40,263 bases of DNA, from positions 1-40,263 of IMG/VR virus record IMGVR_UViG_3300017745_000022. One strand, given 5' to 3'. Positions 1 to 40,263 of this stretch are shown piece after piece (the stretch's first letter is position 1; each line of letters opens with the position of its first letter). This stretch comes from a virus (lineage: Duplodnaviria > Caudoviricetes). Made by a program: the position numbers and the translations under genes. Below the pieces are notes generated by a model. The model searched no databases. It saw only the letters and a list, made by a program, of their open reading frames with translations, and was not told the origin of the DNA.

Positions 1-1
1 A

Positions 2-130
2 GAAGTTGATTTGCTGCTAGGAGACCCTACTGAAGCAGAAAACGAATTGAAATGGCAAAAAAATGTTGACTTTTCAACATTAGTCAGTAGGATGGTAAAT
101 AATGACATCCAAGAAATTAACGCCTCATAA
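2..130 (+). CDS. gmd: GDP-mannose 4,6-dehydratase, C-terminal fragment (gene begins before the window)
   Basis: Frame 2 reads EVDLLLGDPTEAENELKWQKNVDFSTLVSRMVNNDIQEINAS*, matching the Gmd C-terminal pattern EVDLLLGDPxKAxxxLGW...F..LV..MV..D. Not in the ORF track. Confidence 0.8.
   Translation, partial: EVDLLLGDPTEAENELKWQKNVDFSTLVSRMVNNDIQEINAS
66..93 (+). promoter_or_regulatory. sigma70-like promoter TTGACT-16-TAGGAT
   Basis: Lies 8 nt before the ATG at 102; same 16-bp geometry as nine other sites. Confidence 0.5.
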
Positions 131-458
131 AAAAAGACAAGCTATCATAGAAAGGCTTGTTGAGATACCCAAAACTCAAAAAAGATTTTTTTGGGGTAGA
201 GAAATGAAACTTTTAAAAGATTTAGAAGCTAGATATTCTCTTGATTTCTTAGAAATTGTAACTTTTCCAAAGAAATATGACAGTCTTGCATATATAGTAT
301 CTAAGGCTTTGAAAGACACAATGGATAAAAAATGGAGAAATTTTAACTTTAAAGTTGACTTTTCAAAGTACATGGTCTATGATATGGGCGAAAAATGTGG
401 AAAAGATTACGAATCCATATATAATAAACCGAAAAATACAAAAGATTTATTTAAATGA
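102..458 (+). CDS. hypothetical protein (basic)
   Basis: 118-aa ORF, coupled to recA by an ATGA overlap. Confidence 0.7.
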   Translation: MTSKKLTPHKKRQAIIERLVEIPKTQKRFFWGREMKLLKDLEARYSLDFLEIVTFPKKYDSLAYIVSKALKDTMDKKWRNFNFKVDFSKYMVYDMGEKCGKDYESIYNKPKNTKDLFK

Positions 459-1567
459 GTGATATAGATTCAGAAATATTAGATAAGTTTCTCAAAGCCA
501 AAAAGGACGATCACTACAACTTTGAGAAAACAATTGATTATAAAGCATCAAGCGGCTCCTTACAGCTTGATTTAAACTTAAATGGTGGGTTCGGCCCAGG
601 TTTGCATAGATTCGTAGGTATGAATGAGGGTGGTAAAACAAGTGCCGCTCTTGAAGTTATGAAGAATATGCTTAATACACAAAAAGATGCAAAAGGTTTT
701 TACATCAAAGCTGAAGGTCGTTTATCTAACGAAATGGTAGCTAGATCTGGTGTTAAGTTTGTTTATGATGCAAAAGAATGGAAAACAGGTACTTGTTTCG
801 TCTTTGAAAGTAATATTTACGAGGTTGTTGTTGATGCTATCAAAACGCTAGTGGAACAAAATGAAGATGAACATAAATACTGTTTTATACTAGACTCTGT
901 AGATGGTTTGATTTCTAAGCAAGATATAGACAAATCTTTCTATGATTCTAATAAAGTTGCAGGTGGCGCTGTAATCGCAGCTAATTTTATGAAGAGAATG
1001 TCCATATCTCTTGCAAAAAGGGGCCATATGGCCATTTTTATTAGCCAGGTAAGGGCAGATATCAAACTAGACCCATACACGAAGGCTCCGATACGCCAGA
1101 CGTCAGCAACGGGAGGTAATGCTTTATTACACTTTGCTAATTATATCATAGAGTTTGAACCAAGATTTAAGTCAGACTTGATACTACAAAATCCATCAAT
1201 AAAACAACCAGACCCCAAAACTAATCCTATAATTGGGCATTGGGCCAAGGCTACAATTAAAAAATCACCTAACGAAAAGACCAACAACACAATTGCTTAT
1301 CCAATTAGATACGGCAGAACTGGAGGAAAGTCTGTTTGGGTTGAAAAAGAACTGGTTGATTTACTGTATATGTGGGAATTTGTGACCAAAAAAGGTGCTT
1401 GGATCACAATAGAAGAAGAATTTAGAGAATTGGTGCAGGAGTCCGCTCCAAACCTACCAGAAAAGATACAAGGAGAAGCTAATTTATTCAAATTAATTGA
1501 AGAAAATGAAGCTTTGTGCGCTTTCTTGATCAATTATTTCAAAACAAACATAGCCGAACTAGTGTAA
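455..1567 (+). CDS. recA: RecA/UvsX-like recombinase
   Basis: SSGSLQLDLNL, Walker A GMNEGGKT, IKAEG, Walker B LDSV, FISQVR, TGGNALLHFA. Confidence 0.9.
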   Translation: MSDIDSEILDKFLKAKKDDHYNFEKTIDYKASSGSLQLDLNLNGGFGPGLHRFVGMNEGGKTSAALEVMKNMLNTQKDAKGFYIKAEGRLSNEMVARSGVKFVYDAKEWKTGTCFVFESNIYEVVVDAIKTLVEQNEDEHKYCFILDSVDGLISKQDIDKSFYDSNKVAGGAVIAANFMKRMSISLAKRGHMAIFISQVRADIKLDPYTKAPIRQTSATGGNALLHFANYIIEFEPRFKSDLILQNPSIKQPDPKTNPIIGHWAKATIKKSPNEKTNNTIAYPIRYGRTGGKSVWVEKELVDLLYMWEFVTKKGAWITIEEEFRELVQESAPNLPEKIQGEANLFKLIEENEALCAFLINYFKTNIAELV

Positions 1568-1603
1568 AGGCTATCTAACCCTCAGTAGGGGTTGATTTAA
1601 GTT

Positions 1604-2317
1604 ATGGAAATACTAAAAAATAATAAGATTAAAGTGGGACTTGTTGTCGCAGCTATTGCAGCTTTCTTCATTTTTGGAGGCAATAAAGCAGAGGCACAGG
1701 AACTAGAACAAACGGTAAAGTCTTGGGACATTGACGTAGAAGTAGGTAACTACGAAAAACGTATCGATGGCGGACTTTACGGATCTGCGGACGTTGAGTA
1801 TGTTAAAGCGTCCTCAGAGCTAGGAGTAATTGGTGGCTTATCACTTGTTGGTTCAATCGAGCAAGTAAAAGCTGATGAAGAAGAATTATACGGTACTGTA
1901 GGTACAGTTCTTTCTACTTTTATTGGTGATGTTTCTGCCGAAGTATTACTTACTTCTATTGATGGTAACAATGCTTACGAACTAATTAGTTCTTATGGCG
2001 TCAATCTATTTGGTATTGATTCAATCGTTTCTGTGACAACAGAAGAAGGTGGTCAATATACAGCAGATATCGCAGTAGGAACAGATCTAGATCTCACTGA
2101 GCATTTCGCTATTGGTGTGGGGGTTGAGTATGGTCAATCATTTGAATATGATACAGATTATACTTATACTTTAGTCACACTTGGTGTTCAAACAACATTA
2201 GATCACCTTACAGTGTTTGCTAATTTAAATTATCTAAACAATGATTTAAGCACAGCTCAAGGCACTGATGGAGAGTGGGAATCAACCTCTGATTTTGGGG
2301 TAGCTCTCAACTTTTAA
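1604..2317 (+). CDS. outer-membrane beta-barrel (porin-like) protein
   Basis: Signal peptide ending in AEA, alternating hydrophobic beta-strands, acidic composition, C-terminal strand FGVALNF with terminal Phe. Confidence 0.75.
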   Translation: MEILKNNKIKVGLVVAAIAAFFIFGGNKAEAQELEQTVKSWDIDVEVGNYEKRIDGGLYGSADVEYVKASSELGVIGGLSLVGSIEQVKADEEELYGTVGTVLSTFIGDVSAEVLLTSIDGNNAYELISSYGVNLFGIDSIVSVTTEEGGQYTADIAVGTDLDLTEHFAIGVGVEYGQSFEYDTDYTYTLVTLGVQTTLDHLTVFANLNYLNNDLSTAQGTDGEWESTSDFGVALNF

Positions 2318-2318
2318 C

Positions 2319-2346
2319 TTGAAAATAACTGAGCCCTCTCTATAAT
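2319..2346 (+). promoter_or_regulatory. sigma70-like promoter TTGAAA-16-TATAAT overlapping a terminator
   Basis: Consensus -10 lies in the loop of the hairpin at 2332-2357. Confidence 0.6.
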
Positions 2347-2362
2347 AGGAGAGGGCTTTTTT
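2332..2362 (+). terminator. Rho-independent terminator after the beta-barrel gene
   Basis: Perfect 9-bp stem AGCCCTCTC/GAGAGGGCT followed by a T run. Confidence 0.85.
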
Positions 2363-2770
2363 ATGAATTTTATAACTTTATACGGCAAAGAAAAACCTGT
2401 TAGGAATCCACACAGGTACAAAATCAAATGGAATGGTAAATGCAGAAGTAAATTCCAACGTACAGTAAGATCTTATTTGTACAAGCATTGGCGCTATGAT
2501 GCCGTATATGAGGAGTTTAAGGTTGCGGGTACACAACTTTCCTTAGACTTTTACAATCATACTAAAAAGATAGCCATAGAGGTTCAAGGGGCGCAACATC
2601 TTAAGTTTGTCAAGCATTTTCACAAAACTAGGGCTAATTTTGTACGTCAAATACGTAGAGACAACAAAAAAATGGAATTTTGTGAACTAAATCAGATCAA
2701 ATTAATAGAAATTTACCCAGATGATGAATTATCAGAAGAATATTTTGATAAAATATTAACTGAAGTGTAA
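2363..2770 (+). CDS. Vsr/DUF559-like PD-(D/E)xK endonuclease
   Basis: YEE..LDFY...IAIEVQGAQH...RDNKKMEFC...IKLIEI pattern. Confidence 0.75.
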   Translation: MNFITLYGKEKPVRNPHRYKIKWNGKCRSKFQRTVRSYLYKHWRYDAVYEEFKVAGTQLSLDFYNHTKKIAIEVQGAQHLKFVKHFHKTRANFVRQIRRDNKKMEFCELNQIKLIEIYPDDELSEEYFDKILTEV

Positions 2771-2778
2771 ATATTAGT
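2765..2778 (+). promoter_or_regulatory. GTGTAA-N8-ATG motif (putative phage-specific promoter)
   Basis: GTGTAA ATATTAGT ATG; identical spacing at four other gene starts. Confidence 0.65.
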
Positions 2779-3030
2779 ATGGCCAAAAATCCAGAATTTA
2801 AAAAATTTGAGGTTCCAAACAAAGTATTAGATAAACTTTATGAACTTACTGGTAGTACTGGCGCCTACAAGGGCTTTGTTATAGCTTACGCTACGGATAC
2901 TGGAGACCCCGTTGTTCAAGCTAGATTTGATAATCAAATGACAGAATATGCTCTAAATAAAGCTATGGAAACATACATGTTAAACCTAGATACATCTACC
3001 GCAGAGATAGATGAAGAAGAAAATACTTGA
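2779..3030 (+). CDS. hypothetical protein with acidic tail
   Basis: 83-aa ORF preceded by the GTGTAA motif. Confidence 0.7.
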   Translation: MAKNPEFKKFEVPNKVLDKLYELTGSTGAYKGFVIAYATDTGDPVVQARFDNQMTEYALNKAMETYMLNLDTSTAEIDEEENT

Positions 3031-3054
3031 CTTTTTATTTTTTTTGCACAATAT
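3027..3054 (+). promoter_or_regulatory. sigma70-like promoter TTGACT-16-CAATAT
   Basis: Covers the intergenic gap; 9 nt before the ATG at 3064. Confidence 0.5.
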
Positions 3055-3063
3055 TAGGTGCAT

Positions 3064-4581
3064 ATGATTTATAGCTATGAAATTGAAAAGCAAGTTCTTG
3101 CTGCTTTTTTACAAAAACCAAATATATTAGTAAATTACTCAAACATTCTGAGCGAGAAGGATTTTTACGATAAAAATTCGTTACTGCACAAAACGTTATA
3201 TCTAATATTAAAGAAATCTTTTGAAAATAACGAAAGCGTTGACGATGTTGTTGTTACTCAAAGGATCAAAGACTTGGGAATTAAATTTGAGGAAGACATA
3301 AATATATTAGATTATGTTCGTTCGCTCTCCATGCGAAAAGTTAACTCTGATGGAAAAATAGAAACATCAATCAAAGAGTTAAAAAAACTAAGCGTTAGAA
3401 GAGAAATACATTCAACTGGTCAAAAAATATCTGACAAGATGAAAAACTTAAATACAGATGTGCCATATTTACAAATAATTGAAATGGCCGATCAAATGTA
3501 TAATCAAAAAATAAATTTATTCGAAGTTGGTGACGATGTTCCCAAAAACATTTATGACGAAATGGAAGAATTTATTGAAGAGCGTGGAAATAATCCTATA
3601 GAAGAATTTGGTATGTTTGGTCCACATGAAAAAGCCAACGATATTTATGGTTCGCTTTTACGACCAGGTAACATTACCGTTATTGTGGCTCGTTCTGGTG
3701 TTGGTAAAACACAATTCTGCATGGACTACGCAACTAAAGTTGCGCTAAAATATGACGTGCCAGTTTTACATTTTGATAATGGGGAAATGAGTAAAGAAGA
3801 ACTTATTGTTCGTCAGTGTGCTGCGCTTTCTGGTGTAGCTTCTCATTTACTTGAAAGCGGCAAGTGGAGACAAGCTGGTGAAGATGTTGTTAATAAAGTT
3901 CGTTCTGTATGGGCGAAAATCAAAACATTAAAATTTTATTATTATAATGTAGGTGGCATGGACGTAGACTCTATGATAAATACATTGAAAAGATTTTATT
4001 ACTCAAAAGTTGGTCGTGGCAACAGAATGATTTTTTCTTTTGACTATATTAAAACATCGTCAGACAAACAATCTGGCAATAAGTCTGAGTGGCAAATGGT
4101 TGGAGAAATGGTAGACAAATTTAAAAAATGCATACAAAAAGAAGTATTAGAAGATGGCTTACCAGTTATACCTATGATCACTTCTGTGCAATCTAATCGT
4201 AGTGGCATAACAAACAATAGAAATTCACAAAATATTATCGACGATGAATCCATTGTATCCTTGTCTGATAGAATTACTCAATTTTGTTCACATATGTTTA
4301 TATTGCGCCAAAAAACTACAGATGAAATTGCCGATGATGGTTCGTCTTTTGGAACACATAAACTTATTAACGTTAAAGCTAGGCATTTAGGTAAAGATAT
4401 TGCAGGTGCTTGTGAACCCGTTCAAGTAGGAGATAATCTTAGAAAAAACTTTATCAACCTTCACTTTAGAAACTTTAATATTACAGAGTGTGGCGACTTA
4501 AGAGACATTGTTGCTTTCAGAGATAGTGGTGGAGACTTAATTAATACACAATCCGACTTACCTTCATTTGATGACCTATAA
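3064..4581 (+). CDS. dnaB: replicative DNA helicase, DnaB family
   Basis: N-terminal EKQVLA, Walker A ARSGVGKT, FDNGEM, FDYI, VQSNRS, KARH. ATG 3064 preferred over GTG 3058. Confidence 0.9.
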   Translation: MIYSYEIEKQVLAAFLQKPNILVNYSNILSEKDFYDKNSLLHKTLYLILKKSFENNESVDDVVVTQRIKDLGIKFEEDINILDYVRSLSMRKVNSDGKIETSIKELKKLSVRREIHSTGQKISDKMKNLNTDVPYLQIIEMADQMYNQKINLFEVGDDVPKNIYDEMEEFIEERGNNPIEEFGMFGPHEKANDIYGSLLRPGNITVIVARSGVGKTQFCMDYATKVALKYDVPVLHFDNGEMSKEELIVRQCAALSGVASHLLESGKWRQAGEDVVNKVRSVWAKIKTLKFYYYNVGGMDVDSMINTLKRFYYSKVGRGNRMIFSFDYIKTSSDKQSGNKSEWQMVGEMVDKFKKCIQKEVLEDGLPVIPMITSVQSNRSGITNNRNSQNIIDDESIVSLSDRITQFCSHMFILRQKTTDEIADDGSSFGTHKLINVKARHLGKDIAGACEPVQVGDNLRKNFINLHFRNFNITECGDLRDIVAFRDSGGDLINTQSDLPSFDDL

Positions 4582-5608
4582 AGAAATACTACAAGATTTA
4601 GGCTATATGCTCCAAGACTGTGGTTCGCATTGGAGAAGTAATGCTTTGTATAGAAGTGGAAAAAACAAAACTGCTCTTATAATATATAAAGACACTGGTG
4701 TTTGGAAAGATTTTGGCGCAGACAACGAAGCCAAACCCTTTTCTATGTTACTTAAACAAACTTTAAAAACAGAAGATCCTAAAACCATACAAAAGTATAT
4801 AAACTATATACCCAAGTCATCAGAGCCAGTAAAAGAAGTAGAAGAAAAAATACAAATGGATAAAATATACCCAGAATCTTATTTAGATAAACTTTTACCA
4901 GTCAGAGATTTTTATCTCAAGAAAAATATATCTGAAAAAACTCAAAAATTATTTAGATGTGGTTACGCTGGTGGTGGTAAAATGTATAGACGCATGGTTT
5001 TCCCTATCTATGATTTAAACAATCAAATACACGGCTTTTCTGGTAGAACTGTTGTCATTGGAGACAACATACCCAAATGGAAACATATGGGTCGCAAAAC
5101 AGATTGGGTTTACCCACATCACCTTTCTCACGATAGTATAGATGAAACTCGTGAAGTTATTTTAGTAGAGAGTATTGGTGACTGCATGGCTTTATATGAA
5201 GCTGGATTCAAAAATATTTTGATGCTTGCTGGTTTAGACATTTCGTCTAAAGTCATGTCCTACTTAAACAGTTTTGACTTAGATAGGATAATAGTGGCAA
5301 TGAATAACGACAAAGATAAAGAAACTAATTCTGGTGGTATAGCTACAATTAAAACCGTTGCTAAATTATCGCAAATATACGACCTTGATAGAATATGTGT
5401 TAACCCACCACTCGCAAATGATTTTGGCGATATGCTTGAATCTGAACCGTTTAATCTTAATATGTTTGCACAGTGGTACTCAAGAAAATGTAAATGGAAT
5501 TTAGCAGATCAAAAAACACAAGACTGGATTATAGAACAAATTAAATCAACAGACGCACTACGAAAAAACGGTAATTGTAAAAAATTAATTAAAATTTTAG
5601 ATTCATGA
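4571..5608 (+). CDS. DnaG-like DNA primase
   Basis: RMVFPI...GFSGR...PKW, TOPRIM VESIGD and NND, DFGD; overlaps dnaB. Confidence 0.85.
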   Translation: MTYKEILQDLGYMLQDCGSHWRSNALYRSGKNKTALIIYKDTGVWKDFGADNEAKPFSMLLKQTLKTEDPKTIQKYINYIPKSSEPVKEVEEKIQMDKIYPESYLDKLLPVRDFYLKKNISEKTQKLFRCGYAGGGKMYRRMVFPIYDLNNQIHGFSGRTVVIGDNIPKWKHMGRKTDWVYPHHLSHDSIDETREVILVESIGDCMALYEAGFKNILMLAGLDISSKVMSYLNSFDLDRIIVAMNNDKDKETNSGGIATIKTVAKLSQIYDLDRICVNPPLANDFGDMLESEPFNLNMFAQWYSRKCKWNLADQKTQDWIIEQIKSTDALRKNGNCKKLIKILDS

Positions 5609-5772
5609 AAAAGGTAGTAATATGGAGAGTTCTCTCAATAGTTCTTTGTACCCTAATGGCAAGGGTATGGTTTGGAGATTGGCATGTTACCCTTTTCGGT
5701 ATTTTTATTTCGTTTGTTATGACTGTAGTTCATTACTATTTCGAAAAAATTTGGGACACTTATGGAAGTTAA
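5605..5772 (+). CDS. small membrane protein, DUF2061-like
   Basis: MKKVVIWRVLSIVLCTLMARVWFGDWHVTLFGIFISFVMTVVHYYFEKIWDTYGS*; ATGA overlap with primase; WR...YY.E.IW pattern. Not in the ORF track. Confidence 0.7.
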   Translation: MKKVVIWRVLSIVLCTLMARVWFGDWHVTLFGIFISFVMTVVHYYFEKIWDTYGS

Positions 5773-6757
5773 ATTATCAGCAAGCCGTATAAAAACTGCG
5801 CAATCTTGTGGTTGGTTATATTGGTCTAAATATAAATTAAAATTACCAGAACACGGTAATGATGGCGCTAGACGAGGCACTGTTTGTCATAATGTTTTTG
5901 AGCATCTATCAAAACAAAAAACTAAAACAGAATTTAACAAAATAGTTAAAGCTAAAGACCCTTTCGCAGCTAAAGCAGTAAAAGATTTAATTATGTCTGA
6001 CGCCACAGAGCTTGGTGTTACAGATGAAGATAATATGACTCTGATTAAACAAATGATTCTCAATGGTTTGAGTTGTAATTTTCATGGAGAAGAATTAGGT
6101 ATACCAGACGAAGCTCACGCAGAGTTAGATTTTGACATAGAAAAAAATGGTTATCATATAAGAGGTTTTATAGACCAGTTGTTTTTATACAAAGACAAAA
6201 AGATCGCTATAATCAGAGACTATAAGACAAGTAAAAAAATGTTTGAAGGTAAAGAAAAAGACGACAACCTTCAAGACTATATGTATTGTTTAGCTGTTAA
6301 ACATTTATTTCCAGAGTATGTAAATAGAAATGCAGAGTTCTTGTTTTTAAAGTTCGATCTCAAGAAAAAAGGTTTACTAAAAATGAAACCTCTAGACGAA
6401 GATGATCTAGAAGGTTTTGAAATGCAACTAGCAAACATACAAGAATATTTAGAAAATTTTACAGAGTCTACAGCAAAAAGTAATTTTGCGTACGATAAGG
6501 GTTTTCCAGATGATAATACTTTTAGTGGTAGGTTACAATGTGGATTTGCAGAAAAAAAAGGTCAGTTAAAGAAAGATGGTTCTCTTATGTGGCACTGCCC
6601 TTTTAAATTTGATTTCTTTTATGTAGAAATACTAAATGAAGAGGGAGAACATATCCTTTCTTGCTTCCAAGAAGATTTTGAAAAAAGTATGGTTCCAGAA
6701 GGTGGCTCTCATTCAATAAAATATTACAAAGGTTGCCCAAAACACTTGACAAATTAA
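5762..6757 (+). CDS. RecB/Cas4-like PD-(D/E)xK exonuclease
   Basis: LSASRI...C, GTVCH, RGFID...DYKTSK, QDYMY, C-terminal cysteines. Confidence 0.85.
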   Translation: MEVKLSASRIKTAQSCGWLYWSKYKLKLPEHGNDGARRGTVCHNVFEHLSKQKTKTEFNKIVKAKDPFAAKAVKDLIMSDATELGVTDEDNMTLIKQMILNGLSCNFHGEELGIPDEAHAELDFDIEKNGYHIRGFIDQLFLYKDKKIAIIRDYKTSKKMFEGKEKDDNLQDYMYCLAVKHLFPEYVNRNAEFLFLKFDLKKKGLLKMKPLDEDDLEGFEMQLANIQEYLENFTESTAKSNFAYDKGFPDDNTFSGRLQCGFAEKKGQLKKDGSLMWHCPFKFDFFYVEILNEEGEHILSCFQEDFEKSMVPEGGSHSIKYYKGCPKHLTN

Positions 6758-6773
6758 TATTACCATCTATATT
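6746..6773 (+). promoter_or_regulatory. sigma70-like promoter TTGACA-16-TATATT (probably leaderless mRNA)
   Basis: Only 6 nt separate the -10 from the ATG at 6780. Confidence 0.65.
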
Positions 6774-6779
6774 GGTAGT

Positions 6780-7475
6780 ATGATTCCATTCTTTAAAACA
6801 CATTCATCTATAGGTAAAAGCATTTTGCGAATAGATGATGTACACGAGTTAACAAAAGACTTCGAAGAGGTTCACTTTGTTGAAGATAGTATGACAGGTT
6901 TTCCAGAAGCCTTTAGAAAGTTTGAAGATAGGTTACGTTTTGGTTTGCGTTTCTCAATGTACAATGACGATCATAGTGAAGAATCTGAAAGTAAAATGAT
7001 TGCTTTCGCAAATGGTGATTCTGGCGCAAAAGAATTATATAATCTTTATACACAACAATCAGACATAAAAATCACAAGACCTTGGGATCATACAAAAGAT
7101 TTGCAGTATGTCGTACCCTTTTACGATTCATTCTTACACAAGAACCTAACAACCTTTTCCAATTGTGTTGTTGATTTACCTCGTGATATACCTTTTATAA
7201 TAGAAGATAACAATCTTCCCTTTGATTGTTTGATTGAAGATAAAATATTAAATTATTGCAAGAATCATTTAAACGAACACTTTAATGCAAAGTCAATATA
7301 TTATAAAGATAAAGAAGATGTTTTGGCTTTCCAAACTTATAAATTAATTTGTAACCGCAGGATAGGTAGAACTTATGATCTATCGAACCCTGGACTAGAT
7401 CACTTTGGTAGTGACGAATTTTGCTTTGAATCATGGAAGAATTACTCAGATACAACTTTAAACAGCGCTACGTAG
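6780..7475 (+). CDS. stand-alone degenerate PHP domain of DNA polymerase III alpha
   Basis: KTHSSIGKSILRI, EDSMTGF, FGLRF, A..DSG.KEL, YYKDKED follow the DnaE PHP layout; lies upstream of a DnaE that lacks PHP. Confidence 0.7.
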   Translation: MIPFFKTHSSIGKSILRIDDVHELTKDFEEVHFVEDSMTGFPEAFRKFEDRLRFGLRFSMYNDDHSEESESKMIAFANGDSGAKELYNLYTQQSDIKITRPWDHTKDLQYVVPFYDSFLHKNLTTFSNCVVDLPRDIPFIIEDNNLPFDCLIEDKILNYCKNHLNEHFNAKSIYYKDKEDVLAFQTYKLICNRRIGRTYDLSNPGLDHFGSDEFCFESWKNYSDTTLNSAT

Positions 7476-8062
7476 TTTTTGATACCGAGACAGAGGGATT
7501 AAATTTAATTACCTCTAAACCTTGGCAGATAGCTTGGATCGAATGTGAAGGTAAAAAAGTTATCAAAAAACATAATCGCTTTATCAAATGGGATGACTTA
7601 AATGTCTCTCCAGATGCCGCACGAGTTACTGGATTTGATAGAAATTATTACGAATCTGTTGCGGAAGATCCAATGGTTGTTTGGAAAGACTTTGAAAAAG
7701 CCTTGTATGGCAATAACATTGTTCTTGGTCACAATATTCTTGGTTACGATATTTATATATTAGGTGTTTGGCTTAGAAATATGGGCGTGAGAATTAGTTA
7801 CGAAAATTTTATTGGCGAACTTTTAGATACAAATATTTTAGCAAAAGCTATAGCAAAAGGTGATAAGAATCCAGGTAGTGAATTACTTGCTTGGCAAATG
7901 AGATACCTACACTTTAGAGAACGTGGTTTAAAAACAAACCAGAAACATCTATTACAGCATTATAATATTGACTTTGATGAAACAAAGCTACATGATGCTT
8001 TGTACGATATAGAGATGAACTTTGAGATATTTCAAAAACAATTATGGGAATTAGAAATTTAG
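7433..8062 (+). CDS. DEDDh 3'-5' exonuclease (Pol III epsilon-like)
   Basis: ExoI FDTETEGL, ExoII GHNILGYD, ExoIII HDALYD. Confidence 0.9.
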   Translation: MEELLRYNFKQRYVVFDTETEGLNLITSKPWQIAWIECEGKKVIKKHNRFIKWDDLNVSPDAARVTGFDRNYYESVAEDPMVVWKDFEKALYGNNIVLGHNILGYDIYILGVWLRNMGVRISYENFIGELLDTNILAKAIAKGDKNPGSELLAWQMRYLHFRERGLKTNQKHLLQHYNIDFDETKLHDALYDIEMNFEIFQKQLWELEI

Positions 8063-10620
8063 AATCATTTAAGCAACCAATGCCAGTTGGCGTAAGATTA
8101 CCAGGAATTGAAGTAGAGCAAAGATTCTATGACGAGTTGGGCATTTCAAATACATCATCTAATTACGACCTGCTTCGTGAGCTATGCTTAAAAGGTGTTG
8201 AGGAAAGAGGTATTGATAAATTAGAAAATAAACAAGAGTATTACGACAGAGTGAAGATAGAATTATCTGTTTTAAAAGATTTAGGGTTTGTTGATTATAT
8301 ACTTTTAAATTGGGATGTTTTAAACTTTTGCCATGAAAATCGTATACCAACTGGGCCAGGTCGTGGTTCTGCCGCTGGTTCTTTGGTATTATTTTTATTA
8401 AAAGTTACAAATATTGACCCAATCAAATATGATCTGTTTTTTGAGCGATTTGTATCCAAAAGCAGAGCTAAAAAGACCGTTGTTGACGATATAACGTACC
8501 TAGACGGCTCTTTGTTGGCTGACGTGGACAATGACATCAGTTACGATAGAAGAGCCGAGGTAATCAAATATATTGAAGAAAAGCATAAAGGTAAGACTTG
8601 TAAAATATTAACTTTAAACACATTGAGTAGTAAATTGTGTGTAAAGGAGTGCGGAAAGATCGTGGGAGGGTTCTCAGAAGAGGACGTTAATGACATTAGC
8701 GCCTCTATACCAAAACAGTTTGGAAAGGTATTTAAGTTACAAAAAGCTTACGACGAAAGCGAGAAACTTAAAAAGTTTTGTGATGACAACCCTAAAGTAT
8801 TTAACATTGCCAGAAAACTAGAAGGATTAAACAAGAACACTGGCGTTCACCCATCGGGTATTGCGATTAGCTTCTACAATATACAAGAAGTTATGCCTAT
8901 GCAGAAAACCAATGACGGTAATTATGTATCTGGTTACGACATGAATGACGTCGCATCTTTGATGGTTAAATTCGATATCTTAGGATTGAGGACATTATCT
9001 GTTGTTTATGATACTCTTAAACAACTTAATATGGACATAGAAACTATAGATGTTGAGTCAGATAACATATATGAAAACTTCAAATTCATTGAGGCACCAA
9101 AGGGTCTCTTCCAGATTGAAGCGGATACAAACTTTAAGGCAGCTAGGAAAATTGCTCCCAGAAATCTTGAAGAACTTTCTGCTGTTGTCGCTATTGCTCG
9201 TCCTGGTGCTCTTGATTACTTAGATACATATGCAAGTTATATAAAAACTAGCGTGTTCAGTTCTGTCCACGAGTTTTTTGATGATATTTTATCTTATACT
9301 GGTGGTATTCCTTTATACCAAGAACAGTTGATGAAGATGGCTGTTAAGGTTGGATTCACACTTGATGAAGCGGAACAACTCAGACGTATTGTTGGTAAGA
9401 AAAAAGTAGATCAAATGCCAGCGTGGAAAGCTAGGATCGAAGAAAAGATTGAAGAAAATAATTTACCAAAACAAGTTGGCGATGTTCTTTGGAAAGTTGC
9501 TGAAGACTCAGCTAATTACTCATTCAATAAGTCACACTCAATTAGTTACGCTACTTTGGCGGCTATAACAACCTATTTGAAATTTAATCACTCAAAAGAG
9601 TTCTTTCTGTCTCTACTTAAAATGACTAAACATGAGCCAGATTCTCATGCCGAAATAGCTTTGATTAGTCAAGAGTTTTGTTTGTTTGATATGAAACTTT
9701 TACCACCAGATTTATCCAAATCAAATGTAGAGTTTTCTATTGAAGGTCAAAATATTAGATACGGACTAAACAGCGTAAAAGGAGTATCTGAAAAAACTTT
9801 AGAAAATGTAGTTGACTTCAGAAAAAGTGAATTACTAGAACAAAACAAATATGACGTGTTCTTATCTGCCAAAGAATCTGGTATTAATATCGGTGTTTTA
9901 TCTGGCCTTATACAAGGTGGTATGATGGACTCTTTCTGTGATAAAAGTAATGGCGTACCTAATCGTTGCAGACTTGTTTTAGAAGCTCAAGCATTTAATT
10001 TACTTACAGACAGAGAGAAGAGAAACTTTATAAGACTCGGCTCTAAATTTGATTATGATATTCTTAATTCTATAGCTTTTGTTAAAAAAGAGGCTTATCC
10101 AGCGGATGATGGGCGACCTCTTATGAAAGACTCTAGGTTTAAAACATTCAAACGTGATTATGACAAATACCGTCAAATATACGACAAAAATAAAGAGCAT
10201 TTAGTTTTCGCTAATTGGTTTTTTGAGCGTAAGTATTTAGGTTATAGTCATTCTAATGAAATTAAAAAAGTTTTTCAAGATACAAAAAACCTTGTAAATA
10301 GTTTAGAGTTAAAATCAATACAACAAAACGATCGTGTAAAATTTGTTGGTGTGGTGACAGATTGCGTGTCAAGAACAAGTCGTGCGGGCAACAAATATAT
10401 GAGAGTTGAAATACAAGATGATTATGGCAAAATAAATTTTATGATGACCAATAATAGAAGATCTGCCACGCTAGATAATTACCTTAATGAAGGTGGCAAA
10501 AAACCTAAAGAAGGTCAAATAGTTTTCATATACGGAAGCAAGGGCGAAGACATCATCTTCGGTGAAAAGCTTAATATACTTGACGAAAAAATTTACACTA
10601 GATTATCAGAAATTAAATGA
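8044..10620 (+). CDS. dnaE: DNA polymerase III alpha catalytic core (no PHP domain)
   Basis: GPGRGSAAGS, FERF, DVDND, GVHPSG, KFDILGL, FNKSHS, C-terminal OB fold. Confidence 0.95.
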   Translation: MGIRNLESFKQPMPVGVRLPGIEVEQRFYDELGISNTSSNYDLLRELCLKGVEERGIDKLENKQEYYDRVKIELSVLKDLGFVDYILLNWDVLNFCHENRIPTGPGRGSAAGSLVLFLLKVTNIDPIKYDLFFERFVSKSRAKKTVVDDITYLDGSLLADVDNDISYDRRAEVIKYIEEKHKGKTCKILTLNTLSSKLCVKECGKIVGGFSEEDVNDISASIPKQFGKVFKLQKAYDESEKLKKFCDDNPKVFNIARKLEGLNKNTGVHPSGIAISFYNIQEVMPMQKTNDGNYVSGYDMNDVASLMVKFDILGLRTLSVVYDTLKQLNMDIETIDVESDNIYENFKFIEAPKGLFQIEADTNFKAARKIAPRNLEELSAVVAIARPGALDYLDTYASYIKTSVFSSVHEFFDDILSYTGGIPLYQEQLMKMAVKVGFTLDEAEQLRRIVGKKKVDQMPAWKARIEEKIEENNLPKQVGDVLWKVAEDSANYSFNKSHSISYATLAAITTYLKFNHSKEFFLSLLKMTKHEPDSHAEIALISQEFCLFDMKLLPPDLSKSNVEFSIEGQNIRYGLNSVKGVSEKTLENVVDFRKSELLEQNKYDVFLSAKESGINIGVLSGLIQGGMMDSFCDKSNGVPNRCRLVLEAQAFNLLTDREKRNFIRLGSKFDYDILNSIAFVKKEAYPADDGRPLMKDSRFKTFKRDYDKYRQIYDKNKEHLVFANWFFERKYLGYSHSNEIKKVFQDTKNLVNSLELKSIQQNDRVKFVGVVTDCVSRTSRAGNKYMRVEIQDDYGKINFMMTNNRRSATLDNYLNEGGKKPKEGQIVFIYGSKGEDIIFGEKLNILDEKIYTRLSEIK

Positions 10621-11996
10621 ACGATTTCCAAAAATACAACTTAACACCCAACGCTCAACAAGCTATTATTAATTCACAAGAAATAGCTTCATATTATGGA
10701 CACCTAAAAGTTATAGATGTTCATTTTTTATACTCTATCTTATCTGAACCCCATAACAATATTGATCACTGCATTGAATTAAATGGATGGATAAGAGAAG
10801 GTTTTCTCCAAGCTTTAGAAATGGTTTTAACTCAGTACAAAGAACCAAAAAGAAAGAAGAAAATTTTTGCACCAGAAATATTTGAAATTTTAGATTTTGC
10901 TCAAAAATTATCAGAAAAAAATGGAGACGAATACGTTGGTCCAGACCACATCTTAATTACCATACTACAAATCAGAAAAGAACTAAATATGTTTTTTCAT
11001 GGATTAGATGTTAACGTTAAGTCTTTTTGTTCTTCTTTGTTACATATAATGAAGCACGGTATAGATTCCGCTAAAATTTATTCTGCTCCTCCACCACCCC
11101 AAGCACAACAAACAAAAACAAAAACAAAACAAGATTTAAATGACTGGTGCGAAAACTTAAATCAGAAGGTAGAAGAAAGAGGGACTTTTGAAATTTTCGG
11201 CAGAGAGAAAGAAACCGAAAGAGCTTTTGAAATATTGCTAAGAAAAAACAAAAGTAATATAATTTTAGTCGGAGAAGCTGGTGTCGGCAAAACTGCTATC
11301 GTAGAGGGTTTAGTAGAAAAAATTGTCCAAGATAAATGTCCTAAATTTTTAAAGAACAAAAAAATCTTATCTTTAGACATTACTTCTGTATTAGCTGGTA
11401 CTATGTACCGAGGACAAATGGAAGAAAAAGTAAAATCAATTATAGACAAGATACAAAATAGTGATGATTACATTCTCTTCATAGACGAGATACACACAAT
11501 CGTTGGAACAGGTAATTCTGAGGGTAGTTTGGACATAGCTAATAGTTTAAAACCAGTTTTATCTAGAAGTGGTTTCGCTTGTATAGGTGCTACTACAAAA
11601 GATGAATATGAAAAATATTTCAAAATGGATTCCGCTCTAAATCGTAGATTTGAAAAGATAGATGTGTTTGAACCAACAAAACAACAAACTTTCAAACTGT
11701 TACAAAAAGCTAAATTATCTTATGAAAAATTTCACAATGTAAAATTCAGCAATCATTCTCTCAACAAAATAATTGATCTGTGTGAAAAATATTTACCCTC
11801 TAAAAAGTTTCCAGACAAAGCTTTTGATATCATAGACGAAGCGGGAGCAAAAAGCAGAATATACAACGAAACAAAGGAGCCTAAAAAGGTTGACATGGAA
11901 ATTATATATGCTATATTTGCACAAAAGTTAAATACAGAAATTAAAAATGTCAAAAATGACTCAAATATAACAATAGAAAACAAAATAGGATTTTAA
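10617..11996 (+). CDS. ClpA/ClpC-like ATPase with double N-domain and a single AAA+ module (D1), ending in IGF
   Basis: Two Clp-N repeats, GEAGVGKT, pore loop MYRG, LFIDEIH, GATT, ALNRRF, PDKAFDIIDEA; no D2 domain. Confidence 0.9.
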   Translation: MNDFQKYNLTPNAQQAIINSQEIASYYGHLKVIDVHFLYSILSEPHNNIDHCIELNGWIREGFLQALEMVLTQYKEPKRKKKIFAPEIFEILDFAQKLSEKNGDEYVGPDHILITILQIRKELNMFFHGLDVNVKSFCSSLLHIMKHGIDSAKIYSAPPPPQAQQTKTKTKQDLNDWCENLNQKVEERGTFEIFGREKETERAFEILLRKNKSNIILVGEAGVGKTAIVEGLVEKIVQDKCPKFLKNKKILSLDITSVLAGTMYRGQMEEKVKSIIDKIQNSDDYILFIDEIHTIVGTGNSEGSLDIANSLKPVLSRSGFACIGATTKDEYEKYFKMDSALNRRFEKIDVFEPTKQQTFKLLQKAKLSYEKFHNVKFSNHSLNKIIDLCEKYLPSKKFPDKAFDIIDEAGAKSRIYNETKEPKKVDMEIIYAIFAQKLNTEIKNVKNDSNITIENKIGF

Positions 11997-11998
11997 TC

Positions 11999-12208
11999 AT
12001 GAGAAAAATCAATCGTATAGTTAAAACAATGAAAGGTAGTAAGGGTCGTTTTTTTGGCCTCACTACAAAGAGCGGAGATCAATTCAACGCTCAGTTTGTC
12101 AAAGAAACACCGCAATATGTTGTTATCAATGACAGAAATGCTAAAAAAATTAGAAAGTTCGCCAAATCAAGTCTGAGTGGAATCAATCTTGGTGAAGTAA
12201 AAATCTAA
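11999..12208 (+). CDS. small basic protein, possible Sm/Hfq-like fold
   Basis: 69 aa, Lys/Arg-rich, helix followed by five short strands. Confidence 0.6.
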   Translation: MRKINRIVKTMKGSKGRFFGLTTKSGDQFNAQFVKETPQYVVINDRNAKKIRKFAKSSLSGINLGEVKI

Positions 12209-12212
12209 TTTC

Positions 12213-12239
12213 AAAGGTGGTAGAAATACCACCTTTTTT
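12213..12239 (+). terminator. Rho-independent terminator
   Basis: 10-bp stem AAAGGTGGTA/TACCACCTTT, GAAA tetraloop, T run. Confidence 0.9.
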
Positions 12240-12248
12240 ATTTAATAT
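12221..12248 (+). promoter_or_regulatory. sigma70-like promoter TAGAAA-16-TAATAT overlapping a terminator
   Basis: The -35 spans the hairpin loop; 5 nt between the -10 and the ATG at 12254. Confidence 0.45.
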
Positions 12249-12253
12249 TAATT

Positions 12254-13330
12254 ATGGATAATGAAAATATAGATTTTGAAGATCTACTAGTTAATAGGAT
12301 TGTTGAGTCTAGTCAAGACGTCACACTTTCAAGTTTGGAAAAAGAATATCTCGAAGAAGTATTAAAAACAGATAAGTTTCTATCAAAATATGTAAGTTCT
12401 GCAGAATTTTTTAATTCAATTGAGGTAATCGAAAAAACCTTTTCTTATTATATTTATACATTTAAAACAAAAGAAGTAAAACATTATCTAAAGATAGGAA
12501 CCGAAGCGGATAAAATTATTTTATCAAAAGAACACAATGTTATTAAAAATTTAAAAGATCCAGATATTGCGCCTAAAATTGTTAATTTTGGTTACGGATG
12601 TAATTATTCATACTTATTAACTAACTATCAAAGTGCTCCAACTATATCTGAAATAGGTATTGGAGAAATAATAACCAATTACAAAAAACCTTTTTTAAAA
12701 TTTTTATCTAATTTTCACAATTCTAATATCAAAAGAAAAAATCAAAAATACGATTTTTTACAAGATTTATATGACACTTGTGATTTTTCATACATTTTGG
12801 GTGATGAAAACGTTAGATTACTCTTGGAAAACGAATTAACTTGTAAACTATTAAGAAGCGTAGAAGAAATAATTAATATTTTACAAACTCAAGCAGATCA
12901 TATTGAGAAAAAAGCTTGCGTTTGCCATCTAGATCTAAATGATAAAAATATTATATTCAATTACGAAAAATTTAAACTTGTTAATTTTAACAATTCTTAT
13001 AATCTTGACCCTCATTGGGATATGGCTTTTTTATCTATTAATTTAGGTCTTGATAAATTTCTATCAGTAGAAGAGGATTTTGTTAATATATATAATTCTT
13101 ACTCAAAAAAAAATAAGTTATCTTATAGTAGTTTACAAGATTTTAAAAGTTGTGCATTTAAAATTATTTTATTAAAAATAATCACATCTTTTATTTATAG
13201 ATTAGCTGATATTAAATTAGAAGATGACATGATTGATTTAACAAAAAATTATATAAACATCAGACCTTTTATTCAACATGAAATGAGTGCATATTTAGAT
13301 GTTCTAGATCAATTTTTTTACCAAACCTAA
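12254..13330 (+). CDS. APH/choline-kinase-like phosphotransferase fold protein
   Basis: YLKI, KEH, APK, CHLDLNDKNII, LVNF, DPHWDMA. Confidence 0.75.
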   Translation: MDNENIDFEDLLVNRIVESSQDVTLSSLEKEYLEEVLKTDKFLSKYVSSAEFFNSIEVIEKTFSYYIYTFKTKEVKHYLKIGTEADKIILSKEHNVIKNLKDPDIAPKIVNFGYGCNYSYLLTNYQSAPTISEIGIGEIITNYKKPFLKFLSNFHNSNIKRKNQKYDFLQDLYDTCDFSYILGDENVRLLLENELTCKLLRSVEEIINILQTQADHIEKKACVCHLDLNDKNIIFNYEKFKLVNFNNSYNLDPHWDMAFLSINLGLDKFLSVEEDFVNIYNSYSKKNKLSYSSLQDFKSCAFKIILLKIITSFIYRLADIKLEDDMIDLTKNYINIRPFIQHEMSAYLDVLDQFFYQT

Positions 13331-14094
13331 TGAAGATATATTTTGATCATATTTGTGGCAAACAAGCTGATACTGATTTTCTTCACATGCTTGTTAGTGC
13401 TACTGTTAGTAGAGGTGAGGAACAGGAAGCGTTAGATAACGGTTGGTGCCCATCAAATATATGGTACAAACAAGATACAAACTTTGTCAAAAAAAATAAA
13501 ATTATTTGGTACCAAAGTCGTCAAACCAGATTAAATTTAAGTAAATATAGCGAAACCAAAAATGAAAAAAAGACTTGGAAAAAAATAGCCAAAGCTAATC
13601 TTGAAGTAGAAATAACTACCGATCCAAATTTTATAAAATTATATAAAATTTATAAAAATTATGTGCAGTACAAAAATTTTTCTTCAGTGCTGTCGCAAAA
13701 AGAGTTTATAGAAGCATACGAGCGTGGTGATGACATTTTTTTAATTTATGGAGACGTAGCCTTTAGTGTTGTACAAAAGGTTGGCCAAAGCTTAATTTCT
13801 CATCAATTTTGTTGGGGGTATGAAGACAAGGTTTTAGGTTTGGGTAGATTTTCCACGTACAAAGAAATATCTTTAGCTAAAGACTTGGGTTTAAAATACC
13901 TATATCTTGGACCAAGTTATGAAAATCATGGTAAATACAAAAGCTCATTTCCAGGATTTGAGTTTTGGACAGGAAGAAAATGGTGCACGGATGAGTCAAA
14001 ATATTTTGACCTATTAGAAAAAGACGAAAAAATAACTTCTGTAGAAGATTTAACTGATTCTTATGACTCATTCTTTGATTCTTTTTCCGTATAA
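13330..14094 (+). CDS. ATE1/Bpt-like aminoacyl-tRNA-protein transferase
   Basis: LDNGW, TRLNL..Y, LY.IYKNY, LGLGRFSTYKEISLAKDLGLKYLYLG..Y....KYKSSF match the ATE_N/ATE_C signature. Confidence 0.8.
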   Translation: MKIYFDHICGKQADTDFLHMLVSATVSRGEEQEALDNGWCPSNIWYKQDTNFVKKNKIIWYQSRQTRLNLSKYSETKNEKKTWKKIAKANLEVEITTDPNFIKLYKIYKNYVQYKNFSSVLSQKEFIEAYERGDDIFLIYGDVAFSVVQKVGQSLISHQFCWGYEDKVLGLGRFSTYKEISLAKDLGLKYLYLGPSYENHGKYKSSFPGFEFWTGRKWCTDESKYFDLLEKDEKITSVEDLTDSYDSFFDSFSV

Positions 14095-14717
14095 TCTAAG
14101 TCTGTAAATTCCGTCATAAAAGAATTATCTGTGTATTTGACTCTTTTGTTTTCAACACTGTAAAAATTTTGGTCTATTTCATAGCCTGGATTCTTAGTTA
14201 AAGGTTCTTCTACCCAAGCGTCATCATGCCATACGATTCTATTGTTGGGGTATGCGTAAAAGTTTCCATTTTCCATTTTAAACATATGAGCGCATTTGTG
14301 TTCTGGGTGTTCAGAAAAATTTGTATCTAAAATTGCTTTGTTTTCCCAACCCCAATCTATTGTAAACATATATTCTCCCCATTCTCTTTTGTTTGAAGGG
14401 GTTATAAGGACGCCTCTAAGACCTTTGAGTCTAGATCTTACCCCTACATCAACATAGGGTGAAAAACAGTCCCAATACATAGCTTCTTCTAACGGCACTG
14501 GGTCACATTCTTTCCAACATAAGGCTGTAATTGGTCTTCTTGTCCAATTTACTCCATTATCTAAATAACACTCAAATAAAGGAACTCTTTTTTCCATTGA
14601 CGTGACAGAGTGCACGTCACACATTGTATATTCTTTATGTCCTTTTTTGTGATTATATAAATATTCGTTCCTAATAAAACATGTAAATGTTGGTAAATTA
14701 TGAGTTAGATAAGGCAT
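14061..14717 (-). CDS. hypothetical phage protein
   Basis: 218-aa ORF rich in Trp, His and Cys; lone minus-strand gene in a plus-strand block. Confidence 0.75.
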   Translation of the reverse strand: MPYLTHNLPTFTCFIRNEYLYNHKKGHKEYTMCDVHSVTSMEKRVPLFECYLDNGVNWTRRPITALCWKECDPVPLEEAMYWDCFSPYVDVGVRSRLKGLRGVLITPSNKREWGEYMFTIDWGWENKAILDTNFSEHPEHKCAHMFKMENGNFYAYPNNRIVWHDDAWVEEPLTKNPGYEIDQNFYSVENKRVKYTDNSFMTEFTDLDYTEKESKNES

Positions 14718-14739
14718 ATAAAATATATTAAATTAACTA

Positions 14740-14767
14740 TAGAATTTTACACTTTGTGTGGTATAAT
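14740..14767 (+). promoter_or_regulatory. sigma70-like promoter TAGAAT-16-TATAAT with extended -10 (TGn)
   Basis: TGG-TATAAT 8 nt before the ATG at 14776; the spacer holds TTACAC (GTGTAA on the minus strand). Confidence 0.65.
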
Positions 14768-14775
14768 AATCCCAA

Positions 14776-15240
14776 ATGCAATATAATTTATACAAACCAA
14801 ACGCCAAATCAACAGGTTGCGCTTTTTCTTTTAAAATCATCACAAAAGATAAAGAAGGCAATCCATCAAAGCCAACATTTTTAATTCAAGCGATTAAGCA
14901 AGCTAGTTGGAACTCAAATAAGAAAACAGGATCTTTTAGTGCTAATGCTAAAGACCCAGAAAAAAATATTTATTGTAAAATCAATGAGAATGAAGTTGGC
15001 GCAATTATTGACGCTATTGAAAAATATACAGACTGGTCAGCGTATCATACATACAATGACGACAAAACAACAATGTCATTTAAACCATATACAAAACCAA
15101 ATGGTGTTGAAGCTTGGTCTTTTGGAGTTATCAAAAACTCTGCTTTAAAATTTGGTATAGGTATCGAAAAGGGTGAAGCTAGAACTTTAAAAACCTTACT
15201 GGAGTTATACTTAACTAAATTATTTGATTACGAAGGTTAA
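14776..15240 (+). CDS. hypothetical protein, possible Whirly/PC4-like ssDNA-binding fold
   Basis: Two (beta)n-helix repeats, each ending in a helix with a Glu (NENEVGAII, EKGEARTL). Confidence 0.5.
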   Translation: MQYNLYKPNAKSTGCAFSFKIITKDKEGNPSKPTFLIQAIKQASWNSNKKTGSFSANAKDPEKNIYCKINENEVGAIIDAIEKYTDWSAYHTYNDDKTTMSFKPYTKPNGVEAWSFGVIKNSALKFGIGIEKGEARTLKTLLELYLTKLFDYEG

Positions 15241-16928
15241 TGAAAACCGTACTTTATCATTCAAACAATTCTAAAGCATTTACAGGTTTTGGCAAACACT
15301 GTAAAAACATGCTCAGATATTTGCAGAAAACTGGCAAATATAAACTAGTAGAATTTGCTAACGGAATGCCTTGGGGCGACCCAAATAGGATGAATAAACC
15401 TTGGACTTGTCAAGGTTCTTTACCCAATAATCCAAGTGTTATACAACAATTAAATGCAAATCCAGATCGTGGTAGAGCTGCAGGTTATGGAGCAGAGATG
15501 ATAGATTTAGCAATTAAAGAATATAAACCAGATGTTTATATAGGAGTAGAAGACATTTGGGGTTTTTCGGGTTTTTGGGATAAACCTTGGTGGAACAAAA
15601 TCAACCACATGATTTGGACTACATTAGATAGTCAACCTATTCTACCTCAAGCTATAGAAGCTGCGCCCAAAACAAAAAATTTCTTTGCTTGGTCCTCTTT
15701 TGCTGAAAAAGACTTAAAAGCTATGGGACACGATCATGTGGGAACACTTCATGGTAGCATAAATACAGAAGATTTTTATAAATTATCTGATATAGAAAGA
15801 CACAATTTAAGACAAAGTTTTAATTTATCTGATGAGTTTATTATTGGTTTTGTTTTTAGAAATCAATTAAGAAAAAGCGTGCCTAATTTATTAGATGGTT
15901 TTAAAGCATTTAAAAAGGATTGCCCTAAAGCCAAATTATTGTTACATACCAATTGGTCAGAAGGATGGGATATACCAAGATTAATTAAAGAAAAAGGGAT
16001 AAATAATTCAGACATCTTAACTACATATTGTTGTAAAAACTGTGGTTTTTATTCTATTGCTGAATTTCAAGGTCAAGGTATTGATTGTCCAGTATGTGGG
16101 GCGCAAAAATCGTTAAATACAACTAATATTCAGCACGGTGTTAACGAAAAACAACTTAATGAAATTTATAACTTAATGGATGTTTATTGTCACCCATTTA
16201 CAAGCGGAGGCATGGAAATACCCATCTTTGAAGCAAAGTTGACCGAACTAATTACATTAGTTACCAATTACTCTTGTGGTGAAGACTCTTGCACACCAGA
16301 GAGCGGTGGTCTACCATTAGAGTGGGCTGAATATCGAGAGCCAGGAACTCAGTTCATCAAAGCCTCGACTTATGCATCAAGTATTGCTAAACAACTAAAA
16401 AAAGTTTGGCAAATGAAACAACATAAGAAATACGAATTAGGTAAAAAAGCCAGACAATTCACAATAGATAATTATTCAATAGATGTTATAGGCAAAAAAC
16501 TAGAAGACATAATCGATAACATGCCAGACGTTGATTATGAGTATGATTGGGACAAAGAAGCCAATGCTCAAAAAACATTAGATGATCATATAGATACAGA
16601 AAAATCTATTGCAGTAGTGATTCCTGGTGGAGAATTAGATATTATTTATGTTAATTCAACCCTAGAAGAGTTTAAAAAAATATACGAAGACTATTCGATT
16701 TATGTATTTACGAATTTAAATTTTGCGGCTTATATAGAAGATAATCCAGCAGTTTATAAAGTTTTACCATATTCTCCAGAAATAGATGACCCTCTATTTT
16801 TAGAAGGATACTCTACTCACAAAGGTTATTTTGATATGGCTTTTTTCCCACATCACTTGACACAGAGGGTTCAAAACTATATACATAACGGTAAAGATAA
16901 AAACACATATTCACCATGTCAAATATAG
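15240..16928 (+). CDS. GT-B (GT4-like) glycosyltransferase with Zn-ribbon insert and C-terminal GT9 N-domain
   Basis: TGFG, RNQLRK..P.L, YNLMDVYCHPFTSGGMEIPIFEA; CxxC...CPVC; tail PGGELDI...IEDNPAV. Confidence 0.8.
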   Translation: MKTVLYHSNNSKAFTGFGKHCKNMLRYLQKTGKYKLVEFANGMPWGDPNRMNKPWTCQGSLPNNPSVIQQLNANPDRGRAAGYGAEMIDLAIKEYKPDVYIGVEDIWGFSGFWDKPWWNKINHMIWTTLDSQPILPQAIEAAPKTKNFFAWSSFAEKDLKAMGHDHVGTLHGSINTEDFYKLSDIERHNLRQSFNLSDEFIIGFVFRNQLRKSVPNLLDGFKAFKKDCPKAKLLLHTNWSEGWDIPRLIKEKGINNSDILTTYCCKNCGFYSIAEFQGQGIDCPVCGAQKSLNTTNIQHGVNEKQLNEIYNLMDVYCHPFTSGGMEIPIFEAKLTELITLVTNYSCGEDSCTPESGGLPLEWAEYREPGTQFIKASTYASSIAKQLKKVWQMKQHKKYELGKKARQFTIDNYSIDVIGKKLEDIIDNMPDVDYEYDWDKEANAQKTLDDHIDTEKSIAVVIPGGELDIIYVNSTLEEFKKIYEDYSIYVFTNLNFAAYIEDNPAVYKVLPYSPEIDDPLFLEGYSTHKGYFDMAFFPHHLTQRVQNYIHNGKDKNTYSPCQI

Positions 16929-18010
16929 CAGAAGTTTATTCCAGAAATTTGGGGGCTAAAATTAGCAAACCAAAATTAACCGAACATTTTTTTCCAGTAT
17001 TATCAAAGGATTATATTGTCCTTTCGTATGATAATATGTCAGAGTCACAACAATACGTTAACTGGCATATGGTGAATAAACTTTTATTGGATAGGTTGAA
17101 AGCACACAATATTGAAGCAATTCAAATATCTTATACAGAAAAAGATGGAATTACAGCAAAGCAAAAAAATTATTTAATAAAAAATGCAAAGCTGCTACTA
17201 GGTTCGTATTCACATTATACGGAAGTAGCTAATACTTACGACGTTCCATCTGTATGTTTATTAGCTAATGCCTATAAAAGCACGGTCCCAGATAACAAAA
17301 ACTGTCATTTAATATGTCCAGATTTTTCCAAAATCAAACCATGTTTTTCACATCAAGATCCACAAAAACTAATTAACACAATTAAGCCAGAAGATGTAGT
17401 CAACCTTGTCTTTGAAAAATTAAATCTTGATGACAGAGTTTTATTTAAAACTATTTATTGCGGAGATTCATTTAATAAAGATCAATTTGAAGTGATACCT
17501 AATTTCTTTGGGGTTCCTAACAAACAAATCAACCAACCAATAACGATCAGAGGAGATGTGCACTTTGACGAAGACTATATGGTTGAATGGTCTAGCCTAG
17601 GCCCTTGCGGAATAGTTACTAATCAAGTTTTAGATTTAGATAAGTTTTCGCAATTCAAAAACAATATTAAAAAACTTGTTTACAGAATAGAATCCTTAGA
17701 AAATGATGTGTCTGAATTTTTAAAAAATTTAAAAAATATAAATATCAGTGTTGTTTTAATAACAAAGAACAAAGATATTATTAGCGATTTAAGATTAAAG
17801 TATTTTGATTTTGACGTCTATTTAGAAAACTTACCAGATTTAAAATCATTAGTTACCGATAAGACAAAGTACGCATCAAATAAAATTGTTTTTTCAAAAA
17901 ATAATGTGTATGATACGATTTTTAACGCAAAAATGCTTGACAATTCTAATAATTTTGTATTAAATAAAGACTCACAAGAAGAAATACAAAATTTATATTT
18001 ATATGAGTAG
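16916..18010 (+). CDS. GT9 (heptosyltransferase-like) C-terminal-domain protein with an extra C-terminal region
   Basis: YIVL...W..V..LL...IQI...YLIKNAKLLLGSYSHYTEVANTYDVPSVCL...INTIKPEDV. Confidence 0.6.
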   Translation: MSNIAEVYSRNLGAKISKPKLTEHFFPVLSKDYIVLSYDNMSESQQYVNWHMVNKLLLDRLKAHNIEAIQISYTEKDGITAKQKNYLIKNAKLLLGSYSHYTEVANTYDVPSVCLLANAYKSTVPDNKNCHLICPDFSKIKPCFSHQDPQKLINTIKPEDVVNLVFEKLNLDDRVLFKTIYCGDSFNKDQFEVIPNFFGVPNKQINQPITIRGDVHFDEDYMVEWSSLGPCGIVTNQVLDLDKFSQFKNNIKKLVYRIESLENDVSEFLKNLKNINISVVLITKNKDIISDLRLKYFDFDVYLENLPDLKSLVTDKTKYASNKIVFSKNNVYDTIFNAKMLDNSNNFVLNKDSQEEIQNLYLYE

Positions 18011-18734
18011 TCCAGAAAAATTTAAAAGAAACGAACATGGTCTTCTAGAGTCAGTTGATTATGTTTTTAATGACGATGGTTCTGTAAATTGGAGAGCCAT
18101 GATTACACCAGAGCATCTTTATCCAAATAGAGATTGGTTTGAGCGTAGAAAAATGCCAGTTCCAAGTTCTATAGAAGGTCTTGATGATGGCCAACTTTTA
18201 ATAAAGTTGAGTGGAATTAAAGAGTTAGCTAAACTTCGTGGATTTCATAACGTAACTTATGACGTTACAGAATCTTCGGACAGTAGAGTTGTTGTTCAAT
18301 GTATGATTAATTGGCTTGAAAATTACGAAAGTAACGGAACACAAACTTTCGCTTCTATTGCCAATGCAACAACAAATAATACAAATGGTTTTGCGGCAAA
18401 ATTTTTAGAATGTATTGCTGAAAATCGTGCGTTTATTCGTTGTGTTCGTAATTTTCTAAATATCCATATTGTTGGTGCTGATGAAATAGATAGCTCTAAA
18501 GATAAAGCTCCAATCGAAACACCTACAGAATCAACCGATATTAGCCCTCAAGGCATCTTAGCTAAGAATCTTAAGGATAAGTTAGGTGTTAGTAATTTTG
18601 ACGGCTTTAAAGACTGGTTGCGTGCTTTATACTTAGATAAAAAGTATGAAGGTGATGCAGAGCAGGTTAAGTCTTGGACAAAGTTCAAAGACATTCCAGC
18701 TAAAGAATGTAGAAAACTACTTAAATTAATCTGA
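18003..18734 (+). CDS. Rad52/Sak-like single-strand annealing protein
   Basis: IKLSGIKELA..RG, three strands, then IAENRAFIRCVRNFLNI..VGADEI. Confidence 0.6.
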   Translation: MSSPEKFKRNEHGLLESVDYVFNDDGSVNWRAMITPEHLYPNRDWFERRKMPVPSSIEGLDDGQLLIKLSGIKELAKLRGFHNVTYDVTESSDSRVVVQCMINWLENYESNGTQTFASIANATTNNTNGFAAKFLECIAENRAFIRCVRNFLNIHIVGADEIDSSKDKAPIETPTESTDISPQGILAKNLKDKLGVSNFDGFKDWLRALYLDKKYEGDAEQVKSWTKFKDIPAKECRKLLKLI

Positions 18735-21700
18735 TAACTTACCTTTGTAAGTGGCAGTGTCTCTAAAATCTTCAGACGTTAGGTGAAAGTGTAATTCAAC
18801 CTCATCAGAATCTATAAACATATTTTTGGCGCTAAACTTACTATAGGTGTATTTATTTGATTTATAGTTTTGCTCTATCGCTACAAAATCATTCTCAGAT
18901 ACTCTGATAAATATATCTAGGTAAGATTCACTAGTTTCTAAATCTATTGGAATATCATATTTATTTCTTATATCAAATTCAAATTCTAAAGTTTTATTTG
19001 GAGATACGCCACTACCTACACCCATTCCGTTTTTTCTTTCATATGTTTTATCTAAGGAATTAGTTAAGTCTATATTTTTAATTATATCTTTTATATAAGT
19101 AATGTTAGCAAAAGGTACGTCAACTTTTAATACAACAGATTCTGAAGATTCTGGATTTTTTAATGAATTAACTTCTACCTTGTATGTTCCAGCATTTAAA
19201 TTTTTAATAGAATAAGCAGTTTGGTGACTACTGAAATCAGTCTTTCTAAATTCTTTTTGGTAATATGGCCCAGAAATCGTTTCGTTAATCGCTGTGACTC
19301 TGTATTTTGTTTCGTTACTAGATGGATTACCGAATATTGTACCAGCTAATGTATAAGAACCATTTGATTGTAAAGTTAAGGTTTCAGTAACTGTATTTGG
19401 TGCTAATGGTCTATTTACTTGATGATCCATAATACCAATATTATATTTTGTTTCAGCTGTGTCTAAATCGTTTGATTCTATTGTATCAAATTTACCAGAA
19501 TTATACTGTAACGCACTAATTTCATACAAATTGTCTTCTACTGGTGAAATATTTATAATTTTATAAAACTCATTTACATTATTTTTTAATTCAACACTAA
19601 AGGTTGACCCATGTGGTACTCCAGTGATATCATTATTTAAATCTAAATAAACTCTTAAAAAATGGTCTCTAGGAAATTCTTTTACACCACTAATCTTAAA
19701 TTCAGTAACTTGTTTTGTTTCCAAATTTCTCATTTCATCTATAGGAACAACACCATCATATTTGTTTTGTTCTGAACCAAAACTTTCAAGAAAATTATGA
19801 TTGTAAACATCGTAAAGATTTTTGATCTCATTTTGCTCTTTGTTATTGTAAGCGTATATATTTCCAATATCTTCAACTGTTGCTGTAAATAGAGTTTCTC
19901 CTTCAGTTGCCCTTTTGTCTGTTTTTATTGATTCAATATTTACCGAATTAGGTATGTCAAAATATGGTGTTACAGCTTGTGTGCCATCTCCAGTTTCTAT
20001 TTCTAGTATGTTTCCGTGATTAATTTCAAAGTTCTTTAAATCGTCATCAATTCTTACGATATCTCCTGGTGTTAAAAATGTAGATTCAACTCCAGCTTGA
20101 AATGTCACCATTTCAGTTTCTAATTTATTACTTAACAATAAATATTTTCCTAAACGTTTGGCTTGAGATTTTGATGTGCAACCAATACCATTAGATTTAT
20201 GTATTATAATTCCATGGTTTCTAATCGATTCCTCATCTTCAATGTATTCAATTTTTTGATTGTAATTATCTTTTGCATCTGCATATGTAACTTCGACACG
20301 ATTAAATCTCGCGTTAGCTAAAATATCTCCATAATTAAATATCCCATCAAACACGTTACTGTTATTAAAGAAACCATTTATTTCTTTAGGTTTATCAACA
20401 GCAAATGTTAAAGAAGCTCCATCCCAATATGACATGCCTCTAAAAATACTAGCTATGTTAGATAAAACATTATATGCATTTTGTGAATTGGTAAGCATTA
20501 AGTTAGCCGCAAATCTAGGTTCTAATCCACCTTGAGAATCTGGGACACCGTCAAAAAATCCTTCGTCATCAACAGTATCAGCATATCTAGCTGAATCATA
20601 TAATTTAAATATATTTATATCCTGTCTGTCATCTAATCTATTACCAATTCCATATATCGGATTGACCATTAAGTCGTAGAGTATCCATGCTGGATTGTCA
20701 GTCCAAGCTAATTTAAAATTTCCATCCCACTCACCTATGTATACTTGCTCTCTATTTTTGCCAAAAGCAAATGAAGCATCAGTTACTAAATTACTTGAAT
20801 TTGAAGGGTCTATAGTGGTGCCTTTAAATACTCCATGTGCTCCCGCAAACCTATCTCTAAATACATAGTTGTTTGTTGTTGATTCAATAACTGTACCATC
20901 GTAATGATGTAACAATTGATTATTTTTTTTGATTTTTACGTCGGCAATCATAACACCGTTTTGCACCTTGTTTGTACCACCCCTTATAGAACCTATTTCA
21001 ACAAAATTATTAGATGTGTTGTCCATGTTCATAGCTCTTCCAGATCTTGATGCTATTGCTACTTTATTATTTTCTGCATCTGAATTTTTACTCTCTATAA
21101 GTTGACCTGATGAATCATAAACATTTAACTCTCCAATAATATGAGATTGGGTAACCTTCATTTTAATTTCGTAAACATTACCTAAATCAGTAATTCTGTT
21201 AGCTATAGAATCAAAATTTATACTGCCTAATCCATGATATATCAATCTGAATTGTTTCGTAGCTTGAGTGTATGATATTTCAATTCTTTTTGTATTTGAA
21301 GAGGTCGCACTTAAGTAAACTCTAATTCCATTAGTAGTTAAAACACTATTATTAAATTTAGTTTTTAAAGAAAATTCACAATTGTCTGTACCAATGATTA
21401 CTTTGTTAGGTACCTGTATAAATTGCCCACCCTTAAATTTAAATATATTTCTTCTTCCATAAGCGTTAGCATTATCAACTATTCTTTTGTCAGACCCATC
21501 ACCCCTAAGAGGAGAATAATTAGTTGGCACTAAAACCTTTTTCAATCTACATTGGAAACTTCTAGATGGTAGAGAATTAAATGCCCTTGCATCAAAAATA
21601 CATTTAGATAAAGCAGACAAAGGATAAGTATAATCATCATTTAATTTCTCCGTTACATAATTTAAATAACAAACATCACTTTTTAAGACAGAATCTGTTT

Positions 21701-24602
21701 CTCTTGTAGTTTTACTTATAGTTACCAATCGTTTTAAATTTTTCCAACTATCTCCAGGAAATAATTTGTCTCCCTTATTGCCTAAATTAAATTCGGTTAT
21801 TAAATTATCCTCTAATCCAAGAATGCTATTTGAGTCTAAAGTAAAATTCTTTAATTGTTTATTTTGTGGTATAGTAATGTTTATAGTCTTATTGTATGCG
21901 GAAGTGGAAATTCCCCTGAAAGAAAAAGTTCTACTTCTACTAAAGTTTTCTAAAATATACTGCTGTAATGTTATTCCAGCTTCTAAAGCTTCTCTTAAAT
22001 TTGCATATCTAGTTATAAACCTGCTGACGTCCAAAGATCCTGGATTTATACTAACAATTGGATCGCTAATAAACCAACCATCTTCAGGTCTTGCATTTAC
22101 TTCTTTTGTTACGCCAAACAATAATCCATTACTAATACCATGTTCTCCCGCTGCAACCGCCTCTATAAAGTTGGCGTACCCCCCAGCTAAAATACTTACA
22201 TTTTGCTGATATATCAAGGTTGTAATACTTTTAGCGGTTCGTGAATCAGAAGGATATTCAATAAGCGTACTTGTACCATCGCCATTACTCCTATCTTGCT
22301 TAGCATAATTTTGAAATATTTTTTTTGTGGTATCAGTTTCTGGTACAACACTATATAAATCTTGTAAATCACTCCCTCTCGTGCTCAAAGAGAAAGCCTC
22401 AAATTGAAAAATATTTCCATAGGTTACATCTTGCATGCCTCCCAATTTTGTTCCAAAATTAGCTTGCGCTCTATTATCATATCTCTGTCTAACTCTACCA
22501 GCAATAAGGGACTCGTCTTTGGGCCTATACACACCAGCATCAACAGTATCTTGACCAGCTGGACCTTCTCCGTAATCCCTATATCTCCATTCAACTATTG
22601 ATAAAAATCTAGCTCCTACATGAGAGTCGGATGCAATACCGAACGGCTTTAAAGAGTTGCCTTTACCAACAAGATGATATTGTCGAGTACTTACGTCTTG
22701 TAAAAAAATAGCTCTTTCACCTACTCCATTATAAGCTATACTCCCTGCTGTACCTTCTGCTAAATCCACTTGACCTATGGTTATTTTATACATAGGATTA
22801 TTTTGATCAGACATCCAAGTTATATCCCCTTCAACGGGTTGACTGGTTGTATGGTGATCGGTAATTGGACCAGATCCATCTGGTGGCCTAAATGCAAAAA
22901 AAGAACTAGGCTGGTTTTTAAAGTAACTAACTTGTGTTGGCATTTGTACATCCGTGCCTCTTAAAATATCATCAGACTCTTTATGAGTAGGATGTCTAAA
23001 ACCAGAAATTGTTAAATAATCTGCATGATTTGGATCAGTTTCAGGCGAAACTTGAACTATAAGAGCATCAAGTATTTCTATAAATGGATATTGTTGTTCC
23101 AAAACACTAATCTCTATGCCACCAATATAATTAGTACTAATATTATCTACTAAATTATCTACGGTTTCATATTTTGTTTCGATTCGAAATCCAACATCAT
23201 TTTCAATTCTCCTTCCAGCATCGTCTCCATCAGCCACCGTATCAAATAAACTATTTATTGAAATTGTCACTGAAACTGATTCAACATTCCAATCATCTAC
23301 AGCATGAGTTAAACTATAAGTATTGTGATTCCTTGGTTTATTAGCGTTCCAATCAGCAAAATCACCTAACCCTCTTATGTCTTTGTTTAAATCGGCATTA
23401 AAAGAGCCCAATAATCTTCTTGAGTAACTTATATCTCTACTTTGATTTAAGTTTAAAGGGGCCTGTTCTTCGTAACCATTTCTAAAATCAAAATCTATAT
23501 TATTATAATTATATGTACCTTCAATGTCATTGTTGAATGCAATTTTAATTGGAGCTTCGTTAATTTTACCTATTTCTGGATCTTTTTGATTTTTACTGGC
23601 TCTGTGTATAGCTAATCTACCAGCAGTGCCAGATCGAGTAAAAACATCATAACCTCCATCAATACCATTTTGAATTTTTGTGTTAAAACTAGAGTCGCCA
23701 AGTGGTACAAAAAATTTACCAGTGTCAAAAGCGCTCCCGTTTAATCTAGTGTTATTTCCTATATAGAAAAACATAACACCACCACCAACAAAGTCACTTA
23801 TTCTATATTTATTTCCTGCTTGATTACCAGTTAATGAACCAGAATTTGCGATGTTATTATAATTTGTCGCAGAATTAAATTTTGGCACAACAAAAAATAA
23901 ACTCTTAGGTACGTTAATTGTATCACCATTTTCTAGTTCTATACTTCTTTCTTCAATACCATTATGAAAATATGTATCAAAAGATATTAAACTTGTGATC
24001 GTACTCAATGATCCATTAACTTCTCTTCTAAAAAAGTGTCCATCATTTTCATCAAAAAGATTTTCTGTTGTAAATTGTATAAAACCAAAATTCTTTGTTT
24101 GTGGATTTGAATCTATGTAATTTTCTAATTCTGTTAATACTGTATCAATTTCAGATTGTTTACTTGCATATAAAGTATCATTACCAGGATGCCCAACAGT
24201 AGAAGTTGTTACTGCATTACCCAAATTAGTTCTTATTTGATTGAGAGCTGTTCTTATATTTGTTGACGTAAGTTCGTGTATATTTTGTATATTTGAGTGG
24301 GGCAAAAATTTTTGATGCACACTAGATATGGTTCCGTCTGTGTTACGCAGATCTCCAGTATTTATTTCTTTTATAGGTACATCGTCTAAATATATCGCTT
24401 CTAAAAATTTATAATCTTTAGCTCTCCTACCATCTAAAGTTACTAATCCGTCAATTGGACCCTCGCTTATTAGATCGATTACAGAAACAGATTGGGAAGA
24501 CTGTAAATTTTCAGTTCTTGCTGGCGGTTTCAATCCAACATGACCTAAAATAGGTATTTCTTTGCCCAATTTGGTTTTATAATATTCCTTACGATCCGCC
24601 AT
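18726..24602 (-). CDS. tail tip / host-specificity protein J (paralogue 2)
   Basis: DLISEGPIDGLV, VPTNY, WDGNFKLAWTDNPAW, EPRF, GCTSKSQAKRLGKY, PGD, YEISALQY, terminal FN3-like domain. Confidence 0.9.
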   Translation of the reverse strand: MADRKEYYKTKLGKEIPILGHVGLKPPARTENLQSSQSVSVIDLISEGPIDGLVTLDGRRAKDYKFLEAIYLDDVPIKEINTGDLRNTDGTISSVHQKFLPHSNIQNIHELTSTNIRTALNQIRTNLGNAVTTSTVGHPGNDTLYASKQSEIDTVLTELENYIDSNPQTKNFGFIQFTTENLFDENDGHFFRREVNGSLSTITSLISFDTYFHNGIEERSIELENGDTINVPKSLFFVVPKFNSATNYNNIANSGSLTGNQAGNKYRISDFVGGGVMFFYIGNNTRLNGSAFDTGKFFVPLGDSSFNTKIQNGIDGGYDVFTRSGTAGRLAIHRASKNQKDPEIGKINEAPIKIAFNNDIEGTYNYNNIDFDFRNGYEEQAPLNLNQSRDISYSRRLLGSFNADLNKDIRGLGDFADWNANKPRNHNTYSLTHAVDDWNVESVSVTISINSLFDTVADGDDAGRRIENDVGFRIETKYETVDNLVDNISTNYIGGIEISVLEQQYPFIEILDALIVQVSPETDPNHADYLTISGFRHPTHKESDDILRGTDVQMPTQVSYFKNQPSSFFAFRPPDGSGPITDHHTTSQPVEGDITWMSDQNNPMYKITIGQVDLAEGTAGSIAYNGVGERAIFLQDVSTRQYHLVGKGNSLKPFGIASDSHVGARFLSIVEWRYRDYGEGPAGQDTVDAGVYRPKDESLIAGRVRQRYDNRAQANFGTKLGGMQDVTYGNIFQFEAFSLSTRGSDLQDLYSVVPETDTTKKIFQNYAKQDRSNGDGTSTLIEYPSDSRTAKSITTLIYQQNVSILAGGYANFIEAVAAGEHGISNGLLFGVTKEVNARPEDGWFISDPIVSINPGSLDVSRFITRYANLREALEAGITLQQYILENFSRSRTFSFRGISTSAYNKTINITIPQNKQLKNFTLDSNSILGLEDNLITEFNLGNKGDKLFPGDSWKNLKRLVTISKTTRETDSVLKSDVCYLNYVTEKLNDDYTYPLSALSKCIFDARAFNSLPSRSFQCRLKKVLVPTNYSPLRGDGSDKRIVDNANAYGRRNIFKFKGGQFIQVPNKVIIGTDNCEFSLKTKFNNSVLTTNGIRVYLSATSSNTKRIEISYTQATKQFRLIYHGLGSINFDSIANRITDLGNVYEIKMKVTQSHIIGELNVYDSSGQLIESKNSDAENNKVAIASRSGRAMNMDNTSNNFVEIGSIRGGTNKVQNGVMIADVKIKKNNQLLHHYDGTVIESTTNNYVFRDRFAGAHGVFKGTTIDPSNSSNLVTDASFAFGKNREQVYIGEWDGNFKLAWTDNPAWILYDLMVNPIYGIGNRLDDRQDINIFKLYDSARYADTVDDEGFFDGVPDSQGGLEPRFAANLMLTNSQNAYNVLSNIASIFRGMSYWDGASLTFAVDKPKEINGFFNNSNVFDGIFNYGDILANARFNRVEVTYADAKDNYNQKIEYIEDEESIRNHGIIIHKSNGIGCTSKSQAKRLGKYLLLSNKLETEMVTFQAGVESTFLTPGDIVRIDDDLKNFEINHGNILEIETGDGTQAVTPYFDIPNSVNIESIKTDKRATEGETLFTATVEDIGNIYAYNNKEQNEIKNLYDVYNHNFLESFGSEQNKYDGVVPIDEMRNLETKQVTEFKISGVKEFPRDHFLRVYLDLNNDITGVPHGSTFSVELKNNVNEFYKIINISPVEDNLYEISALQYNSGKFDTIESNDLDTAETKYNIGIMDHQVNRPLAPNTVTETLTLQSNGSYTLAGTIFGNPSSNETKYRVTAINETISGPYYQKEFRKTDFSSHQTAYSIKNLNAGTYKVEVNSLKNPESSESVVLKVDVPFANITYIKDIIKNIDLTNSLDKTYERKNGMGVGSGVSPNKTLEFEFDIRNKYDIPIDLETSESYLDIFIRVSENDFVAIEQNYKSNKYTYSKFSAKNMFIDSDEVELHFHLTSEDFRDTATYKGKLSD

Positions 24603-24616
24603 ATTACTATTTACAC
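24603..24616 (-). promoter_or_regulatory. GTGTAA-N8-ATG motif upstream of J2
   Basis: Minus strand reads GTGTAA ATAGTAAT ATG. Confidence 0.65.
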
Positions 24617-25029
24617 ATTTTGACTTTTATTTTCATATGATCTTTGATAATACCTCTTATTTTCAAAAAAACATGTATTCCAAAATTTTTTATATTTTTT
24701 TTAAAAATATTTTGAATTTGTTCCTTTTTTAGGTTCAATTCTAAGGTATTATCATCAAGTATTTCGTGATGCAACTCCTTAAAGTCAGTATCAAAAAATT
24801 GAAAATCTAAACACAAATCTTTATTTTTTTCTTGAAATTTGTCGTAATTTGCGGCTTTATTTACTAAAAAGTTAAAACTCAAGGTACAATAATCTTGCAT
24901 CGAAACCTCACATACTCTAAAATTTGAACTTTGTACAATCCAAGCGTCGACAGATATTAAATTTGAAAAAGATAATTTTTCCATCAAATTTGGTTTAATA
25001 GATATTGTTTTTCTTAACATATTACTCAA
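24607..25029 (-). CDS. hypothetical protein between the two J genes
   Basis: 140-aa ORF overlapping the J1 stop. Confidence 0.6.
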   Translation of the reverse strand: MSNMLRKTISIKPNLMEKLSFSNLISVDAWIVQSSNFRVCEVSMQDYCTLSFNFLVNKAANYDKFQEKNKDLCLDFQFFDTDFKELHHEILDDNTLELNLKKEQIQNIFKKNIKNFGIHVFLKIRGIIKDHMKIKVKMCK

Positions 25030-28000
25030 TAATTGATTTTACCGTTACTTCATAATCACCATAACTTTCTATATTTCTAAAAGTAAATGACGACCTATAC
25101 TTTGAGTTTGATATGGAACCCTTTAAAACTTTCTTTTCTCTAACACTAATTGGAGATTTAGAAATAAGTTGTACAATATAATGCGTCTCTGTTCCAGACA
25201 AACTACCAACTATATCAACTTCCAAATCTCTAATTCCTGCGCTATTTTGTACAAGATTAGTTGTAAAAGAATCTGGTTCGGTTGCTGTCTTCACCACATG
25301 CGAAGGCTCTCCTATATTCTTTTTGGTCGTATCTTCAAAACCAAAATTATCACCATCTTGAGTTTCAATGAGATTATATTTTTCTTGTCTGTATTCTGTT
25401 GCCCTTATAGCATACAAGTTTGATTCCTTTGGTTCGATTGACAAAACTCTATACTTTAATGGTTCTGAATCATTTAAATTAGTTCCAACATAAGAACCAA
25501 CATGTAAATCTTTCGCATTAAAAGTAGCAGAGTGAGTAACCAAATAATGATCACCTTGATCAGTTATAATTAAGACTGGAACTTCATCACCAATATTTAC
25601 TTTATATTGAGATTCAGCTACCTGGCCAAAATTTGATTCACCAAATTTTATAGATTCCACAGTTTCTTTTAAACCTTTATCTGTTTGATTTGTGTTGTAT
25701 ACAAACAACGGATTTGAAGTGCTCCATTTTGTTAAATCGAAATCTTTGCTTATTCTGAAGTTTGTGTCGTTTACGATTTCTATAACTTGAGCAAAAGCTG
25801 GTTCAAATTCTTTTATTTCATCATTAATTTGTATCACATCTCCAATTCCCATAGTTAAAGCTTCTGGGCCAGTTGCAAAGTTAACTATTTCTGTTTCTAA
25901 CTTATTAGAAAGCATAACATATTTAGCCTTCCTTAACGCTTGACCTCTTGAAGTAGCTCCTGGTGCCGATATAGTTGTTGAAATTGGACCATTTAACCTT
26001 AAAGCTTCTTCATCGGACACGCTTGCAATTTTATACATGAATTTATCTTTTTTATCTTTATATTCAACTTTAATTAAATTAAAATGTGAAACATTAGCTG
26101 TATCTTCATAATTGAATAATCCATCTTCTACATTTTCATTGTTGAAAAAAGCTGCAACTGGTTCTGGTTTATCACAATAAAAATTAACAGCCTCTCCATC
26201 CCAGTAACACTTACCATTAAAAACAGATGCTACATCATTGATCATATTGTATGGATTTTGACTTGAATTAAAAAGAACGTTACAAGAAAATCTTGGTTCA
26301 AGACCATTTTCACCATCTGGTACACCAACAAAGTTTCCATTGTTATCGACTGCATCACAATATTTTGCAATTTTATATAAATTAAATACATCTATATCTT
26401 CGACTGAATCGAGTCTATTACCTATTCCATATACTTTATTTATCAATAAATCATATATTATCCATGCTGGGTTATCTGTCCACCCTTGTTTAAATGTTCC
26501 GTCCCAATCTCCGTTGTAAATATTTTGTAAACCTACTGTTGTTTTTTCAGTGTTAGTTAAAAACCTTTTATCTTTTCCGTTATCTAGTAATGGGAAATAG
26601 TTTGAAGGCACCAAAACTTTTTTTAGTCTCATAGTGTAAGTTCTTACTGGTATACTTGAATAATTTCTTGAATCGAATCTAATTTTTATTATTGATGAAT
26701 TTGGATATGTGAATTTTTCTTCAACAATTTCATTCATGTGTGACACTCGAATACTTTTTTGTATAAAAGGAGAATCAGTTTCGTAACTAAGTTTTTTAAC
26801 CTTTACATAACGCGGGCATTTTTCAATCACTTGTTGTTTTGTTAAATCTGGAAATTGATTTACAATTTCATTGTATTTGGGTAAATCATATGGAGCTGTG
26901 TCAACACTATAGCCGTCTGTAACTCTACCGACATATGTTTTGTCCTGAATTATGGGTGTGTAATTTACATTTTCAAAACCAATTTCTATTCTTACAGCTA
27001 AGGACTCACTGGTTTCTACAGCTCGAAATTGAAATGGGTTAAGCTCTTCTGCCACATTTCTATTCAAAGCGTTGATTAAAAAACATACTTGAATCTTAGA
27101 AACATATGGATTATGTATAATATGTTTAACTATATTGCCATCAGCACCTGCTCGTTGATTTTCTTGGTTTGTAAAATCAACTCCATCTATAAAGTGTTTA
27201 CTTTGGTTTCCTTGATAAGCTCCAACAGAAAGCGTACCAGAAAGTATCCCAGTTTGTTGTAAATCAGTTCTTATTTGTTCATTAGTTCCAACTGGCCCGA
27301 GCAACAGTGTACTTATACTTACTGAATTTAAAACTTCACTTTCTAACGGCAGTTGTGTTTCTGATCCATCTCTATATTTAATTGATAAATTATCAAAATT
27401 ATATTTCGCCCTTAAACTTGTTTTTCTTGAAACATTTATATATTTTCCATTCATAACAGCTGGTGTATGACTTGCATATGGATTAGCAGCATTACCATAT
27501 TTGAAACCAAAGCTGTCTGTAACAATCACATCATAATTTCCATTAACACCTTGTAGTATTTTAATATTTTTGTCTGGATCATTAGCTTGCACTAAAACTT
27601 TGTCCATATCCACTTCACCATTAGGTTTTCTAGCTTCTCCATTTGGTCCTAAATAAATAGGATAAGCAAATGAACCTACATATCTATTCGAATCCATATC
27701 GTAAATTTGCACACCATGCGGCTGCGATGTTTGTGATATATTTCTTAAGTTATAATTATAGTCAACTGAATTTGATGTTTCAGTTGAAATATAATAGGGA
27801 TTTCTAGTGATGGCAGCAAGTGCCAGCTGTACTTCATAAGGTATTGTATCGGTTGGCTCTGTTGCTTGAAATGTGTAACTGTTTGCATTACGTGTTTGAG
27901 TAAAGGTAAAAAATTCTCCTCTTTTTCTCAAAAAAGATGATCTATAATAATCAGCATCTGTCCTAGCATCACCATTTACTCTTAGTCTGTTTCCATAAAA

Positions 28001-30544
28001 AGGGTAGTAAGATAAATATTCTCTACTAATCTCTGAGTCGGCATAATCATCAAATTTAATTATTGGTTTTAATGAAGGTAAAACAAAATTAAAATTATGA
28101 CCAGTCATCGGATCAAATGTTATACCTGGATTTGGTGTTCTAAAATTTGGAGAATCTAAATTTAAATAAGCGGGAGGTATGACAGCTTCATCAGTTAAAG
28201 TGAGAAGTGGTTTTGACTTTAAATAAAGTCGACTTCTAGGAGTATTTTTATATTGAAGATCAGGGGGTGTTGTGTATGCTGTTACATTACCATCACTATC
28301 TGTAAGATTGTTATATATAACTGATTGTGGTGTAAATCCTTCACTCGAAGTTACATCAACAGTGCTATCAAAATTAAATAAATCACCTCTAAATATTAAA
28401 TAACCCATATCATTTAAAGCTTCATCTTTTATATTTTCTTGATAAGATTTTCCAGTGATAATAGATTTAAGGTTTTCTAATTTTTTTATGAAAGGCTCTC
28501 TTATTCCAGCAGGTACATTACTACCAGCAACAAAGCTATGTACGACCTTTAGTGGGTTTACGTGGCCAGGATATTGCTCTGCAAATGTTGTTTCGCTACT
28601 AGTAGCTTTTAAGTAAGGTAAACAGTTTTCGTATACATTTATGTATTGATTGTATTCATATTGAGGCGCCAATTGTTCTGCTGGTCCAAAAGTTCTAAAT
28701 AATGTCGATCTTGATGTCCAAACCGATGTCAAAGTTCCAAAACTGTTGCCTATACCTAATCCATGAATAATATTTCCTCTATATTTTCTAGGAGTGTTGC
28801 CATCTAATGTATTTTTTGTGTTTGCTTTAAGACCGTTAGCAAATCCTTGCCACGTATTAGATTGATTGTAAAAACTATCTTGAGAATATATTGATAGCAT
28901 TAAATAAACAGGACTCTTATACCCAAGGGTTTTAACAGTATCTAAATCTGCAGAATTTGTACCCCTAAAAGCTGTGGGTATATCTCTTGGAATGTATTGC
29001 GTCCTTGCATTGACATAATAATTTACTCCAACCTGATGTGTGTATACATTATAGCCCGCCATTGAGGATAAAAGAAATTTGATATTATTTTTATCAACTA
29101 CATTTTTTTTCCAATCTTCGGTTTCTAAAATATATGGGGTATACGTATAACCACCTTCCTTATAATATGCTGAAGCTGCAGCTACTATATTTAAGTCCTG
29201 TCCATACTCAAACCAATGAGCAAGTCTTGGTCCATAACCTTGTGTAGCGGTTGAATTTACTGGAAGGGCGTCTGCAGTCCCCGCTATTTGTATTTTCGGC
29301 CTATAAAACCCAGTAATAATATTTATGGTATCGTTTATACCACTAATCATAAAATCTTTGTATCCAGTACTTCCCGTAACAAAACTATCACCTTTTAAAT
29401 CAGCATTTGTTAAAGTAATTGAAGGTTCTATATCAATTATTTGCTCCTCTATCTCAGCATCTGTACCAACAAAATTTAACATACCTCTTTGAAATGTAGA
29501 AGTGTGAGTGGTGTAAGCCCTCGATGTGTTATTCATATAATTTTTGATGTAACTAGCATGTTGCGCATTTATTTTCACACTAGACGCATAAGCTCCACCA
29601 ACATGAAATGGTTTAATAGTATTTGTTCTTCGACAATGAGAGAGCTTACCCATTTTAGTGTTAAATAATTTTACTAAAGCTCCAGATTGAGGTAAATTAT
29701 AACTATAAATTACATCTCCAAAACCTTTTTGTCCTTCATCTATTAATCGTTCTCCAGCCTGTTCTGACCTTCTTATAATTTGTGTATATACAAAATCTGG
29801 ATTAAAAGCTGTTGGTAAGTAAAAAGCGGTATTTGGAATTTGCCATGGAAACGCTACAGTTGACTTCGTATATTCGTTGCCAACACCAATATCTGTGTCC
29901 ATAACCCAAACCAATCTCTGTACAGAATTTCCTGCAGCGTCTTCTACAGTCCTTTGAATTCTATAAAATGCTATTCGATCAGTAAGAGGCAAACCAATCG
30001 TAGATTCTAATTGCCAATTGCCTTCATTTGTCAAAACATACTTTCCATTTAAACTACTATAAAGATTGGAAGTTAAAATAAAACTATCTCCAGCGGTCAA
30101 ATTTAAATCATCAAAATTTTGATTAACTGGCCTTGTTTCCGAATATGATACAGGTTTGATTGCATCAACTAGAAAATTTCTTGAATTATTTATTGAAGTA
30201 ACTTCAAATTGCGGTTCTTCATCAAACGTTTTAACTACAGTATTATCAAAATAAGTAGCTTCCATTGGATCATTAGTAGAGAGGCCAAATGTATTTACAA
30301 AACCTTCTACTGGCCCTTCTGAAATTAAATCTAAAAGCGTGACTTCAGAGTGTGATTTGTTTCCTATTGTTGTTTGTGGTGGATTTAATCCTCGATATCT
30401 TAACCCCAAACCTTTTTGAACTACAGATAGTCTTACACTTAGTTGGTCAGAAAAAGTATCTGCTTGAGCTTGCGTTTGAAACGCAAAAATATCTTGACCT
30501 AAAATATTACGCTCAAGTGCTTTCTTTCTATAATACTCTTTCAT
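25022..30544 (-). CDS. tail tip / host-specificity protein J (paralogue 1)
   Basis: DLISEGPVEGFV, VPSNY, YNGDWDGTFKQGWTDNPAW, EPRFSCN, GATSRGQALR, YRVLSI, YAIRATEY. Confidence 0.9.
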   Translation of the reverse strand: MKEYYRKKALERNILGQDIFAFQTQAQADTFSDQLSVRLSVVQKGLGLRYRGLNPPQTTIGNKSHSEVTLLDLISEGPVEGFVNTFGLSTNDPMEATYFDNTVVKTFDEEPQFEVTSINNSRNFLVDAIKPVSYSETRPVNQNFDDLNLTAGDSFILTSNLYSSLNGKYVLTNEGNWQLESTIGLPLTDRIAFYRIQRTVEDAAGNSVQRLVWVMDTDIGVGNEYTKSTVAFPWQIPNTAFYLPTAFNPDFVYTQIIRRSEQAGERLIDEGQKGFGDVIYSYNLPQSGALVKLFNTKMGKLSHCRRTNTIKPFHVGGAYASSVKINAQHASYIKNYMNNTSRAYTTHTSTFQRGMLNFVGTDAEIEEQIIDIEPSITLTNADLKGDSFVTGSTGYKDFMISGINDTINIITGFYRPKIQIAGTADALPVNSTATQGYGPRLAHWFEYGQDLNIVAAASAYYKEGGYTYTPYILETEDWKKNVVDKNNIKFLLSSMAGYNVYTHQVGVNYYVNARTQYIPRDIPTAFRGTNSADLDTVKTLGYKSPVYLMLSIYSQDSFYNQSNTWQGFANGLKANTKNTLDGNTPRKYRGNIIHGLGIGNSFGTLTSVWTSRSTLFRTFGPAEQLAPQYEYNQYINVYENCLPYLKATSSETTFAEQYPGHVNPLKVVHSFVAGSNVPAGIREPFIKKLENLKSIITGKSYQENIKDEALNDMGYLIFRGDLFNFDSTVDVTSSEGFTPQSVIYNNLTDSDGNVTAYTTPPDLQYKNTPRSRLYLKSKPLLTLTDEAVIPPAYLNLDSPNFRTPNPGITFDPMTGHNFNFVLPSLKPIIKFDDYADSEISREYLSYYPFYGNRLRVNGDARTDADYYRSSFLRKRGEFFTFTQTRNANSYTFQATEPTDTIPYEVQLALAAITRNPYYISTETSNSVDYNYNLRNISQTSQPHGVQIYDMDSNRYVGSFAYPIYLGPNGEARKPNGEVDMDKVLVQANDPDKNIKILQGVNGNYDVIVTDSFGFKYGNAANPYASHTPAVMNGKYINVSRKTSLRAKYNFDNLSIKYRDGSETQLPLESEVLNSVSISTLLLGPVGTNEQIRTDLQQTGILSGTLSVGAYQGNQSKHFIDGVDFTNQENQRAGADGNIVKHIIHNPYVSKIQVCFLINALNRNVAEELNPFQFRAVETSESLAVRIEIGFENVNYTPIIQDKTYVGRVTDGYSVDTAPYDLPKYNEIVNQFPDLTKQQVIEKCPRYVKVKKLSYETDSPFIQKSIRVSHMNEIVEEKFTYPNSSIIKIRFDSRNYSSIPVRTYTMRLKKVLVPSNYFPLLDNGKDKRFLTNTEKTTVGLQNIYNGDWDGTFKQGWTDNPAWIIYDLLINKVYGIGNRLDSVEDIDVFNLYKIAKYCDAVDNNGNFVGVPDGENGLEPRFSCNVLFNSSQNPYNMINDVASVFNGKCYWDGEAVNFYCDKPEPVAAFFNNENVEDGLFNYEDTANVSHFNLIKVEYKDKKDKFMYKIASVSDEEALRLNGPISTTISAPGATSRGQALRKAKYVMLSNKLETEIVNFATGPEALTMGIGDVIQINDEIKEFEPAFAQVIEIVNDTNFRISKDFDLTKWSTSNPLFVYNTNQTDKGLKETVESIKFGESNFGQVAESQYKVNIGDEVPVLIITDQGDHYLVTHSATFNAKDLHVGSYVGTNLNDSEPLKYRVLSIEPKESNLYAIRATEYRQEKYNLIETQDGDNFGFEDTTKKNIGEPSHVVKTATEPDSFTTNLVQNSAGIRDLEVDIVGSLSGTETHYIVQLISKSPISVREKKVLKGSISNSKYRSSFTFRNIESYGDYEVTVKSIIE

Positions 30545-31272
30545 TAGTAATTAGAAAATAAATTAAATGAAGAATTTCCAAAAACTTCTTGTATCTTTAA
30601 TAATGCATTAGATCTTGAAATTTCAGAATTACCTGGCTGTCTATCATTTTCCAAATCAAAAGATGTTAACGTAGATTGTACAACAGATGAGCCTATTCTC
30701 AAAGTTCCATAACCAAGACCGACAGGTTGACCTTGTCTAGTCATATTCACTGGTGAAGAAAAAGCGTAAGAAAGGTTACTAATACCAACTTCTTGCATCA
30801 TTTCTTCAACTTTTCCAGCAAAAGGTTCTGTTTCTGGTATCGATGTAGTTAAGTATACAATTCCAGTTATAATTAAACCAACACCCAAGGCACCCATTGC
30901 TGCAACCGCCCAAACAGGTAAAGCGGGCGCAAAAACAATAGCGGCAACTATCAAAATAACGCCAACAACAATTTCCTTAAATTTCTCCCAAACTTTTTTC
31001 TGCCCATAAATCGATGGAGCAATGTCTATTGTTTTAATAAATTCTTCTGAATTTTCTTTTAGATTTCCACACGAAACTATTTGATCATCATTCGCAATCA
31101 TTTCATAACACATTCCATTTTTTGTAGCCTGATTTGTTATGTACTTTTTGAAACCTGGAAACAACATTTCTATAGCATCTAAAGCATCACTTGGTTTATT
31201 TATATTAGCGAATTCAAATTCGCTTCCATAAATTTTAGCTATTTTTCCATGTAATATTATTTTAGTTTTCAT
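30544..31272 (-). CDS. tail assembly protein I (paralogue 2)
   Basis: IILHGKIAKIYG, IDIAPSIYG, hydrophobic middle, QGQPVGLGYGTLRIGSSVV. Confidence 0.85.
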   Translation of the reverse strand: MKTKIILHGKIAKIYGSEFEFANINKPSDALDAIEMLFPGFKKYITNQATKNGMCYEMIANDDQIVSCGNLKENSEEFIKTIDIAPSIYGQKKVWEKFKEIVVGVILIVAAIVFAPALPVWAVAAMGALGVGLIITGIVYLTTSIPETEPFAGKVEEMMQEVGISNLSYAFSSPVNMTRQGQPVGLGYGTLRIGSSVVQSTLTSFDLENDRQPGNSEISRSNALLKIQEVFGNSSFNLFSNY

Positions 31273-31925
31273 CAGTAACCTCCTCCTCCACTGTCTTCTT
31301 CTCTTGTGTAATCCGTGGCCGCATCATCGTAATTTTGTCCGTAACCGAAATTAACTACATTCTCATCATCAGATCCATAATTAATATCTGGATCAAATTG
31401 AGCGCCAAACGTTGAATCGTAATTTTTTTGACTAACTCCAACAACTTTACTTCCAACTCTCAAATAACCATACCCGATTGGAACCACCTCTCCTTGTTGC
31501 GTAGCATTTCCTGGAGACATCATTGAGAATGATTTACCTCCTATATCTAACGTGGCAGTGCCAGCAAATTCTTCATCTACTGTTGCTAGTTTTGATATGC
31601 CGTGTAAAGCTATAGCAGAATTTAATGCCAAACTTGATAAAAATGTACCGCCTGCATAACTTCCTTTTCCTGCTATCATTGGAGCTATTTCTATTTTATT
31701 TATTTTTTTATTTTTAAATACTTCTCCACTTTTTTTCTGTTTTTCTTCATCTACAAAAATTTCATAAAAAACTCCATCACTAGCTTGGTTCATTATATGC
31801 ACTTTAAAACCCTCCTTAATGCAATCTACAGCTTTAACTGCATCAATAGCTTTTTTGATATTTGAAAATTTATGTTTTTTACCAAACTTTTTTCCTAAGT
31901 CTCCATGTAAAATTATTTCAGTCAT
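31272..31925 (-). CDS. tail assembly protein I (paralogue 1)
   Basis: IILHGDLGKKFG, IEIAPMIAG, QGEVVPIGYGYLRVGSKVV. Confidence 0.85.
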   Translation of the reverse strand: MTEIILHGDLGKKFGKKHKFSNIKKAIDAVKAVDCIKEGFKVHIMNQASDGVFYEIFVDEEKQKKSGEVFKNKKINKIEIAPMIAGKGSYAGGTFLSSLALNSAIALHGISKLATVDEEFAGTATLDIGGKSFSMMSPGNATQQGEVVPIGYGYLRVGSKVVGVSQKNYDSTFGAQFDPDINYGSDDENVVNFGYGQNYDDAATDYTREEDSGGGGY

Positions 31926-32308
31926 TTTAAAACTTCTTTCAACTCCTCTAAATGTTTTGGATCTGCATCGCTAACTTCTGGCACGTGCACGTGGAATTTA
32001 TCTTTTTTTAACGAATAGATAATAAATGGATAACAGATTAAATCTGAAGTTTTTTCATCATATTCTGATGGTTTTTCAGTTCCTCTTGTATGTGAATGAT
32101 AAATTCCAACAAGATTGTATTTTTTCTTAAAGAACAGGAAATCTTTTGAAGGTATATAAAATTCTTTATCTGGATTTAAAGATCTATTTTTAACTGATCT
32201 CATTTTTAATTGGTTATCATCCTCAAAAATAAACCCACAAACTTCATTTGTTGTATCTTTTGCGCAGTCAGCTATTATTTCTTCTTTTAAATTTATTTTA
32301 GTATCCAT
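31922..32308 (-). CDS. tail assembly protein K, JAB/MPN metalloprotease domain only
   Basis: EVCGF and HSH-x7-S-x2-D. Start at 32308 (MDTKINL) preferred because it gives a short overlap with L. Confidence 0.85.
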   Translation of the reverse strand: MDTKINLKEEIIADCAKDTTNEVCGFIFEDDNQLKMRSVKNRSLNPDKEFYIPSKDFLFFKKKYNLVGIYHSHTRGTEKPSEYDEKTSDLICYPFIIYSLKKDKFHVHVPEVSDADPKHLEELKEVLK

Positions 32309-33353
32309 ATTTTTCTGTTCCAGGGAACCCTCCATAAGGTAAAGCTTGTCCCGCATTTAAAGCATCGGTGCTCCAGTCATCATTGGCAAACCTAAATTTA
32401 CAAGCGCCCAGTTTTTTAGAACAAACATCTTTCTTCCATTTGGTTGGTGCTTTTTGTGGATGATTGTCGTTACTTGCAGTATGATCAGAAATGCACAAAT
32501 AAAATACTGGATGCTGTTGATAGTAGTTCGCTGTTAAGCCTTGGCCAGCTAAAGCTCTTTCACTGATCGTAAAAACATAATCGCCTTTATTATAAGTTCC
32601 AGCAGTTGATTTCCATAGACCTCTAGAATTAAAACAACTAGATACAGTGCTCTTATCACTTGTGAATTTAACTCCTGCTCCTAAAGCTTCCTCATTTAAA
32701 TTCCATTTAGTTGCAGACCCTGTAACAAATAAATTGTCGTCAATGTTTGCAATAGGTCTATCAGTCGTTGATTTATAACCATATCTACATCCATAACCTC
32801 TATATATCCATGGGCAATATCTAGCAGCTATTCTTCTACCTGGTATATCTATATTCTCTAGCTCCAAACTTGTAACTAATTCAAATTCAACCAAAACTTT
32901 ATTTTCCGTAGTTTTTCTAGAAATAAAATATTTATCATCTGGCATTTTGGCATTTGGGTTAGCAGTACCCCAGGGATTTTCGTTATTTGGGAAATTTACA
33001 TCATCTATAAATTTGGCGTATGTTCTTTTTCTGACTAATTTAGCGTTGTTTAAATTATTATATTTTCTCAATAATGAGGAAATGTACATACCTGCATTTG
33101 AAACTCTTAGTTTAGGCCTAGGTAGTCTTTGGTCGCCAAGTAAATCAAATCCCTCGGTTTCAACTGGTATTGGCAGGTATTCTTGGCCATCGAATATAAT
33201 TTTATCATCTACGCCATTCATTCCACCGTGGAAGTTTATTTGCGCTTGAGAATCATTCTGATAATCATAATAAAGGGTATATAGCTCCAATAACGCTGTT
33301 GGCTCTACATCAAAAATAGCCTGTTTAAATTGTTGATTTATTCCCTTCGCCAT
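32298..33353 (-). CDS. minor tail protein L
   Basis: LLELY, Y.PIP.E.EGF, PRP.L.VSN, FEL, CPWIYRGYGC, DVCSKKLGACKFRF, PYGGFPG. Confidence 0.92.
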   Translation of the reverse strand: MAKGINQQFKQAIFDVEPTALLELYTLYYDYQNDSQAQINFHGGMNGVDDKIIFDGQEYLPIPVETEGFDLLGDQRLPRPKLRVSNAGMYISSLLRKYNNLNNAKLVRKRTYAKFIDDVNFPNNENPWGTANPNAKMPDDKYFISRKTTENKVLVEFELVTSLELENIDIPGRRIAARYCPWIYRGYGCRYGYKSTTDRPIANIDDNLFVTGSATKWNLNEEALGAGVKFTSDKSTVSSCFNSRGLWKSTAGTYNKGDYVFTISERALAGQGLTANYYQQHPVFYLCISDHTASNDNHPQKAPTKWKKDVCSKKLGACKFRFANDDWSTDALNAGQALPYGGFPGTEKYGY

Positions 33354-33360
33354 GTAGTAT
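33333..33360 (+). promoter_or_regulatory. sigma70-like promoter TTGATT-16-TAGTAT
   Basis: Overlaps the start of L on the opposite strand and points to the ATG at 33374. Confidence 0.5.
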
Positions 33361-33367
33361 ATTACAC
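33354..33367 (-). promoter_or_regulatory. GTGTAA-N8-ATG motif heading the tail-tip operon
   Basis: Minus strand reads GTGTAA TATACTAC ATG, in a 20-nt divergent gap. Confidence 0.7.
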
Positions 33368-33373
33368 CGAAAT

Positions 33374-33892
33374 ATGAAAAAATATACTAAAATCAACAAA
33401 CTCGATTATAGAGAATTTGATTCTTCAGATTTTAATGAAGTATTTAAAATATTTTTAGAATTTCAATTAGTTAATAAAATGTCGGATTGGGATAATCCAG
33501 TTAAAGGCGTTAGTGACATGATGAAACACACTTATTGGATAACAGAATTTATGACATTTACAAAAAGATGTCGTTATAAGTACGTTGTAATAGATACAGA
33601 AACACAAGATATGGTTGGTTTCATATACTTTTCAGAGGGTGTATTTTCTGTTAGAAGTGAAGTTTTAGAATTACAGCTAATATGCAAAAAAACAAAATAT
33701 AGATTTTGCTTAGAAATGAAAAGATGTTTAGAAAGTGTAATAGATATAATAAGGAATGATAGGAAAGTGTATGCAGTTTTGGGAGAAAGGGAAAAATTTG
33801 ATAAATATTTAAAATTTTTAAAAAAAGTTTTTAATGTAAAAGTTTTAGATAAAGATCAATTTGGAAATACCCTTATTGAATTTGATTATTAA
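33374..33892 (+). CDS. GNAT-like fold protein
   Basis: YREF...DF..V, YVVID....MVGFI, then a strand-helix pattern; no clear acetyl-CoA motif A. Confidence 0.5.
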   Translation: MKKYTKINKLDYREFDSSDFNEVFKIFLEFQLVNKMSDWDNPVKGVSDMMKHTYWITEFMTFTKRCRYKYVVIDTETQDMVGFIYFSEGVFSVRSEVLELQLICKKTKYRFCLEMKRCLESVIDIIRNDRKVYAVLGEREKFDKYLKFLKKVFNVKVLDKDQFGNTLIEFDY

Positions 33893-33894
33893 GT

Positions 33895-36800
33895 ATGCCA
33901 GATTTTAGGATAGAAAAAGGAGGTTTAACTCATTTTGAAATGGGTCATATGTTTGTGTTAAAATCTGGAGAGGGTAAATATGCAGTTGGAGATCCTCATC
34001 CAGGAGATCTTTCTGTTGATAATTATTACACAAAAACGCCTTGGACTCATGAAATTGAAATAGGCGCCAGATGTAAAGAAAAAAGATCCTTTTTTGCTCA
34101 CAGTTGCATGGACCTTCAATTTGTTGTTCCAGGTGGCGTTACCACTGCTGCTGCCGCCCAAAACCCCCATTCACTTACTAACGCTCAGAAAAAAGCTTAT
34201 GCTGAAAAACATTTCCCAAGTCATGTATCCGCAGATATAAAATTTGACGGAACAATAAACAACATAACAAATATAAATGACGGAAGAGGCACTCATATGA
34301 ATGAGGGTTATGATTGTAGATTTACTTGCGACACTGGTATGATTCACGCCCAAGAAGTTAAGGGAGCTGTTCCAGAGCTAAATGCAATGAACAAATACGA
34401 TATTCCCAATAGTGAGGTTGATCCATTTGGTAATACGACTGTTGCTACTATGTCTGTCCCCAAAACTTATGGTTATGTTTTTATAGAAAGTATGGATCGA
34501 CGTTTGTGGGCAGATGGCTCGAGCCCTAGAGTATACGATTATACAGAAAGAAATCTTTATACATCTCAAAATTTTAATGATCATCCTACCAATCCAAGCC
34601 TAAATGATGCGACTATTAATACACCCGATCCTCAAGGTCAAATTACACTAGCGGGAAGAAACGCGTTTGGTATTTTGAGAAAAGCTGGGGATTATGCTAA
34701 TCTTATAAAACAGTATGGTAATGCTTTTAATGCAGCTACAGTGGGTTACTCATTTAGAAAATTACCCCCATTAACAGATGAATGGGTTAGATTAGCTTTC
34801 CCATTTCAACCAAGAATATACACAGATGTTGTGGGTATATCTCCATGCTGTAATCAAGTAACATACGAAGAGGGCTTAGAAAACAATATAAATATAGCAG
34901 CTAACAAATTTGTTAGAACTAATAATAATTTTGAATTTTTTCAAGCAGGTATTTCATCATATACGCCAAACAATGCAAAACAAGGACCTTTCCCTACAGG
35001 AACTGCAAATAATGGTCGTTCTAATGTTGGTTTTTACTACATAGATAGTGCTGGTGGATATGGTGAGCATGTCATAGGTTTTAGCTCGGGCGTAGGCGCT
35101 TCCGATTACACTGCATCTCAAGGTACAACTTTAAGAGTGGAATTTTTCTACGGAGGCCTTGGTGTTTTCACTGGTAGTTATCAGGACTCTACACACAGCC
35201 CGAATTCAGAAGTGGGTGCTCCAGTACATAATACAACTAACAATAATTCTAGTTTAAGAGTTCCAATGCCCACAACAAATAATATATCAAAATTTGAGGT
35301 AACTCTTGAACAGGCTGACGCTACTTTTGATTTGGGTTATTCTAACAAAGCTTCATCTACAGTTTTTCGCCCAAAAGTAACAGCAAATTCCCATACATTT
35401 GTCCAAGATTTTCCATTAAATTTAGGAGGCGCTAGGAGTATTAGATTTAAAAGTCTTAACAATAATTCTGATGAACTTATTTTTATAACTGGGATTAAGG
35501 TTTATGAAGTTGGGGCGCAAGACACAACAGTCACTAAATGGGACTCTTATCATCCCCTTGAAAATCCAAGATTTAATATTGGTGCAAGAATGTCTATTAT
35601 ACAGCAATCCATAAGGGAACCCACTTTCCCCTATCCCTATAAGTGTACATTTGAAAGTGGTTTGCCTTATTATACCACTGATGGCAATCTTCCAGATCTA
35701 AGTAGAGATAGAAGAATAGAACCAGATTTAAGGACAAGCAATAATAATCGAGCAACTCACCCAATTTATTCAGGTTTTGGGAACCCCTGCGCGTTTCAAG
35801 GTGTTGGTAAAGATGGTCATGATCCTCATTATCATAGTGATTTCACAAGGGGTCATAAAATGGTCTACTCTGGCGAATATGATTCTGGTTGTGCTGGTGC
35901 AGTTAATGTTATTATAAATGATGATTTTAACGTAGCGCCAAATGTTTTAAAAGGTGATCATAAGCCACTTTTTGTTTATTCAGCTTGGTACAAAGAAAAA
36001 AATGGGCAAACATTAGTTTGGGGCATGCAAGTAGAAAAACATAATGATTTTAAAGATTTTTTAAGTATGGGTCCAAATGGAAATGCAGATGATTTTCTTT
36101 ACTGGAGAGAAGAAAACTTACCTTATTATCATCCCTTTAGCGGAAGCACTATTAAAGACGTAATACCTTATGCTCAAAAACAAATATATAAAAACAGTAT
36201 TTATGCTGGTTGTTTGGTTGGTTATACTGGTTATTTTAACAGTGGAGTTAATCCGAGTGGGGATATATCTGGTAGCCCACATAATTGGATAGGCGAAAGA
36301 CCTGGAGATGTAAATAGAAGAATGATATTTCCTGCTGGAAAAAAAATAACCAACACTACTGGATTTCAATTAGACGGATACTCCTATGAAAGAACTGGTT
36401 TACGTGGCTTGTTGGACATTTCAAAAGGTTCAGAAATTTACGCTGTTAATGTCGGTGATTATGCATACGAAAATCCATACTCAGGTCCACAAAGAGTTCC
36501 TTCTGCTTTTCCAGTTGTAGATTTGAAAGCTGTTTATTTAGGTTTAGAAGAAATTATAGGTTGGGAAGACTACACTTATGACGATCCAGGTTATGATTTA
36601 GGTGGTGGAAACTCAACTTTTATTGAGAAAATAGAATTACAAGGAAATCAATTAAAATACAGTGCACTACCTACACAGTTAAATATTTTCACTCTTGTTC
36701 AAACAGCAACTTTTGATTTACCTTATTTTAAAGATTTATTTGTATGGAGATGTTATGACGCAAATAATATAGTACCATTCCAACTACAAATGACAGGCGC

Positions 36801-37524
36801 TTTTCCTGCACTACCAAGCACATTAGAAGTTTTCAATATGGGAGGAAATAAATTAGAGCTCACCGCTACTGATTTTGATAAAATTATTTTTGATGATGCA
36901 GGTCAAGTTTCTTTTAAGAACTCCGCCAGAAACAATATGGCTAATTTTAAATTATATGGCCCTAAGAATAATTTAGGAACAGTGTTGACCAGTTTCCCAT
37001 CTGGTTTGGAGGCTTTTGATATGAATCGAAATACATACCTTTCTACAGTTCCATTAGGTTGGGATCCACAAAGATGTTTTGATTTTAATCTAGCTGGTTG
37101 TCCGTTAACCGCTCAAAGCAAAAAGAACATTATAGATGGTTTTTATGCCAGAAGAGTTAGATTAACTACAAGTTTAGCAAATCCTGGAGGTTGGGTTTCT
37201 GAGAGTGACCCCACTGATGCTGTGATACAGGTATTGATAGATGCTCCATTTGGCTCTACTTTATCTCAAAATAATCAAACAAACCCTGAGATTAGGAATG
37301 GTTATAGATATGTAATGACGCCCAGAAAGAAGGGAAAGAGAACAGTTACAGATGGAGCCAGAATTGGAACATATAGGGTTGTGAAACAAATAAACATGGC
37401 GGCTAACGGAAACTCAAGTAATGAAACATTAAACCTAGCTGACATATCTCCATTTGATGAGATAAGTTACGGAACTAAAGTAACCGAATTACAAAGTAAA
37501 GGCTTCACAGTAACAGTAAATTAA
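33895..37524 (+). CDS. large protein with C-terminal leucine-rich-repeat-like region (putative structural or adhesin protein)
   Basis: Asn/Gly/Thr-rich; IELQGNQL, LPSTLEVFNMGGNKL, FPSGLEAFDMNRN, FNLAGCPLT; ends LQSKGFTVTVN. Confidence 0.65.
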   Translation: MPDFRIEKGGLTHFEMGHMFVLKSGEGKYAVGDPHPGDLSVDNYYTKTPWTHEIEIGARCKEKRSFFAHSCMDLQFVVPGGVTTAAAAQNPHSLTNAQKKAYAEKHFPSHVSADIKFDGTINNITNINDGRGTHMNEGYDCRFTCDTGMIHAQEVKGAVPELNAMNKYDIPNSEVDPFGNTTVATMSVPKTYGYVFIESMDRRLWADGSSPRVYDYTERNLYTSQNFNDHPTNPSLNDATINTPDPQGQITLAGRNAFGILRKAGDYANLIKQYGNAFNAATVGYSFRKLPPLTDEWVRLAFPFQPRIYTDVVGISPCCNQVTYEEGLENNINIAANKFVRTNNNFEFFQAGISSYTPNNAKQGPFPTGTANNGRSNVGFYYIDSAGGYGEHVIGFSSGVGASDYTASQGTTLRVEFFYGGLGVFTGSYQDSTHSPNSEVGAPVHNTTNNNSSLRVPMPTTNNISKFEVTLEQADATFDLGYSNKASSTVFRPKVTANSHTFVQDFPLNLGGARSIRFKSLNNNSDELIFITGIKVYEVGAQDTTVTKWDSYHPLENPRFNIGARMSIIQQSIREPTFPYPYKCTFESGLPYYTTDGNLPDLSRDRRIEPDLRTSNNNRATHPIYSGFGNPCAFQGVGKDGHDPHYHSDFTRGHKMVYSGEYDSGCAGAVNVIINDDFNVAPNVLKGDHKPLFVYSAWYKEKNGQTLVWGMQVEKHNDFKDFLSMGPNGNADDFLYWREENLPYYHPFSGSTIKDVIPYAQKQIYKNSIYAGCLVGYTGYFNSGVNPSGDISGSPHNWIGERPGDVNRRMIFPAGKKITNTTGFQLDGYSYERTGLRGLLDISKGSEIYAVNVGDYAYENPYSGPQRVPSAFPVVDLKAVYLGLEEIIGWEDYTYDDPGYDLGGGNSTFIEKIELQGNQLKYSALPTQLNIFTLVQTATFDLPYFKDLFVWRCYDANNIVPFQLQMTGAFPALPSTLEVFNMGGNKLELTATDFDKIIFDDAGQVSFKNSARNNMANFKLYGPKNNLGTVLTSFPSGLEAFDMNRNTYLSTVPLGWDPQRCFDFNLAGCPLTAQSKKNIIDGFYARRVRLTTSLANPGGWVSESDPTDAVIQVLIDAPFGSTLSQNNQTNPEIRNGYRYVMTPRKKGKRTVTDGARIGTYRVVKQINMAANGNSSNETLNLADISPFDEISYGTKVTELQSKGFTVTVN

Positions 37525-37526
37525 AT

Positions 37527-37772
37527 ATGATAGAATCATTTAACAATATAAGCGAAAAACAAATACCATCAGGTAAATATTATATCGTGTACTGCGATGA
37601 TGAAAACAGTGAGGATTTAGGCTTAATAACAGGCCCACATGTAGGACCAGCTTTGTTAAGCACGCCATTTAAACTATCTATTTCAGATAATAGACCAGAA
37701 CTTTTTACGCATTTATTAGAAGTTGGTGTAGAATTAGATGAAGAGCAGGGAGAAACTTTAGATTTTAGTTGA
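37527..37772 (+). CDS. small acidic hypothetical protein
   Basis: 81 aa, starts 2 nt after the stop of the large gene. Confidence 0.65.
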   Translation: MIESFNNISEKQIPSGKYYIVYCDDENSEDLGLITGPHVGPALLSTPFKLSISDNRPELFTHLLEVGVELDEEQGETLDFS

Positions 37773-37796
37773 CAAATTAAAAAAATGTGCCATCAT
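37769..37796 (+). promoter_or_regulatory. sigma70-like promoter TTGACA-16-CATCAT with TGn
   Basis: Lies 8 nt before the ATG at 37805. Confidence 0.55.
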
Positions 37797-37804
37797 TGGT
37801 AAAA

Positions 37805-37987
37805 ATGAGTAAGTGGACACAAAAACAAAAAGGAGCTCTTTGGAAAAAAGATTCCAGTAAAACAAAATATTTATCTGGTTATGTTGAAATAGATGGCATT
37901 CAACATAGAATCGTAATATTCCCAAATAAATATAAAGAAGAGAAAAAACATCCAGAATTTATAATATATCAACCATTCGAAAAATAA
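37805..37987 (+). CDS. small DUF736-like beta-rich protein
   Basis: GALWKK.....YLSG.V......IVIFPN......HP.F.I; ATG 37805 preferred over GTG 37787. Confidence 0.65.
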   Translation: MSKWTQKQKGALWKKDSSKTKYLSGYVEIDGIQHRIVIFPNKYKEEKKHPEFIIYQPFEK

Positions 37988-37988
37988 A

Positions 37989-38477
37989 ATGAGTAATTGG
38001 AAGGGTACAAGTAGTTGGAATCGTGGTCAACGAGTAGAAAAAGAATTTATAAAACTTTTAAAACAAAGGGATCCGAATTATCGCAAGGCAAATAGAGAAG
38101 ACCAATTTAGGCATATTGATTATCACACTAATTTTGGGACAATTGATGTAAAAGCTCAAAAAAGAATTAGTAGGTCTGATTCTAAAGAGCAAGATGAATT
38201 AATTTGGGTGGAGTTCTTAAATGTACAAGGTCGTGATGGTTGGCTTAAATCAGCAGTAGATATCATAGCCTTTGAAAGACTTAATGATTTTCTGCTTGTT
38301 AAACGAAATTATTTGTTAGGTTTAGCTAAATCTATCTGCGATTTAAATAAAAGAGTATTTACTAGTAAAGATGCTTTATACAAAGGATACCAAAGACAAG
38401 GTAGAAAAGATTTAATCTCAATAATTAAAATGAGTGACATAGAAAATTTGCCACATAAAATTTGGAAAAAAGTGTAA
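37989..38477 (+). CDS. PD-(D/E)xK restriction-like endonuclease
   Basis: G...E..F, HID, IDVK, WVE...GW. Confidence 0.7.
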   Translation: MSNWKGTSSWNRGQRVEKEFIKLLKQRDPNYRKANREDQFRHIDYHTNFGTIDVKAQKRISRSDSKEQDELIWVEFLNVQGRDGWLKSAVDIIAFERLNDFLLVKRNYLLGLAKSICDLNKRVFTSKDALYKGYQRQGRKDLISIIKMSDIENLPHKIWKKV

Positions 38478-38485
38478 ATATTTTT
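38472..38485 (+). promoter_or_regulatory. GTGTAA-N8-ATG motif
   Basis: GTGTAA ATATTTTT ATG. Confidence 0.65.
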
Positions 38486-38731
38486 ATGAAAGGTTATATA
38501 AAAATTGTTGGAGTTAATGATGGCTCTACGAGATTGAAAGACGCCTCTGGACAAGGAGAATTAGTTTATCAATTTCATAAAAACTACACCCTTAAATTTC
38601 AAAACGAAGAGTTTTTTGTTGAATTGTTAGACTTTATTATAGAAGAGAAAGTTATAGAATTTTCTGCTTGGATAGGTGATAAAGAGCATCAATATGGCAG
38701 AGTGGCTTTTCAGTTTGAACCAAATAATTGA
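38486..38731 (+). CDS. hypothetical protein
   Basis: Start reassigned to ATG 38486 on the basis of the motif. Confidence 0.65.
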   Translation: MKGYIKIVGVNDGSTRLKDASGQGELVYQFHKNYTLKFQNEEFFVELLDFIIEEKVIEFSAWIGDKEHQYGRVAFQFEPNN

Positions 38732-38770
38732 AAAATTTCTAAATAATCTTATTATAGTGTAAATGAGATT
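38728..38770 (+). promoter_or_regulatory. tandem TTGAAA-16-TATTAT and GTGTAA-N8-ATG signals
   Basis: -35 at 38728-38733, -10 at 38750-38755, GTGTAA at 38757-38762, ATG at 38771. Confidence 0.65.
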
Positions 38771-39256
38771 ATGTTTGGACTTGTCACGATGCTATTATCG
38801 ACACTGGGGGCGACTGGGATGGGCAGTATGCTTAAAATTCTTGGTGGCTCTTTTCAAGGCATTTCAGAAGCTAAAGCTCAAAAAGAACGTCGTGAACTTA
38901 TTAGAGATATGCAAATCAAAGGTATGGACTTGGAGTTTCAAAAACTTCTCGTTGGTGCGACTGATAAAGATACTGGCATGTTTACTAGGGCTACTCGTCG
39001 TCTCATTGCTTTTATGGGGATGCTCAACTTTTTCGTCATCTCGGTACTCTGCACCCTCTACCCTGGAGTCACTCTCGTCACCTTCACTCCCCCCGAAAAT
39101 AAAGAAGCCACCAGTATCCTCTGGGGACTCATCACCTTCCCAAGTGGAGCAGATATTACAACGAGTATTACAACGGGACACATCTCTTTGGTTGCAGTCA
39201 CCACTTTGGGAGCAATCATCGGATTCTACTTCACTCCTGGAGGGAAAAGCGGATGA
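38771..39256 (+). CDS. 3-TM membrane protein, holin-like
   Basis: Hydrophobic N-terminus, charged linker, TRRLIA-TM, final TM ending GAIIGFYF. Confidence 0.6.
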   Translation: MFGLVTMLLSTLGATGMGSMLKILGGSFQGISEAKAQKERRELIRDMQIKGMDLEFQKLLVGATDKDTGMFTRATRRLIAFMGMLNFFVISVLCTLYPGVTLVTFTPPENKEATSILWGLITFPSGADITTSITTGHISLVAVTTLGAIIGFYFTPGGKSG

Positions 39257-39366
39257 CAAATAAAAGATTTTTACCAGAAGCTCCAAGACCTTTAACTCAA
39301 GAAGAGCTCAAAAGAATTGATTTAAAAATACAAAAATTAATTGCCGAAAGAAAAAAAGCCAAATAA
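39253..39366 (+). CDS. 37-aa basic peptide
   Basis: MTNKRFLPEAPRPLTQEELKRIDLKIQKLIAERKKAK*; ATGA overlap with the upstream gene and fills the gap. Confidence 0.5.
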   Translation: MTNKRFLPEAPRPLTQEELKRIDLKIQKLIAERKKAK

Positions 39367-39372
39367 AACATT

Positions 39373-39657
39373 ATGATAGGAGATATATTAAACTTTGTAG
39401 AACAAATAGGAGTACCAATTACAAGTGCGTTGGCAGTTGGTTGGTTTCTGTTTATTATTATTAAATTTCTTTTAGCCCAAGTAACAGACAAGATTTCAAG
39501 TATTTCAAAATCGTTACTATCGCTCGAAAATAAAGTAGATGTAATGAACAACGATATTGTAAAGATTGATGCACAGTTTTCGTGTGCGTTTGGTTGCGAG
39601 CCAAATATAGATAGAATCGCGGCTAGCGAGGGTAAGGAAGATTGCCGAGACGATTAA
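39373..39657 (+). CDS. small single-TM coiled-coil membrane protein
   Basis: GVPI.SAL.VGWFLF TM, then heptads and NDIVKID. Confidence 0.75.
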   Translation: MIGDILNFVEQIGVPITSALAVGWFLFIIIKFLLAQVTDKISSISKSLLSLENKVDVMNNDIVKIDAQFSCAFGCEPNIDRIAASEGKEDCRDD

Positions 39658-39660
39658 AAC

Positions 39661-39688
39661 TTGACAAAACGACTTTAATACTTAGTAT
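39661..39688 (+). promoter_or_regulatory. sigma70-like promoter TTGACA-16-TAGTAT
   Basis: Intergenic, upstream of the ATG at 39706. Confidence 0.65.
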
Positions 39689-39705
39689 AAGACAAATAAA
39701 CAATT

Positions 39706-39984
39706 ATGAGTGGATATGAATTTCAACATTGGGCTGACCTAGTCAGCAAGTTTGGATTTTCGCTAATAGCGTTAATCGGATTAGGATTCTTTGTGTGGCA
39801 CATTTGGAAATGGGTTACAACTAAAGTAAATCCTGCTCTAAGTGATGTCGGTTCTTCTTTGGGAAAGCTAAAGAAGCAAATACAATCATTAGATAATGAT
39901 ATGATTAGACTGAATATGAAACTAAAAATTCTTATTCAAGAGCGTCACATTACCGACAAACATAAATCCAATGATGAAGATTAA
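39706..39984 (+). CDS. small single-TM coiled-coil membrane protein (paralogue of the previous gene)
   Basis: GFSLIALIGLGFFVW TM, then heptads and NDMIRLN. Confidence 0.75.
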   Translation: MSGYEFQHWADLVSKFGFSLIALIGLGFFVWHIWKWVTTKVNPALSDVGSSLGKLKKQIQSLDNDMIRLNMKLKILIQERHITDKHKSNDED

Positions 39985-40026
39985 ATCGCTCGCCAAATAA
40001 AAAAAATCGCAAATAAGTATATATAT

Positions 40027-40263
40027 ATGGAATTATTATCAAACCCACTAACCTATATCGTAGGTGTTATCGTTGTCTTAGCTGTTTTAGAGCTTAAAAA
40101 AGGCAAGAAATGCTCACCGAACTCTAAAGAGGCAAATAAGTGTAATGCACAAAAGTCAGCACCGACTTTTAAAACAAAGCCAACCTACGCAAGTAGCACA
40201 CCGAAGCAAAAAACTGCTTCTGCAACTAAGAAAACTGCAACTAAGAAAACTGCAACTAAGAAA
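40027..40263 (+). CDS. membrane-anchored Lys/Ala/Thr-rich protein (runs off the window)
   Basis: MELLSNPLTYIVGVIVVLAVLELKKGKK...ATKKTATKKTATK; frame stays open to the window end. Confidence 0.7.
   Translation, partial: MELLSNPLTYIVGVIVVLAVLELKKGKKCSPNSKEANKCNAQKSAPTFKTKPTYASSTPKQKTASATKKTATKKTATKK
40220..40263 (+). repeat. 15-bp tandem repeat CTGCAACTAAGAAAA (about 3 copies, truncated by the window end)
   Basis: Units start at 40220, 40235 and 40250; encodes ATKKT. Confidence 0.9.

Follow-up and report, generated by a model that had tools for sequence, protein, structure and literature searches.

A one-ring ClpC derivative with a predicted ClpP-docking tail, a predicted pseudokinase and an ATE1-like transferase at a phage locus

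Gene content and organization of the locus

The window analyzed here, a stretch of 40,263 nucleotides from a member of the Caudoviricetes, carries three neighbouring genes encoding a Clp protein, an APH-fold protein and a member of the ATE/Bpt transferase family (Table 1). All three were part of the original prediction and are confirmed by their open reading frames and by Pfam or profile matches, with scores above the Pfam cut-offs for Clp_N, AAA and AAA_lid_9 in the Clp and for ATE_C in the transferase (29 bits against a cut-off of 25). The one-base overlap between the APH-fold and transferase genes (TAATG, 13328-13332) and the terminator separating this pair from the Clp gene were likewise recovered, the latter as a hairpin followed by a T-run at 12213-12236. 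The C-terminal Ile-Gly-Phe (IGF) of the Clp, a gene for a 69-aa protein and a gene convergent with that of the transferase, encoding a protein made of small beta-barrels, are additions of the present analysis.

Table 1. Features identified at the locus (window coordinates)
Feature	Position	Strand	Evidence or remark
One-ring ClpC derivative, 459 aa	10617..11996	+	ORF call, Pfam, ClpC alignment
C-terminal Ile-Gly-Phe, predicted ClpP-docking tripeptide	11985..11993	+	
Small basic protein, 69 aa	11999..12208	+	Recurs in 43/55 Clp loci
Intrinsic-terminator-like hairpin and T-run	12213..12241	+	Fold z -2.8; accompanies the 69-aa gene
APH/choline-kinase-fold predicted pseudokinase, 358 aa, fast-evolving	12254..13330	+	
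ATE1-like aminoacyl-tRNA transferase of compact size (254 aa) with a donor pocket of the arginine type; accessory gene	13330..14094	+	
Tandem small-beta-barrel (SH3/Tudor-like) protein, labelled 'PurM' or 'ferredoxin' in cyanophages	14061..14717	-	Usual transferase neighbour

Positions 11368-13900 are covered, with five differences, by a contig from another seawater study; a third study contributed a contig that is identical to the window over 11217-12174. Because contigs of two separate studies match it, the locus is not an assembly artefact. The start of the Clp gene overlaps the stop of dnaE, which precedes it in 55/55 related loci and in 6/6 more distant ones. Downstream, a similar hairpin was present in all 22 loci examined that carry the 69-aa gene; in six loci devoid of this gene, the Clp stop lies -1 to 18 nt from the APH start. 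Searches of Pfam, PHROG and PDB with the 69-aa protein gave nothing significant, and the PHROG and PDB comparison lent no support to an Sm/Hfq-like fold. Elsewhere in the window, an outer-membrane-like gene occurs at 1604-2317.

A Clp protein with a single ATPase ring and a conserved tail

The Clp protein is composed of an N-domain (residues ~1-150) and a first AAA+ module, with Walker A at 219-226, the pore-loop Tyr264, Walker B at 289-291 and the pair Arg343-Arg344; its ATPase and pore-loop residues are invariant among relatives. It aligns to residues 6-417 only of B. subtilis ClpC (E 3e-75), and phmmer alignments begin at query residue 9 for ClpC and only at residue 142 for ClpA. The unfoldase initially described as ClpA/C-like is retained, and on these alignments it appears to be of the ClpC type and not of the ClpA type. 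The second AAA+ module is absent, with a reading frame ending at 459 aa and a TIGR02639 score of 333 bits against 993. Four syntenic dnaE-clp-small-APH loci encode a ClpC of 801-802 aa with an SMGF loop in its second ring, and relative to this syntenic full-length ClpC the second ring has been lost in the phage Clp.

The N-domains had been regarded as intact; this holds for their fold, but their ligand pockets are altered. In the phage Clps, ClpC Glu32 is replaced by Val, Leu or Ile and Glu106 by Asp, while Arg9 and Arg83, which we take to contribute to the phospho-arginine pockets of ClpC, are replaced by Ser, Thr or Asn and by Glu, respectively. In one former pocket, Thr31 and Arg83 of ClpC have given way to Asp34 and Glu87, both invariant, and the altered pocket is invariant in 31/31 relatives, with or without the transferase. 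Judged from these substitutions, both phospho-arginine pockets have been remodelled on an N-domain fold that is itself kept.

ClpX combines a zinc-binding N-domain with a module of the second-ring type, neither of which is found in the phage Clp. The two have in common a single ATPase ring and a predicted use of IGF to reach ClpP, but the phage ring is the first module of ClpC joined to a ClpC N-domain, and its IGF is terminal. With ClpC of the ClpCP protease (B. subtilis 3j3s, S. aureus 6em8), it shares the double-repeat N-domain, a first AAA+ module bearing the full set of catalytic motifs and a phi-GF tripeptide; unlike ClpC, it is phage-encoded, has altered pockets and no second module, carries the tripeptide at its C-terminus and not in a loop, and is devoid of the M-domain in 13 of 51 relatives, including the subgroup of the window Clp. 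Cultured phages yielded only distant matches to this protein.

In the known partners of ClpP, docking relies on a loop, which belongs to the only ring of ClpX and to the second ring of ClpA and ClpC. The phage Clp ends in IGF in 51/51 complete one-ring relatives (28 groups at 90% identity), which were retrieved with ATPase-core patterns and no use of the tail, and in 17/17 database proteins that may overlap these 51; by chance, a terminal IGF was found in 3 of 1980 other ORFs. The spacer preceding the tripeptide is 18 residues long in 48/51 relatives, and the surrounding tail residues vary while the tripeptide is constant. According to excerpts of two papers, IGF and other phi-GF loops bind ClpP, and mutating the loop abolishes binding (PMC12521514, PMC9035409). 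From its sequence, the phage Clp likely docks host ClpP by means of its terminal IGF. Two points count against this reading: a terminal tripeptide is not equal to one in the middle of a loop, and the second ring, with which the contacts of the ClpP N-terminal hairpin are normally made (PMC12521514, in excerpt), is missing. The original prediction of a phage-encoded unfoldase using host ClpP is nonetheless supported, as a prediction, by the conserved IGF, which is better evidence for ClpP use than was first available. As initially noted, no clpS or clpP family match occurs among the 36 proteins of the window; beyond it, neither gene was found in 13 distinct partial or complete virus records, five of which are at least 90% complete and none of these five from the one-ring clade, whose best record reaches 83%.

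Other roles can be considered for this protein. Its six IGF tails might displace ClpX and ClpC or hold ClpP open, in the manner of acyldepsipeptides, so that phage proteins would be protected or the proteolysis of the host poisoned. The invariant IGF and the loss of the ClpP-coupling second ring would suit such an occupier, and the accessible text of one paper describes small molecules whose binding to the same ClpP clefts drives ATPases off and deregulates the protease (PMC9035409). However, Walker A, Walker B, the two arginines and the aromatic residue of the pore loop are all conserved, as would be expected of a translocase that works and not of a passive cap, and we regard this explanation as unlikely. 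Also unlikely, in our view, is a Clp acting independently of ClpP, as a remodeller or disassembler of the phage replisome or of other complexes, with IGF binding another partner or its own ring. The strict association with dnaE and the lack of a clpP in the 13 virus records are in line with this possibility, but the exact docking tripeptide is kept amid a variable tail, and full-length relatives carry an equivalent loop.

Predicted pseudokinase, transferase and barrel protein

The APH-fold protein has a Pfam APH match below the cut-off (E 0.0013), and its family profile matches APH(3') and choline kinases (E 6e-6 to 3e-5). The fold, the beta-3 Lys and the helix-C Glu are common to these kinases and to the phage protein, and Lys80 and Glu93 are invariant in the family; in contrast, the Mg-binding Asp is Asn in 31/31 relatives, and the catalytic Asp is mostly lost, being kept in only 8/31. 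The window copy is one of these eight and retains Asp227 and Asn232. Based on these residues, the protein is predicted to be a pseudokinase, likely dead. An active small-molecule or protein kinase producing a phospho-degron for the Clp could draw on the invariant Lys80 and Glu93 and on the residues retained in the window, but it is made extremely improbable by the universal Asp-to-Asn change, the rarity of the catalytic Asp and the lack of the Glu32 and Glu106 determinants in the Clp pockets. The McsB-like phospho-degron envisaged at first falls on the same evidence, the APH fold not being of the McsB type.

The APH gene lies near the Clp gene in 48/50 one-ring loci, and its product is only 22-34% identical among phages whose DnaE proteins are 77-95% identical. 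The pseudokinase may serve the Clp as an adaptor or as a sensor of ligands. Their link may also reflect nothing more than conserved gene order in this part of the genome, since the genes downstream are as constant as the APH gene, a conserved terminator lies between the two genes in most relatives, and the APH gene is absent beside the Clp gene in 5/6 more distant stretches with full-length ClpC.

The best structural match of the transferase model is eukaryotic ATE1 (8tzv, 7wfx, 8e3s; Z 16.4, rmsd 3.9, 220 residues aligned). In an alignment of 74 rows, Glu179 (68/74), Tyr203 (63/74) and Lys204 (73/74) correspond to Ate1 Glu/Asp277, Tyr303 and Lys304; Bpt has Gln at the Glu179 site. Three of the four ATE1 donor-pocket residues (Ser255, Ser273, Glu277 and Tyr289) are kept, including Glu179, and the fourth is Leu191; the equivalent of Trp260 and a basic helix are also conserved. 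Unlike eukaryotic ATE1, the viral enzyme is half the size and has no four-Cys Zn/Fe-S site, the alignment containing no conserved Cys pairs. Neither is Arg80 kept, the ATE1 pocket residue for acidic N-termini: mapped by motif and not by superposition, its place is taken by Cys40-Pro41 (mostly Leu-Pro in the family) after a conserved Gly38-Trp39. Arg64, present in 72/74 sequences, might substitute for it. Bacterial Bpt resembles the phage transferase in its similar size, its ATE_C domain and a Leu at the Leu201 position. However, the Bpt donor pocket Ala168/Ala185/Gln189/Leu201 reads Ser/Ser/Glu/Leu in the phage enzyme, the pocket for acidic N-termini is not kept, and the NCBIfam Bpt score is 38 bits against a cut-off of 170. 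With its ATE1-like fold, catalytic Tyr-Lys and arginine-type Glu pocket, the transferase is therefore not a Leu-adding Bpt, as had been proposed; it is predicted to move arginine from tRNA. A tRNA-Arg among the eight tRNAs of one related record (G006) is no evidence for arginylation because this record has no transferase. Cultured phages contained no match to the transferase, and seven genome-bin matches (23-39% identical) were scattered across unrelated taxa.

The barrel gene adjoins the transferase gene in 65/92 contigs, whereas a one-ring Clp is found in the locus in 11/92; the remaining 27/92 transferase contigs have no barrel gene (five of these being incomplete contigs). This link is one-way, as 16/56 barrel loci contain the transferase. 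The barrel protein had no Pfam or NCBIfam match and no usable ESM Atlas match. Since its model consists of two small beta-barrels whose best matches are Tudor/SH3-like (Z <= 7), we argue that the labels 'PurM' (AIR synthetase) and 'ferredoxin' given to this family are wrong. By eye, the 'PurM' barrel might be akin to a 70-100 aa protein found beside five other transferases; profile comparison gave a probability of 0.65% (E 0.09).

Two neighbouring modules or a single pathway

The original prediction combined the transferase as a degron writer and the Clp as its unfoldase in one kit, and this combination is the weakest part of the case. Among 50 one-ring-Clp loci, the transferase is found in 12, and its presence on the Clp tree requires six changes, five of them forced by starred branches. 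Transferase and barrel genes are inverted together as a block in one locus (L009), and two complete phage records (G005 and G014) encode a transferase without any Clp. Conversely, the transferase was absent throughout five one-ring-Clp records that are 53-83% complete, in which positive controls were found. Independent occurrence among relatives, which the original prediction had itself named as evidence against a kit, is thus largely what was observed.

As the transferase has been gained or lost separately among relatives, it is probable that two separate modules abut here, a one-ring ClpC predicted to dock on ClpP, with its predicted pseudokinase, and an accessory, arginine-type ATE1-like transferase travelling with the barrel gene. 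Several observations are against full independence. Full-length Clp occurs in 7/21 other transferase-bearing records (4/6 among those at least 90% complete), the transferase recurs within this phage family, and in 7/9 junctions examined its gene directly abuts that of the APH protein.

A kit could be maintained in an updated form, in which the transferase writes an N-terminal Arg and the Clp, reading it through its charge-reversed pocket or with host Aat/ClpS, feeds host ClpP, the writer being optional. Same-strand adjacency of the transferase to the Clp locus in 9/28 Clp groups, and six larger phages of the family that carry both full-length ClpC and the transferase, could be taken in this sense; the invariant Asp34 and Glu87 could suit a basic ligand, and Arg is a secondary destabilizing residue in bacteria (PMC8138137, in excerpt). 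However, the altered pocket is the same with and without the transferase, the transferase is absent from 38/50 loci and lies 19-55 kb from the Clp gene in the larger phages, Clp-less transferase records exist, the acceptor residue Arg80 is not kept, and no clpS was found in the 13 records. We consider this scheme very unlikely. Still more improbable is a complete arginine N-degron pathway run by the phage, with the arginyl-transferase aimed by the Tudor-like barrel, the one-ring ClpC reading the tag with its charge-reversed N-domain pocket and the IGF tails leading to host ClpP without ClpS or McsB.

In the favoured two-module reading, the one-ring Clp would hexamerize, its six IGF tails would enter the hydrophobic clefts of ClpP, and the first ring alone would thread substrates in the manner of ClpX. 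Having lost the resting-state contacts, the Clp would need neither McsB nor adaptors of the host to be active, and its N-domain, possibly by way of the fast-evolving pseudokinase, may select the targets, for instance proteins of the host or of defence systems. In the second module, the transferase would transfer arginine, and the barrel protein would either accept it or help in targeting.

Available excerpts describe Gp53 of phage SPO1 as an adaptor-like modulator of host ClpCP (PMC6873191). Both Gp53 and the phage Clp are phage proteins directed towards the host Clp protease; Gp53 serves the ClpC of the host as an adaptor, whereas here the phage has its own ATPase. Neither a phage ATE/Bpt nor a one-ring Clp with a terminal IGF was found described in the literature searched, which mostly excluded subscription papers. 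With a natural first-ring-only ATPase bearing a docking tripeptide on its tail, whether the first ring alone can power degradation becomes directly testable. If the prediction is true, the phage supplies an adaptor-free route to hijack host ClpP, and the one-ring Clp could serve as a compact scaffold for targeted degradation in bacteria. Beyond this locus, genes for ATE1-like enzymes whose pocket is of the arginine type occur in about 565 viral stretches, and these genes point to a predicted tRNA-dependent arginylation in phage-infected bacteria.

Gene layout and genomic setting

The window, a phage fragment, encodes RecA, DnaB, DnaG, DnaE, a glycosyltransferase and lambda-like tail genes. Sequencing runs containing its sequence are labelled as viral or seawater metagenomes, and the longest relatives reach 113 kb, with an estimated completeness of 83%. 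All three ORFs, their TAATG overlap and the hairpin resembling a terminator were as originally described. A contig from another seawater study, with 5 differences, runs from the end of the Clp gene through the small gene, terminator and APH gene and over most of the transferase gene; the arrangement is thus not an assembly error.

Coordinates of features in the window
Feature	Position	Strand	Remarks
Signal-peptide protein	1604-2317		Terminal Phe; resembles outer-membrane beta-barrel; between recA and endonuclease
DnaE	6780-10620		PHP-like, exonuclease and polymerase parts lie in separate genes
Clp	10617-11996	+	459 aa
Small gene	11999-12208	+	69 aa; absent from original prediction
APH (kinase-like)	12254-13330	+	358 aa
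Transferase (ATE1-like)	13330-14094	+	254 aa
Barrel gene	14061-14717	-	218 aa; convergent with transferase, 34-nt overlap with its end; absent from original prediction
Tail genes	18726-32356	-	Two tail-J-like (1958, 1840 aa) and two tail-assembly I-like genes, in tandem
GTGTAA motif	2765, 38472	+	About 14 nt ahead of start codons
GTGTAA motif	14752, 24616, 33367	-	About 14 nt ahead of start codons

DnaE varies among relatives, with insertions between the split genes, a 1262-aa DnaE (locus L154) or a two-piece DnaE (L156). The signal-peptide protein has 107 relatives, without any family match. Many sites in loci L238-L243 also have the GTGTAA motif, and most relatives carry it immediately behind the terminator that precedes APH, where the window has a variant; it may be a phage promoter producing near-leaderless transcripts. 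Relevant to this candidate promoter, virus record G006 encodes a sigma-like protein.

A one-ring Clp and its kinase-like neighbour

The protein first described as a ClpA/C-like unfoldase with intact N-domains does belong to the Clp unfoldase family, but it aligned better with B. subtilis ClpC (E 3e-75, starting at residue 9) than with ClpA (starting only at residue 142), its phospho-arginine residues are altered, and it ends after the first AAA+ module. Searching with ATPase-core patterns retrieved 58 loci, comprising 50 complete one-ring genes, one cut by a contig end, four full-length syntenic genes and three unrelated ones. All 51 complete one-ring proteins, window included (457-502 aa, 28 groups at 90%), terminate in IGF plus 0-2 residues, as do 17/17 proteins from a separate database search that may overlap this set; elsewhere in the examined loci such an ending occurred in 3 of 1980 other distinct ORFs, all three from one family. 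The spacer between the last lid helix and IGF is 18 residues long in 48/51, 20 in one and unmatched in two. Two reports describe the hydrophobic clefts of ClpP as the docking site of IGF/phi-GF loops, whose mutation abolishes binding (PMC12521514, PMC9035409). The four full-length genes (801-802 aa) keep the order dnaE-clp-small-APH, with SMGF in the loop of the second ring, while among six more distant full-length Clps an MGF or IGF loop was found in three and the search pattern matched no loop in the other three. The Walker A Lys, Walker B Asp-Glu and Arg343-Arg344 are invariant in 31 of 31 representatives, with Tyr or Phe as the pore-loop residue throughout. From these sequence features, we infer that Clp arose when the second ring was lost and would be a functional one-ring translocase docking ClpP via its tail. 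Its layout (one ring plus IGF) is that of ClpX, but it is built from ClpC parts and, with the second ring absent, is not a member of class I Hsp100. As in the window, neither clpP nor clpS was found in 13 distinct virus records, so that the peptidase would be the host's.

In one-ring Clps, ClpC Glu32 is replaced by a hydrophobic residue, Glu106 by Asp, Thr31 by an invariant Asp, Arg9 by Ser, Thr or Asn, and Arg83 by an invariant Glu, the last two positions also having a role in the phospho-arginine pockets of ClpC. The M-domain is missing from 13/51, including that of the window. A ClpC study identifies Glu32 and Glu106 as crucial phospho-arginine determinants, and reports that their mutation, or lost M-domain contacts, frees ClpC from its resting state (PMC12583610). 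These replacements and losses make the phospho-degron reading once suggested for the phage Clp unlikely, and adaptor-free activity plausible, as may fairly be inferred.

Profile matches of the APH protein are APH(3') and choline kinases, and an Atlas search agrees. Lys80 and Glu93 never vary, Asn takes the place of the Mg-binding Asp in 31/31, and the catalytic Asp is present in 8/31. Its identity between phages is 22-34%, while that of their DnaE is 77-95%. APH is present in 48/50 Clp loci reaching the next conserved gene (shifted by 4 kb in one), and beside full-length Clp in 4/4 close and 1/6 distant loci. The terminator after the 69-aa gene is conserved in the 22 loci examined; in 6 loci lacking this gene, Clp and APH stand end to end. 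Position and fast change lead us to guess that APH might be a Clp adaptor.

Transferase identity and predicted chemistry

The transferase model (pLDDT 95.9) best matched ATE1 (Foldseek E 5e-8, Z 16.4, rmsd 3.9, 220 aligned), followed by other aminoacyl-tRNA transferases (Z 13-14). Relatives occur in about 565 viral stretches, the best 80 of which were analysed. Mapped via a yeast Ate1 alignment, Ser157, Trp162, Ser175, Glu179, Leu191, Tyr203 and Lys204 correspond to Ate1 255, 260, 273, 277, 289, 303 and 304. Kim et al. (PMC9351520) show that Ate1 Glu277 is required for Arg recognition, that Lys304, Tyr303 and Arg80 are essential, and that the Bpt donor pocket carries Ala, Ala, Gln and Leu at corresponding sites. 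Across a 74-row alignment, Glu179 is conserved in 68, Lys204 in 73, Tyr203 in 63, and Arg64 and Arg67 in 72; there is neither a four-Cys site nor an Arg where Ate1 has Arg80. The transferase is predicted to be active and to use a basic amino acid, Arg being the likeliest. An identity as Bpt is not supported, since NCBIfam does not admit it and Glu179 stands where Bpt has Gln; it falls inside the ATE1/Bpt superfamily, outside both families. A more distant ATE-like group of proteins (P0157, P0172, P0176, P0182, P0196, P0204, P0212) shares a Cys-free N-terminus, lacks the donor-pocket Glu and makes up one side of a branch.

Association of the Clp and transferase genes

The original prediction joined these genes in one pathway, the transferase writing a degron for the phage Clp and host ClpP. 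The expected co-occurrence was largely not borne out: the transferase is present in 12/50 one-ring Clp loci (9/28 groups), and 14 of 21 other transferase-bearing records, searched whole, had no Clp (two being at least 90% complete). Five one-ring records (53-83% complete) without a transferase beside Clp had none elsewhere. Mapped on a Clp tree of 31 representatives, the transferase shows 6 changes of state, of which starred branches force 5; shuffling gave a mean of 8, only slightly more. What may speak most against independence is that 7 of the 21 records encode a full-length Clp. Six are members of the same dnaE-clpC family and have the transferase at a distance of 19-55 kb, adjoining an AdoMet-decarboxylase-like gene; in the seventh, a 187-kb phage record (L043/L044), a 684-aa Clp ATPase (5554-7608) with both rings but lacking the N-domain is 2.4 kb away from a distant transferase.

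Three states occur in the slot after APH: empty, a divergent barrel gene alone, or the transferase together with its barrel gene, in one case with the pair inverted. Divergent (22-26%) 'PurM' barrel copies occupy it without transferase in L109-L111, L114, L115, L117, L133, L135-L137 and L141. Among 92 transferase contigs, many of them short, the barrel gene is adjacent in 65 (53 tandem, 12 convergent) and a one-ring Clp lies in the fetched flank of 11; of 11 transferase groups at 50% identity, four have the barrel and one a one-ring Clp. The barrel gene lacks a transferase in 40/56 loci, and the dependence is therefore one-way. Cyanophage and pelagiphage records (112 matches) annotate its product as PurM or ferredoxin; the model of this protein has two small beta-barrels, with only middling best matches, Tudor/SH3-like (Z 7 or less). 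The larger phages of this family have an AdoMet-decarboxylase-like gene just upstream of the transferase (L196, L212, L214, L215, L218-L220, L223, L230), and in three of these loci a QueF-like gene is close by; such neighbours hint at a non-protein acceptor, on which amino-acid transfer and decarboxylation would take place.

What stands of the initial interpretation is a predicted phage Clp unfoldase for host ClpP, and the scarcity of the transferase beside it speaks against a single kit. Two modules, Clp with APH and transferase with barrel, are the somewhat more probable arrangement, and a true pathway in which the transferase tags and Clp reads seems quite improbable. Literature searches listed no description of a one-ring IGF-tailed Clp or of a phage ATE-like transferase. 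The main weight of the finding lies in these two viral proteins, a Clp with one ring and an IGF tail, and a transferase of the predicted arginine type.
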